This document shows positions 1 to 64,000 of a stretch of DNA of 64,000 nucleotides, in pieces. Source of the stretch: Fonticula alba ATCC 38817 (taxonomy: Eukaryota; Protista; Nucleariida). The position numbers were made by a program, and so were the translations under genes. Each line of letters opens with the position of its first letter. Position 1 is the first letter of the stretch. Under the pieces are notes generated by a model. The model did not search any database. It was not told the DNA's origin and saw nothing but the letters and a program-made list of their open reading frames with translations. The stretch is from NCBI GenBank assembly GCA_000388065.2, contig KB932208.1; one strand, written 5' to 3'.

Positions 1-3000
1 CTAAGCAGAGAAGGTCTCGCAGTACCGAGAGGGGCGGTGCATGCCTGGCAGCATGTCGCATGGCACCTGTCCCGGCACCCAATCCACCGAGTGCTCGGCC
101 TCCTGCCCGGGGGTCCTGCTGCTCACGCCGGCCGGTCCGTCGCCCATGCGCCGCGAGGCATCCCGGGCCGGCGGTGCGCGATGACCCCTTCGCCGCGCCC
201 TGCCCCGGCCGCAGCGACGGCAAGCCCGGCTCACCCCATCATCGGGGGCCCCTGCAAGCTTGTCGCCGCGTCCCGAGGGAGCCGCCACAGCCTCGCCACA
301 TGGTACAGCCCTCCGGCCGGGGGTGCCCTCCAACGTAACGTCCCACGCATGCCAAATCGGGCGCCCGCACCCAGCGATGCCTGCGTGCCTGACTTCCCCG
401 GCGACGAAGCGCCCGCCGACGGCTCTACGCGGGGATCTCGGCCACCCGGGTGCTGGTGGTGGACCGCTCATGCCCCGGCAGGGTCCCCCGATCACCGACA
501 TGCCTGCTGCCACACACCCACACTCCAACCCAACACCTTGAGCACTGGTGGTGACCCGCGCACCCCCCCCCCCNNNNNNNNNNNNNNNNNNNNNNNNNNN
601 NNNNNNNNNNNNNNNNNNNNNNNNNNNNNNNNNNNNNNNNNNNNNNNNNNNNNNNNNNNNNNNNNNNNNNNNNNNNNNNNNNNNNNNNNNNNNNNNNNNN
701 NNNNNNNNNNNNNNNNNNNNNNNNNNNNNNNNNNNNNNNNNNNNNNNNNNNNNNNNNNNNNNNNNNNNNNNNNNNNNNNNNNNNNNNNNNNNNNNNNNNN
801 NNNNNNNNNNNNNNNNNNNNNNNNNNNNNNNNNNNNNNNNNNNNNNNNNNNNNNNNNNNNNNNNNNNNNNNNNNNNNNNNNNNNNNNNNNNNNNNNNNNN
901 NNNNNNNNNNNNNNNNNNNNNNNNNNNNNNNNNNNNNNNNNNNNNNNNNNNNNNNNNNNNNNNNNNNNNNNCCCCCCCCCCCTCCGGCAGCACCCACCCA
1001 TCGCGTCGCCCCGGCTGGATGGACGTCGCTCCGAGGAATCGAGCACACACATGTGACCATGGCTTCAGGACTGTGGGTGGTTTTGGGCCCCTCGCCCCAC
1101 GTCCACGGCATCTGTCGACTGCTCAACGGCCAGCCCCCACCTCACACAAACACACGCACATGTGGCGGATGATCCGCCCACCAGAGACACCGCACAAAGG
1201 CAGACCGACCCCTGCCACGCGAGACCCATCGCATGGCGAAGCGAACATGCGCCGGCCAGCATATCCCAACCGGATCCCCGGCCATGGCCGCTCCTGTGTG
1301 GTCCACGCCCCGCCCGAGCGGCCCACAGGACATACCGGCGCCAGCGGCGCACACGGTGCCCGGCACCGAGGCCAGTTCCGGTGCCACATCCATGCACTCG
1401 GCCGCAGCCGGGCCCTCATGCCCAAGCCCAGCCGGTTGTCGGGGGGCCGATGTTCTGCCTCTTGACACAGGCATCCCCCGGGGCCGGGTGTGTTTGCCCC
1501 GCATGCCGCCCTCAGCTTCACTCGGGCACCGCCGTCAGGCAGAGTGTCGTGACTCGACCACGGCGCACATGCCCTCCACGCAAGCAGGCGCTCCCTGGGC
1601 GTCGCGGCCGGCCACACCGCCGCGACGGCAGACAGAACGCCACAGGGCCTGACACAGAGGAGTGGCATCTCGCCTCGGCGACTCGCACCGAGCGCCCCGT
1701 GCACCGCCACACCAGGGTCGTCGAGGCACCCCCCCCCCTGTCTGGACCATACATGCCGCGCCCGGGCGGGCTCATAGCCGGCACCCCTTCGCGCGATGGC
1801 CCCCGAGCCAGCCGCCTACCGACGCCGCGGCGCGCCATGCACGCCCATGTGCCCAGATGAATGGACCGCCGCGCGAATGCCCCCCCCCTCCTCCCCATGG
1901 TGATGCATGTGCCCAGTAGGACGCACACCTACGCGCTCCCGTGTGCAGCCACATCCAAGCACACCCAGGCAAACATGACAAAGCCAACAAAACCCCACAC
2001 GGCAGCAACTTCCCCTGGGCCCGGCCAGCGCTCAGGTGACCACGCCCCCAGCCGACAGCGCCATGTCCCAGGATGAGCATCCGCGAGGCTGCTCCCGTGC
2101 TTGTTGGCCTGTCACCCACGGAGCACGTCCCTCGACATGTGGCACGGAGGCCCCCTCAGTGGTGTCTGCCACGCGTGCCGCCCGCACATCACTGCCAGGC
2201 TGGTCGACTCCACCGCCAGGACCTCGCAGCACCCAAGCCATGGGCTATGGTCCCACACCAAAGCATCGAAGGAAGTACATACTACGCGCGGCCGGATGGA
2301 GGAACTTGGCGATGCGCCTCCTTCTGAGTGTACTCGCAGGCACACACACACACACGCACATGTATCTCCCTCGGGTGGAAGGCGTCTCTTTTCGGTGCGC
2401 GCAGGACACCGGGCGATGCACGTCGGCCCTGCTCTTGGCGAGCGAGCGTGCGTGCGCGCCGTGCCAAAAGAGCAGGCCCGCACGTTCACTCGCTGAGGGG
2501 CCCTGGGCAGGCGGGAGAGCAGTGGGCAGCGCCCCAGGCCACCGCCGCCACGCTTCCCCTCTACCAGGGATCAGCGAAAGCGGAGGTCAAATGGCCGGTT
2601 GCTGCTCGGGGAACAGGCCACCGGACATGCCTTGTTCAGCCGGCGAAGTGGCACGCGGGGACACCCCCCTCCGGCGGGAGCAGTCGTCTCTACTCACGCA
2701 GAAAGAGCGCAGCGCGAAGTCCCGGCTCTCAGTTGGCCCCAGGGCACCACTGTGCACACTGTCCCCCTGCCCCCTCCATCCTCTTGTCCCGTGCCAGTGC
2801 GATACCCAGCACGCCGGATTCAATTCGATGTTTCAGATCCATCACCCGCCGCAGGCATGAACCCATACCCGGCCGGCAGATACACGACTCGTCGGCCGCC
2901 TCTCCTTCCACGGGCACACCCGTATGCAGGGTCCCAGTGGGGAAAGCACATGACCCCCCCCCCCCCCCCCGTTGACAATACTGGGGACCATGCCCGGAGG

Positions 3001-3274
3001 AAGAACGCCGGGGGACGCGGCCACAACCACTCGCTCTCGCATCTGACCGCGGCACAAGGAAGCTTCACAGAAGGACGCGATCTGCCACCCCCTGCTGAGG
3101 ACCTCATGGGCCAGTGCCACAGCGAAAAAAAAAAAGAAGGAGGGGGACCTTCTCTCGAGTGTCCCCCGGCATGCAGAGATATCCAACGCGTCATGTCTGC
3201 CTGTCCGGTCGGCTCGGTGGTCGTGGTTCTGGATTAGCCTCCATACTCGTCATTGGGCACACCATCATCCCCCC

Positions 3275-4760
3275 CTAAGCAGAGAAGGTCTCGCAGTACC
3301 GAGAGGGGGAAAATGGAACGGCCAACCACTCGCAGCAACTTACCGCGGCAACATCTCCCCGTCTTCCGGCAAACGGCCTGGAGTGATGTGAGGGCTTCAC
3401 CGAAAAAAAAAAGGAGCACACACGAAGTCCCGGTGGACCCGGCTGTGTCCACAAATGGGGAGAGGGCAATCTGTTCACCGCCTCCCGGGGTCGGGAAATC
3501 TCCGAAACCACAGATCACCCTCAACCCCACCAGGGGGCCAGGGTGGATGGTCGGCTCCTGACAACAGGCCAAAACACCGAGCGGGAATGCAGCACTCCAA
3601 GATTGGGGGGCAGCCACCAAGCATGAGGGGGGCCCTCACAGGCACGCCCTCGTGCGACAAAGAGGCAAAAACACCCGGCCGGCTGAACGGACGGCCATGC
3701 CGCGAGAGAGGGCACAATGGAGCATGTCAGACACGAGCGGCCGCACCCACACGCACACATCCACATCGAGAGGGAGAGTAAGTGCCAAGCTTTCATCAAG
3801 ATCCGCATGTGTGCATCGACAGGATGCTCTCCCTCCAAACATGGGGTCCCGGCGACGCCGGCGACGCAAACATCGCGTCCGCTCTCGCACCTCGCCTGTG
3901 TCGCCGGCCAACTCCACTCGGCGCGTCTCCCACAGGGAGAGGCAGGCATCCCTCATCGCGCAGATGTGTGTATATATGCGTGTGTGTGTGTGTGTGTGCT
4001 CCCAAGGAGCCAATTATCCCACGAATGGGGGAGAAGAGCCGGAGAAAAATCACACACGCACACGCACAGACAGACAGACTCAACCACGAGACCGAGGAGA
4101 GACAAGGGCCCCCGCACGGTGCAGGCACATGCCGAATCGCTCCCGAGCACGCCGGGAGGAGGGAGAGACCGGACTCCATGGTCGTATGCGCCGGTCGCGA
4201 GCCAGCAGGCAGGCTACCCCGGCCAGGCTCTGGCCAGCCATCCACCCGGAACCGGGGCACGGTCGTTTGGCCCGATGCCGCGACCGGGGCCAGCTCGACC
4301 AGTAGCCGAGGGGTTCGCCATACGCACGCCCGTTCGCGGACAGCCCACAGAGCGGACGCGGGGCAGGAACAAGAGGGCCAATGGAGGAGTGGCGCAGGGC
4401 AGGAGCAACGGGGGAGATAGAAGCTGGATGCCTGCACCGGCCCCCCGCCGAGGGACCCACCACGACGGGACAAAAATCCCCAACGCCGGGAGTAAGACTT
4501 CCCCTCCCCTGGGAGTACGCACATAGGTGGGACGAGGGGAAGGGGAAGACATACATGCAGGCACTCAGGCACCCACCCACACGCACACACGCGCCGTGCG
4601 CTCGCAGAAATGACCAGCCAGTAAACGTGGCAGGTCAATTCACCAGCCCAGGCGTCATGCCCTACGGCACACCTGAAGTGGAATCCCCATGTAAACGATA
4701 GATTAAGTAACACGTGAGATCAATTGCCACACGTGCTACATCTTGGGAATTATAATATCT
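3275..4760 (-). pseudogene. Diverged segmental repeat, copy 1; probable decayed gene for a secreted or membrane protein
   Basis: Collinear anchors with 8550-9800 (CAACCACTCGCA..GGCAACAT.TCCCCGTCTTCCGGCAAA; GTGTCC.CAAATGGG; ACCCGGAACCGG; GGGCCAGCTCGACC; AATTATAAT). The minus strand has a hydrophobic signal-like stretch (LLSPPLLLPCATPPLALLFL). Bases 3275-3308 are identical to 1-34. Confidence 0.5.
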
Positions 4761-6130
4761 CAGAACAGCATCCCTCTGAGAGGAATGCGGGGTAGGACAA
4801 TAGCCAGGCGACTGCCGAGGTCAAGCGACATGGGCGCTCGACCGAGGACGGAGACACGCGAGTGGGCGGGCCCAGTCGCGGGGTTCTCACTTCCAACCCC
4901 TGACCGAATCCAAAGGTCAAAAGGGGGACTCTCTTCGAGAGTCTCCTGAGAGCGAAGGCCATAGCAGCTGGGTGTCGAAGAGTATACGGAAGTATAGCCG
5001 AAGCACCAGAAAGGCCGACGAACACCTGTTCTAAGGTTTCCTCTCGAACCCATTTTAACATTCGAGTTCTTTTCTATTTTGCTTGCCACTAACTCGCCTC
5101 AAGCCGAGTTACTGACTCATCTGTTAACAGACGACCGTGAGCCGTTGGTTGGTATGTCTCGTCCTTCGTGCCAAGAGGTTACTAACCGGATGGCAGATCA
5201 CACCGGTACCCTTGTCAAGCTTCACTCACTTGACTTAGGCTTAACCCGTGTGAACCTTACTACAACACCATATCTAATATGTGATCAAAATCATTATCCA
5301 CATAACCCACAGGGACACTTCCCCCACAATGTGCCTGGGTTGGGCTTTTGGATCCTCCTCGAGGGCCACATCGCCCGCCGGACACAGGCAGGAGAATGGC
5401 CTTCTTTCCTGCGTTTCCCGCCCGGCGAACCAAATTTCCTCCGGCCTCTACTTCGGTAGCCACTTTCTCTTCTACGGACATCGGCTAAGGCCGCCAAGTT
5501 AAGTGCTCTCGAGCGCGATGGTAGCCGCGTGGCCTCCCGGCCGTCCCGTTTTCCCCGGTGCGTGCGCACGCTTCTCGTGTGCGCCGCGGCTGTTCGCCAG
5601 CTAGCTGTTCTTTTGCTTTCAAGCATGTTCGAAAATGGTCTGCTTCCCCTCGACCAAGCGGTGCTCGCGGGGGCTGACCGAGGGTTCAGGGGGTGACCTT
5701 CGACCCTTGTTCGAGGTTATGCGATCCCGGTCATTGCCGGCTATTGGCCACACCCAGCAGGGCCCCCCCCCCCTCTGCACCTCCATCGTAAGGCTGCCTC
5801 TCGGGCGTCTCTCAAAATAGTAACGGTTTCCAAGACCTTCGTCGCGACTCGCCCCTCTGTGTCCCGCCGCCCCCCAGCGCCCCCGAACTCCACTAAACCG
5901 GGCTCCTGGGTGCAGACGATGCCTATTACGCAAGGCTGGGCGGATGCGCTGGTCCGCCAGCACCCGTTACCCCAGTCATGAAGCCGCAAGGCAGTACTTC
6001 TGAAAAAAGAAGAGAGATGAGGTGTCCCTTTGGGTCTGGAGTGGGATAATTCCGAAGCCCACCCCAGCGGTGAAGTTCGGGGAGTCGCCTGAAAAAACTC
6101 ATTTATGGGCTTTTTATAGTCCGCTCCACA
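4680..6130. other. Lower-GC island, possibly a decayed mobile element
   Basis: Visibly lower GC than the flanks. One plus-strand frame (about 4998-5697) is broken by a single stop. The minus strand has a basic gag-like stretch ending in CPCGLCG, but no RT, integrase or recombinase motif was found. Confidence 0.25.
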
Positions 6131-8549
6131 GTGAGTCCTCCGTGGCGACTGTGTTGGGCGCGAAATCATAGCAAAGCTGGGCGAGACCCCCTCGTTCTCG
6201 TTGCCAACCGACCGCCGCCGCCAGCCGCCCTCCTCCACCACCCACACCCATGTGGGGAGCGCACTCGAACGAGGCCGGTTATGGCCCGGTCTCTTCAATC
6301 CGCCTGGAGGATGCCCCCGGCCGCCCCCCCCCCCCCCCCCAGCGTGGACTCCCTCAGTGGTGCAGGCTAGTCGGCCCGGCGAGGAGAGTACGCTTGAATT
6401 CTGTGTGTCTGTGTGGGTGCTCACGGCCGACACCCGGCGTATCGGGGCCGAGGCGCTGCGAGCCCGAATGTCACCCCCGGGAGTGGCCGCACCGCCACCG
6501 AAAGGAACTCTGCCACATGCTCGTTGTCATGACGTCGGACCGGGCCTGCACTGACCCGCCCCCCGCGCCACTATATAAGGAGCCCCCCCAAGCCCACCCT
6601 CATCCCAGGGATCCGCCCCCTTGAGGCTCCCCGTCCCTCTCAGAGTTCACCAGACTCCTTCCGTACGTCTTCACTTTTCGTGCCCTAAAGACATCTCCCG
6701 AACCCTCTCCTTCTTCCTCCGTCGTCATGTTTGCTGCTGCCCGTCACCGCCTTGGACACATGTTCATGCACCTCAGTGCGCCATTCCCACAGGCCACTCG
6801 AGCCTCACACGCCATCAATCCACGGCGGGACTCCGTTTCCACGCCTCGATGGCTCACGTGTGGATCTTCACCCAACACCCAGTGTGTGGGTGCAAGCACT
6901 CCCCACATCGACATGAGGGTAGGCAGCGGCAAATGCCGAGTTTTGCCTACCCCACTCTCGGGATCCCCTCACGGATCCCGTCACAAGCAAGCAGCATCCT
7001 CCAGGGCCCGTGTCATGATTGCCCTTATTGGCATCTTCGGGCCCTTGACCCTGACGATGGGCATTGTGTGTCATTTCACTGCCACACTTGCCCCCCGGAC
7101 GATGAATCTCGGAGAAGGACTTCGGCGACGTGCGACTGAGGACGATCAGACTGTGGTCAACTGTCTGCTTCTTGCTGGACACTAGCGTCGTCCAGTATTG
7201 ACGGTTGGTACAAACTGAAAGGGGACGCCAAAACCTAGCCACTGATTGACACATTAGAGTACGTATGCTGTCCGCGCCCCTCGCTCCCTCTTATCCCCAC
7301 ACACCCACTAACTCTCCTTCTTCTTGTGTGCTATTTGACTGCCGGCGTCTCTTAGATCGTCGTCGGTGGTTTGGGGAAGGTCCCTCCTGAATAATATGCA
7401 GATGCATATTCAGAGGGACGCGGCCCCCCAACTTAAAAATTGAATTCTTCACTCTCCGGGGGCGAGGCCAAGAGAGAGGGACAAGGCAGGCCGCTGGAGC
7501 GCATGTGCTCAACGGCAGAAACTCTCTCCCTCAGAGAGGGGAGGTGGCAACCACACGACGGGGGCGCCCTTGAGCAGCCTCAAAGAGGCCAAGTCGCCTC
7601 TTCAAGGGAGGGGGAGAGGGGAGGGGGGGGCCTCCTGAAAGCACTGTCGCCATTCGGGGAAGAGAGGACCCACGAGGCTGTGCGCCCTTGTGTGGCATAG
7701 GGCAGAGGAGAGGGGGCCCGGGGGTGCAGCTGTGTCCGGCCGGCCCAAGGGGCGAGGTTGGCGTGGCAAAGGGAACGTAGCATGTTCGGCACCACCGGAT
7801 CAGCGCCGCCGCGCACATCGGCCTACTCCCTGCCCCCCGTGCTGGAGCCAAGTCGTTGACCTGGGCCCACCGCAGGGGCGAGGGTGAGCGAGAGCCCCAT
7901 AGCCGGCCGCACCCTCTCGGAGAGACGAGGCGCGGCTTCCGGTGCCTGATGGCGAAGTCCCGGGGAAGTGTGTCCCGCACAAAAGAGTCCGAAGAAACGC
8001 CCCGGGCCACGGCGTGCAACCGAGGACGAGACCGAGGCGGGGAGGAGGGACAGGGCATGTATTGGGAAAATACAAATGGCTGGGGGCGGCGGGCTGAAGG
8101 AAAGGCCCCAAAAAGCCCCCGCTAACACCCAAAGACAGTCGGCAGGGGTGACGCCCTGCTAGAAAAAAAAATGCCACCCCGCACAGACAGAGGAAGAGCA
8201 GTTCGTAGAGGGAACCACCAGCCGGGCAAAGAGTACAGAAAACCGTAGCCGGGGCCCGCCATCAGACCACACAAGTCCAGCCGAACATCGACGCGAGTCC
8301 GGCTCCTGGCCTCGATGGAAAAACGGAAAGTGGCCTCGAGCATGCCTCCCCCCCTTCCCCCTCGCACACACCGAGACAACCAACGCGCCATGCCCAGGAG
8401 GAGAGATTTGACCGTGTCTGCCTGGAGAAATGCCCGCGGCCAGGGGGACCAGGGCTCCGAAGTGCCGACCTGCCCCGGCAGTCGGCGCGACGCGGGACTT
8501 GGCCTCCCCGGCTTACCATCCGAGGAAACCAATGCCCCGCGTGGAGGGG

Positions 8550-9800
8550 GGAGGAGGAAAGTGGAAATACCAACCACTCGCACGGCAACACGTCACGGCA
8601 ACATTTCCCCGTCTTCCGGCAAAAGGGCCCGCAGAGATGCGACGGCGTTGTAGAGAAGGCCCACATGGTGCCGGTTTCATGGGGTGGGCCTTACACAAAG
8701 TGCAGATGCCATCCCGGGTGTCCGCAAATGGGGGACGGTCAATCTGACTATGCCCCGTCCCCCACCCTCGGTGTGGAAAGCTCCGAGGCCGTGGACCAGC
8801 CAACCCATAGCTGGGAATTGGACTGACCGATCGCAGGTCGGAGCACCGAAAGAGACAATGCGACACCACGACCGGAGGACAGCCGCCAGGCAGAAAAAGA
8901 CCTCACGGGAACATCCTCCCAGAACAAAGAGAGGAAGACATCCGGCTGGCCGGGAGAGCAACAGGGGCTTCTCCTGCGCGCACGCCGACGCAGTGTCCTT
9001 CCTGCGGGTCCCTGGGTCCCTATCAGCAGAGATGACGCAGACACCACAAGAGAGAGAGAGAGAGAGAGAGAGAGGGCGCGAGGTGTCTGCATCCCTGACC
9101 GGCTCTACTCAATGGCCATCTCAGGGGGGGGGGGGGACCATCCCCCATCGTGCAATTGTACGTGTCTGCCCCCCCCCCCCCCCCTCACTTAGAGAGCCAA
9201 TCCCCCAGGGAGAGGAAAAGAAGGAGAGTCGGGGAAGCGACACATGCACTGGCTCGTCCAGCAGGCCGGCAAGAGGCACAGGGGCCCCCAAATGCTGCAG
9301 GGGAGTGCCGAGCTACTCCCAGCCAAGGCGGGAGAGGGAGATCAGAGAGTCACAAGAGAGACCAAGTACAGACCGTGGCCTGTTTCTCACCCGGCAGGAG
9401 CCAGCCTCGCGCAGCAGTGTACCCGGAACCGGAGCGCGGCCATCCGCCGGTCCTGCGACCCGGGCCAGCTCGACCGACGGGCGAGGGTATCCACATGCAC
9501 ATACGCCGATGCGCAGCAGAGGTAGAGGGAATGCGGGCAAGAGAAACCAGAGAAGCAAAATGCCCAAGAGAGCAGGCGAGCAATGGATAAAGGCCAAAGG
9601 AGGAGAAGGCTCTACTGTGCGGGAGGAGACCGCGTGCACAGGCACACCAAGCTCACACATCAATCCACACGCGACCACACAATTGGTCAGAGGGGGGGGG
9701 GGGGGGGAAATCCCCCGCAACACGGCGACCGGGATAAAGCCATCGAACTCAAGTTACTGCCGATGGATGCGCCCGCAAAGTAAAAAATTATAATGCATTT
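8550..9800 (-). pseudogene. Diverged segmental repeat, copy 2
   Basis: Homologous to 3310-4760. The minus strand encodes signal-like ALLGILLLWFLLPAFPLPLL and shares DGRAPVPG / NDRAPVPG with copy 1; no long intact reading frame. Confidence 0.5.
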
Positions 9801-11249
9801 TTACATATGACAAGAAACTTGCCAATACCCATGCATGACACACCCTGCCCATATGCTGGGTTCGGTGTCTATAAAGCACAGCTCGTGATATGACTTGTGA
9901 TTCAAGCGACTACGAATGCTTGGAAGGATGCCCCAGCCTAGGTGCATTAAAGGCTGCGGTCCTCAACCCCTCTATCGATGCTCCTGCATAGCTTCCTATT
10001 TTACATTCTCCCTTGTGTCCAGATGTTCACGCGGCTGCTCATTCACTCGTTGCCCCCCCACCCCCACCCCCAACGATCCCACCCAGGGGTCACAGCGCTG
10101 CGTTTCAATGTTCTGTGCATCGGGCGGCCCCGAGCCCAAAAGGGGGTGTGGGTCTTCCTCTCCCAATGCATGGCCTGCTTTTTCTTGATGTCTTTCCATG
10201 GGTCCCATCCTTTCTCCAGTGGATGTTGTATACTATACCCACCACCTCCCCCACCTTCATCCCGCATCCCGAGCCATTGCCACGACCAGCCATCGCCCAA
10301 CAGGGGGGTGGACAAGGCAAAAGGGGACACTAGCAAAAAAAAAATGTTTCCCTTCGCGCGAGGAAAGCAGCTACCCAAGCTTAGAGTTTGCTTTGCCACC
10401 CCTTCACTTGCTCTTCAGCTCCCGAGCTTATGTGTTACTACTCTCGGTCCGCGGACCCTATTAACTTCGGCCCGGCGCAGTGTGGCGGAGCTGCCCAGTG
10501 GCCGAAAACACCCCTGTTCGCTTGGCCCTGCGGTTGGTGATGGCTCATCAGCCGGCAAATATGCAGCCTCCTGGCTGGAGACCAGAAGGCTCACAGCCGC
10601 ATCACGGCAGGGCCACCCCCCCCCCCCCCCCCACACACACAGCCAGCACATGGCCAACCGAAGCATAGTATGCTTATCTCCTGGTGGAGCAGCTCCTCCC
10701 GGACGCGAAGAGGCGCCTCCCCCCTCCTTGACCATCTCGCCTGCCTGTGTTGCCATGCACCCGCCTGCGGCGACACCCAGACGGGCGAACTGTCGTGGTA
10801 CGGAAGAGGAGCCATGGCCCCACAGCCAGCGCAGCAAATGGCATACCACTTGATTCCGCACACTGCTGGGATTAGAAATCGCCATACCCACACTACAGTC
10901 GGCCTGCCCAAGGGGGGGGGGGGCTGCCCGCAAACTGCCCAGGTGGGGGTTGTTCACAAATGACAAGAACCGAGGAAAAGCCGGAAGTCGTGGTCAGGTT
11001 GCGGGGGGAGGCGTCAGGGGGAATGGTATTCTCTCTTCCCATTTGAACTGGATGCGGGCGATCTGCAATCGGGCAAATATGCCGACAACTCACAAGGCAC
11101 TGGATATGGCCCGGGTCATGCTTGAGGTATTCCCCGCAGCCGTCTTGCACGATGCTCCCGCAAAAGACACGGGTCCTTTCTCCCTGCCATTGCCGACGGA
11201 TGCTTGACTCACGCGCGCACAGGTGGAGCGGTCATAACACACACCAACA

Positions 11250-12560
11250 TCCCCCCTTAGTCGCATGACTACACCGCGAAAAAGAGCAAGCCAGGGGGGA
11301 GGCGGTAAAGTCCACAGCATGAAAGACGCCGTACTGCCCACATATGTGGCCTGGCGTCTCCGCGCGAAGGCAGGCATGCCGCCTACCGGACCATTCCTAC
11401 TCTCCAATACAAACATCTGCCCGGGGATACACCCAGCACGCGGGAATGGGCCCAGTCATATCGAGCCCAGATGGGCACCTGACGAACATCCGGCCACCGC
11501 AAGCAAGGACGCCCCTCCTCCAACGAAGCCTGTCGTGCCCCCGCCCAGCAGGAATTTAATCGACTTCTCCCGGAGGGCAGGTGCATATCATACCTTGCAA
11601 GCGCGTGTGGCATAGTCCCCTGAAACCCATCAACCAAACTGGGATAAGAGTGAGAGCGCATCCCGTTTAAGGATAAGAGAGAGAGTATTGGCCGTATTCA
11701 GCAAGGGGAAGGCGCTCAAGGGGGGCTGAAGATGATCATTAGCCGTCTAAGTATGGGGTCTTGAGTATTGTTCCTGAAGCTCGAGTATCCGACTTAATCA
11801 AACAGAGGGGCCAAGAAATGATGTCCACAAGGAGGAATAATGTTGGAATAAAAATGATGCATCCACGAACTCATACACGGCGTTTTATGGGCATCATCAC
11901 CTAATGATGAATTGTTCTTACTTTGCGCACTTTACTATGTCTAATAATTTCTATAACAACCTCGTGATGGTCCCTCATGGTCGCGGAGAGCCTGCCCCTA
12001 CTCCACCCGAACGAGGCTCAAGCCTTTTTGTGTCTCTCCTCGTAGAAATTGGCCCTGTGTCTCTTCACGCGGAGTGGACCTACCTGTTCAAGTGGCCGGG
12101 ACAGGCTCCTCCGCCGAGCAGTTTTCCTTTGTCCAGCCCTTGGGATATTAATATCTCATGGCATGGCCGCAACGTGTTTCTGCTCGGTACGGTTGGAGTT
12201 CGCACCGGAGATATTCCGGTGGACTCCATCCCTGCATCAGACTGGTTGTTTACCTTAGAAATGAAAAGACTAAACCAAAACCAAAATGAAAAACCAAAGA
12301 TCAGAAGACTGTCGGACTATTACCTGTGGCTCTCAAAACTAAGTAGTTGCCAAAAGAGTTAGTTCCAGTTACCTGATCACAGTGTATTCTACACTAAGCA
12401 AAATTACCATCATATATCACCAAAGGTGATATATAACTCCGTGCGGCAAAGTGATTAGCAAAAGAACGTTTCGAATTAGAATTGATGCAGACGACCTTGA
12501 GGCCTTTCTTAAAAATTGAAGCTTGTTTTTCCTTTTACGCTTTTTTTATAACTCTCTTTA
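11250..12560 (+). other. Lower-GC island with an unassigned 152-aa ORF (11904-12362) and broken coding-like frames
   Basis: Visibly AT-richer than the flanks. The ORF uses A/T-ending codons, unlike the host genes. The same frame continues past single stops. Confidence 0.35.
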
Positions 12561-12959
12561 TATTGACACCTTCGCGAGAGAGGGAGGGAGAGGGAGAGTT
12601 TTTTGCGCCACCGGGGGCGGGTTTTTTTTTTTGCAGAGACCCAGCCGCTTCAGTTGATGGGCGTCTAATTACTTGTTCTCTTTCCTGCGCCTCTCCCCTC
12701 TCCCCCCTGTTTCGTTCCCTTTCCTCTTCTTTTTCTTCTTCCCCATCAGAGTATATGTTTGGGGGGAGTCACATGCGAGAGAGGGGACAACCTTGACGTC
12801 GCCTGGGGAGACCTTTGCGCGTGAGGAGGTGTGATCTGCCAGGAGCCGATGTGACCGGTTCCGAGCACACACGGCTTGGCGGCCCTTTGTTGCCCATGAA
12901 TCTGCGTCTGCCTCTGCCTGCGGCGAAGACGGAGAAAGAGAGGGAGCAAGGACACTTCG

Positions 12960-13330
12960 GCTCTTGGAAGTACCTATAAGGGACACTGGTAAAGGTCGCC
13001 TTGAGCCAGCTGAAGCGTTCCGTCCCGAGAGGCTCACCAATCGGATGAAGGAACAAGCACAAAGAAGAGGGTAAAGCTGGCGGCCTGCATCTTCATGGTA
13101 GGGGAGTACATCAGGGTCTGAGCCACACCCCCCTTCCGGGGGGACCGACGTACGGAGACAGAGCAGCGGCAAGTCACACTCGCTGTCAAGAAAGTGACTA
13201 TCGAGGTGCTGACCCCTTGCAGGAGAGGCAGGAAAGGGGGGCCCTTATTTAGGGGGGTCCTGAAGAGGGGAGATACATGGGAAAGGAGAGACAAACGAGG
13301 TGCAACGAATCGCATCCAGAGAGGGGAAGG
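12960..13330 (-). repeat. TATA-bearing dispersed repeat, minus copy
   Basis: Reverse complement aligns with 14020-14360: CCTAAATAAGGGCCCCC vs CCTATATAAGGACCCCC; GTGTG.CTCAG.CCCTGATGTACTC; CCAGCTTT; CTCTCGGGACGGAAC. Confidence 0.75.
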
Positions 13331-13712
13331 GGGGGGGGGGGGGGGGGGGTCGGCGCCGGTCCCTTCCCGCGGAGGGTGGAAGGTCAGAAAAGGGGTCTCC
13401 GCGTCATCTGATCACGCCGGAACCCAATGTGGCAGAGAGGCAACAACAGGCGGTAACGGAGCAGGGGTAGGTGAAACGAAGGTCCAACCGTACATTGGGG
13501 GCAACCTATTGTTTGGGGAGGGGGGGACAACGAGCAAATGCGGGCCCAGCTCTCATCCCCCCCCCTTGTTAATGAGCCCCGCTCCACACGCCAATGTGAC
13601 ACGCATGCTGGTCCTTCCTCTCTTGCGGCAGGTATGGCTGATGCCTGGACCGGGCGCCGTTAGGTGTCGCATCCGTTGGCACATTCAACCCCCTCGACCA
13701 AAAGGGAATCCA

Positions 13713-13785
13713 TGGAGGCGGAGGGTATCGATCCCCCTGCCTGCCGCATGCTAAGCGGCCGCTCTACCATTTGAGCTACGCCCCC
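13713..13785 (-). tRNA. tRNA-Ala(AGC)
   Basis: Reverse complement GGGGGCGTAGCTCAAATGGTAGAGCGGCCGCTTAGCATGCGGCAGGCAGGGGGATCGATACCCTCCGCCTCCA: 73 nt, full cloverleaf, G3:U70 alanine identity pair, anticodon loop TTAGCAT. Confidence 0.95.
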
Positions 13786-14019
13786 GGTGAGGTGCCTGCC
13801 CAGTGTGGGGCTTTTGTGCTTTGTAACCATAATGTCACCTCCGACGCTGCGTCGGAACTTCGCTCCGCTCACCTCCTCCGCACCTGCCTCACCTCGCCCT
13901 GCTTTGTTTTCCCCTGCTGTCGCCTCCCCGCCAAAATCTGGTCACGCCCTCCACGTGATCAAATGGCCGGAGATCCATTTTTCTTTCCCCCTTTCCCCGT
14001 AGGTGGGTGTTAGCGTCGC

Positions 14020-14360
14020 CCGTCAACGATGCAACCCATTCTCTCTCGTTTTCCCCTTCTTTCCCATGTATTTCCTCTTTTCCGGGCACCCCTATATAAG
14101 GACCCCCTTTTCGCGCCTCCCCTCCAAGGGCTCAGCACCTTGAAGGATAGTCATTCTCTTTGCGGAGGCCGTGACTACCCGTTTCCCTGCCTCTGTACGT
14201 CGCTCCCCTGGAGCGGTGTGACTCAGTCCCTGATGTACTCTCTATAAAGACGCAGATCACCAGCTTTCCTTTCTTTTGTTGTTGTGTCCACGTCCGAGTG
14301 GTGACCCTCTCGGGACGGAACACTCTGGGTGGTTCAGGGAAGACCCTCACCGGTCCCCCA
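14020..14360 (+). repeat. TATA-bearing dispersed repeat, plus copy (inverted partner of 12960-13330)
   Basis: Homology as above; bases 14256-14289 are also identical to 16098-16131. Confidence 0.75.
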
Positions 14361-14568
14361 GAATCACACACCAGAACCAGAGTGTTTCATGCGTGTTTCC
14401 GCGCCCCGGCTGGCCGCCTGGTGCCGCCGACCAGTGGGGAGGATCCTCCTCGATCCGGACGAAGCACCGAGAGCAGACCCTGCCCCGGGAGGGGCCTTTC
14501 CTCGTTCACGCACGCCCGGGCGCGTCCCTCCCCCCTCCGGCAAAAATGGGCGCGGTCCAAAAAGAATG

Positions 14569-14640
14569 CTCCCGATCCGGGAATTGAACCCGGGCCTCCC
14601 GCGTGACAGGCGGGGATTCTCACCACTATACTAATCGGGA
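14569..14640 (-). tRNA. tRNA-Asp(GTC)
   Basis: Reverse complement TCCCGATTAGTATAGTGGTGAGAATCCCCGCCTGTCACGCGGGAGGCCCGGGTTCAATTCCCGGATCGGGAG; anticodon loop CTGTCAC, T-loop GTTCAA. Confidence 0.95.
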
Positions 14641-15719
14641 GTGGAGATGATGNNNNNNNNNNNNNNNNNNNNNNNNNNNNNNNNNNNNNNNNNNNNNNNN
14701 NNNNNNNNNNNNNNNNNNNNNNNNNNNNNNNNNNNNNNNNNNNNNNNNNNNNNNNNNNNNNNNNNNNNNNNNNNNNNNNNNNNNNNNNNNNNNNNNNNNN
14801 NNNNNNNNNNNNNNNNNNNNNNNNNNNNNNNNNNNNNNNNNNNNNNNNNNNNNNNNNNNNNNNNNNNNNNNNNNNNNNNNNNNNNNNNNNNNNNNNNNNN
14901 NNNNNNNNNNNNNNNNNNNNNNNNNNNNNNNNNNNNNNNNNNNNNNNNNNNNNNNNNNNNNNNNNNNNNNNNNNNNNNNNNNNNNNNNNNNNNNNNNNNN
15001 NNNNNNNNNNNNNNNNNNNNNNNNNNNNNNNNNNNNNNNNNNNNNNNNNNNNNNNNNNNNNNNNNNNNNNNNNNNNNNNNNNNNNNNNNNNNNNNNNNNN
15101 NNNNNNNNNNNNNNNNNNNNNNNNNNNNNNNNNNNNNNNNNNNNNNNNNNNNNNNNNNNNNNNNNNNNNNNNNNNNNNNNNNNNNNNNNNNNNNNNNNNN
15201 NNNNNNNNNNNNNNNNNNNNNNNNNNNNNNNNNNNNNNNNNNNNNNNNNNNNNNNNNNNNNNNNNNNNNNNNNNNNNNNNNNNNNNNNNNNNNNNNNNNN
15301 NNNNNNNNNNNNNNNNNNNNNNNNNNNNNNNNNNNNNNNNNNNNNNNNNNNNNNNNNNNNNNNNNNGGCACGACCATATCCCCGGGGACGGCCCGTCCCC
15401 CTGGCCCGATGTCCCCCTTCGGGCCCGGACCACGGGCGCCCATCCATACTGACTTTATGGTGTGTCCGGGTGCCCCGACAGCTTACTGGGACAGCTCACC
15501 CCGCGGACCCCGGAGACACGCCTGCAAGGCACCACGCCCAGACACACCCAGACCGGCAGACCCCGCCTCGCCTCTGCTCCCCGCCCCAGGCAGGAGGCCG
15601 CCCGGGCCTTGTGATGCGGCCCGGGTGCGAAGCCCGCCTTTTTGGCGGCGGGGCGAGATTCCCCGGCGCGGGCCCCCGTTCCGGATAAAAGGCCCGCTGC
15701 TGAGGCAGCCCTCATCGCC

Positions 15720-15792
15720 TCCCATATAGTCTAGGTGGTTAGGATACGTGGCTCTCACCCACGAGACCCGGGTTCGAGTCCCGGTATGGGAA
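15720..15792 (+). tRNA. tRNA-Glu(CTC)
   Basis: TCCCATATAGTCTAGGTGGTTAGGATACGTGGCTCTCACCCACGAGACCCGGGTTCGAGTCCCGGTATGGGAA followed by a T7 Pol III terminator; anticodon CTC. Confidence 0.95.
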
Positions 15793-16097
15793 TCTTTTTT
15801 TGAACCCCCTATCGCCCGGGTCTGCTTTTCCCTTCCCCGCACACGGCAGCCCCCGCCGGTCCTGGAGGGCGGCAGCGCACGCCTGCCCGTCGACAGCATG
15901 GCACCCTTGCTTCTCTCGCTGGTCTCGGCCGGACAATCCACCCTCGGGCGGGCCTCTTCGCCTGAGGCAGGTGCCGTGGCGCGCTGTGCAAAACAGCCCC
16001 GCGGCAGACCGCCTCAGCCCCCCCCCCCTCACCAGCCAGTGATGGCCACTTTCAAGGCCAATATGCGGCCATCTCCGACCGCACGATCTGCCCACCT

Positions 16098-16131
16098 ATC
16101 ACCAGCTTTCCTTTCTTTTGTTGTTGTGTCC
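16098..16131 (+). repeat. Partial third copy of the same repeat, running into a gap
   Basis: 34-bp exact match ATCACCAGCTTTCCTTTCTTTTGTTGTTGTGTCC to 14256-14289. Confidence 0.8.
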
Positions 16132-17544
16132 NNNNNNNNNNNNNNNNNNNNNNNNNNNNNNNNNNNNNNNNNNNNNNNNNNNNNNNNNNNNNNNNNNNNN
16201 NNNNNNNNNNNNNNNNNNNNNNNNNNNNNNNNNNNNNNNNNNNNNNNNNNNNNNNNNNNNNNNNNNNNNNNNNNNNNNGGACAGAGCGCTCTTCGCCCCA
16301 GTGTCTCGGGCATCGCCGGAACCCTCGGGACGTCCCCTCTTTCGGCACTGCCTCGGCGATCTCGCCATTCGCCCCCCTCGCTGACGGGCCACGCTCCGGT
16401 GGCCTACCTCGAGAGCTGTCGACCGCTCGACCCGGGCCTCCCGGGGCGCCTGGCAAGTGGCCCCCCCCCCCCCCCTCCCGCCCGCCCGCCGCACTCCCCG
16501 GGAGCATGACCCCCGCTGTGGTCCCCGGGCGTGGGATCCTAGACGCCACTCCCGAGGTCTATGTCATCCGGCCCGCGTGAGACCCGTCCCCGAGCCCCGG
16601 CTCATGGGGGAAAGCCCATCCGCGCGGCCATAGCGCCCGTCCTCGAGCCCCGCCAGGCTCGCCAGCCTCCTGCCCACTCGCTCGGTTTCCGTACACCATG
16701 TGCCCTTGGGTCCAGGTGTGGCCGGGCCACCGCCTTCCTGCTGACGCGATGCCTCGCGTGGGCCTGGCCAAGCCGAAGCCCAGTGCCCTCTCTCCGAGAC
16801 GCCCGCAAGGGCCGACCTTCGCCGGGGGACTGTGCAGGCCCGGGCTCCGGTGGCCAGGGCCCCCTCCGGCCCCGGGCAGGCGCTCACCTTGCCGAGTCGC
16901 CTCCGGCCACTCCGGCTCGACAGGGGCCCGCATCAGGCCAGCCCCGCGTGCGATGTCCCGGGCCAGGCGATGGCAAGCGCCGACCCGCGGCGTCCTTCGG
17001 CCGCGAGCCCGAGAGAGCCAAGGGCCGGCCCTCCCTTGCGGCCCCGTCAAGTCGAGGCCCCTTCGCGAGACGCGCCGGCACCGTGGCCCGGGCTCCCCTC
17101 TGCCGCATGCTCCCCCCCCGCCCCCCCCCCCACGCCCGGGCGCAATATCCTGCCTCCCCTCAGACCGGCTGCTTGTGGCCAGCCTGCTTGCATGTCGCGC
17201 CCCCCAAGCGTCGAGGCCCCCCGGCGGTGCTCAATACACGCTCGTCACTCGGCCCGCATACACACGCACGCCGGCTTTCCCCAATGCCCCCTCGCCAACC
17301 GGCCACCACACAATCCATCCCGGTCTCTTGCCTCCAATGGCCACAAGCGCACACACGGACCCTTTCAGCACACGAAATGATCTCCTGCTGCCCCCCCCCC
17401 CCCCATCACCCATGGCGAGCGCCGTCAACGGGGGATACATTCTCGCCACGGCCCGCCAGGAGGTGACCCTGCCGCGGCAGATGCCAGACAGGCGGCCGAC
17501 CTTCGCCAGGAAGCCCCGGCCAACGGTCCGCCATCCAAGTGCCT

Positions 17545-20365
17545 TCAGTCTGCGAGGGTGTGTCAGTACCATGCCAGAGCCCGGCGACATTCATGCGCGG
17601 ATGCCCACCCGGGCCGGCGGCTCACATACCCTGAATGGTGTCCATCGGGAGCGATTCTATGTCACCCAGCAGCGCCGCACGGCCATCGCCCATGTCCAGG
17701 TCAGTCCCCCTTCGGCCCAAGTGGCTTCCGAACCACCAATGGCCCCGTGCCCCGCCCGCGCCCCCCTTGGACGCACCCTTGCCGGGGGGCGACGCCCGCC
17801 GGCGCAGAAGGAAAAAGGCCACCACACCGGCCACGGCCACCAGGGCCAGCACGCCCAGGCCCACGCCCAAGCCCACGGCTGGCGTCCGGCTTGTGTGTCA
17901 GTATCCAATCCGGCCACCCACCTTCGAATACACAACCAAAGAAAGGGAAAACCCCCCCCCCCACCACCACACACGGCCGGCCCCGTGCCGGGGCACCTTC
18001 GCCACGTACCCAAGCGCTGGGAGGCCTTCTTATCACCGGCCCCGGGGACGGTGCAATCCTGCAACTCCTGTCCGGTGCAGTCGTCGGCGCACTCCTCCGA
18101 GCAGGGCACACACCGCCGCATCCTCCGGTTGGCATAGGTCCCCGCCGGACAAATAGACGTGCATTCCTCGCCATCGCCCACCTTGAACTGCGAGGGATCG
18201 CATTTCAAGCACCGGCTTTCCAGGTCGCAGCTCAGCGACCCATCCTCCGGCGACACCGAGCAAGACACGTCTTCGGAAAGGAGCTCGCACTCAAGACACC
18301 CCAGCGGGCACTGATGGCACACCTTCGGCGAATCCGTGCCGGACCCACCTCCCACGGGGGGCTTGTGAAACCCGACATACGGGCACGCCTTCCTGCAGTC
18401 CCCGATATGGGGAATCAGCCAGAGGTTCGGATCCGTGCAGGATGTGCACCTGTCGGAATAGACGGAGCAAGTCCGACACGCCCGCGCGCAATCGGTGCAT
18501 TCTCTGGGCTTAAATTCATTAATCACGCCCGTCGGCGAGCAGTTCTCCACGCATTTGCCGGTCGATCGGCGGAAGAACAGGGGATACTGGCACCGGCTGC
18601 AGGTGGCTTGACAATTGTCACGTCCGACCAGATGGCTGTCACAGTCGGCGCAACCGGGCTCACAGTCATGGCATGAAAGGACCCCGGCGCAGCTGACCGT
18701 CAAGGGGGGACACGCCTCGCGACAGCCATCCCGATATTTGAATTTCCCCGGGGCGCATTGGATACAGGTGTTTGCATCGGTGCAACGCTCGCACTGGTCG
18801 CCGCAGGGCTGGCACCGGGTCCCTTCCCAGGACGCGTCCGAGGCCGGGAACTGCCCCTTCGGACAGATCGATACACAGTACCCATCCACGGTGAGGTGGT
18901 CGTCATCCTTGCAAACCGTGCACTGGTCGGCCTCGGTGCCGGTGCACCTCTTGCAATACCCAGAGCAGGCAACGCACGTGCCCTCCGACTCGTGGTAGCC
19001 CTCCGGGCATGAGGTCCGGCAGTCGCCCTGCCAGTGGATCGGGTGGTCCTCCTGGCAGGTGATGCACTTGCCGGGGCTCTCGCCATAGCATACGGCACAG
19101 CCCGGCCTGCAGAGCATGCACTCGGGCCCGATGGCCGTGGTCCCGTCCGGGCATGCTGCCACACATTCACGAGTTGAAGGGTCCAAAAACCAGCCGTCCT
19201 TGCACTTCCGGCACTCCATACGATCCCCGGAGCCAGATGAAATACTGGCCCAGCAGGCGTCGCAGTTTGCCTCGCAGGGCAGGCACTTCCGGTCGTACGA
19301 GCGCCCGGTGCCCTTCGGACACATGGTCACGCATGTGAACTCCGCCTGGTCGTCATCGTCCTGCTCCTCCTGGCCGACCGACAGGCGGAAGGTCAGCGGG
19401 TTGCAGCTGCCGATACATTGGGTATGCGACGGCCCGGTGCAATCGCCACACGAAGGATGGCACTTGTAGCATTCGCTGCCGACTTGGTAGAAGCCCGTGC
19501 CACAGGCTTCCACACAGTGGCGGTTCTTGCTCGGACGCTGGGAATGGCACGACAAGCATTCGCTCGCGCTGGGACCGAAGCACGTCCGGCAGTTGGAATG
19601 GCACGCCGCGCATTCAGACGACTCCGATCCCGACGGCAAGTAGCTGCCCACCGGGCAATCCGACACGCAGGTGCCCGCGCGATCGTCGCCCGCCTCCAAG
19701 CGCCAGCCCGACACGCAGGTGAGGCAGCTGTCCGGCCCGGGCCCGGTGCACGATTCGCACGACGGATGGCAGCGGATATAGCGCCTGGAAGCCGGGTCAT
19801 ACCATGACGGCATGAAGTTGTATGCATTACACCGGGTCATGTCACTCAGACCGACGGACCCTGTGCAAGAGTGACACTTGGGCGGGTAGCTGGGGCCCGT
19901 GCAGGTGACGCAATCTGTGTCGCATTCGTAGCAAGTGAACGTCCCTTTCGGGGACGGTGGACTGGCATCCAGGTCCTTCGCCTCCCAGCCATAACCTGGC
20001 CCGCATGTGTAGCACAACTGCTGGTTGTCGGTGCAGTCGGTGCATGGTGCCTGACAGGGGGCACATCGTCCTTGAGAACCGATAGACTGGCCGAAGGGGC
20101 AGCTAGCCGTGCACAGGCTTCTCATGGTCGGGTCCGGCGAAAGGAACTTCAGCCCCGGCCGGCAGGCAAAGCACGACGTGGCGTCGTCGCACGAGGTGCA
20201 TGACGGGTCGCATGGCTGGCAGCTGCCCTCGGTGTCGGCGAATTGCCCGACCGCGCAGTCGGCCGCGTTGGCCACCGGCGTGGCCATGGCCACCAGGGCC
20301 GCAAAGATCAGTAGCACCAACATCAAGGCCCCGGCCGGGGCGCATGCCGATGCTCGGTATCGCAT
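17545..20365 (-). CDS. Type I membrane protein with furin-like/VSP-like CxxC-repeat ectodomain, one TM helix and a short cytoplasmic tail without a kinase (~870 aa, 3 predicted exons: 20365-18010, 17878-17630, 17549-17545)
   Basis: Signal peptide MRYRASACAPAGALMLVLLIFAALVAMATPVANA, then continuous CxxC repeats (CHPSCESCTGPGPDSCLTC). GTACGT and GTATGT donors, TACTGAC branch points and CAG acceptors join in frame to TM AVGLGVGLGVLALVAVAGVVAFFLLRRR and a stop after ...MDTIQD. Confidence 0.85.
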
Positions 20366-21039
20366 GGTGGATATCCTGCGAGGCAGGGATGAGGGGGGAG
20401 GGGGGGGAGCGAGAGAAGGGTGAAAGGAGAAGAGACACCTTGGGGGGGGGGGGGATGGATGAACGCTCGGAACGGCCTCCTCCCAAAAGGCAGCCTCAAA
20501 TAGGCTTGCGGCCGGGGGCATTGGAGATGCGCGCAGGGCCGAGCAGCAGTTGCACCTACTTTCCGTGCCCCCCCCCCCCCCCCCCCCCACGTCCCTCGCT
20601 CCTCCGGCCACTGTACCCAGCAACTATGAGGCACAAATGAAAAAAAGGGTGGCCATTCCCCCGGCCTGCCCTCCGTGCGGAGTGTCGCATGCCCGCCGCC
20701 GAAAGCCCGCTTGCAAGCAAGCTCGAGTCAGGATGCCGGGGCACGAAGAAGCAAAGAAGAGCAGCCGCCTTCCCCCTTCGGCTGTGGTGGACCCACCTCT
20801 GGGCTCCGAAGGGGTGATGCCTGAAGTCTTCCACATTGGGTCTCGCCGCCAGGACATGCGTGTCTGCGTGAGTGAAGCCACTTCGCCCGCGCCCTGGACA
20901 GCCTGTTCGCCGTATCTGCGGCGTTCGCGGCTGGTCTGCCCTCATCACAGGGTCCGACCTGCGTGGCGCCTCTCCCTCCCCTAAACGTGCGTAGGCGTGC
21001 GCATAGCACATGAATAGGCGCGCGTGCACATACAGCCAT

Positions 21040-21115
21040 AACATACACACATAGCCATAGGCACAGCCGCACAGCCGCACAGCCGCACAGCCGCACAGCC
21101 GTACACACACACAGC

Positions 21116-21153
<38 letters not shown>

Positions 21154-21245
21154 CGCATAACCAGGGTGCCCCTCCCAAGGGCAGTCCTCGGAGAGGCCTA
21201 CTCCCCGCCCCGGGTGGGCCTGGACGCGGAGGCTGACGCGGAGAT

Positions 21246-21297
<52 letters not shown>
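21040..21297. repeat. Microsatellite cluster: (GCACAGCC)n, (CA)n and a 50-nt poly-C
   Basis: Seen directly; poly-C spans 21248-21297. Confidence 0.9.
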
Positions 21298-23933
21298 TGC
21301 CTATTCCGCTAGTCCGCCAACTACCTCCAATCCAAAGGCTGTTAGCGACCGGATGTGCGATTGATTGGTACTTGGCCTGCCACAAACATTCGCTCCCTGT
21401 GGGGCGGATGGCGTGCGCCATCCTGGCGGAAGAATTCCTCCGGCGCTTCTGTGATTGCGGCGACTTCCCATTGCGGACTGCCCGCGGGGGGCTCCCTCCG
21501 CAGCTGGCACAGGCCTCCGTGGCCACGCATGCGCGCCGGCGAGTTGGTCCTTCGAACGGGTATCATCATTCGTCGGCGCCCCGTCCTGGGCTGACCCGAC
21601 CCCGAACGCCGGGCGGGAATTTCCACACGCCCCCGCCCACCAGCCTCACCCGCCCCGCTGGCAAGGAGGGGCGGCTGCTACCCCGTCTTGTGCGCGTGGC
21701 CTCCCATCGTCATTTTCCGGATCGAGTGGGCTCTCCCCTCGGGCGAGTTGGCGACCGGTCTGACCCCCGCCTATTGGCTGCCGCTCAGAGCCATCTCCCC
21801 CCCCCCTCCCCGAGCCGGTGCCCGACCTGAACACGGGCCAGCTGGTGGCACCCCGGCAGGGATCGACCGAAGCCGGCTCGGTCCGGCCCCTCGANNNNNN
21901 NNNNNNNNNNNNNNNNNNNNNNNNNNNNNNNNNNNNNNNNNNNNNNNNNNNNNNNNNNNNNNNGGTGCATGGGTCTTCCCCGCCCGGCCCGGCCGGCCTT
22001 TGTTATTCCGCCAACATCAGGGCGACCCACATCAACACGGACTTCGTTATAACCCCCACGCGCCACTCGCCGGAATGAGCCCAAGCAGGGGAGAAGGCTC
22101 CGCCCTGTTGAGGGCCGCCAACATTATCTTCTGCCAAAGTATCTCCCGACTGAACGATCACGCCGGTGTCCTTGGGCGCATACTATAGCCACAGAACAGC
22201 GAGTATCGCTCTGGCACGTGGTCCTGCGCCCGAGGCATGACCATGCCGGCATCGACGGGCATGTGAGCCGGAAATTGGCTGTTCCCTCGCAGCCCATCCC
22301 CCGGGCCGATCCTGCCTGGCGGCGCCCAAGAGATGGCTCCCAGCGTCGTCCGGCCACCCCCTTTGCCGGCCGCAATGATGGTCCCCCCGGATCCCATGCA
22401 CCACGGCCCCCCTCCGGATGTGCCCTGTCCAAAAGGACAGACTCGCACCCATATACGTGAGCCCAGCATGGTCGCTGGTGCCTCCGGGCTACCGTGCAAA
22501 CATCGCTGCACAAGGCGTGTGCCCCCCCCGATGCCCACCTGCTCCCGCCATCGCCCTCCGCGCGTCCATGGCCCATGGCCCATACCCGGGAGCCGGGCAC
22601 CTCGCATCCTACGCGCATATATGCATGGGCCCCTTTGGCAGCTCCAAAAAGCCGGCCATGTCTCCACACTCGCCTGCGTCTGCTGGTCGTCCTCCGTCGG
22701 GGCTGGGATTCCCCCAAGCGCCGGGGCAGCTAAGTGGCGCGTGCTGCACATCAGCCGCCTGGGCAGAGTGTCGGCGCCGACGTCGGATCGATGAACGTCC
22801 GGGGGATGCTGTCTCCCAGGCCGCGGCCCGCCCGGCGATCGGGCCCGGCGTTCATCCGCGCATGGAGGCGTTGGAGCCGGTCTGTCCGTCTCTTCCCCCG
22901 AGGCAGGCCCATGGTGGGCACGCGCACGGCAGCAGGCAATAGGGCCGGCCCTTGTGGTGGCGAAGACAGGCCACCTCGGCCGCCGGCTCGGCACTCGCCT
23001 CCAGGGAGGCCCGCCTACCAGGACTCACCGAGCGGTCCAAGGAGCATGGCTCGAGCCACGAGAGGGGGGCAGTGAAAAAAAAAAAAAACAACAACCCAAC
23101 ATCCTTGTGCCTGTGCCCCTCTCATGGCCGGCACCACGGCCTCCCCAATCCGGGGTCGCCGTATGCCCGCGCGAGTCCCCTGCAAACACCTTACCACCGC
23201 ACGCCCCCATCCCCCGACGGCCGGCGCCGGCGCCGCCGCCCAAGCATGGCCCATTTCGCTGGAGGCCCTCGGACGATGGCCCCTGAACCGGTTGCGGGCG
23301 AAGGCGCCACGACGGCAACCAGGGAAGCCCACCCCCGGGCCAAGGTTCCGCCGAAACCACCGCCCCCCTACACACTTCCACATGCCGGGTCCCTGTGAGC
23401 CAGGTGTGAGGCAGCACCGACCTCCCCCGGCCGGACGGGGCAACGCCCGGGGTCAGGCGGCGAAGTGCGCCTCTGTACGGGGCGGAAGAGACGCTCGCCG
23501 ACGATGCGGCAGGTGGCCGTGGCGGACCAGCGCGCCCGAGGAGCAGCCCCCCCCCCCCCATGCACCCCCCGGGTGCCGGAGCTGAGGCACAGCCAAGACA
23601 CCGAACCCCGAGGAGTCCCGCCAGCCAGCCAGCGCGCAAAGGCCACGGGGCAGACAAGCGCCCAGGGAATACGCTTCGATGCCGCGTAGACCGCCGCGCT
23701 GGTGCCCACATGTCGCGCGTGTAGGACCAGGCCACTCGGACATATCAAAGGACTCGACCCCGATATCGGGGCGGTCTGCTGCCCGGAGCACCACGGGCGA
23801 GGTGTCCCCTGGGACAGTGCTCAATCAACGTCCCAGTCCGGGGCACACCCCGAATCGAGGACCGGGCCCGCGAGGCAATACGCCGCATCGGAGGACATGC
23901 CTCAGGCGCCCCTGCGCGGTGTTCTCTCTCCCT

Positions 23934-23966
<33 letters not shown>

Positions 23967-25173
23967 GTTCTCTCCCCGGGATCCGTGTCCCCTTCCCGAG
24001 GACGGGGACTCCCACCCGGGCGAGCGCCTCTCGAGGGCGACCAGCAGCGGCGTGTCGAGGAGTATCCAGGCGCACCGGCACCACTCGGGCCTGTGGGCAC
24101 CTCTGGCCCCGGGCATCACCCTCCTCTGGGGACTGTCATTCTTTCCGCCCGGCCGGCCGCGGACGGCTCGACCCTCGCCAAGCCCCTCCGACGTCTGTGG
24201 CATCAAGCATGACCTGCTGGTCGGGGCGACCCGCTCCTCGTGCGTGCGCGGGCCGACCCGACCAGCAGCGGATTCCCAATGTAGGCCTCCTCACACTTTC
24301 CCCCCCCCCCCCCCCCCCGTAGAATGTGAGGCGCCCGCGTCATCACAGACGTGAGCCCGATCGGCTCGGAATCCCAGGCCATTTCCCTCCCCCCTGCCAG
24401 TGTGGCCAGCGACGTCGATACAGACAGGCAAGGACGGGCGTGCGCGGGCTTGGGGCTGGCGCGGCCACAGCCAGCAGTGTCCCCGCGCGCTGGCCGGAAC
24501 CCCACCAACAGGCGCCCCGATGTACATGGTGACCAGTACCAAACCCCCCCCGCCTGCGAAAAGGCACAAGCCACCTGGGACGTAGAGACAAAGCCCGCAA
24601 CAACGACCACGGGAGGCTCCGCAGAGGGCCGGCCGCCCGGTGTGCCCCCGCCAAAGGAGGCACCCGACGCCGCGAGCCCAGGGGCACCCCGCTCGCCAGC
24701 GGGCAAACACACCCAGGCCAGCTCGAGAGACAGAGAGAGTAGCGGCGGAAAGTGCGACAGGATGGACCCACCCCGTCGGGGCCACGAGCCACGCCCTCCC
24801 ATCGAAGGGCATATGTTCCTACATATCTTGCTCAGCATTAAATATCCCCCCTTCTCCGTGCTCTGGCCCCAACGGGGCCCCCAGAAAGGGGCCGGGCTCC
24901 CCCCGGTTGGTGCATCACTGGCTGCCTCCCCCCCCCCCCCCCCCCCCGCCCCGAAGGACCGCCGTCCCGGCAGGGCGCGCGCCCGGGTGTGGCCCGGGCC
25001 CCATTTGCCGCTTCTTCGTCAGGCGCCTGCCGTCCCCCTTTTTGGGGCTCTCCCCCCTCGTCTCTGCCTCTCGGCGAGGTACCTCCTCTCTCTCTCTCCA
25101 GGGAGCGAGCGTGTTTCCGGCGGGTTGTCCCCGGGCCTTCTTCCGACGGAAGACGGAGGGACGAAAAAATAAT

Positions 25174-25246
25174 TTCCCATACCGGGACTCGAACCCGGGT
25201 CTCGTGGGTGAGAGCCACGTATCCTAACCACCTAGACTATATGGGA
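25174..25246 (-). tRNA. tRNA-Glu(CTC), second copy
   Basis: Exact reverse complement of the tRNA at 15720-15792; a T-run lies downstream on the minus strand; flanks are unrelated. Confidence 0.95.
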
Positions 25247-25821
25247 GGTCATATCGGATCTCGACCGTAGGCACCTCAAATGCCCACGATGTGGGGCTGC
25301 CGCCGGATCTCGTCCGCCCCTTCGCCCGAACTTCGCGCCGGCCATGCGGCGGTGCGGATTCCTCCCTGCCAAGAACCATGGCCATCCCCAGGTGTCTGCA
25401 CCGACGACGGGGTCCGTGTGCCGTGTGCGCGCCGGCCACAGCGGGGAACGGCCCGCACAGCCGCCGGGCCTCCCCCCGGCATGGAAAAGCCGAGGCGTGT
25501 TTTTGTGCACGGGCCGTCCCCAGGGTGTTTCTTGTCCTGGACGGGGGCCGAGCCGCCTCCCGCCGCAGCGGACGCACCCCTCCCGCCCGACAGTGCGTGC
25601 GCCACACATGGCAGCTGTACACACTGGCCGCGGCCGGGCACACATGGCATTCTGCACGCCAAGCGGGCCCTTTCCCATTGCTGCCTCATCCAAAAGGGCA
25701 GGGCCGCATGCCCCCCCCCCCCCCCCTCCCCACCGCCTTTTCATCCGTCGCACGCATGCACAACCACGGCAGGAGGCTGCCGAGAAAAAGATGCCACGCC
25801 CGGGGCAAAAAGTGAAGGATG

Positions 25822-25903
25822 CATCACCGGCAGGATTTGAACCTACGCGGGCAGAGCCCATCCGATTTCTAATCGGACTCCTTAACCACTCGGACACGGT
25901 GAT
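25822..25903 (-). tRNA. tRNA-Ser(AGA)
   Basis: Reverse complement ATCACCGTGTCCGAGTGGTTAAGGAGTCCGATTAGAAATCGGATGGGCTCTGCCCGCGTAGGTTCAAATCCTGCCGGTGATG: 82 nt, long variable arm, anticodon AGA, discriminator G. Confidence 0.93.
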
Positions 25904-28279
25904 CTACCCGGTGCCTCCGACACTGGACTCTTGTTGCCCTGCAGTGAGTCGGCCTCGGCCGTGCGGGGCCCGGCACGCCTGCTCTTGCCGACCTCCGCGT
26001 TGACCTGCCTCCACGGCCTGCCGCCGCCCGAGCCCCGCGTCATCCGCACCGGCCAGGGCCCTCTGGCCGATGGTCCCCCCCTCGCCAGGCCCGAGATCCT
26101 GCCCGCCCCCCTCCCTGTCGGGCCCCGTCCCGTCGGTTTCACCAGCCAGCGCTGCCCCCCCCCCTCCCCGGGCCCTGGTGGCCCATGCCACCTCGACCGA
26201 TCCCCGGTCCGGCCGTGTGGGAGGTGTCCCGCCGGCATCCTCGAGCCACGCCATCGGCGGGTGCCAGCTGCCGGGTCGAGGCCGAGAACCCTGCGACCAC
26301 GTCGCCCCCCGCCGCCCCGCATGTCCCTCTTCGCCCGGGCCCGGGCACCCCCCTCCACGCCGTGCCTCGCCCCGGGAAACATGTCGCCCAACTCGCGACA
26401 CCCGGTCCCAAAGTGCCCATCCACACCAGGCCCCGTGGGAGTGGCGCGCCACCGCCTGCACGCGGGGCCTCCCACCACTCCAGTGCCACGGCTCGCCCGC
26501 TGCCGCCACCGACCCTGTCACGCCCCACCCCCCGAGCTCCGGCCGCAAACGCAAACACCAAACGCCGAGCCCCCCGCCCCCCAGGTCCGGCCACGCTCCA
26601 GCACCCCGGGCCCCATGACGCCTGCCATGGCCTCGCGCCAGCCGCCTGCTCGGGACTGGCCCGACACGTCGCGCGATGCCTCCCGGTGCAGGGCAGCCGC
26701 GCAAGGACCCGGGCCCCGGTGGCCGCCCATCGCACCCCCTTCCGAGCGAGCCGCGGCCCAGGGCCGAGGGCGGGGCAAGCCATCGGCCCTGACATCCGGG
26801 GCAAGATCCCGGCGTGCGATCCACCGGCCTGGCTCCGCTCTCGCGCCACCGCCCAGACTTCGCCGCATGTGCGATGTCGCTCGCGGACGATGTCCCGTGC
26901 GCCATCCGGCCGCCGGGCCCAGCGCAGCCCGTCGCACAGGGCAAACGCCCACAGCCAGGCACACGCCCGTCGGCCCGATGGCGGTGAATCCGACCCCCCC
27001 CCCCATCGACGGTGATCCCTTGCCCTTACATCCGTCTGCCAGTCGACCAGCCTTCCATGCCATCAGACTGCCCACAGCTTGGCACATGTGGGGGTCGCCG
27101 CTCGGCTCGCGCCTCCCCGGCTCGCGCCTCCCCGGCTCGCCTGCACTGCCCCATGGTCCTCGCCTGCGTGCATGCTCCAGCAGCCAGTGCATCTCCCTTT
27201 CCCACGAGGGTGTCCCGGCAGAGAGCGACAGCCTGCCCGCCAACCACTCCCCGCCCTTCTTCCCCTATCTGGCCCTCGCAGTTCTTACACTCTTGCGGAG
27301 GTCGCCGGTCGAGCGTGGCAATGCGCTTGGCGCCTGGCACCGCCCTCAGCGGCCCCCCCGGCCGCCGCTCATTTCCCGACGTATTCTTTCGTCCCAGGCC
27401 CCTTTCTCCGCCTCGATCACAGGGTGGGCCGTTCTGGGTGGCAAGCTCAGTGCCGCCTCAGGGATCCGGCCGCTGTCAGGACACGGCTAGTTCCGCGAAG
27501 GAAGGCCTTTCATTCTCTCCGGTCAAAAGCACCATTCGCACGGCCGCCGGGCCGGAGTCGGCAGGACGGCGCCCATGAAGCCCAGTCGAGTGCACCCCCC
27601 CCCCGCCCCCCCCCCCGATAGAGCCCCGGGCTTCGGCGACCCAGGGCCGAGCCGACCTCGCCGGGGCGAGACTTGTCCGCTCGGGTCACCCAAGGTAGTC
27701 CCGACCTCGGGGCACATGCCACGGGTCGATCGATGCTCGACCGGGCGCGCTTCGAGCCCCCTCGGGCCAGCCTCCCCCTGCGGCGTGCCATGAGCCCCGG
27801 TGTCCGGGTCCCCGACTCGGGGCGGCCCCTCGGGCCCGGTCGCCAATGCCCACGCTACCCAAAATGAGCCCCTCGGCCGCGAGCCCTTCCCGGCGCCGGG
27901 CGCCTCGGGGGCCTGCCGGCCATGGTCAGAGTGAAGCCGGCAACCGCGCCGCAGGCCAGTCAGCCATCTCCTCATGAAGGCGCATCACCGCCATGCATGC
28001 AAGCGCATCCCTCATGCGGCGCTTCCCGGGTCCCCAACCGCGGGCCCTCCGACCGCGGGGCGGCCGCCCGGATCGAGCATGCCCTGGTGGCCTTGGTCGA
28101 TGGCCAGGTGGCCATTCACGCGCAGAGCCGGCGCGAGGCAGTCAGAGGAGATGGATCACCGCCGGACAGGCTCCATCATCCCCCTTTGTGCCGCCAGGGT
28201 GCGGGTCAGCTGCCTGCAGCCGGGCGTTCAGGCCGTGGCCAACATGCCGGCCGAAGCTGGCAGCCATGGCCGGCCCGCT

Positions 28280-31030
28280 CTACCGGCGCCCTGCACGCAG
28301 CCCGCAAGCCCCCATGGCCAAAGCCCGATTGGTTGCCCTGGCGTCTCCCCCCTCTCCCTCACGCACATGCACACACACACACACACACATGCGCCAGGCA
28401 GACCGGGAAAGCGCGACCATGCATGGGCGCGTGCACAGACACACACGCTCAGGCACTCGTGCACGCAGACACACACGCACAGACACTCGTGTACGCAGAC
28501 ACTCGTGCACAGACACACTCTCACACGCTCTCACACAGACACACTCTCACACAGACACACTCTCACACACTCTCACACTCTCACAACCACTCTCACACTC
28601 ACACAACCACTCTCACACTCACACACAGGCAGGTCTATATCTTCACAAGTACGGCTGACACTGGCGCAGCCGATGCAGCGTGGTATGCGCCAGCTCGCTG
28701 GCCTGTTTCATGCCAATCCCCGGGTTGGCAGCCAGCACACGCGAAACTTCAAACGCATGCGCGCACGGATGGTGCGCATACATCGGCGCCCGGAAGGCAT
28801 CGCCCTGCCGGGCACGCAGCGAATTCACCACCTGCGGCAGGGTGCACCCCAGGTCCGCGGCCACCTGGTGCAGCAGCACCGGCCGGCCGTGCCCGGTCAC
28901 CGCCGCCAGCAGGGCCGGCACCTTGCGCTCCGGCACGAACATGCCCCCCGGCCCGGCCCCGGCCCAGGGGGGCTGCGCCAGGAAAAAGTACTCCGGGCAA
29001 TACCGGTGCAGCATGGAATACACCCGGTCCGGCGGCAGGCCCATCTCCCGGGCCAGCTCCCGGACCGTGTACCGCATGCGCCGGGGCTTGGTCGGGTGGA
29101 CCTCCGCCGCCAGACGCCGCAGCCGTCGGATGCTCGCCGGGGGCAGCTCCAAAAACCGGAACCCATACTGCCACAGCCCCTCCAGGCCGCCCCGGCCCAG
29201 GTGCTGCCGCAGGGTGGTCTCCGACTCGTCCAAGTGGTCCACCAGCTCGGCCAGCAGCAGCGGCGGCCGCAGGGCCAGGGCCAGCAGCTCCTCCGGCAGC
29301 CCCGGCCGGTACACGTCCCCGGGCTCCGGCGGCGGCCCCGGCCGCTGTGGTCGCCGGCCCCCGCGCGTCCGCCGCCGCTTGCCCTCGGCACCCGGGCCCG
29401 CTTCCGGGCCGTGGTCGGGCTGGTCGGCCGCCGGCGCCGACAGGGCCCCCTGCCCCGCCGGGATCGCCTCGCCATGAATCGGCGACCCGGCTGGCAGATA
29501 CCGGCGCGCATACTCGGCCAGGGTCAGCCGCCCGTAATCCGCCGGCCGGGTCAGCTGCCGGATCGGCTGCTCCGCATTGTGCGGGATCACCGCCTCGGGC
29601 AGGAGCCGCGCCAAATGCCGGCGCACCACGCGCGCCGGCACCCGCAGCACCTGCGCCGCCCGGGCCACCGTCAGCCGCCCCGGCTCGGCGGCCAGCAGCT
29701 CCTGCAGCCGGGCCACACCCTCCGAGTCGAGGTCCCTCCCCGACAGGCGGGTCACCTGCTCGGTGTACAGCGCCGGCCCATGCGCGTCGAAGGTGGTCTG
29801 CTCCAGCCGCACCAGGGGGCTCGGCCCGGCCTGCGACACCGACCCCGTCACCAGGACCTCCCGCAGCCCGGGCAGCCGATCCACACGCACGCGCGGCACC
29901 ACCAGATCCACATACTCCGGCAGGTGGGCCGCCAGGGCCTGGGACACCTCGCGACGAGGCGCCGACAGCAGCAACGCCATGTGGTCCAGGGCCAGGGCCG
30001 GGGCCACGGTGCACAGCGCCCGTAGGCGGGCCATGCTCAGCCGGCCCCCGGGCTCCGAGGCCCGGCCCATGGCCTGCGGCAGGTGCAGCTCCAGCAGGGC
30101 CGCCACCTGCCCCCGGTCCAAGCCCACCAGCCGCCCCAGCAGCGGGTTCGGAATGGGCGGATCCCGCTGCGCCAGCGTCGCCAGGTCCTCGAATGCCGGG
30201 TCCCCGGGCCGGACCTCGGGCCGCGCCTGGTCCGACGGCCGCCCCGGCCGGCCGATGGCAAACCTCGGCCCATACCGCGCCAATAGCACGCGCACCGACG
30301 CGCGATCCATGCCCAGCAGTCGGCCCATGGTGGCCACCTCGACCGCCGGCTGTGACAGCCCCGCCAGGCGCAGGAACAGCCGGAAGTCCGCCACGCTGTC
30401 GAACCCCTGCGGCAGGGGCTCCCGGCCCTCGGCGATGGCCCGGCACAGACGCTCCCCGCGCCCGGGGGCCACCGCTCGCGGCGGCTCATCCCGGCTCCCG
30501 GCCCGCCGGGCGGCCCCCCCCATGCCGGGGGAAGGCCCGTCAGGGGTGGACAAAGTGGCCCCGGCATTGGCCACAGCGAGCCCGGCGCGAGGACCGGTCC
30601 GACCATCGGCCGGAGCCTCGCCGGCAGCGATGGGAGCAGCTACCGAGCCGGGATGCGGGCCCGGCCGCCGGTCGGCCGGCAGACCCCCTCCCCGAGTCAC
30701 ACCCGGCAGATGGCCGGCAACATCGTCCAAAGAGCGGGGAGTCGCGCCCGCCGAAGGGGGCTCTCGGTCGGCCGGGGCATCCCCCCGGCCGGCAGTGCTA
30801 CCCGGGCGTTCGGCCGCCCCATCCCCGCCACATCGATCCGCCACGCTCCGACGGCGTCGCTGGTCTTCGCCGTCCCGCCGACCGGCAGCGCCCTGGTCGG
30901 GCTCCGGCCGGCGACGCCCGGCCAGCTGGGACCACCGATCGCCAGATGGCCCGGGCACCCGGCCCGTTGACATGGCACGGCTGCCTACCACCAACATGCG
31001 ACCAAAGGCCACGCGGGTGCATGTCAGCAT
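28280..31030 (-). CDS. Unrecognised protein with ~8 tandem tri-helical HTH-like modules and a mitochondrial-presequence-like N-terminus
   Basis: Long ORF (part of 28643-31606) with repeating motifs such as [62 protein letters not shown]. Likely start [22 protein letters not shown] (ATG at 31030 or 30997). A possible CA-rich intron 28652-28338 joins in frame to a last exon ending at 28280; if unspliced the stop is at 28643. Confidence 0.75.
28360..28630. repeat. Degenerate CA/CT microsatellite inside the predicted intron
   Basis: Runs of CACACA, CACACTCT and CACAGA units. Confidence 0.85.
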
Positions 31031-31743
31031 TGACAGGGATGCGCGTCCAGGACCGAGGGGGGCACGTTCAAAAGGCCGGGGGGACGGGCAGGCAGGGAAA
31101 GGAGAAAGGAGGCAGGCACCGGACAGAGAGAGAGAGAGAGAGAGGGCGCGGAAAGGAAGGGGCAAGCTACATGCCAAGTCCCGAAGGGGCAGCCATGCCG
31201 CGTCCCGCGCGCTGATAAGTCCCCCCTGCCTTCTTTGCCGCCTCCCGGCCCCGGCCAGAGCCCATAACCACGTAAGCGGTCCGAGGGCCCGGCCGCGGCC
31301 CCATGCACCGATCGCCCGATCGCTCGTCCCGCTGTCCCCCCGCCCCCCGATTCGGGGGCGCACACACGTGTACACACACACACGCACACACGCAAGGCGC
31401 CAGTCCCCCAGGCTGGCTGGCAAAGAACCGGGGCCGGTCCGGGCTGTGCGTGGGCACCTCGTCCAATCTGAGCACCAAGGCTTCAGCCGCTGTCCCCCGT
31501 CCCCCCCGCCCCCGGACCTCCTATCCCGTCCAACGCCTCGACACTGACACGACGGCCAAAAAAGGCGGCAGGCGCGGCACATTTGTATTTCTGGCGTCCC
31601 AGCCACGGCGCGGCACCAGCGCTCCCGGCGCCCATGGCCGCTTGGTTGACGCCATCAGGAGACGGCCACCAGGGGGGGGAGGGGGGGCTCGCTCTACGCG
31701 ATGGCACCCGCCCCCCGCCCGCGGCAACATGTGTGGGGGTCCT

Positions 31744-34280
31744 TCAATTTCCGGGCGTCAGGGATTTGAGCCACGCCTTGGCCGCCGCATGGATGTCCTT
31801 GGTGTGTTCCCGGTTTCGGGCGTACACGCGCAGGCGATACTCGATAAAGGGGCCGTCCAGGTCGGGCAGCGGCGTGTCGCGGGGCAGCAGCAGCAGCTCT
31901 TCACCCCGGCAAGAGAGGAGGCAGTCAAGGGGAGGAAAGAAAAGAAAAGAAGGAAGCGGCGAGGCCTCCCCGTGTTAGATGATGCACAGCGGGAGAGGGG
32001 CCCAGCCGAACGCGCGCACATGTGCCCGTTTTTAAGCACGTACTGTCCGGCTTGTCCTTGGAGAAGAAGAGCACCTTGACCATCGGGTCGTTCTCCTTGT
32101 CACCGTGGTGGATGGATGCCAAATCCACATGGAAATCGTCCCTCTTTCATGGCGCACACCGGGAGGGTGAGACGTCTTTCCGGCCGGATGCATGGCGGAG
32201 GGCAGAAAGAAGGGGAAGGACAGCGAAAAAAAAAAAAGACAAAAGAAAACACACGACCGGGGCAAGCAGGTCGCGCGTCAGCCCGCCCCCACCGGCGAAC
32301 ATACCCGGAGCTTCTCGGTGCTGTCCTTCTCAAGGATCTGGTTCTTGAGCCCATCCTCCTTGGCCGCGCGGGTCTGATACAGTTTCCGTGTTGTGAATCC
32401 CATCGGCGCACCGGGAGACCGACCTTCAGGTCAGCAACAGCGCCCGGGCCATGAGGCGGAAGGGGCCCGCTCCGATCCCCCCACACCCCCCCCCCCCCAC
32501 CCCCCCCCCCCTTGCACATGCGGCGTACGCACCAGATCCCGGTACAGGGTCCTGTTGTAGAACACCTTCTCGAAGGCCAACTGATAGAGGTCGCGCTTGC
32601 GGATGCGCTCCACCAGGCCCCGGGCCTGGGCCATGCTCTTGAAGTGCTCGGACTCGCTGTTCTTGTCGCACGGCTCCGGGTCGCCACACATGCACCGCCA
32701 GCCGTGGGCCGCCGACGCGGCAATCTGGTCCAGGATGCCGTCGGTCAAGTGCACATACATGGCCGGGTTGTGGACCATGCTTGAAATGCGCAGGGCCCCG
32801 TCGGCCTTCAGTAGCGCATCCACCACCATCAGGTTGATGGCCTCGGCTGCATGTGCCATCGCGGGGGGACCGAAGTCCAGAGGTACACGGGAGTACACAG
32901 AAGCATGGAGAAGCAGAAAAAAAACCCCAGAAGCACGCAGAGACAGACAAACACACAGATACACACATACATGACGGCGGCAGCGGGTTAGAGATGCAAC
33001 AGCCACACGGCAAAGCAGAAGCCATGGCCCATATGACGCACAGACGCGATGCGTGTACACATGCTTGAACAGGTTGAAGCGCGTCTGGAACATCAGCCGC
33101 AGGTTGGGGAACTCCTTCTCCGGGAAGGCGATCTGCCCCTCGACAATGCGCGCGCTGTTCACCAGGCGCATGGGGTTGTACGCGGTCTGGGCCCCGGCAT
33201 TGTAGGTGTCCCGGCGGAAGTAATCAAACCGGTCCACATCGATGCCGGTGTCGTCATTGGCCACGATCTGGAAGAGGAAGCGCACTTCCGGCGAGGCATA
33301 CCGCTTCAGGCTGGCCGGCACGTCGGCCTGAGCGCGCAGGCCCTTCCCACTGTCGATGACGGCCTTCACCAGGCCCGGGCTGAAGGGGATGTCGCCATTC
33401 TGCTTGGACTTGAGCCACATCAAGCCATCGGCATCCTCCTGAAGACCCAGGTACCGCAGCAGATCGTCGAGCATGTCCACCGACCCTTTCTCATGCGTCC
33501 AGTGGTCGCCCTTCGGCGCGTCGCTGGGTCATCCCATTGTCCCCGGTCATCCCGCGCCCCGCGCGCGCGCGAGCATCCACCGCCCACAGCATGGTGTTAG
33601 TATGCCCCGGCAGAAGGAAGCATCCCCCCCCCCCCCGCCCCCTGGCCCCATGTGGCCGAGTGCAAGCGCCCACACACACACACACACACACACGTACACA
33701 GCCCGGAGCATGAAGTTCCCATCAAACAGGTGGCTAAAGGGCCCGTGCCCCAGATCATGGCACAGCCCGGCGATGATCAGGCTGGTGCGTACTGCCAGGA
33801 AGTCCAGCCCGGCGAAGGCCCCCGGCTGCGTGGCCCACAGCCGATCCACCAGCGTCCGGGTCAGATGGCCCACCCCGAGCGAATGCTCGAAGCGCGTGTG
33901 CGCCGCGCTCGGGAACACGTACGACGTGATGCCCAGCTGCTTCAGGCCCCGCAGCCGCTGGAAGTGCGGCGTGTCCACGATCTGGAAGAAGTACTGCCCC
34001 CGGTCGGTCGGCACGACGGGACCAAAGGCCCAAGCAAGGGCACGAAGGAAATACATGACCACCATCAGCACCGGGCCCAAGAGGAAGGTGGCACATCCGC
34101 CCGCCCGCGTGGAGGCGCAGCAGGGGAGAAGAGGAAAAGGACACATGGGGCGAGCGAGCGAGCGAGAGAGAAAGGCAGTACCTCTTCCAGGGCGTAGTCG
34201 TTGTGGATGCTGTCGTTCAGAGTGCGCAGCTCATGGTTGATGGACACCCCGGGAGGGAGGGGCTCGGACTTGGAGACCAT
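31744..34280 (-). CDS. SAMHD1: SAMHD1-like HD-domain dNTP triphosphohydrolase, paralog A (multi-exon, no SAM domain)
   Basis: Spliced exons give [117 protein letters not shown] and [10 protein letters not shown], matching the ordered motifs of SAMHD1-family enzymes. Confidence 0.92.
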
Positions 34281-35167
34281 GGCCGAGGGTGTGCGTGGAG
34301 AGAAGGGATGTGCGTGTGAATGTGTGCACGCGCACGGGAAAGACCGAAAGAAAGAGGCAAGATGGAGTGAAATCCGATGCCAGGCCACGCCCGGGGCCCC
34401 AGCGTCATTTATATGCCGCCCTTGCCCCGGGCCATCAGGCGGACCGAGGCCGGCGCCCGGGCGATCGAGCGACGGGCCGCCCCCGGGGCCTCGCCGGGCA
34501 GATCGCTGGCCCCGCCCCGCCCCGTCCCGCCCCCCAGTCGCGTCCATCGCCCTCGCGACTCATGCGGCCTGGTGTGTGCTGCTCGGGTTTCGTGCCTCCG
34601 GCCGGCCCCCCGCTCCGTTCTCGGCAAAGAGCAAACACCCGGGGCGCGCCAGGCGTGTGTCTGGCGCCATTGGCCCCCCCCCCCCCCCCCGCCGCCGTCG
34701 TCCGACCAGCCAATGTGCGTTCGGCCGGTAGACACACAACAAACGCCGGTAGGCCCCCGCCCCGAGGCACGTGCATCAACGCCCGCCGAGCCCAGTATAT
34801 TTACTGCCCAGGAGGAGCCGACCGCATGATGCCAGCGCACGGAGGGACCATCCAAGGCAGGCACACACATCCAGCCCCCTGCCGACCCCTGCGGGGGAAA
34901 ACAAACAGAGCATTTTCGCGACGCGGGGTCGTGGCCCCCGTATCATGAGCCGACGTCGTCGGTCACATGCACCCATGAGCGCCGGACCCCCCGATTGGCA
35001 CCGGCATCAAGCACCAGGCCCACGGGTCGGCCATGCTCAGAGGGGCCATGCTGAGAGCCCGCCAGGCGAGAGGCATTAATTCAGAACAGGGAGCGTGTCC
35101 GCGGCGCCTGCCTGCGGGGGGTGTGCGCCCGCGCCGGGGCACCCCGCGGTCGGCCGCCGCGCGTGGC

Positions 35168-37665
35168 CTACCGGCGAGGCGCCGCCCCTTGGGCCCGGGT
35201 TCTCTGGTGCTCGAACCACTCCCTCGTCGCCTGGTGGATGCGGGCCTTGTCCTGCTTGTTGCGCACATACACGCGCACTCGGTACTCCCCGAAGGGTCCC
35301 TTGAAATCCGACGCGACACTGCCGGACCTGTCCAGCAGCCCTTTGCGCGGGGGGGGGCCGGCCATTCGGTCGATGGTTCGGTCGATGGTTGAATGTTGAT
35401 CGAGTCGATGGTCCAGCCAGTTGTACAGTCACCCAAGCGGCCAATCGTTCGGTCAGTTGTCTAGCCAGTTGCTTGGCCAATCAGCCGCTCGCTTGGCCAT
35501 TGCACAGTACGATGCACCTCCCCCCTCCACAGCCAGAGGGCCGCCCACGGCCAAAAGGCGGTCACCCGCACGCCCCCATCCCCTCGGCCGCGGAGGACGC
35601 ACTGTCCGGGTCTTCCTTGCCGAAGAACAGCACCTTCCGCATGGGGTCCTCCGCCCTGGCCCCATGGTGAATGGTGGCCAGCTGCACATGCATGTGGTCC
35701 TGCGCGAGCGGCACCCCCCGTCGAGGCAGGCCCGGTTAGCCGGGCACACAATGCGGCCACCGTGGCCCGTCACCTGCAGCGTTTCCCCGCCCTCCTCGCC
35801 CGCCCGGCCCGCCGCGTGTGTCACACCTACCATCGCCGGGTCCGCTGTGCTCTGGAGGATTTCGCTCTTGAGTGCCTCCTCGCCAATGGCCGCCAGGTGG
35901 GCGCTCTGCACCCGGCCAGCCATCGGCCACCGGCCGCCGTCCAGGTCAGTGAAATGCCCGACCGCCGCCTGCGAAGAGCCCGCCGCCCGCCCTGCCCCCC
36001 ACACCCACGCACATGCGCGGGCATGTGCAACACGCGCACCAGGCTCCCATGCAGCGCATGGTCATAGAACACCTCCTCGAAGGCCAGCTTGTAGAGGTCG
36101 CGCGTGCGGATGCGCTCGACCAGGGCCCGGGCCCGGGCCATGCCCTTGGCATGCCGCGACTCGCGGTTGTCCGCGCAATTGTCCCGGGCGTCGCACTGGC
36201 ACCGCCACCGGCGCGTGCCCGACGCCGCAATCTCATCCAGAATCCCATCATTCAAGTGCATGTACGCCGCCGGGTCATGGATCATGCTGGAAATGCCCAG
36301 CGCCCCGTCGGCCTCCAGCAGCGCGTCCACCGCCATCAGGTTGACGATCTCCGCTGCAATGGTCCCCGGGCCCTTGCGACGCATTAGTGCCCGGAGCCTC
36401 CTGCCGGTGGATCGTGCATCTCCCGCCCCCGCCCCCCGCCCCCGCCTTGGCCTGGACCCTGACGACACGCACACACCCGGTGCGTGTACACCTGCCTGAA
36501 CAGGCTGAAGCGCGTCTGAAACAGCAGCCGCAAGTTGAAGAACTCCTTCTCCGGGAAGGCGATCTGCCCCTGGACAATGCGCGCGCTGTTCACCAGGCGC
36601 ATGGCCACGTAGCTCACCTGCGACCCGGCGTTGTAGGAGTCCCGGCGGAGGTAGTCAAACCGGTCGACATCCACCCCGGTATCGTCGTTGGCCACGATCT
36701 GGAAGATGAACCGCACCTCGGGCCTGGTGTATGGGGCCAGGCTGCCCGGGGCAGGGGCCAGCCCCCCGGGGCCGCCGGCGATGATGGCCTTCACCAGCTC
36801 CGGATGGAAGGCTGCCGGCGCGGCCCGGCCAAAGGTCACCACCCCCTGGGCATTCGGCTCCAGACGCAGGAACCCGAGCAAATGGTCGAACATATCGACC
36901 GAGCCCTTTTCGTGCCTCCACGCCGGCGCCCGGGGGCGGCCATCGGCCTGGTGCCGGGCGCTGTGCCGGCCATGTGCCCACATCGGGCCCGGCGCCCGCC
37001 CGATCTCGTGCATGGGGTCAGCTTGGTTGCCTCGGGCATGGCGGATGATGGGCCGCGCCCGGAGGATGCCCCGAACGCACGCGGCCCGGGGGAGGAAGTT
37101 CCCATCAAACAGGTGGCTAAAGGGCCCGTGCCCCAGGTCATGGCACAGCCCGGCGATGATCAGGCTGTTGCGCACCACCGGGAAGTCCAGCCCGGCGAAG
37201 GCCTCCGGCTGCGTGGCCCACAGCCGATCCACCAGCGTCCGGGTCAGGTGGCCCACCCCGAGCGAATGCTCGAAGCGCGTGTGCGCCGCGCTCGGGAACA
37301 CGTACGACGTCACGCCCAGCTGCTTCAGGCCCCGCAGCCGCTGGAAGTGCGGCGTGTCCACGATCTGGAAGAAGTACTGCCGCCGGTCGGTGGCCCGCGG
37401 CCGCCCCCCCCCCCGGCCACCGCCGTGAGGGTACACCCGCGCGTCAGTGTACGCCTCCCTAAACACCCATGCGGCTGGGCTAGCGCGTGTTACACCCCCC
37501 CCCCCCCCATCGGCCACCGGTCCGAGGTACCTCCTCCAGCAGATAATCCCCATGGATGCTGTCATTCAGGTTCCGGAGTTTGTAGCGTGGCTGCCGCCCG
37601 GCGCGGTCGCCGTCAGGAGCCTCCACTCGCACGGCCGCCGGCCCTGGCATGCCCTCAGCCGTCAT
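35168..37665 (-). CDS. SAMHD1: SAMHD1-like HD-domain dNTP triphosphohydrolase, paralog B (multi-exon, no SAM domain)
   Basis: Same motif series as paralog A ([80 protein letters not shown]), with introns at homologous positions. Confidence 0.92.
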
Positions 37666-39217
37666 GGTGTTTGTACTTGGTGCTGTGCCTGCCGCGCGTC
37701 AATGGTGTGGCGCGCCGGTGTGTCAGAGGGATGGGCGGGTGTTTGAGCGTGAATGCGTTCGCGAGACAGGGGCCAGGCAGGGGAGGAGGAAGGCCGATTT
37801 TTCTGGGCCACTCACATCCCAGCAGGGCCTCCTCGCTCAAGTATCCCGCGCCGCGCGCCCCTCCCCCTGGGCCCCTCCCCCCGGCGTGTGTGTGTGTGTG
37901 TGTGCGTGGCGCCCGGCCGCCCCTCGCCGCACGCTGGCCGCCGAGAGTGCCCCACGCCAGGGGGCTCCCGGCGCCCCAGCCGAGGCTCGCCTCTCGGCTG
38001 ACAACCGCCCGGGCGCCCTGCCGTGGGTTGTCATCGCGGGGCGGAGTGGGGAAAGCAAATAGCTAAGCCCCCGACATGGGGCCGGACGCCCCCCCTCCCC
38101 CGTCCCTTCCCCCTCGGCGTGCTACCTTCGTGCTTGCACGGCCGCCGGCAGAGCCGCCCATCGCCGCACGGCATGGGCCATGCTTCTCGGCAGGATGCAG
38201 CGACACCACGCAAAGGGGGCACCCGAGCCGGCCCGGCGATCGGGCCGACCCTCTCTGGCCCGCAGCGGCGCCGGCCACCAGCCAGCCATCAATTGTGGGG
38301 TGACACATTGTCCGATTTCCCCCCCCGGCGGTCGACGACGCTCGTCGGGTGGGCGAAAGGCACGGGGATCAGGCGCGGCGGCCCCGTGGACGCTCACGTG
38401 CCACCGGCGGGTTAAGACCGGGCGCGGCCGTAAACCCACCCTGCCCTTGGTTGGCTTGTTGCAGCCGCCGCCGCCGCCGCCACCGGAGAACGCCCGGCCG
38501 TGTTTACCACACTTTGTCAGAGGTATTCAACATTCCCCCCCGCCCAGCGGCGGGTCCCGCCGCAAGGCGCGGCGCGCGAGGCTGCCGAGGCCGGGGCCCC
38601 GGGCCGTCGGTCGGGCCATGCCGGTCGGGCTTGGGCCGGGCGTGCTCGATCGCCCGGAGAAGGGCCCCTGTCCCCTCGCGCCCCCCCCCCCCCCCCGATC
38701 GGGGCTTCGATCGGCGCCAGATCGCGCAGCGCCGATCTCCCTCGCGGCACGCCCCTCCCTCCGGCCACCCGGCACGGCCCGGGCCTCCTGCTACCGCCCA
38801 AGTGGCTGCGACAGGGCCCCACAGCAGGCAACGAGCCCTCGCGCGCCGGCCACATCTGCCGGATGTCCCCGGAGACGGCATCGCATTGGGAAGGGCATAT
38901 CGCCCCGGCCACCGATCGGCCGGCCTGCGGGTCGCCCTCATCTGCGGGGCTGACCGTCTCTGCTGCCCCGGGGCCCCCCTTCCCCCTGCCAGGCGGCCCC
39001 GGGCGGCTCCTCTCGGCCCCGGTCATGCCTCCCGCCCGGGGCAGCGCATGCGAGGGGCGTGTTCTTTTTGGGTGCCCAGCCCGACCCCCACCGCCTGCTC
39101 CTCCCCCCCGCAGATGGCACCGCCCTCCTCCCCTCCTCTCCCCCCCCCCCGCCCCCGCCCCCTGTTTGTGCCCCGTCCCACCTGTCGGGGCCCATTCGCT
39201 CACCCCCCGCCCCCCCC

Positions 39218-42200
39218 ATGGTCGGCCGCCACCCTCGTCCCAGGGCCCCGCTCCTGGGCATCCTGCTCTTGCTGCTGCTGCTGCTGCTGCTCCGGCCCGG
39301 CACATCGGGCGCCCTCGCCCGACGCGGTGTCTCCCCCCCGGGCCCGGCGCCGGTGTCCCTGGCGATGGCCGACGCCCCGGGACCGGCCAGCCCCACGGCC
39401 GACCCGCCAGCATGCCACCCCACCTGTGCCCAGTGCTTCGGGCCCACCGGGCAGGACTGCCTCCGGTGCCCGGACGGGCGGGCCCTCCACCAGGGGGCCT
39501 GCCTGCCGGCCTGCCCGGCCGGCTTCTTCCCCACCCCCTCCACCGAGGGCACCCTCTGCCGGAGCTGCCACACATCGTGCGCCGGCTGCATCGCCTCGGA
39601 CGCCGGGGCCTGCACCGCCTGCCAGCCGGGGCTGGTGCTGCTCGAGGGCCGGTGCCAGCCCGGGGCCTGCCCGGCCGGCACCTTCCCCGACCCGACGTCC
39701 GACAGCGCCCCCTGCCGCGCCTGCCACCGGTCGTGCTCCACCTGCACCGGGCCGGATGCCGGGCACTGCCTCTCCTGCCCCGGGCATGCGGTGCTCACCG
39801 GCGATGGGGCCTGCCGGCCGGCCTGCCCGGCCGGGCACTACCTCTCCCCCGATCGGGTGCCCTCCTGCCGGGCATGCCATGCCACGTGCGCGGCCTGCCG
39901 GCACGGCCAGGCGGCCGACTGCACCGCCTGCCCGGCCGGCCGCCAGCTGTCCCTCGGCCGGTGCGTGTCCCCCTGCGGCCCGGGGGCCACCCTCCACCAG
40001 GAGGCCTGTGTCGCCTGCCATGCCTCCTGCACCGAGTGCTCCGGCCCCGGGCAGGGCCACTGCCTGGCCTGCTCGGCGGGCCTCTGGCTTGGGCCCGATG
40101 GCCGGTGCCTGGGCCAATGCCCGGCCGGGTGGTTCCCCGAGCCGGCCCCCGGCCGCCGGTGCCTCGCCTGCCCGGCCCCCTGCGACCAGTGCGTCAGCTC
40201 CACCGAGTGCACCGTCTGCCGGGCGGGCTGGCAGCTGGACCCGGGGTCCAGCACCTGCCGGCCGGCCGCCGGGGCCTGTCCCCAGGGCCGGTACCCGGCC
40301 GCCGGCAAGTGCCTCCCCTGTCACCACTCATGTCGCGCCTGTTCCGGCCCCTCGGAAGCCGAGTGCCTCCTGTGCCCGGCGCACCGGGTGCACTGGCCCG
40401 GCGCCGGGACCTGCCCGCTGGTCTGCCCGGCCGCCGAGTATCTGGAGTCCGGCGACCCGCCGGACCCGACCGGCCGCCGGTGCGCCCCCTGTGCCCGCGG
40501 CTGCCGGGCCTGCGCCGGCCCCTCGCCCAGCGCCTGCTCCCAATGCCAGGCCCCCTTCCTGCAGGTCGGCGACCAGTGTCTGGCCTCCTGCCCGGCCGGC
40601 TTCATCCAAGTCCCGGACCTGACCCAGCCGGATGTGGCCTCCTGCCGGGCCTGCCCGGCCCCCTGCACCGCCTGTGTGGCGGTCCTCCAGCAGGCCGGCG
40701 ACCCGGCCTGCCTGGCATGCTCCCCGGGATATGCCCTGGTGCCGGCCGCCCCGGGCGGCCCGGGGTCCTGTGTCTCCTGCCCGGCCCGGTGCCTGGAATG
40801 CTCGGACCCGGCCCGGTGCCACCGGTGCGAGGCCGGCTTCCAGCCGGACCCCTCCTCCGGGGCCTGCCTGCCGTCCTGCCCCCCGGGGACCTGGTTCCAC
40901 CCGACGGCCCGGGCCTGCCAGCCCTGCGCCGGCCCCTGCGCCCGGTGCCTCGACGCCCCGGACCACTGCACCGCCTGCACCCCGGGCACCTACCTCTCGC
41001 AGGGCACCTGCGCCGGCTGCCATGCCTCCTGCTCCGAGTGCCAGGGCGAGGCCGCCTGCACGGCCTGCGCCCCGGGGCTCGTCTTCCCCGGCCCCCCCGG
41101 GCAGTCCCTCTGCACGGATGCCTGCCCGGCCGGGCAATTCGCCGACCTCCCGGCCGGCCGGTGTTCGCCCTGCGTCGGCCCCTGCGCCGAGTGCCTCGGC
41201 GCCGCGGACCGCTGCACCGCCTGCCTGCCCGGGGCCTTCCCGGCCGGCGGCACTTGCGCCGCCTGCCACGGCTCCTGCGCCACCTGCCCCGGGCCCGAGG
41301 CATGCGCCACCTGCGCCGAGGGGCACCTCTTCGCCGGGGCCCCCGGGCAGTCCCTCTGCCTGGCGGCCTGCCCGGCCGGCACCTTCCCCGACTCGGCCGC
41401 CGGCCGGTGCACCCCCTGCCATGCCACCTGCGCCGCATGCACCGGCGCCGCGCGGCAGTGCACCGCCTGCGCGCCGGGCTTCCGCCCGGAGGGGCCTTGG
41501 TCCGAGGCCGGCCGGTGCGTGGCCTGCCCGGATGGGTGTGCCGGCTGCGACGCGGCCGGCCGGTGCACCGCCTGCGCGCCCGGGCTCCAGCTGACCCCGG
41601 CCGGGCAGTGCGCCTCCGACTGCCCGGCCGGGCACTACCCCCAGGCCGACGCCTGCCTGCCCTGCCACGAGTCCTGCGCCTCCTGCTCCGGGGCCCGGGC
41701 ATGCGGCACCTGCCAGCCGGGGCTCGTCTTCGCCAGCCCCGATGGCCTGCCCTCGCTGTGTGTCTTCTCCTGCCCGGAGGGGCACTTTGCCGACCCCCAG
41801 TCCGGGCGGTGCGCCGCCTGCCATGCCTCCTGCGCGGCCTGCACCACCGCCGCCGGCCAGTGCACCGCCTGCGCGCCGGCCTTCCGCCCGGAGGGGGCCT
41901 GGTCCACCGCCGGCCGGTGCGTGGCCTGCCCGGCCGGGTGCGCCGCCTGCGACCCGGCCGGCCGGTGCACCGCCTGCACCGGGGCCCTGCTCCTGACCCC
42001 GGGCGGGGCCTGTGAGTCGTCCTGCCCGGCCGGGCAGTTCGCCGCCTCCGGCCGCTGCCACCCCTGCCGGGCCCCCTGCGTCCAGTGCATCGACACGGCC
42101 GACCACTGCATCACCTGCATCCGCGGGACCTTCCTCCGGGAGGCGGTCTGCACCGCGTGCGATGCCTCCTGCGCGGCCTGCTCCACGGCCCAGGCCTGCA

Positions 42201-45200
42201 GCACCTGCGCCGAGGGGCACCTCTTCGCCGGGGCCCCCGGGCAGTCCCTCTGCCTGGCGGCCTGCCCGGCCGGCACCTTCCCCGACCCGGCCGCCGGCCG
42301 GTGCGCCCCCTGCCATGCCTCGTGCGCGGCCTGCACCACCGCCGCCGACCAGTGCACCGCCTGTGCGCCGGCCTTCCGCCCGGAGGGGGCCTGGTCCGAG
42401 GCCGGCCGGTGCGTGGCCTGCCCGACCGCCTGCTCGGCATGCGACCCGGCCGGCCGGTGCACCGCCTGCACCGGGGCCCTGCTGCTGGCCCCGGACGGCA
42501 CCTGCGCCTCGGCCTGCCCGGCGCACACCTGGCCCGACACCGGGGCCCGCGTGTGCCGGCCCTGCCAGGCCCCATGCTCCCGGTGCACCGGGCCCCGGGC
42601 CTGTGTCTCCTGCCTGCCCGGCACCTACCTCGACCGGGACGCCTGCCTGCCATGCGACGCCTCGTGCGCCGCCTGCCCCGGGCCCGCGGCATGCGACACC
42701 TGCGCCCGGGGGCTGCTCTTCGCCGGCGAGCCCGGCCACTCGCTCTGCCTGGCGGCCTGCCCGGCCGGCACCTTCCCGGCCGTCGACCGGTGCGCCGCCT
42801 GCCATGCCACCTGCGCCGCATGCACCGGCGCCGCGCGGCAGTGCACCGCCTGCGCTCCGCGCCACCGGCCCGAGGGGGACTGGCCGGCCGGCGGGGCCGG
42901 CGGCCGGTGCGTCCCCTGCCCGGCCGCCTGCACCGCCTGCGACCCGGCCGGCCGGTGCACCGCCTGCGCGCCCGGGCTCCAGCTGACCCCGGCCGGGCAG
43001 TGCGCCTCCGGCTGCCCGGCCGGGCACTACCCCCAGGCCGACGCCTGCCTGCCCTGCCAGGCCCCCTGTGCCGAGTGCACCGGGCCCGGGCACTGTCTCT
43101 CCTGCCCCCCGGGGGCCTTCCTCCAGCTGGACACATGCGCCGAGTGCGATGCCTCCTGCGCGGCCTGCTCCGACGGCCGGTCCTGCGATGTCTGCCGGCC
43201 GGGGCACTTTTTCGCCCGGCCCGCCGGCCTGCCCGGCCTGTGCCTGGACGCCTGCCCGGCCGGCTCGCTGCCGCTGGCCGGCCACTGCACCCCCTGCCAT
43301 GCCTCGTGCGCGGCCTGCGCCACCGCCGCCGACCGGTGCACCCGCTGTGCGCCGGCCTTCCGCCCGGAGGGGGCCTGGTCCGAGGCCGGCCGGTGCGTGG
43401 CCTGCCCGGCCGGGTGCGCCGCCTGCGACCCGGCCGGCCGGTGCACCGCCTGCACCGGGGCCCTGCTCCTGGCCCCGGACGGCACCTGCGCCTCGGCCTG
43501 CCCGGCCGCCACCTTCCCCCACGACCGGGCCGTCTGCCTGCCCTGCGACCCGTCCTGCTCCCGGTGCACCGACGACCAGGCCTGCCTCGAGTGCGCCCCG
43601 GGGCTGGTCTTCCTCTCGCCCGACCCCGGGGCCCGGTCTCTCTGTGTGGGCACCTGCCCGGCGGGGTTCCTGCCCGAGGGCCCCCGGTGCCTGGCCTGCG
43701 TGGCCCCCTGTGCCCGGTGCACCGAGGCCCCGGACCGCTGCACGGCCTGCCTGCCGGGGCTCCGCCTGGCCGAGCCGGCCGAGCTGGCCGCCCAGCCGGC
43801 CGCCCAGTGTGTCCCCTGCCCGGCCGAGTGTGCCGGCTGCCTGCCGGACGGCCGGTGCACCGCCTGCCCGGATGCCCCGGGCCCCGGGGCCCGGCCGGTC
43901 TTGTCGCCCTTCGGCCGATGCCTGGCCCACTGCCCGGCCGGCTGGTATGCCGACCCGGAGGCCGGCCGCTGCCGGCCCTGCAACGGCTCGTGCGCCACCT
44001 GCTCCGGGCCCTCGGCCTGCGACACCTGCCAGCCGGGGCTGGTGTTCCTGGCCCCGGGCGCCCGGCCGGCCGAGGCCCCTGACCCGGCCCCCCCCGGGCC
44101 CGGGGGCACCCTTTGCACGGACGTCTGCCCGGCCGGCCAGGTCCCCGGCCGGACGCCCGACCCGGCGGCCAGCCCGCAGTGCGTCCCCTGCGCCGGGGCC
44201 TGCGCGACGTGCGTCCACACCCCGGACCAGTGCGTGGCCTGTGCCCCCGGGCACCGGCCGCACACGCCCCACGACCTGCCCGGCGCCTGTGTCCCCTGCC
44301 CGACCGGCTGCCACGACTGCCTGGACAATGGCCGGTGCTTGGCCTGCCTGCCGGGCTCCGGCCTGGTGTTGACCCCGGCCGGGCGATGTGCCGCCGCCTG
44401 CCCGGACGGCTGGTTCGCCTCCGGCCACGGGCACTGCCTCCGGTGCGCCGACGAATGTGCCACCTGCACCGGGCCGCTGCCGGCCCACTGCACGGCCTGC
44501 CGCCCGGGCGCCAGCCTCCTGCCGGCCCCCGGCCCCGGCCACTGTGCCACCCCCTGCCCGGCCGGCCACTTCCGTGATGACACCTCCCCCGAGTGCCGGG
44601 CCTGCCACCGGGACTGTGCCTCCTGCACCGGGCCCACCTCGGGCCACTGCGTCGAGTGCTCGGCCCCCGGCCTCCTCCAGCTGGATGGCCACTGTGTGGA
44701 CGCCTGCCCCGACAGCTTCTTCCCCCAGGCCGGCCGCCGGTGCGTCCGGTGCCATGGGGCCTGCCACGCCTGTGCCGGGCCCGGCCCGGGGGACTGTCTC
44801 TCCTGCCCGGCCGGCCTGGTGGCCCTGAGCCTGGTGGCCGCCGGCCGGCCGCGCGCTTGCGGCAGCTTCTGCCCGGCCGGCTCGGCTCTCGACCCGGAGG
44901 CCGTGGCCTGCCGCGCCTGCCCGGCCGACTGCCCGCAGTGCGACGCCGCCGGCGTCTGCCAGGCGTGCGGCCCCGGGTGGCTGCTTGCCGCCGGTGCCCC
45001 GGCCTCCGCCGGCATCTCCGCCCCCCTGGCGGGCCCGGGCCCGGGGCCGGGCCCGCCGCAACCCGCATGCATCCGCGGGCCCGACTGTCCGGCCGGCGCC
45101 GCGCCGCACGGGACCCGGTGTCTTGCCTGCGCCGCCGGGTGTGCCACCTGCGCCGGGCCCGAGGCCGACCAGTGCCTCACCTGTGCCCCGGGCTTCGACA

Positions 45201-46489
45201 CGCCCTTCGAGGGGGCCTGCCTGGCCGCCTGCCCCCAGGCCGGGTACTTCCCGCATCCGCGCACCGGCCAGTGCGTCGGCTGCCATGCCTCCTGCCTCGC
45301 CTGCACATCCATCCAGGAGGACGCCTGCACCGCCTGTCCCCCGGACCATGCTCTCTGGCAGGGCACCTGCCTGGCCGCCTGTCCGGCCGGCACCTTCCGC
45401 CAGGCCCCCGACTCTCCGGACGCCTCGGGCTCTTCGGGCCACCAGGACGCCCCGGGCTCTTCGGGCCACCAGGACGCCCCGGGCTCTTCGGGCCACCAGG
45501 ACGCCCCGGGCTCTTCGGGCCACCAGGACGCCTCGGGCTCTTCTGACCACCAAGGCGCCCCGGCCCCCCCCGGCATGCAGGACGCCCCGGTCCCCTCCGG
45601 CTACCGGTGCATCCCCTGTGACTCGGAGTGTGCCGGGTGCGAGGGCCCGGGCCCGGGCCACTGCACAGGCTGCCCGGCCGGGCGCCTGCTCGGGCCCGAT
45701 GGCCATTGCCTCGACGAGTGCCCGACCGGCTTCGGGCCCTGCCATTCGGACGGCCGGTGCATCCGCTGCCCGGCCGGCTGCGCTCGCTGCCAGCCGGCCC
45801 CGGACCAATGCCAGTCGGGCGTCTGCCTGGCCTGCCAGCCCGGGCTCTTCCTCGGCCTCGACAGCCAGTGCCACGACGCCTGCCCGGTGGGGGAGTTCCC
45901 GCCGGCCAGCGTGCCGGGCCAGTGCTTCCAGTGCGCCAAGGCGTGCGCCTCCTGCGCCTCCTCGGCCGAGGCGTGCACCTCCTGCGCCGATGCCGACCAC
46001 TGGCTGGTCCTCGGCACCGGCGAGTGCACCCGGGCGGCGTGCCCGGAAATGGGCTTCGCCACTTTCCACGACCCGGCCATCGGCCGCGTGTGCATCCCCT
46101 GCCATGTGGCCGGGTGCGAGTTTTGTTCCCTGCCTCCGGCTGCCGACCCGGGCTGCCGGCGTCTGGCCGACCGGGGCATCACCTGTCCGGACCTTGACCG
46201 CTGTGACCGCTGCGCCTCCGGGCGAAGCATCCTCCCCGGGGGCCAGGCCGCCGACCAGTGTGTGCTCGCCTGCCCCGGGGGCTTCTTCAGCTCCTCCACC
46301 CCGGGCAGCGGCGCCCTCCGGTGCATGAACTGTGCCCCGGGCTGCAACCACTGCCAGGGGCCGCTGCCGGTCGACTGCCTCGACGAACGGCCCGAGCCCT
46401 CTTCTCGGCCGCTCGGTGCGTCGCGCCTCCCCCGTGTCTGTGTTCCCCCGCCCGGGGGCGCGACCTCCGCGTATCTCCCTTGCCTCATG

Positions 46490-46522
<33 letters not shown>

Positions 46523-46578
46523 CTCTCCGAGCACAAATGACGAGCTAACAGACCCCCACACTCGTCCACCCACCCACC

Positions 46579-46634
<56 letters not shown>

Positions 46635-48552
46635 GATAAGCCCTTGGTCTCGGCATCGGCATCGGCTCCGCCCTGCTCATCCTGCTGATCATCGGCGTCA
46701 TCGTGCTGGTCATCGTCCGGCGTCACCGGGCTCCACACTTGCTACTGCCCAAGGTGCGCCGGTCTCCCCCTGCCTCGCCCTTTTCGCGCGCCTGCAGCCG
46801 CCAGCCCAGCCCATGCGCATGAGGGATGCCCACCCTGGTTCACTGACGCTCTCTGCCCGATGCCACAGACCACTGCCCCGGATTACGGTACGCCGTCGTC
46901 TCGGCTTCTGTTTGAGCCTTTCGCCCGGTCCACGCCGCTGCTTTGCCTTGCTCAGTCTTCGGGTCTCTTGCTCTCCTGCCCCCTTTCTCTCTCTCACACA
47001 CACACACACACGCACCCACACTCTGTCTCCCGCCCTCCGCCCCTTCCCCCTTCCAAAACCCAGACGCGACGGTCCTTAATACCTTGCCGGAGCTCAGCAT
47101 GCCCGGCGCGGCCCTCGTCTCCGCCGACTACGACTTCATCCCCATCGAGGAGGGCAAGCTCGGCGAGGGGGCCCAGGCGTCGGTTTACTCGGCCCGCGTG
47201 GTCGGCGACGGCCTGATCTCTCGACTCCGCTGCCCGGCCATCGTGGCCATCAAGCGCAGCAAGGGTACGCTCCTCCTCCTCCTCCTCCTCACCGGGCAAT
47301 GCCTCCCCCCGTCCCTCCCCCCGTGACGCCATCCGCTGACCGGCGCCCGTCCCTGTGCCAGAATCCATCCAGGACGACCTTCGCGACTTCCTCTTCCAAA
47401 ATGAGATCTCCCTCATGTGGTCCGTGTCATCCCCATAACCGCCTGCCGCCGTTCTCTGGCCCTCTCCGACCGCATGCGCCCGCCCGGGTGCTCTCCCTCG
47501 CGGCCCCACACCCACACATGTGCACCAGTGCTTACACATAGGTCGCCCCTCGCCTGTGACTCGCATCCCCTCGCCCCGGCCTCCCGCGCCCGGCACAGGC
47601 TCGCCCGCGGCCAGCCCAACATCGTCCAGATCTTCGGGTACTCCGAGCGCCCGCAGGCCCTGATCATGGAGAAGTTCGACTCCTGCCTACAGACGCTGCT
47701 CTTCTCCGGCGTGGCCCTCGCCATGGACGAGTCCCTGGATCTCATGGCCGACGTGGGTGCGTGGTCGCTCCCATGCCTGGCCCCCCCTCCCGCTCCTCCC
47801 CCTCCCGCGCGCGCGCCCCCTCGCCACGTGTCCCNNNNNNNNNNNNNNNNNNNNNNNNNNNNNNNNNNNNNNNNNNNNNNNNNNNNNNNNNNNNNNNNNN
47901 NNNNNNNNNNNNNNNNNNNNNNNNNNNNNNNNNNNNNNNNNNNNNNNNNNNNNNNNNNNNNNNNNNNNNNNNNNNNNNNNNNNNNNNNNNNNNNNNNNNN
48001 NNNNNNNNNNNNNNNNNNNNNNNNNNNNNNNNCCCTGTGTTGGTGGGAGAGTGCGCGTGCGAGGGGGGACAACTCCAATGCCCTGGTACGTATGCACACC
48101 CCAGCCACCGTACTGTCGCTGGCCTGTCCTTGTCTGCTGGCCTCCCCCCCCCCCCCTCCCCTCCTCCCCCGTCCAGGCACTCACCCCTTCTCTCCGCCTC
48201 CGGCCGGTGCAGAGCCTGCGCGCCTTCGAGACCCAGCAGCCCATCCTCCCGGCACTCTACCTCCAGTCGGATGTCTACTCCACGGCCGTGCTCCTGTGGG
48301 TGATCCTCGCCCGGCGCGCCCCGTCCCATGGTGCGTGTCCAGCACCTGTCTTCCTGCCCCGGGCGCTCGCCCTCCTCTCCCACCTTCGGGCTGGGCGTCT
48401 CCCCATCTGGCCGCACTCACATGGCCTGCTCGGTGCATGTTGGCCCACTCACCCACTCACCCACTCACCCACACCTCTACACCTCCACACCTCTACATAC
48501 ACTCACCCACTCACCCACTCACCCACTCACCCACTCACCCACTCACCCACAC

Positions 48553-48619
<67 letters not shown>

Positions 48620-48879
48620 AGCACCGGAAGAAGATTTCCCGCGATACACAGGCCGGCTGCCGCCCCGCCCCAGGGCCGGTCTTCGACCGTTGGACCGCCC
48701 CAGACGACCGAGCCGCTGCCGACCGGGTCCTGGGCCTGGTGGAGCGGGCCTGGGCCGCGGATCCAACGCACCGACCCACGGCCGGCGCCCTGCACCGGGT
48801 CCTGGTGGACATCCGCGCCGGCATGGCCGGGCCTGCCCCGGCCCAGGCCGAGAGCGGCCCACCCCCCGGCCCCGGGTGA
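39218..48879 (+). CDS. Giant Cys-rich (furin-like/growth-factor-receptor CxxC repeat) single-pass receptor with a C-terminal TKL-type protein kinase domain, ~2,700+ aa; part of the kinase lies in an N-gap
   Basis: Signal peptide LLGILLLLLLLLLLRPGTSGA; ~7.2-kb first exon (39218-46415) of CxxC repeats; TM exon 46641-46753 (LGLGIGIGSALLILLIIGVIVLVIVRRHR). In-phase kinase exons give KLGEGAQASVY, VAIKRSK, NEISLM, PNIVQIFGY, LIMEKF, SDVYSTAVLLWVIL and AWAADPTHRPT; stop at 48879. Confidence 0.9.
45419..45553 (+). repeat. Coding minisatellite, 5 x 27 bp (DAPGSSGHQ)
   Basis: GACGCC(C/T)CGGGCTCTTCGGGCCACCAG repeated in frame inside the receptor ectodomain. Confidence 0.95.
48445..48615. repeat. (CCCACTCA)n plus (CA)n intronic microsatellite
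   Basis: Seen directly in the last kinase intron. Confidence 0.9.
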
Positions 48880-49001
48880 GCCCTTAGCCATGGCCTTTTC
48901 CTCGGGCGCTCCCGGGGAGGCGAGATGCCTTTGCACTCGCCTCCCGAAGGAGAGCAAAAAAACAAACAAACAATAAAGACACATGCCTTGCCAGTGAGCG
49001 C

Positions 49002-49050
<49 letters not shown>

Positions 49051-49320
49051 GAGAGAGGGCGAGGGAAAGAGAGAGAGAGACAACGGCAGAGCAGGCCAAA
49101 GGCCGAGACGGCAACGGGTATAGTCGACGGGCGAGACGGGGGGGGGGGAGACTGAGCGAAGGGGGCCAAAAGGGAGAAGGTCGCGTAACGGCGCGCGGTC
49201 CGCTCGGCTTTCGCCCTGCGCCCCGGCCCGCCCCGCCCGCAGACGGGTGGGCGTTTGTCCCTTCCCGCGGCTGCCTGCGCGCGGAAGGAAAATCGGGCCC
49301 GGGGCAAAAAGATGAGGAAT

Positions 49321-49391
49321 TGCGTCGACCGGGAATCGAACCCGGGTCTACCGCGTGGCAGGCGGCAATTCTACCACTAAACCATCGACGC
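49321..49391 (-). tRNA. tRNA-Gly(GCC)
   Basis: Reverse complement GCGTCGATGGTTTAGTGGTAGAATTGCCGCCTGCCACGCGGTAGACCCGGGTTCGATTCCCGGTCGACGCA; anticodon GCC. Confidence 0.95.
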
Positions 49392-49882
49392 TTATTCCAC
49401 GGCTGACACGCGCCCGGGGAATATATACCCTCTCCGAGCTGACTTTCCCGTGCGCGGAGCACCCAGTGGCGGTGCCGTGTGATCAGCCCCAGGTCAGCTC
49501 CCGGGAAAGCGCATCACGAGCACGGCCATGTGCTCTTCCAGGCGCACGGGGCGCGAAAGCCCCACAAGCCGGCCATGCCCCCCCCCCCCCAGCCTCGCCG
49601 GGACGGCATGGCTGCCCCGAAGAACAGGAAGTCCCGTCCTGAGGCCGAGAAGTGCGGGCGGCCGTGCGTGCGCCTCCCAAAAGCCGAGGCAAGACCACAG
49701 GGCTCGCAATGACGCCCGATGTTCGGCTCCCCCTCCTCGCCGCCGGCCGGGGCCGACTCCCGGGCCCCTCGCGACTCCGGCCTCATGCCGTCCCGCCCCC
49801 TCCCCCAGGAGAGGGTGAGGGCCAGGAACTGCATGGCCAAGGCGCTGCGCTTTAAATCCCCCAGGGGAGTCCCTTCCCTCAC

Positions 49883-49955
49883 GCCTCGATAGCTCAGTTG
49901 GGAGAGCGTGTGACTGAAGATCACAAGGTCACCAGTTCAATCCTGGTTCGAGGCA
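49883..49955 (+). tRNA. tRNA-Phe(GAA)
   Basis: GCCTCGATAGCTCAGTTGGGAGAGCGTGTGACTGAAGATCACAAGGTCACCAGTTCAATCCTGGTTCGAGGCA; anticodon loop CTGAAGA. Confidence 0.95.
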
Positions 49956-50554
49956 ACTTCCCTTTTGCCCGCCGACGCCGCCCCACAGAGGGACGGGGGC
50001 TGCGCCGGAGAAAAAAAAAACACCACGCCCAAGGGGGGGAAAGAGAGCATTTTGCCGCACAAAGGGGGGGGTGTATGCGCAGAGACAAAAGGGAAGGGGG
50101 GGGGGGAGAACACAAGGGCACACATGGGCGAACATCGCTGTCGCCATGGGGAGGGAGGGAGCCGCCGCGACGCGTCTTTTGCCGGGGACGCGCGGGGCCA
50201 CGGGGAGGGAGGGGGAAGCACAGAGAAGAGATGCACAAGGACAAGGGAGGGGGGCGAACACGGGGAAGCAGACACCCCGTCGGGATGGACGCACGCCCAC
50301 GCGCATTCTCGAGAACTGCAGAGCGAGGGGCATGGGAGCGCAGAGAGCGGACAGCGAGGGGGGAGGGGCCCGATGCGCCCGGCGCGACGCCGCCCGCACC
50401 ACCCCTTCCGTACCTGGCCCCCTGGCCCGCGCGAGGGGGAGGAGGGTCGAGGGACAGGAGGGGGAGGGGGGGGGGGGCGAAGGGGAGCAAACGGCAAAAG
50501 CATGCCCCCTTCTTCTCCCGGGCGCGCCCGCGCGTCTGAGCCGGTCGTCCCGCA

Positions 50555-53500
50555 TCAGGCCGAAACGACGTCGTCCGTGCGCTGGCGCTTGTGCCGGCGA
50601 ACCGGCCACAAGTCGTCGTCGTCCTCGTCATCGCTGCTGGACGCGGGCCGCACCAGTCCGACGCCCGGCGCCGGCGGCGCATCCCCGCCAGCCAGATCCG
50701 GCAGCAGGGGGCCCAGGCCCGCCTCGGGGGTGCTGGCCGCCGCCGCCGCCGCCTCGGGCGCCATCGCTGCCACACTGTCATCATCATCATCGTCATCATC
50801 ATCGCCGCCGTCATTGTCGTTGTCGTCGTCGTCGTCGTCGTTGTTGTCGTCGTCGTCGTCGTCGTTGCCATCACCATCATCGTCGTCGTCATCGTCATCA
50901 CCGATATCCTCATCCAGCCCGTGCTGCCCGGGCGGCGAGTCGTCCTGCAGCGAAGAGAAGTAGTCCGCGTCCGAGGTCCCATGGCCCAGGCCGTCCACCG
51001 GCAAGAGCCCCTCCTCATGCAGGGACTCGATGGTCACGGCCGACGAGGAGCTACACGCACATACACAAAGTCAGTCACAGGGGAGCTCCCCCACCGCCGG
51101 TCGTCGATGGCCGTGGCCCACCCTCGCCGTCTCTCCTGCCCCCCCTCCCCCCCCCCCCTGGCACCAACACAAAAAGGCAAACACACAAATGGCCCGCCTC
51201 CGCGCGGAGCACGCACCCGACACCGGGGAAGCTCGAGCCATTGCTCCCCAGCAGGCCCCCGGTCACGGCCAGATGCCCACGGCGAACCTTGGAGTCGAAG
51301 TCCGCCAGCAGCTTGGCCAAGATCTGACACTGGTCCAACAGCAGGCCAATCGGCCCGCGCAGGTTGTACGTATGCCGCCGGCGCCGATGCGAGACCGGCG
51401 ACAGCGTCCCCGCGCGGATTATTTCCACACGCTGGCGCGGCGGCTCGGCCACCGCCTCGTCATCGGCCACCAAGGCCGGGGAGGAGCCCCTGGCACTGGA
51501 GGCCGGGGCCGAGGACGCCGGCGACGAGGCCACCGGCGAGGTGGACCCCGACACCGACTCGTCCATCGCCTCCTCGTCGGCCTCCTCGGCCTCGGTGGCC
51601 GACGACGCTGCCACCGATGCCACCAGCGCATCCAGCAGCGGGCCTGGCAGGTGCGCCCGGCCGCCGGCAGCAGGGCCCCCACTCGGCCCGGCCTCGGATG
51701 CCGCCTCGGCCTCGGCCTCGCCCTCGCCCTCGGCCTCCAGTGCCAGGGGCTCCTCGCCGGTCAGGTCGCCCGGCTGCAGGAACCCACAGTACGAGCGCCA
51801 CTCGGCCTCAATGGCCTCGATGGCCGGCGCCAGCGTCTCGCCCAGCAGGGCAAAGCTCCGCGCCAAATTCACCGTCGACAGCTCCAAGACCGCGCCATCC
51901 GACGGGAAGTCCCCGCCGCCGGGGCCCGGGTCGAAGGCCAACGGCCGGCCGCCGGCCGCCGGCTGCACCAGCGACACCGCCCGCTGCAGGACCCCGGTGG
52001 CCCCGGTGGCCGCCCCGGTGATGGCCACCACAAAGTCCAAGGCCGCCGAGTGGACAATATTGTCCCGCATCATGTGCCGGCGCAGGAGCTGCAGCAATGA
52101 CATGATCACCGGCGTCGGGGGGGTGGCCGGCAAGAGGCCGGCGGCCCCGGGGCCCGCCGCCGGCGCGCCCCCCGGGCTGCCGGGGCTGCCACCGGCGCCC
52201 GACGACAGCGAGGAAGATGGCGAAGAAGACCGCGAGGGGGAGGACGAGGAGGTTCCCGGAGACGAAGAGCCCGACGAGCAGGACGGCGACCCGGGCAGGG
52301 ACGACGAGTCGCCGGCCGCCGACCCCGGCGACCGGCCCGCCACCGCCTGCTCCTCCGGCTCCGGCGACGCCGGCCGCACCAGCGGATCATCCTCATCATG
52401 GTCGGCACCGGCGTCCGGGCCGTGGGCGGCCCGGCGCTGCTCGGCCGCCAGCCGCCGCTCGGCCGCCATGGTCACCAACGCCGGCGGGGCCACCGGCAAC
52501 AACAAATGCCGGATGAAGGAGTCACTGCGCATGCTGATCACCGCTCGCAGGAGCCGCACCACGCTCAGCACCAAGTGCGGGCTGGACGCTCGCAGGAGCA
52601 TCGTCAGCGCCGCCTCCGGGCAGGCCAGGACCTCCGGCGTGCCCGACGGGCCATCGGCCCCGGCTGCCGGGTGCAAAATCCCCCGGCCCAGCACCACATG
52701 CGTGGCATACGGATGCTGCTGCACCAGGTACGTCATCAGGTCCAGCAGCACCTGCAGCAGGTGGTTGGCGTCCGGCAATGGCGGCGGCGGCCCGGCCGGA
52801 TCGACGTCCAGCGCCTCGCCCGGGGGCTGGTCCACCGTGGCCGTCGCCGGCCGATGCTCGCCCAGCAGGGCGTCATCCTCGTCGCCGCCGTCGCCGCCAT
52901 CGCCGCCGGCCGCACGCCGGGCCGGCACGCGCAGCAGGGCCTCCTTCGGCCCGAGGCAATCCACCGCCGCGAAGTCCACCAAGCTCGGCAGGGGCAAAAT
53001 CGAATCCGCATAGGCCGACGCCGGCCGGACAATGCACCCCGCCGGCCGGTTGGCCCCGGCGCTGACGACGCCCCGCCGGCGCAGGGCCCGCCGCAGGGCC
53101 GCCGGGTGCTCCACCCCGCGCGCCGGCTCGGCCCCATACCGGGCAAAGGCCGCCGCCGCCGCAAAGCGCAACGGCAGCATCAACTTCTGGGCAAACCCCC
53201 CGCGGAAGAAGATGTCCAGCAGCTCGTCGTGGTCCACCTGCTCTTCGTCCTCGCGCGAGGCCGCCCCCAGCGTGGACATCACCGAGGAGGGATTGTTCAG
53301 CAGGACCTTCAAAATCTCCTGCAGCTGCAGGCGCATGCCGAAGTCCGGCTCGCAGTGCAGCCGGTCCAGCAGCACATCCAGCAGGGTGCTGTGCGCCGAG
53401 CCACGCGGGCGAATCTGCCGCAGGAGCTCCTGGTCGCTGACCTCCGCCTCGAAGTGCGACACGGAGTTGGCCTCGCGAAGCTCGACTAACCCGCGAGCCC

Positions 53501-56500
53501 ACACACATGCGCGGGCGCGCGCGCGGGAACACACAGAGGACGAAGCCCGGAAAGAGAAGCCAGGACAATCGGGGGGGGGGGGGGCAGGTCAGTCGGGGCT
53601 CCAGCGCGTGCCGGCCAAAAGGGAAGAGGGAGGCCATGGTGAAGGGCACAGACACATGGCCCCCCGCCAAAAAAAGGAAAAAGAAAAAAAAAGCCCCGGC
53701 CGCGCCCACTCATGCACGCACAGACCATGTGGGCCCGGATCAGCCCCGGGCGGTAGTCCAGCACCGAGGCCAGGATTTCCAGCGTATCGCGGCGCACGCG
53801 CTCCTCCCGATCCCACAGGGCCCGGGGGAAAACCGCAAAAATGCGCCGACTCTCCAGCATCGAGCCGTAGAATTCATCGCGGGCGCTCTCCTCGAAGTTC
53901 TTCATGTTGCTGCTGAGCTCCCGCAGCAGGGACACCCCCTGGCGGGCCTGGCTGCTGGGCATGCCGCACTGGATCGGCAGCCCGGCATACTCCGGCACCT
54001 CGACACCGCCCTGCGTCAGGGTGATCAAATCAAAGAGGGCCCCCATGTAGGCCGGGTTGTTGACCAGGCTGAAGGTGATCCGCCGCTGGTTGGTGAAGGC
54101 CACGCCGAACAGCTGCCGCGACACGAAGTCGTCGCTGCCCGGCGGGATGGCCGGCGGCTCGCGGATCTCCAGGCGCGGCATCTCCAGCAGCTCCGGCGCC
54201 AGGGGATAGGCCCCGGAGGCGGGCAGCACCACCGGCATGATGGCACTCGCCAGGTACTGCAGCTGGAAGGCCTGGTGGATGAGCTTCTCCATGTCCGGGA
54301 TGTCATCCAGGGGCACCGGCTGCAGGAAGCGCCCCGGCGACTGGAGGAACTCCCGGTACGTGGTCGCCGGCCCGGTGGGCAGGTAGCTCGACGCGCCGGA
54401 GTGCGATGGGCTGTCGGCCGGGGGGGGGACCGGCGCCAGGACCGGGCCGTCTGATCGCGCACGCATGCACACCACCGGCGTTCGTGGGCGAGAGCAGAGG
54501 CGGAGGGGAGCACCAGCGACAGAGGAGCAGTGGAGAAAAAAAAAAGAGAGAGAAACCGGCACGGAGGAGCAGAAGGCCGGTGGGTCAGTCACATGCAAAA
54601 GAAAGGGGCCAGCCTGGCCGAGGGAAAAAAGAAAAAGGCCCCCGCCCCCGCGGACGCCCCCGGCGACAATGCGCGCGCGCACACTCAAGGATGCCGATGG
54701 TGGCAAGCAGGTTGTCGCCGATGATCTGCTCCAAGATGGCCGAGTCGTTCAGGAAAAACAGGCACCGGACAATGGTATACAGCGCCTGGAGGACATTCGT
54801 GGCGCCGATGTCCTCGGCAAATTCGAAGGTCTGGAAGAGGCTCGGGAAGAAGGTGGCGCTCTGAGGCCGGCATACAGCGAGGGCACAGTGAGAGACCATG
54901 GCACGGCCAGGGTGTGTGTCAGAGCCGACAGCGCGCGAAGCAGCAGAAGAGCCGAGAAAGAGCGACACCCATGGCCAGCCAGCCAGCCAGCCAGCCGCCG
55001 AACCAGCCCCAGGGGAGAGGGGACAGCAAAGAAAAGAGCAGGACCCGCCCCAAGCCGCGGCTCCAGGGGTGCGGGAAAAAAGAAAAAGAAAAAAAGGACG
55101 GAGGGAGAAGGCCAGCCCCCACGTACATGCTTGTGCAGTGCCTGGATGAGCGACTCGCGCGGGGTCATCAGCGAACCGAAGTGGTTGGACTTCACCTGCT
55201 CGACAATCAGATGCGCCGACAGGAAGCGCGCAACCCGGCCGGCCGTGGAGAAGTCCAACTCCAGCGCCGAGGTGTAGGTGGCCGCGCGCAATTGCTCCTG
55301 CTCCTGGCACAACTGGCCCCGGACCAGATTCAGCAAGTCCCAGATCTCGGCGAAATCCTGCGGCGACTGGAAGGACAGGGCCACATCGCGATCGACCCCG
55401 TCGTCCTCCGGCGGCAGGTCGAAGATCCACGAGTAGTCATCCGGCCCCGGGTCATCCGCCGACAGGGAAGGCATGCTGATGGAGGCGCCCCCGAGGCCGG
55501 GGTCGGCCGGCCGCGCCGGCGGCAGGAAGTGGTTCCCCACCGCCCCGGCCGGCGGCTCGCGCCAGATGATCAGCGAATTTTGCTGATGCGAGTAGTCCGT
55601 ATTCGGGGAGATGACCGACCGCAGGAGGATCTCATCCCCGGTGGCCGGGCAGATGGCCATCCCGGTGCCGGGCGACGGGTCCGACGACCCCAGCGCCGGG
55701 GACCCGCCCCCGGTGGCCGGCCGCGGCCGGGTCACCTGGATGTAGTGCCCGCCGGCCGGGGCCGGCGGAATCGAGCCCCCGGCCGCCGCCCCGGGCCCGG
55801 CCGCCGAGCATGAGTACACCCCGATGCCGTGCGCCATCCAGTCCGGCCCGCGCAGCTTGTACACCTTCACCCGGCGACAGGGGGCCGCCGGGGCCACACC
55901 GGCAGCGCCGGTGGCGCCGGTGGTGGCCGCGGCGCCGGTGGCGCCGGTGGCGGCCTTGGCCGCGGCCTCGGCCCCGCTGTCCTCCTCATCACTGGCAGCC
56001 GAGGGGCTGCTGCTGCCGCTGCTGCTGCTGCCGGGATCGGCACCGGGGCCAGGCTCGGCGCTGCCACTATCCGGGTCGCTGCTGGCGCTGGCCGACTCGC
56101 TGCCATCGGCCGGGTGCATGTCGAGATCCTCATCGGCCCCGGCCGTCGGGGTCATGGCCATCGGGCTGCTGGAGGAAGAGCCTACGGGCGGGAGGGTGGC
56201 CATGCGGGGTTAGACAGGGGCCAAGGGGATCCGGAGGGGACCGGACGGGGGGAAAGCCACAGCAGCAAGAGGGGGGCGCGGAGGGACAAAAAAAGCCGCA
56301 GGGAAAGGGCCCAAGCGCACCGGCACTGCCAGGTGTAGTGGCCTCCTCGTCGGTGGAGCAGGCCCCGCCGCCGGAAGCCGACAGCAGGGCACCGAGGGCG
56401 GCCCCGGCTCCGGCGGCCCCGGCGGCGTCCTCATCCGAGTGGTGCATCTCCTCGTCGGTGTCGGCCCCGCCGGGCAGCCCGTCCAGCACCTCGTCAATGA

Positions 56501-56909
56501 GGGCCAGCGTCGAGGCGGCGTCGGCCCCGCCGGCGGTCGGCTGCTCGGCCAGCATGAGTGCCTCGGCACCGGCCTCCGGCGACAGGTGCAGGAGGGCCCC
56601 GGCGCCCTGCTTCAGCAGAGACAGGCTGACGGCCGCCGAGGGGGTGGCCACGTGCACGTGCGGCTTGCCGGCCGGCGAACCGGAGGGCACCTGCGGCGGT
56701 GGCGAGGCGCTGGTGCTGCTTGCCTCGGGGGTTTGCGGCGAGGCGGCCGTCGAGGCCCGGAGAGGGCTGGCCGGGTCGTCGGTGGCGGTGGCGGCGACGG
56801 CGGCGGATGTCCCGGTCACGGCAAGGCCGGCCGGCGGGGCGGGGGAAGGGATGTTGGGGGAAAGAGAGGACGTCTCGCCTGGCCCGGTGGACTCGGCGGG
56901 GGTGCTCAT
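50555..56909 (-). CDS. PPP4R3: Serine/threonine protein phosphatase 4 regulatory subunit 3 (SMEK/PSY2/Falafel family), multi-exon
   Basis: N-terminal EVH1-like motifs RRVKVYKL..W...GIG, ILLRSVISPNTDYSHQQNSLIIW and DVALSFQSPQDFAEIW. SMK-1 region LFQTFEFAED..LYTIVRCLFFLNDSAILEQI, YREFL...F.QPVP....EKLIHQAFQLQYL. Acidic C-terminus ends at the 50555 stop. The 5' end is uncertain (ATG 56909 or 56921, next to a gap). Confidence 0.88.
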
Positions 56910-58118
56910 GGGATGGAACATCAACTTAGTCACTGCCGGAGAAAGGGGAGGACCAGCGCACCCGGACCGAGGAGGGAGAGGCAGGGGGGGNNNNNNNNNN
57001 NNNNNNNNNNNNNNNNNNNNNNNNNNNNNNNNNNNNNNNNNNNNNNNNNNNNNNNNNNNNNNNNNNNNNNNNNNNNNNNNNNNNNNNNNNNNNNNNNNNN
57101 NNNNNNNNNNNNNNNNNNNNNNNNNNNNNNNNNNNNNNNNNNNNNNNNNNNNNNNNNNNNNNNNNNNNNNNNNNNNNNNNNNNNNNNNNNNNNNNNNNNN
57201 NNNNNNNNNNNNNNNNNNNNNNNNNNNNNNNNNNNNNNNNNNNNNNNNNNNNNNNNNNNNNNNNNNNNNNNNNNNNNNNNNNNNNNNNNNNNNNNNNNNN
57301 NNNNNNNNNNNNNNNNNNNNNNNNNNNNNNNNNNNNNNNNNNNNNNNNNNNNNNNNNNNNNNNNNNNNNNNNNNNNNNNNNNNNNNNNNNNNNNNNNNNN
57401 NNNNNNNNNNNNNNNNNNNNNNNGGGGGTGTCAATAGTGGCCACAGGGCGCGCGGGGAGGCGAGAAAAAGAAAGAGAGAGAGAGAGAGAGAGAGTGACCG
57501 AGGGTCGAGGGGCGCACAGCGAGGCTCCGGAAGTTTCTGAGAGCAGGGGCGCAGCTGGCTAGCGGGGACTCGGCTGCATGGGCAAGTGGCTGTCGGGTGC
57601 GGGGGCGAGGGTGGGAGAGGGAGAAAAACAGGCGTGGGTGTGGGGGTGTGGGCGTGGGTGCGTGTGGGTGCGCGTGTGGGTGTGTATGGGTGTGTGCGGG
57701 GGGGAGAGGAAGGAGGCAGAGGGGGAGAGGGGAAATTCTTCTCTCCAAGGGTTGGGCTGAGTGGGGCCTGGGGCGCATCTAGCGGGGGGTGCGGCGCTTT
57801 TTTCTCCCGCGCTCCTGGCCGCGGGGGAGGCCCGGGCCGGGAGGCGAACGGCGTCCGGACCCCGCGCGCCCCCGCCCCCGCCCCCGCCCCCGCCCCAGAC
57901 CCCGAACACGGACAGCGCGGGGAAGGGCGCGCTCCCGCGCAGCCGGGAAACACGCGCCTGCCCCGGGGGAAGAACGGGCGCGCAACCGCCGACCCATCAT
58001 CAGTTGGCTCCCGCCTGCTGCCGCCTGCCGGTGTGTCCCCCCCCCCCCCGGGCCACATGAGTGATTGTCCGTTTCACCCCCCGGGGGGCTAGCGGTGCCG
58101 GCGGCAGCAGTCGGGGAC

Positions 58119-58122
<4 letters not shown>

Positions 58123-58188
<66 letters not shown>
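58123..58188. repeat. 66-nt poly-G tract
   Basis: Uninterrupted G run. Confidence 0.9.
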
Positions 58189-58190
<2 letters not shown>

Positions 58191-59769
58191 GCGCCGGCAA
58201 GCCGCCCGGCGGCCGCCGGGGCGGACACATCGACGCCTGCTGACCACCCTCGCCCGGCGGCGGCGGCAGCACGCCGGTGCCTCTGCAGGGGCCACCCGGC
58301 GGTGGCAGAGCCCCCCACGCAGTGACACCCGCCAGCTGCCATGGGAGAGACGCTCCCGCGCCCCCCCCCCTCCCCCGGGGGGGGGACGTGGCCGTTTTTA
58401 CCGGCGAGCGCGGGCAAAAATGAGCCGGCCCGGGCCCCGGAGCTGGCCCGGCCGGGGGCTGGAGCCTGCCGATGATCGTCGGCACCGTTCCCACCGGCAC
58501 CCAGCCCGCCGCGCCCCCCTGGCCCCCCCGGCCGCCGGTGCTCTCTCTCCCCCTCTCGCTCTCTCGCCCTCTCGCCCTCTCGCCCTCTCGCCCTCTCGCT
58601 CTCACGCACTCGGCCCCCACACACATACCCAGGGCGCACCAGAGCACCCTGGGCGAGTTGAGCCGCTACCAGGAAACGACCCGGGCCGACCGGGCCCCGG
58701 CACGCCAGGCGGCCCGACGTCCGGGCCGTGTGTGCGCGCGCTCGCAGAGAAATTCACCCCGCCACGATGTTGGTTGGTATTTGCCGATATGGGGAGCCGA
58801 AAATGGCGCGCGCGCGGCCGCCGGCGCGTGAAGGCCCCGCCCGGGCTCCTCGGGAGCGCCCGAATGCGCCCACAACCCGTGGCGGCCCGCTGGCGCACGT
58901 TTTCCGTGGCGCGCCCGCGCAGGGCGGGCCCCGGTGGAGGCCGCGGCGGACGGCCAAGAGCGCCCTGCCCATGCCCCGGCCCACGCACGCGCGTACGCAC
59001 GCGCGTACGCACGCACGTACGCACGCACGCACGCACACACCCACCGGCCGCACACTGGCGCCCCCCCCCCCGTCGGCGGCGGGCCGGGCCCAGCCCGAGA
59101 GAGAGAGAGACGCGCCGGCGCGGCTTTGCGCCCCCAGGCAGCCCCTCCCACAGCGCGACCGGCCGGCCGCGCCGATGGACAGCAAGCCGGGGGGCCACCA
59201 CCCGGAAGGAAGAAAAAAGACCCATTCAATATCCCCACTTGATATACCTCGCCCGGGGGAAGGGCGGCCCGCGCATAGCCCCACCCCCCGATCATCACGC
59301 GGGGCCGGAAAACAAACAATACACCCTCCCATACCCGCCGGGGCGGGCGGTTCCCGCGCGTCCGTTCCCCGCGCGCGCGCGCGCGCCCCACCCCGTGTAT
59401 GTGCGGCACGCACGACACCCAACGCCCTTGACCCACGCCGCAAGGCCCAGGGACGTGTGTGTGTGCATCGCGGGCGCGCCGCCCGTCCTGCCGCCCGGCC
59501 CGCCGCCCTGCACTCTGCCCCCAGGGCGCATGCGCGGGGGGGGGGGGGGGGGACGCCGGCTCCGTTGGCGCGCCACGTCGGGCGGGGCGCACGTGTGCCT
59601 CGGCACGTGCGCAGGCATGACCGCAGGGGGCGGAGGCTCGCCGCCATTTCGGCCAGCCGCACGGGACCCCCCGGCCCCATGACCAAAACACCCCCCCGCC
59701 ACCTACGCGCACAAAGCAGCATCCGCCCGCCACACAGCACAGACAAGCAGGTCCATTTGCCCCCGCGCC

Positions 59770-62102
59770 TCACGGGTAGACATGGGCCAGGGCCTCCGCC
59801 AGCCGGCGCCCGAGGACCGTGTGCTCCGGCCGGGCACCGGCCACCGGGCCGGCCGCCGCGCGCAAGAGCTCCGCCACCGGATGCCAGTGCCACGCCCGCC
59901 CGGGGCGGCCGTTCTCCGGCGCCACGCCATGCCCCTGCTGCAGGGCCCCCAGCCGCAGGACCGCCTGCCAGGCGCCCGGCCAGCTGGCCTCCGCCCCGGG
60001 GAGGATGCCCCGGGCCAGCGACTCGACCAGGTCCTCGGCTAGGCGTCCCTGCTCCAGGCCGACGGCCACGCCAGCCAGGACCCCGGCCAGGGCGACGGCT
60101 GCCTCCGCCGCCTCCGCCGCCGCCTCCGCCGGGCCAAGCCTCAGCAGGTCCCGGGCGCCGGCGACCAGCGCGCCCGCCTCGACGCGCAGCAGGCGCCGAT
60201 CCCGCACGGACACCGCCTCGGACCCCAGGGCGAAGGTCGTGAAGCCCCCGGCCCCCGGGCCCGGCCCGGCCGCCAGGACACACAGCCGCCAGCCCGCAAC
60301 CGAGGCCGCCAGAGGCGGGGCCCCCCGCGTGGAACCGGCCGCCCGGACGCACTTCAGCGCCGACGCATGCCCCGGCTCGTGCTGCTGCCCCAGCAGGGCC
60401 GTCTCGATCTGCCGCAAGGTCCGCCGTCAGCCCGGGCCAGAAGGTGCCCCGGCCGTTGGCCCCGGCCGGGGGAGGAAAGAAAAAGAAAAAAAAAAAAAGA
60501 AAAAGAACGACCAGCAAACCAACACCACCGGAAGCACGCACCTCGATCAGCAGCAGCACGGCCCGCACGCCGGACCCGTCAGACCCCCATCGCAGACTGC
60601 CCAGCGCCGCTGGCACATCATCGGCCGCCGGCCGGAGGGCCGCCCGCAGGCACGCCCACGCCAGCAGCCGGGCCAGCGACAGGAGCAGCCAGCCCGGCCC
60701 GGCGCCCCGTCCCACCGGCCCCGGCTGGCCGAGCCCCGCCGCCAGCAGCAGCCCAGCGCCCTCCAGCAGCCGCGCCGCCACCGGCGCATCGCCCAGCGGC
60801 GCCCCGGCAAAGCGCCCAGCCAGGCCCCCGGTCAACAGCGACCGGTCGGCCTCGGCCTCCAGGCACGCCAGCAGTGGTCCCAGCGGGCCGAGCTTGGCCC
60901 CGGCCATGGCGGCCGCCTTGCCGGGCTTGCCGCCGGCCGCCAGCCAGACGTCGACCGACTCCGGGGTCGGGATCGCCGGCGGGCCGCCACCGGCCCCGGC
61001 GCACACATGCCCCAGCAGAGCCACCCCGGAGGCGGCCAACACCGCCACACCCGAGACCATGTCCCCCGGAGCCGACCGGCCGCCGCCCGGCCGCCGGACC
61101 CGGCCAAAGCCAAATGGCGCCATCAGCCGCAGCAGGGTCAGATGCCGGCCAGCCAGCGAATCCCGCCGGGTGCCCGGCTCCGGCGCCCCCTGCAGGGCCA
61201 GCTCCCCGAGCTGCACGCACGCCAGCATGTGCGCCGCCGCCTCCTGGATGTTCCCCAAGCTGGCGTACTCTGTCGGCGCGCGGGGCACAGCATGTCAGCC
61301 AAAGTGCCCGGCGAAGGAGGCCAAGGGAAAGGACCACGAGCACAGGCGAACAGGTGCCCACCCTTCACGGCGCGGGCGAGACAGAAAAAAAGCAGAGGAA
61401 GAAGAGGGAGAAGGCAGGGGGGAAGCAAGCGGCGATGGCGCACCACGCGCAACCGAAAGCAGGGCCCCGGCCGACTTGTCCAGCCGGCCGCGCCGCTGCT
61501 CGGCACAGGCGGTCCCCAGCACCGTCGGCAGGTGCTCGGTCACCAGCGTCGACACGCGCACCAGCTCGCGCGTGGTGGCTGCCACATTGCGGCCCGGCGC
61601 CGGGGCGCCCGTCGGCCCGGGGCCAAATTGCAGGAAGGCGTCCAGCCGCGCCGGGCTGGCCAGCCACTTTTGCTCGGCGCCCTGGTGGCCGGCCGAGGCC
61701 AGGTGGTTGCGGAAGGTCCCGGCCGTCTTGAAGCGCAGCCCCGCCTCGGCCGCGCCGCGCCCCGACCCGGCCGAGCACATGAAGCACACCAGGTCCCCGA
61801 CCGGCGGCCGGTGCACCGCCGGCGGCAGGACCAGCGCCAGCTCCGGCGCCCGGGCGTCCGGACGCTCGACGTCACTCGCGCGGAAGGCTGTCCCAACGAC
61901 CGTAAGTCACAATGCCCGGCGTGTGGGCCTTCCATCCAGCCACCGGCCAAGAGGCAAAAGGGGAGGATGCCCCACAGGGAGCAGCCCGGCCCCGGGGCTG
62001 GTGTGGGGCCAACAAAAATGCAAGAACAAGGGGCGCACCGCTGTCGGCCAGGCGCCAGAGCCCCGGCTCGGCCACCGGCAGAGGAACCACATACGGCTCC
62101 AT
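59770..62102 (-). CDS. Unknown protein (~620 aa, 4 predicted exons) with an N-terminal U1/matrin-type C2H2 zinc finger and an Ala/Leu-rich helical remainder
   Basis: In-phase splicing (62102-62039, 61887-~61447, ~61278-~60542, ~60409-59770) gives ...GDLVCFMCSAG...FKTAGTFRNHLASAGH... followed by long helical segments. The true 5' end may lie further upstream. Confidence 0.6.
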
Positions 62103-62109
62103 GTGTGCG

Positions 62110-62115
62110 TGTGCC

Positions 62116-62187
<72 letters not shown>

Positions 62188-62190
62188 TGT
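62110..62190. repeat. (GCGT)n tetranucleotide microsatellite
   Basis: Seen directly. Confidence 0.9.
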
Positions 62191-62703
62191 ACGTGTGTAC
62201 GTGTGTATGTCGACTGCGGCACTGACCAACAAACACCCGGAGAAGGGAGGAGGGAAGGGGCGAAATGCGACAGTGGAATGAAAGCAGAGGGCAAGAGGGA
62301 ATGTCGCCTGCGTGGCCACCACTGCATGCCCAGGGAGATCTCCCTCTTGAGTGTGCCCCGTCCCCCCTCCCTCCCTCCACGCCCATTGCTCCGGGGGGGG
62401 CGCCGGGAAACACACAGCGTGGGGCCGATCGCCCGGAGCGTTGGCACATGCGCACACGCGCGCCACGCCGATCTGCCCCGCACCCTTCTTCTCCGCCCCC
62501 GCCCCAGCGCGCGCGCGGGGGCACACGCAGAGGGAAGCGGCACACAGGCGTGCCCTCACTCGCCCGTCCGAATGCGCGGAACGGGGGTATGCCCGGGGAA
62601 TGTGGTGCTTTCGGGAGGATCTATTGGGGGCCAAGCAAGAGGAGGGACACGAACATGGGGGGGGGGGGGGGGGGGGGACAGGGATAGCCGGGGCGCCTTG
62701 GCA

Positions 62704-63907
62704 CTACTTCGAGGGCGCAGCGGCACCGGCGGCCGGCGCGCTGTCCGCTCGCCCGTACCGGCCGCTCCCGCGCTTGCGCTTCACGGGCACTGCCTCGCGC
62801 GGTGCCGTGACCCGGGTCAGGAGCTGAGGCAGGGNNNNNNNNNNGCCTCGCGCGGTGCCGTGACCCGGGTCAGGAGCTGAGGCAGGGGGGGGGGGGGTTC
62901 AGAGTTCAGGTTGCTGTGTGTGGGGACGCGAGGATGGGCACACGAGGCGACAGGCGCCGGCAGGGGCCTCGGGTAGCGACCTCCGACAGGAGGACACACA
63001 TACACACACACAGTCACACAGTCACACAGTCACACACACACACACGCACACGCACACGCACACGCACACGCACACACACAGTCACACACAGTCACACACA
63101 GTCACACACACACACACAGACACGCAGGCAGGACGCACCTTGTCCAGGTTCACGCCCGGCACCGTGAAGGCCAGCTTGGCCAGCGCCTGACTGCTACCGC
63201 CGCCACCCGTCTTGCCCTGCTTGGCCCGGCGCTTCTGGATGACATGCCGCGAGCGCTTGCGCGTGGCCAGGCGCTCCGTGCGCAGACCGTTCAAAAACTC
63301 CGACGTGTCCTTCTCCTCGTCGGACACCGCCCCATCCTCCAGATAGGCTGACGGGAAGTTGAGCCGGTCAATGCGCTCCTGGCGCAGGGCTTCCCGCGCG
63401 GCCTCGAGTGCCTCGGCCGTGGTGGCCGTCGTGGCGACCTTGGCGACCTTGCCAGCCTCGGCGGCCTCCGTGGCGGGGATCCTGGCCTCTGCGCGACCCC
63501 ACCGGCGAGGGGGGGGGGGGGGGGGCCCGGGGCAGGAGGAGCCGAAGGCAGCCCCAGCGGGTAGGGAAGTAGGGAGCCAAGAGGAGGGTCAGNNNNNNNN
63601 NNNNNNNNNNNNNNNNNNNNNNNNNNNNNNNNNNNNNNNNNNNNNNNNNNNNNGGGGGGGGGGGGGGCACCGAGACAGAAGCAGCCGAATTCAGCCCCAG
63701 CGGCGGTCAGTGATGCGGGGCGATTTGGCGCGATGCCAAGGCAAGCTCTCTCCCCTGCAGAAAAAAGCACCCGGAAGAGACCGCCCCCCCAAAAAAAACA
63801 CCCCCCCAGAACGTACTGTTCTTCCGAGCACTGCTGGGAGCAGGGCTGGCGCCGCCGATCTGCAGCTGCCTCAGGGCCAAAGCCTGCTGGATGAGCTTAT
63901 TCGACAT
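62704..63907 (-). CDS. Small basic, probably nucleolar protein; resembles AROS/RPS19BP1 (3 predicted exons)
   Basis: MSNKLIQQALALRQL... spliced to EALRQERIDRLNFPSAYL...RKRSRHVIQKRRAKQGK...LAFTVPGVNLDK and then LLTRVTAPREAVPVKRKRG...*. Phases are consistent. The N-terminus resembles the AROS start MSAALLRRGLELL (recalled, not searched). Confidence 0.5.
62995..63125. repeat. CA / CACG / CAGTCA compound microsatellite in an intron
   Basis: Seen directly. Confidence 0.85.
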
Positions 63908-64000
63908 ACTGGGAAACTTGGCGAAGGGAGGACAGGAGGCAGGGGGAGATGGAAGCGCGGAGGGGGACGGGGTCGGCGAAAGGGAACTGCAGTGTGTGCG

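What the first reader, a model, noticed from the sequence alone, without database searches (positions are those of the whole stretch)
28280..31030. Unrecognised protein of eight tandem HTH-like modules with a mitochondrial-style presequence
Seen: eight ~45-60 aa units, each a leading helix, a Pro-containing turn and a helix-turn-helix-like pair: [19 protein letters not shown]; [19 protein letters not shown]; [19 protein letters not shown]; [20 protein letters not shown]; [20 protein letters not shown]; [20 protein letters not shown]; [20 protein letters not shown]; [18 protein letters not shown]. This matches the hydrophobic pattern of bacterial-type tri-helical HTH domains (AsnC/ArsR/MarR-like). 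The N-terminus ([24 protein letters not shown]) is Arg/Ser/Thr-rich with no acidic residues. Inference: a modular organellar DNA/RNA-binding protein (nucleoid organiser or sequence-specific reader), analogous to but distinct from PPR, OPR, HPR and mTERF repeat proteins. It lies directly downstream of the SAMHD1 pair on the same strand.
Basis: partly seen in the sequence, partly recalled or inferred. Interest (0 to 1): 0.75.

Follow-up and report, generated by a model that had tools for sequence, protein, structure and literature searches.

The report
Tandem helix-turn-helix array protein, Fonticula
This expressed, intron-free gene of the amoeba Fonticula alba encodes a basic protein made of seven to nine DNA-binding helix-turn-helix modules in a row; it belongs to an undescribed family of about 20 genes seen only in this species, and its mitochondrial destination is plausible but unproven.

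Summary
The minus-strand gene 28643-31030 (795 aa, Fonticula alba) is present, unspliced, in RNA-derived contigs. It carries a real internal repeat. Seven modules of about 50 aa (M1-M7) are linked by profile-profile tests and align in one register: helix, Pro, helix-turn-helix, then a near-invariant Pro.

The module profile hits only HTH regulators in the PDB. A module model (pLDDT 80) matches HTH, winged-helix and Myb domains.

An exhaustive profile search finds about 20 relatives, all in F. alba. The only outside similarity is to prokaryotic tandem-HTH arrays, including the C-terminal DNA-reading arrays of TnsD/TniQ proteins of Tn7-like transposons. No mTERF or PPR match was found.

An acid-free, Arg-rich leader recurs in ten of the 13 leaders scored and follows a conserved start codon. 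In this copy it is weak: it is not amphipathic above shuffles, it is followed by 160 low-complexity residues without codon periodicity, and the protein has an NLS-like [10 protein letters not shown] cluster.

Copies cluster near scaffold ends and evolve fast. The SAMHD1 adjacency is incidental. The scan already reported this family on other DNA of this genome (s1-065573, s1-065450, s1-065408).

The parts
28643..31030 (-). Whole coding sequence as annotated (795 aa plus stop), single exon
   Evidence: RNA-derived contigs cover 28634-31114 without any joint.
31124..31146 (-). (CT)n / pyrimidine tract about 95 nt upstream of the first ATG; the same arrangement precedes the conserved start codon of the paralogs
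30941..31030 (-). Leader: 30 residues, no D/E, 4 Arg. In-frame ATGs at 31030 and 30997; the second aligns with the conserved ATGTTGG start of the paralogs.
   Evidence: The hydrophobic moment is not above shuffles.
30464..30940 (-). Copy-specific low-complexity G/A/P/R/D linker (about 160 aa) with no codon periodicity; transcribed, translation unverified
30404..30463 (-). Conserved N-terminal cap ([15 protein letters not shown]), where family conservation begins
30248..30403 (-).
30056..30205 (-).
   Evidence: Pfam HTH_24 weak hit.
29903..30040 (-).
29732..29902 (-). Slot M3b: three predicted helices. It is a module by HMM in paralogs but degenerate in this copy.
29582..29731 (-).
   Evidence: M4-M6 E 7e-9. 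Pfam HTH_20. Model residues 271-336 match winged-helix domains: ScpB Z 7.5, NiaR 7.3, BirA 7.3.
29465..29581 (-). Predicted beta-hairpin wing of M4 plus the conserved block [24 protein letters not shown]
29300..29464 (-). Variable central linker; holds the copy-specific basic cluster [10 protein letters not shown] (NLS-like)
29153..29299 (-).
28973..29143 (-).
   Evidence: AF2 pLDDT 80.2. Fold matches sigma54 RpoN Z 6.1, LexA 5.9, Lrp, Myb.
28934..28972 (-). Conserved Gly/Pro loop after M6 ([13 protein letters not shown]); together with PEYFFLA it is a possible wing
   Evidence: the wing assignment is inferred.
28781..28933 (-).
   Evidence: M4-M7 E 2e-3; aligns in register.
28646..28780 (-). 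It is recognisable as a module only in paralogs H696_05857 and H696_05449.

Best explanation
What it is. The gene is real, expressed and has a single exon. It is the most basal branch of the core clade of a Fonticula alba-restricted family of about 20 genes. Each member encodes a basic (pI 9-10.6), Arg-rich protein. The architecture is a short basic leader, a conserved cap, and nine slots for a module of about 50 aa. The module consists of helix 1, a Pro, a helix-turn-helix, and a trailing Pro-Glu-aromatic segment that in at least some modules starts a beta-hairpin wing.

Most likely mechanism (inferred, not shown). The array binds a long stretch of double-stranded DNA sequence-specifically. 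Successive HTH modules would sit in successive major grooves. This is how the tandem HTH domains of the TnsD C-terminal region read about 50 bp of glmS DNA (PMC13251919).

Division of labour (inferred). The least divergent blocks (cap+M1 and M6+M7) would supply a function common to the family. The divergent middle (M2-M5) would set target specificity.

Localisation. The leader, conserved in character across the family, suggests import into mitochondria. I put this at about 45% for the family and about 35% for this copy.
For: - Real gene: GC3 0.9+ over the array. RNA-derived contigs cover 28634-31114 without joints, while the same runs splice the SAMHD1 neighbour at GT..AG sites.
- Repeat.
- HTH nature: Pfam HTH_23 at 27 bits against a gathering cut-off of 24.6, plus several weaker HTH families at other modules. 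Paralogs reach 35 bits. The module profile against PDB sequences gives E 4.7e-5 and 8.7e-4, and nearly all of the 41 weak hits are HTH regulators. The M6 model has pLDDT 80, and its top 50 structural matches are almost all HTH, winged-helix or Myb domains, Z 4.8-6.1. M4 plus its wing matches winged helices, Z 6.1-7.5.
- Family.
- Array-level similarity to prokaryotic tandem-HTH arrays: family profile against a TniQ/TnsD-related alignment, 98.1%, E 8e-14, three modules in register. One of those proteins sits in a Tn7-like tnsA/B/C cluster. Control arrays give 96.3% and 91.5%.
- Published mechanism for TnsD arrays: PMC13251919 and PMC11837452.
- Leader.
Against: - No binding data exist, and no confident model of how the modules pack (whole-core AF2 pLDDT 49). 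A contiguous DNA-tracking arrangement is therefore assumed.
- The fold matches have middling Z values. The Foldseek E-values are not significant, as expected for 57 residues.
- Similarity to TnsD-type arrays is not specific. Unrelated-looking tandem-HTH arrays score comparably. It shows a shared architecture, not ancestry.
- The TniQ domain is absent.
- Winged helices can bind RNA (SelB is among the matches) or proteins.
- pN/pS is 0.7-1.0 by Nei-Gojobori. That would fit relaxed constraint, although the extreme GC3 bias inflates the ratio.
- For mitochondria: this copy's leader is not amphipathic above shuffles, acidic residues start at residue 31, and there is an NLS-like cluster.
Confidence: 0.5

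Rival explanations
1. Nuclear DNA-binding protein. The same tandem-HTH array acts in the nucleus, for example at chromosome-end regions or as a fast-evolving regulator family. The basic leader is then not an import signal.
For: - A copy-specific [10 protein letters not shown] cluster and Arg-rich linkers.
- The leader of this copy is not amphipathic above shuffles.
- Eight of nine placed copies lie within 75 kb of a scaffold end, and five within 16 kb. This includes copies too divergent to break an assembly.
- The GC-rich genome makes Arg/Ala-rich N-termini common.
Against: - Ten of the 13 leaders scored, several not alignable to each other, keep 30-94 acid-free residues starting 'ML..R', against a family D+E frequency of 9.5%.
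- Four have a high helical moment.
- No telomere repeat was found in the fetched loci. Scaffold ends may be assembly breaks.
Confidence: 0.27
2. Organellar RNA reader. The array is imported into mitochondria and binds specific mitochondrial transcripts, as PPR, OPR or mTERF proteins do, with roughly one paralog per target.
For: - The family size (about 13 full-length members) is close to the number of mitochondrial protein genes in many eukaryotes (my own knowledge, not tested here).
- The leader evidence.
- Winged helices that bind RNA (SelB) are among the fold matches.
Against: - No match to mTERF, PPR or TPR at E<=10.
- The module is a three-helix HTH with a period of about 50-55 aa, not a helical hairpin.
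- All sequence-level relatives are DNA binders.
- Localisation is untested.
Confidence: 0.12
3. Decaying or selfish repeat family. The copies are remnants of a duplicating, recombining element near chromosome ends, under little protein-level constraint and with no cellular function.
For: - pN/pS is 0.84-1.0 between the youngest copies.
- Synonymous divergence is patchy along the gene (pS 0.02-0.18 between close pairs; 0.17-0.48 across M1-M7 between far pairs), which suggests gene conversion.
- There are many partial copies, a tandem fragmented copy beside H696_06061, and a 540-bp dispersed repeat next to some copies.
Against: - The gene is transcribed.
- Codon periodicity is intact, and the nine-slot architecture is conserved at 33-45% identity across the full-length members.
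- The duplicated unit is only the ORF plus about 280 bp, with no TIR, LTR or transposase.
- The NG86 ratio is inflated by GC3 of about 0.93.
Confidence: 0.1

Closest known systems
C-terminal DNA-binding region of TnsD / long TniQ proteins of Tn7-like transposons (tandem HTH domains; AvTnsD HTH3-HTH6, PMC13251919)
   Same: Head-to-tail HTH modules of about 55-60 aa, each followed by a Pro-containing tail (FPxLC..I against PEY/PxLCPEY). Profile-profile 98.1%, E 8e-14, over three consecutive modules in register. In TnsD each HTH contributes base contacts along one long DNA site.
   Different: No TniQ zinc-finger domain and no tnsABC neighbours. The host is a eukaryote. There are nine slots rather than three to six, an N-terminal leader, and a 20-gene expansion. 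Similarity of the same order is seen to other tandem-HTH arrays, so specific descent is not shown.
Uncharacterised prokaryotic or metagenomic tandem-HTH arrays (P0023 'transposase-like protein', 8 x 54 aa; P0026, 6 x HTH_11; P0028/P0029 stand-alone arrays)
   Same: Same period and module order (helix 1, Pro, HTH, tail). P0023 aligns to M1-M5 over 303 columns, 96.3%, E 1.6e-9.
   Different: Their function is unknown. They have no leader and are not eukaryotic. Their individual modules match Pfam HTH families strongly, whereas the Fonticula modules are far more diverged.
Pfam HTH clan: HTH_23 (PF13384), HTH_20, HTH_24/AsnC-type, Sigma70 region 4
   Same: Three-helix HTH with the hydrophobic pattern A..LG.s...V...L. 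HTH_23 scores above the gathering cut-off. The fold matches agree.
   Different: Those families usually occur as single or paired domains. Here there are seven to nine copies in one chain, with a family-specific Pro-Glu-aromatic tail.
mTERF, PPR and OPR organellar helical-repeat proteins
   Same: Possible analogy only: a nuclear-encoded, expanded family of modular repeat proteins with an N-terminal leader. The LG.s...v..ll...P motif superficially resembles the mTERF motif (my own recollection).
   Different: No sequence or profile match. The period is about 50-55 aa with three helices, and the fold is HTH or winged helix rather than an alpha-solenoid.
Myb R1R2R3, paired domain and Pipsqueak tandem HTH DNA readers
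   Same: Several tri-helical HTH units in tandem on one DNA. Myb repeats are among the fold matches (Z 5.1-5.5).
   Different: No regularly spaced Trp. There are far more units, and there is no sequence match.

Membership tests
HTH superfamily (Pfam clan HTH; HTH_23 PF13384) | Match to a curated HTH model at or above its gathering score | tested here: met
   HTH_23 scores 27.0 bits against a cut-off of 24.6 on M6. Weaker HTH_20, HTH_24 and Sigma70_r4_2 hits fall on M4, M2 and M6. Paralog H696_05449 scores 35.3 bits.
HTH superfamily | Three-helix fold with a helix-turn-helix pair | tested here: met
   M6 model at pLDDT 80.2 has H2-12, H27-34 and H38-48. The top 50 VIA matches are almost all HTH, winged-helix or Myb domains, best Z 6.1, rmsd 1.7 over 51 of 57 residues. 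Z values are middling and Foldseek is not significant.
Winged helix | Beta-hairpin wing after the recognition helix | tested here: inconclusive
   M4 plus the following 15 residues match ScpB, NiaR, BirA, Zalpha and SelB winged helices at Z 6.1-7.5, but this comes from a model with mean pLDDT 49. For the other modules the wing is inferred from the PEYFFLA...MFVPE pattern only.
TniQ / TnsD target selectors | N-terminal TniQ zinc-finger domain (PF06527) | tested here: not met
   No PF06527 hit at E<=10. The cap has no Cys/His cluster.
TniQ / TnsD target selectors | C-terminal tandem HTH array | tested here: met
   hhalign of family against TniQ-related alignment gives 98.1%, E 8e-14, 133 columns. 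This is not specific to TniQ arrays.
TniQ / TnsD target selectors | Encoded within a Tn7-like tnsA/B/C element | tested here: not met
   The neighbours are HD-domain (SAMHD1-like) genes and receptor kinases. The bacterial relative P0031 does sit in such a cluster.
mTERF | Match to PF02536, and repeats of about 30 aa forming a solenoid | tested here: not met
   No hit at E<=10. No mTERF chain among the PDB profile hits. The period is about 50-55 aa.
PPR / OPR / TPR-like helical hairpin repeats | Two-helix repeats of 34-38 aa matching the family models | tested here: not met
   No such Pfam family at E<=10. The modules have three helices.
Mitochondrial presequence | N-terminal 20-60 residues without acidic residues, rich in Arg and hydroxylated residues | tested here: met
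   30 residues, 0 D/E, 4 Arg, 6 Ser/Thr. Nine paralogs keep 33-94 acid-free residues.
Mitochondrial presequence | Amphipathic helix | tested here: inconclusive
   Maximum hydrophobic moment is 0.57-0.63, and 33-42% of shuffles reach it. Four paralogs score 0.76-0.89 (1-5% of shuffles). This is a crude home-made measure.
Mitochondrial presequence | Import into mitochondria and cleavage by the processing peptidase | not testable with these tools
   No TargetP or MitoFates and no experiment were available.
DNA transposase | Catalytic domain and terminal repeats around the duplicated unit | tested here: not met
   Only HTH hits. Paralog DNA similarity covers the ORF plus about 280 bp upstream and nothing beyond.

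The most novel reading that the evidence does not exclude
The family is a new class of nuclear-encoded, mitochondrion-imported, modular DNA readers. Each paralog's variable central HTH modules would spell out a different long site on the mitochondrial genome, or on another genome in the cell. That would make it a eukaryotic counterpart of the TnsD-type array and a DNA-side analogue of PPR proteins, possibly seeded by gene transfer from bacterial prey.
Probability: 0.2. Interest if true: 0.8.

Novelty: new variant of a known kind. Interest (0 to 1): 0.55.

Why it matters
Long tandem arrays of HTH modules that read extended DNA sites have been characterised only in bacterial Tn7-type target selectors. 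Here is a eukaryotic family of about 20 genes with the same architecture. It has conserved end modules, a variable middle and a leader that looks like an import signal. It would be a natural system for asking how HTH arrays encode long-site specificity. If import is confirmed, it would be a previously unknown kind of organellar nucleic-acid-binding repeat protein in a lineage close to the fungi. The family also shows how a species-restricted gene family grows near scaffold ends, with signs of gene conversion and fast protein evolution. For this scan the gain is incremental, because the family was already reported on three other stretches of this genome. New here are the link to TnsD/TniQ-type arrays, the RNA evidence, the corrected start codons, the nine-slot count and the scaffold-end bias.

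Tried and rejected
- ESM Atlas feature search: no usable hit.
- phmmer of the whole array against PDB sequences: nothing at E<=10.
- Self-BLASTP: no off-diagonal hit. The repeat is visible only with profiles.
- Whole-array AF2 with 6 sequences: pLDDT 49, so unusable for module packing.
- Foldseek of the module model: no E<=0.001.
- NCBIfam: no family for the window protein or two paralogs.
- Literature searches on Fonticula plus HTH or mitochondrial genome found nothing on this family.
- Telomere repeat TTAGGG x3: absent from the six loci fetched up to then; no tandem repeat at the L004 scaffold end. 'Subtelomeric' therefore stays unproven.
- RNA runs X5 and X12 (coded 'organism B'): one partly fitting read each, so uninformative.
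- Transposon hypothesis rejected: no catalytic domain and no terminal repeats.
- Functional link to SAMHD1 rejected: not conserved at the paralog loci, and the RNA contigs show no coverage between the genes.
- An upstream start that would remove the leader was rejected. RNA depth is zero at 31152-31545, and the paralogs place the start at the aligned ATG.
- Specific descent from TniQ arrays was considered and not adopted, because control arrays score similarly.
Full report
**What is there**

The finding is the minus-strand ORF 28643..31606. The protein's own database cluster is P0001, and its only word-search relatives are Fonticula alba proteins. The gene lies about 42-45 kb from one end of the 1.86-Mb scaffold KB932208.1. 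It sits directly downstream of two HD-domain (SAMHD1-like) genes on the same strand.

Base composition by codon position shows a very strong coding signature (GC3 0.9-0.96, GC2 about 0.5) from about 30530 down to the stop. There is none between 31030 and 30530. The 1097-aa ORF on the opposite strand is Pro/Ala/Gly-rich. I read it as the usual antisense artefact of a GC3-rich gene.

**Expression and gene structure**

Two small 2012 runs (X1, X2) are RNA-derived. Their contigs skip four introns of the SAMHD1 neighbour, with CT..AC ends on the plus strand, which is GT..AG on the gene's strand. The same runs cover 28634-31114 without any joint. Depth is zero in 28000-28590 and 31152-31545.

So the gene is transcribed and unspliced, and the contigs do not join it to SAMHD1. 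The transcript includes both in-frame ATGs (31030 and 30997) and the low-complexity stretch behind them. Contigs cannot give ends, strand or level. Runs X5 and X12 held essentially nothing.

**The repeat is real**

Self-BLASTP sees nothing, but profiles do. I cut the six-sequence paralog alignment into modules and compared them with hhalign:

| Module pair | Result |
|---|---|
| M4-M6 | 95.8%, E 7e-9, 49 columns in register |
| M1-M2 | E 3e-5 |
| M2-M3 | E 1e-4 |
| M1-M5 | E 2e-4 |
| M4-M5 | E 2.5e-4 |
| M3-M5 | E 5e-4 |
| M4-M7 | E 2e-3 (marginal) |

Eighty-six module sequences (seven slots across the paralogs) align with MAFFT in one register. The consensus is h..L..L....P.......A..LG.........L....P, and the last Pro is nearly invariant.

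I scored an HMM of these modules on the segments that were not used to build it. The slot between M3 and M4 (M3b) is a module in divergent paralogs (15.5, 13.6 and 8.2 bits; at most 1 of 1180 shuffled decoys reach these). M8 is a module in two paralogs (8.1 and 5.9 bits). This copy's M3b and M8 score like decoys.

The family therefore has nine slots. This copy has seven recognisable modules and two degenerate three-helix slots.

**The modules are HTH**

- Pfam gives HTH_23 at 27 bits (cut-off 24.6) on M6. Weaker HTH_20, HTH_24, Sigma70_r4_2 and others fall on M4, M2 and M6. No mTERF, PPR or TPR appears at E<=10.
- The module profile against PDB sequences gives 9sgv_A at E 4.7e-5 and a phage gp37 (4j2n) at 8.7e-4. 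Below them, nearly all weaker hits are HTH regulators such as IclR, AraC, DeoR, ArsR, AsnC, XRE, CRP and the IS21 transposase.
- AF2 of M6 with the 86-row module alignment gives pLDDT 80.2, with helix 1, a short bridge, then helix-turn-helix.
- Foldseek E-values are not significant for so short a model. The exhaustive VIA search returns almost only HTH, winged-helix and Myb domains: sigma54 RpoN Z 6.1 with rmsd 1.7 over 51 residues, LexA 5.9, DosR, Lrp/AsnC, Zalpha and c-Myb.
- In the low-confidence whole-array model (pLDDT 49), the one region that finds matches is M4 plus the following hairpin. It matches winged helices: ScpB Z 7.5, NiaR 7.3, BirA 7.3, SelB 7.1.

The Z values are middling, but sequence and fold evidence agree. 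How the modules pack against each other is not known.

**Family**

- The word search found five F. alba paralogs at 39-43% identity.
- The exhaustive HMMER profile search of 1.84 billion representatives found 22 proteins at E<=0.001. Four of them (P0022, P0023, P0025, P0026) come from unnamed metagenome or sequencing-run contigs, and the other 18, window gene included, are F. alba proteins.
- About 13 members are near full length. Several are fragments, and three are distant (H696_02523, _03118, _00212).
- In a maximum-likelihood tree the window copy is the basal branch of the core clade. A young cluster (H696_06163, 05419, 06348, 05959) sits at the tip.
- DNA similarity among paralogs covers the ORF plus about 280 bp upstream and stops there. 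There are no terminal repeats and no transposase.
- Of nine copies I could place, eight lie within 75 kb of a scaffold end and five within 16 kb. These include the window copy and H696_04187, which are too divergent to have broken the assembly. My rough Fisher combination of the positional fractions gives p of order 1e-3 to 1e-4.
- No TTAGGG repeat was found in the loci fetched by then, so 'subtelomeric' is a hypothesis.
- Nei-Gojobori pN/pS is 0.7-1.0 overall.
- pS itself is patchy along the gene. It is low in the cap and in M6-M7 and high in M4-M5. That suggests gene conversion. The extreme GC3 bias inflates these ratios, so I read them as fast evolution, not as proof of neutrality.

**The leader**

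Aligning the upstream DNA shows that the paralogs share a start codon, ATGTTGGCTTCAAGG, a short way after a (CT)n tract. It is in frame with their annotated, shorter starts. The window's second ATG (30997) aligns with it, and the window has the same (CT)n tract at 31124-31146.

From that start the paralogs read MLASRA.VRALRAWGSPA.... They remain free of Asp/Glu for 33-94 residues. More divergent members with unalignable N-termini (H696_06061, 05305, 05961, 05857, 05858, 02523) do the same for 37-63 residues, against a family D+E frequency of 9.5%. This conservation of character without conservation of sequence is what presequences show (established knowledge). It is the best argument for mitochondrial import.

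For this copy the case is weaker:
- Only 30 acid-free residues.
- No helical moment above shuffles.
- A copy-specific stretch of about 160 G/A/P/R/D residues follows, without codon periodicity.
- A copy-specific [10 protein letters not shown] cluster sits in the central linker.

I could not run a targeting predictor.

**Closest things known**

The weak non-Fonticula hits of the profile search are themselves tandem-HTH arrays.
- One of them, P0022, aligns to M3-M3b-M4 over 123 columns (92.9%, E 3.7e-7).
- Its word-search relatives include proteins with an N-terminal TniQ domain.
- One of these, P0031, lies in a bacterial contig next to TnsA-like/rve, Mu-transposase-C, TniB and a second TniQ gene. 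That is a Tn7-like element.
- Profile against profile, the Fonticula family matches this group at 98.1%, E 8e-14, with three consecutive modules in register. The match includes the tail FPeLC..I against HGP.LCPEY.

A 2026 preprint reports that the TnsD C-terminal region consists of tandem HTH domains, each making base contacts along about 50 bp of glmS (PMC13251919). Another paper shows that a terminal HTH of about 60 aa is essential for tRNA-site targeting (PMC11837452).

As a control I compared the family with two other arrays. P0023 (8 x 54 aa) gives 96.3%, E 1.6e-9 over 303 columns. P0026 (6 x HTH_11) gives 91.5%. So the similarity is to a class of tandem-HTH arrays, not specifically to TniQ proteins. 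The Fonticula proteins also lack the TniQ domain. I therefore use TnsD as the mechanistic model and do not claim membership or descent.

**Verdict**

The reading 'modular nucleic-acid-binding array, distinct from PPR and mTERF' is supported. 'Organellar' is plausible for the family and doubtful for this copy. The SAMHD1 adjacency is incidental.

The most likely mechanism is sequence-specific reading of a long double-stranded DNA site by successive HTH modules. This is inferred from fold, architecture and the TnsD precedent, and none of it has been shown. The family is undescribed in the literature I could search. It was already reported by this scan on three other stretches of the same genome.

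Noticed in passing
window 4723-5264; L001 7275-7819, 7825-8452, 8946-9485; L007 2120-2724: A dispersed repeat of about 540 bp (70-90% identity) lies 0.3-2.7 kb upstream of two family paralogs, in direct and inverted copies. It occurs once in this window, 24 kb from the gene. Its nature is unknown.
   Followed up: partly
L001 9806, L004 9818, L002 (conserved ATG upstream of 10001): The public gene models of H696_06163, H696_05419 and H696_06112 appear to start too far downstream. A conserved in-frame ATG adds 61-65 acid-free residues in H696_06163 and H696_05419 (MLVSRTAVRALRAW...), and the homologous upstream ATG of H696_06112 reads MFASRAAGRAPRLW....
   Followed up: partly
Scaffolds KB932206, 208, 210, 211, 214, 216, 218, 222: Family copies lie near scaffold ends, often two per scaffold, and beside furin-like/GF_recep_IV receptor-kinase genes. 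This may reflect expansion regions near chromosome ends, or assembly breaks at repeats.
   Followed up: partly
window 28973-29143 and 30404-30463 compared with 29153-29731: Synonymous divergence between paralogs varies two- to six-fold along the gene. It is low in the cap and in M6-M7, which suggests patchy gene conversion.
   Followed up: partly
window 31899-32043, 32144-32304, 32374-32532, 32847-33041: RNA-derived contigs confirm four GT..AG introns (minus strand) in the downstream SAMHD1-like gene. Its contig depth is about 40-fold that of the HTH-array gene.
   Followed up: no
window 13713-15792, 25174-25903, 49321-49955: Seven tRNA genes in three small groups: Ala, Asp and Glu; Glu and Ser; Gly and Phe. 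The Glu/Ser pair lies 2.7 kb downstream of the gene.
   Followed up: no
window 28430-28626: A degenerate CA/CT-rich microsatellite array sits immediately after the stop codon. Reads appear cut there, so the transcript's 3' end is not defined.
   Followed up: no
L009 2109-5561: Three short called genes (223, 252 and 369 aa) lie directly upstream of H696_06061. The middle one (H696_06059) is a fragment of a family member, so this looks like a broken tandem copy.
   Followed up: no
L012 2099-14014: A bacterial metagenomic contig carries a Tn7-like element with two TniQ genes. One of them (P0031) has a C-terminal tandem-HTH array. An rve gene and an IstB_IS21 gene sit side by side inside the element, which looks like an IS21 insertion.
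   Followed up: no

Follow-up and report, generated by a model that had tools for sequence, protein, structure and literature searches.

We tentatively propose that two tandem SAMHD1-type genes of Fonticula alba, both on the minus strand of the window (the whole 64,000-nucleotide stretch of contig KB932208.1 analysed here), carry a lineage-specific structural Cys3His metal-binding knuckle, for which Zn2+ would be the most likely ion. This is the reading we favour, and we put it at somewhat less than an even chance. Four candidate ligands stand at fixed spacing in both copies, within a motif carried by these two sequences only; the insertion, its position, its uniqueness, the conservation of the ligands and the predicted order of the loop lead us to suggest that a metal is bound, that it is probably zinc, and that its function is chiefly structural. 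SAMHD1 controls dNTP pools and in vertebrates is itself subject to allostery, phosphorylation and a cysteine redox switch. If true, a Cys3His module would be the first candidate for an alternative form of SAMHD1 regulation outside vertebrates and plants. It would also show, on a small scale, how a metal knuckle can be built in nature within a loop that had already expanded, a third paralog perhaps representing an intermediate form. Should it prove no more than a structural staple in one protist, its interest is modest and mainly evolutionary.

Two tandem SAMHD1-type genes and their motif exons

Gene A (H696_04690) lies at 31744..34280 on the minus strand, with its start codon at 34280 and a 504-aa product (P0179); the exons of a 356-aa variant (P0001) are 33474-33043, 32844-32533, 32373-32305, 32143-32045 and 31896-31747, also on the minus strand. 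Gene B (35171..37665, minus) has an annotated CDS of 37665..35562 with a 542-aa product, and a homologous terminal coding piece (GPFGEYRVRVYVRN...) is found past the annotated stop, within 35428..35171. The motif-bearing exon of A (32533..32846, minus) comprises 104 whole codons in frame, with two further bases from a split codon, and corresponds exactly to residues 146-249 of P0001. Within it, the insertion (32641..32709, minus; 23 codons, AHGWRC...SEHF) replaces the canonical SAMHD1 turn in alignments, and the motif (32644..32700, minus) supplies Cys196, Cys198, Cys204 and His212 of P0001, which are Cys344, Cys346, Cys352 and His360 of P0179. The corresponding exon of B (36040..36353, minus) is built in the same way, from 104 whole codons and two bases of a divided one; its insertion (36148..36216, minus) has the 23 codons of A with no indel, and its motif (36151..36207, minus) reads WRCQCDARDNCADNRESRH. 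The letters given for the two motifs in the initial annotation are exact, but they come from translation of the minus strand; translation of the plus strand at 32644-32700 and 36151-36207 shows nothing like either motif. The flanks it had described, HL.DGILD.I upstream and AR.LVERIR.RDLY downstream, are present in both exons. Elsewhere in the window, the fall in GC content at 14-16 kb reflects an assembly gap and has no biological meaning.

The assignment of these genes to the SAMHD1 family, made earlier without database searches, is borne out by Pfam, phmmer and Foldseek. The HD exons match Pfam HD (PF01966) at 30.5 bits (A) and 32.2 bits (B) against a cut-off of 22, the phmmer E-values are 3.8e-35 for the structure 9MR6 and about 1e-25 for human SAMHD1, and Foldseek, given the AF2 model, returns both at probability 1.00 and TM 0.64-0.74. 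The H...HD...D metal-binding residues, including DVDRFDY, are found in P0179 and in the B exons. The guanine-specific allosteric site AL1 is formed in human by D137, Q142 and R145 together with R451 of the neighbouring subunit (PMC7045340); P0179 has the N-x17-D-x4-Q-x2-R spacing of the human protein, and D, Q and R are invariant across the alignment. At AL2, which is weakly conserved outside vertebrates and plants (PMC12042053), sequence alignment to human has R333, K354 and N358 kept, R352 replaced by Pro and K523 by Arg. The SAM domain is absent, with about 20 residues ahead of the core in P0179, as is normal among non-vertebrate, non-plant SAMHD1s (PMC12042053). From sequence and model, A and B are SAMHD1-type HD-domain dNTP triphosphohydrolases by family, and the enzyme core looks functional, with the HD domain and the catalytic and AL1 residues in place.

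It could be argued that the inserted segment is not protein, but a retained in-frame mini-intron or a product of mis-annotation. Stop-free introns that stay in frame are indeed present in these genes (ORFs 33480..32431 and 37565..36387), and GTGC-like strings occur inside the segment. However, the segment is coding in the public spliced model P0001, whose junctions are identical to those of the motif exon, and the exons 32844..32533 (A) and 36351..36040 (B) are equal in length and phase and share the acceptor AG and the donor GTGCG. The insertion measures 69 nt in both copies, with 62% nucleotide identity and no indel, while the true upstream intron is 195 nt long in A and 130 nt in B and leaves about half of the alignment columns as gaps; on this difference a retained intron was rejected. 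Any internal GT...AG span would be shorter than 40 nt, AlphaFold gives an ordered segment, and we regard an artefact of this kind as scarcely credible.

Conservation and distribution of the motif

Both copies have W-R-C-x-C-x5-C-x7-H with identical Cys/His spacing, and ten of the 19 motif residues differ between them, much as the initial annotation had described when it noted fixed spacing among mostly different residues. Nine of the 23 insertion residues are conserved. In post hoc comparisons of these two sequences from one genome, the chance of the four named residues falling among the conserved nine is 0.014 (0.033 for the 19-mer), and the probability that C, C, C and H would all be kept, with synonymous divergence as the neutral rate (dS about 0.5 between A and B), is 0.003-0.009, or 0.0005-0.0025 with the Trp counted. 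At two of the four ligand positions the codons of A and B are synonymous but not identical (TGT/TGC, CAC/CAT), and the identity of the ligands is hence not simply a recent gene-conversion tract; recent conversion was rejected as its source. Conservation of the four candidate ligands exceeds what neutral change would predict, which sustains the earlier suggestion that they are held by selection. The motif cysteines are also the sole cysteines of P0001 and of both motif exons, and three random positions in P0001 would fall within nine residues with a probability of 0.0013, again post hoc; the only further Cys that the recognised exons show belongs to GLCHDLGHG and is invariant in the family.

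Alignment of the family, a check proposed at the outset, places the insertion with its motif in A and B only, among the sequences compared. Among 1.84 billion representatives we found 2207 relatives, of which the best 150 were compared. The canonical spacing of 34 residues between anchors is present in 95 of these 150, against 56 residues in A and B; compared with the human protein and with almost every other SAMHD1, the segment is a genuine insertion. Other relatives among the best 150 carry unrelated insertions at the same loop, up to about 100 residues long, and since such insertions are tolerated in other lineages, an insertion there needs no function. The C-x-C-x5-C-x7-H motif occurs in none of the best 150 of the 2207 relatives, and it is absent from the PDB, Pfam and metagenomes searched. 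A word-index protein search returned the self protein only when given the exon region and five distant relatives when given P0001; an exon-alone search aimed at short fragments gave no match, and a metagenome scan with the A/B exon alignment gave no relative. One metagenome contig (L001) with a degenerate motif and an R-D-L-Y pattern was rejected as a chance match, having a stop in frame and unrelated bacterial ORFs. The protein and metagenome searches thus yielded neither a motif-bearing ortholog from another species nor any other rotosphaerid sequence. Pfam assigns no family, metal-binding or other, to either motif exon or to the 36-residue segment, a PDB sequence search with the motif segment gave no significant match, and we found no paper joining SAMHD1 with Fonticula or describing a zinc module in SAMHD1. 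The insertion had not been recognised from described SAMHD1 proteins in the initial annotation, and by these comparisons the insertion with its Cys3His pattern is indeed lineage-specific, not a general property of the family, and new among described or solved SAMHD1s.

The pattern had been ascribed to both SAMHD1 paralogs, and this stands for A and B; it does not extend to a third, unlinked Fonticula paralog, H696_00980 (P0007), from which the full motif is absent. The P0007 loop is expanded at the same site, with 73 residues between anchors against 56 in A and B, and has R-C at its start, then Q-C-D, and S-x-H-A right before the next helix. Its Cys, Cys and His align with Cys1, Cys2 and His of A and B in all three MAFFT modes. 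In contrast to A and B, it is without Cys3, has the spacing C-x11-C-x21-H with Ala/Ser-rich filler, and has 8 Cys spread along the protein. A quick tree with SH-aLRT support places P0007 as sister to A (SH-aLRT 95) and far more conservative overall, with a branch of 0.81 versus 2.45. We suggest that the loop expansion with Cys and His at its two ends is probably older than the split from the third paralog, and that the compact C-x-C-x5-C-x7-H would be specific to the fast-evolving A/B lineage and older than the A/B tandem duplication.

It may also be that there is no metal site, and that the segment is a relaxed surface loop whose Cys, His and Trp persist by chance or through shared ancestry, or serve another purpose such as a disulfide, contact with another protein or modification. 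The insertion has an omega of 0.78 and the flanks one of 0.35; the near-neutral value of the insertion suggests that, outside the nine residues, the loop is free to vary. The restriction of the motif to two sequences, the standing of the loop as an insertion hot spot, the third paralog managing without the full ligand set and the lack of a match to any known domain all point the same way. They must be set against the low neutral probabilities for the four residues and for the Trp, the confinement of every Cys of a 356-aa protein to nine residues, and the confidence of AlphaFold on the loop in both copies. Structural disulfides, moreover, are uncommon in intracellular enzymes. We consider a loop of this kind, with no metal, possible, if on the doubtful side.

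Position of the loop in the fold and its possible roles

The insertion, of about 22-23 residues, stands in place of the short turn S433-P436 of human SAMHD1. On one side it is flanked by the dimer-patch helix, with L428 and Y432 in human, and on the other by the helix from which R451 and K455 reach the GTP activator site, allosteric site 1, in keeping with its earlier placement on the regulatory lobe. R229 of P0001 aligns with human R451 and with R320 of the Rhizophagus irregularis enzyme. The dimer-patch residues are not conserved in Fonticula, being D184 and A188 in P0001 by alignment mapping, and the motif His is 17 residues (about 25 Å of helix) from the AL1 arginine. Structure prediction, which had been put forward as a check on the four residues, goes part of the way: AlphaFold orders the insertion in both copies at block pLDDT 77-87 (82/77/80 when exon B is modelled by itself, 83/87 in the 356-aa model), from an input alignment in which two sequences only cover it. 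The A and B models have the same topology, with a helical turn at Cys3 and a long helix that begins one residue ahead of the His.

In the structural knuckle that we favour, the expanded surface loop, which lies at the tip of a helical hairpin, would be stapled at its base by the metal. The dimer-patch helix makes up one arm of this hairpin; the other arm is a helix whose final arginine (R451 in human, R229 in P0001) binds the GTP activator in the adjacent subunit. The C-x-C pair would follow the end of the first helix, with Cys3 on the short helical turn and the His within the opening turn of the second helix; one ion held by all four ligands would tie both helix ends and order the loop.

The loop might instead act as a regulatory switch, in which oxidation of the cysteines, or the loss or gain of metal, reshapes the hairpin tip and alters dimer/tetramer assembly or GTP binding at AL1, in functional convergence with the human C341/C350/C522 redox switch. 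Non-vertebrate SAMHD1s are without the redox cysteines, and their regulation may use “alternative mechanisms”, as a 2025 study of a fungal enzyme has it (PMC12042053). In Fonticula the human redox positions are V, A and A; P0001 has no other Cys, and the motif cysteines would hence be the only thiols available for such control. The dimer-patch positions and the AL1-arginine helix flank the loop. Against this, long unrelated insertions are tolerated at the loop in other lineages, which suggests that it points into solvent and not into an interface; the His is a long stretch of helix from the AL1 arginine, and the dimer-patch residues are not kept. We think a switch of this kind unlikely, and find it marginally harder still to credit the fuller claim, in which the loop senses metal or redox state at the tip of the hairpin joining the dimer interface with the GTP activator site, and thiol control of SAMHD1 assembly evolved independently in Fonticula, at another place than the vertebrate C341/C350/C522 switch. 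On that fuller claim, an N-terminally truncated “variant” isoform, which keeps the loop without the H...HD part of the catalytic motif, could act as a regulatory subunit.

The ligand set C-x-C...C...H also brings to mind an iron-sulfur site with three Cys and one His, like the [2Fe-2S] cluster of mitoNEET/CDGSH proteins, or a Cu(I)-thiolate site instead of zinc. The CDGSH motif, C-x-C-x2-(S/T)-x3-P-x-C-D-G-(S/A/T)-H within a roughly 39-residue domain, likewise runs from C-x-C to a final His, and Cu(I) sites often contain C-x-C. However, the CDGSH spacing, C-x-C-x8-C-x3-H, differs from the C-x-C-x5-C-x7-H found here, Pfam reports no match to zf-CDGSH or any other family, and a 19-residue loop is without the roughly 39-residue dimeric NEET fold; on spacing and Pfam, membership of the CDGSH/NEET family was rejected. 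The chemistry of fungal SAMHD1 is iron-linked (PMC12042053), which speaks for iron, but we hold an iron-sulfur or copper site to be very improbable.

Comparison with known metal motifs and SAMHD1 enzymes

Redox-sensitive zinc centres such as that of Hsp33 (C-x-C...C-x-x-C) and 3Cys-1His clusters such as that of CDGSH/mitoNEET are short Cys-rich motifs that start with C-x-C, and in them the redox state can be linked to whether metal is bound. Their spacing differs from that of the Fonticula loop, as do their fold and context, and the searches detected no sequence similarity. The CCCH finger of ZAP (PDB 6L1W, 3U9G) shares C-G-x-P-x-P-C...E-H-F and the C-x5-C-x7-H spacing with paralog A, as an analogy only, the match being non-significant (E 0.33-0.7) and lacking for paralog B. 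Membership of the CCCH zinc-finger family was rejected on this non-significant match and the lack of one in Pfam.

The best solved relative is the SAMHD1 of Rhizophagus irregularis (PDB 9MR6; E 3.8e-35), which is also the top Foldseek match. This holomycotan enzyme is without the SAM domain and without the human redox cysteines (PMC12042053). Its residues N295, Y299 and R320 map to residues that flank the Fonticula loop; unlike A and B, it makes the canonical short turn, with no Cys or His in the loop, and exon residues 45-70 are passed over in the alignment. Human SAMHD1 (PDB 3U1N, 4BZB, 7UJN) has its family and fold in common with the Fonticula proteins (Foldseek probability 1.00 and TM about 0.7; sequence E 1e-25), and A and B have the catalytic H...HD...D and the equivalents of D137/Q142/R145 and R451. 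Unlike it, the Fonticula proteins are without a SAM domain, have V/A/A for C341/C350/C522 and Pro for R352 of AL2, and carry the 22-23-residue Cys3His loop where the human enzyme makes its S433-P436 turn; like it, they may be controlled through cysteines.

Two tandem SAMHD1 genes and their surroundings

The sequence analyzed here belongs to scaffold KB932208.1 of assembly GCA_000388065.2 of Fonticula alba, a protist of the order Rotosphaerida, which is sister to the fungi, and neither of its two tandem SAMHD1-type genes contains an assembly gap. Gene A (H696_04690; start codon at 34280) has two public products, the full-length P0179, of 504 aa, and P0001, a 356-aa "variant" truncated at its N terminus; five minus-strand exon blocks match P0001 exactly, with splice junctions identical to those inferred from sequence. 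On the same strand, 3.4 kb upstream of A, is gene B, to which the annotation assigns a product of 542 aa (37665..35562). Protein analyses of gene A used the public spliced models, and B and the N-terminal exons of A were searched one exon at a time, unspliced.

The HD exons of both genes match Pfam HD. P0001 has an E-value of 3.8e-35 against the SAMHD1 of Rhizophagus irregularis (9MR6) and of about 1e-25 against human SAMHD1, and a structure search with its AlphaFold model (mean pLDDT 89.3, pTM 0.85) returns 9MR6 and human SAMHD1 with probability 1.00 each. Its catalytic residues are present, as are the guanine-specific ones of the GTP activator site, allosteric site 1 (AL1), with the spacing of human SAMHD1. 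Unlike the human enzyme, the Fonticula protein has no SAM domain and carries V, A and A in place of the three redox cysteines; SAMHD1s outside vertebrates and plants are reported to lack both features (PMC12042053).

P0001 starts at 33474 (minus strand), which corresponds to Met149 of P0179; the H...HD portion of the catalytic motif is missing from this variant, which retains the C-terminal lobe with the Cys3His loop, and if real would be a catalytically dead isoform. The annotated coding sequence of B (35171-35565 region, minus strand) ends at 35562, having run through a likely donor (...KEDPDSASSAAEGMGACG*), and a coding stretch (GPFGEYRVRVYVRN...EWFEHQ) homologous to the final exon of A is present downstream of the B stop, within 35428..35171 (minus strand); the public B model is probably mis-spliced at its 3' end. 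The introns of both genes are in frame and stop-free, and spurious ORFs of 349 and 393 aa (32431-33480 and 36387-37565, minus strand) run across GT...AG introns, a pitfall for ORF-based gene calling in the GC-rich Fonticula genome.

Immediately downstream of gene A lies a 987-aa ORF (28643-31606, minus strand; annotated product 795 aa) with several weak helix-turn-helix matches (HTH_23 at 27 bits, others below cut-off). On the plus strand, a 2493-aa open frame (39059-46540) contains cysteine-rich furin-like/VSP repeats (Pfam VSP 8e-20, Furin-like_2 1e-14), tandem arrays of 246 and 492 nt (40921-43546) and a 27-nt repeat (45418-45563); its annotated product, of 2707 aa with faint protein-kinase matches, may be a receptor-kinase-like giant. 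Seven tRNA genes form three groups, at 13713-15792 (Ala, Asp, Glu), 25174-25903 (Glu, Ser) and 49321-49955 (Gly, Phe), and include two copies of tRNA-Glu(CTC). Perfect homopolymers of 50 C and 66 G occur at 21248-21297 and 58123-58188, respectively, and CA/AC-type microsatellites are numerous in intergenic and intronic sequence (e.g., 28436-28625, 46581-46633, 49004-49049). Assembly gaps, 2030 N bases in total, fall at 574-971, 14653-15366, 16132-16278, 21895-21963, 47835-48032, 56991-57423, 62835-62844 and 63593-63653, and one of them accounts for the seeming drop in GC content at 14-16 kb.

A conserved cysteine-histidine motif in both genes

The initial annotation had pointed to a C-x-C-x5-C-x7-H motif shared by both paralogs, and this observation is confirmed: at the quoted coordinates both motif strings were recovered exactly from the minus strand, and translation of the plus strand there gives only unrelated peptides. 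The motif exons (32844..32533 in A and 36351..36040 in B, both minus strand) each comprise 104 in-frame codons between an AG acceptor and a GTGCG donor, share the same phase, are 63% identical in protein and align as DNA with no indel. A retained intron was ruled out, given 69 nt in both copies without indel; the true upstream intron measures 195 nt in A versus 130 nt in B and is barely alignable. That the motif is an artefact is a minor alternative to which we give next to no credence.

The exons of A and B have diverged to a dS of about 0.5, with an omega of 0.35 in the flanks versus 0.78 in the insertion, where nine residues are invariant (W, R, C, C, C, N, E, S, H) and fourteen have changed. 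In tests that are post hoc and draw on two sequences from one genome, the probability of finding all four candidate ligands among the 9/23 conserved residues is 0.014, and mutation simulated at the synonymous divergence retains all four in 0.3-0.9% of trials. Synonymous codon differences at Cys2 (TGT/TGC) and His (CAC/CAT) indicate that these identities are held at the protein level and do not reflect a fresh conversion tract.

P0001 has no cysteine beyond the three of the motif (p = 0.0013 for such clustering). Since the protein offers no other spare thiols and lacks the human redox switch, a redox or metal switch controlling assembly or GTP binding is an appealing possibility; we consider it unlikely, however, as long unrelated insertions are tolerated at the same loop elsewhere.

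Distribution of the motif and the third Fonticula paralog

Searched exhaustively with HMMER, 1.84 billion representatives yielded 2207 relatives; in the best 150 of these, loop length was taken as the number of residues separating two anchors, HLTDxI and RDLY. This spacing is 34 residues in 95 of the 150 and 56 in Fonticula A and B; about 40 others carry unrelated insertions of 36-136 residues at the same site, which marks the loop as an insertion hot spot and, long insertions being accepted there in other lineages, suggests that it faces solvent. Within the best 150, C-x-C-x5-C-x7-H is absent from the other relatives, and only A and B have three cysteines in the loop. The named near relatives are chytrids, Blastocladiella, Basidiobolus, basidiomycetes, a jellyfish and fish, with no second rotosphaerid among them. 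Under the clustering of this search, any ortholog above 50% identity to P0001 would sit hidden in the P0001 cluster; word searches of 90% clusters returned no such ortholog either. A search for short-fragment relatives of the exon found none, nor did an exon-alignment search of metagenomic DNA; the single metagenomic match to the motif pattern was dismissed as a chance hit. The PDB gave no significant match to the segment, the 9MR6 alignment covering both flanks and skipping it; Pfam has no family for the motif exons or the bare segment, and nothing on the motif was found in the literature.

The top match to P0001 in the HMMER search is P0007, the product of a third paralog (H696_00980) on a different scaffold. 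A quick tree, from which an occupancy filter had removed the insertion columns, places P0007 as sister to P0001 (SH-aLRT 95), with long-branch caveats, the branch of A being very long (2.45 vs 0.81). The P0007 loop spans 73 residues (about 311-385), and in all three MAFFT modes its R-C, Q-C-D and S-P-H fall opposite Cys1, Cys2 and His of A/B, whereas Cys3 is unmatched and some 18 additional residues are present, giving C-x11-C-x21-H with Ala/Ser-rich filler. We take this to suggest that an enlarged loop, with Cys and His at either end, predates the paralog split, and that the compact Cys3His form is confined to the fast-evolving A/B lineage, where it preceded the tandem duplication; the P0007 loop could represent an intermediate version of the A/B motif or a degenerate one. 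Without Cys3, P0007 shows that a Fonticula SAMHD1 can dispense with the full ligand set, and a loop that binds no metal at all is a serious alternative, though we rate it somewhat below a structural metal site.

Position, predicted structure and possible role of the loop

With human numbering set from the chain offsets of the alignments and cross-checked on Rhizophagus N295, Y299 and R320, the insertion replaces the human turn S433-P436. On the helix upstream of this turn, human L428 and Y432 form a hydrophobic dimer patch (PMC3882887); on the helix downstream, R451 and K455 bind the triphosphate of the neighbouring subunit's GTP activator (PMC7045340). In P0001 the dimer-patch positions are D184 and A188, the first helix ends at S189, and the insertion occupies about 190-213; helix 211-227 has H212 in its first turn, and R229 is the equivalent of human R451.

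AlphaFold models the insertion as ordered, though just two aligned sequences cover it: block pLDDT is 83 at residues 191-200 and 87 at 201-210 of P0001, and for exon B, folded by itself, the values are 82, 77 and 80. In P0001 the segment is modelled as coil, broken by a short turn of helix at Cys204, and a long helix follows from 211; in the exon B model the helical turn ends at Cys59 and the long helix begins at residue 66, one before the His. The two models thus share a topology despite 10/19 substitutions, and this topology is the one that small zinc sites usually have.

Our preferred, if tentative, reading is that of a structural Cys3His site, probably zinc. Such a site would link the dimer-patch helix, where it ends, to the AL1 helix, where it begins, giving order to the enlarged loop. 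The interpretation in the initial annotation, of a Zn or Fe-S site or a disulfide switch on the regulatory lobe, is supported in part; an Fe-S or Cu site is a minor option that we regard as very improbable. We propose that A and B are SAMHD1s with a lineage-restricted candidate metal knuckle. Paralog B shows no match to ZAP CCCH fingers; paralog A shares with one of them a C-G-x-P-x-P-C...E-H-F likeness, non-significant (E 0.33), which we offer as a lead only.
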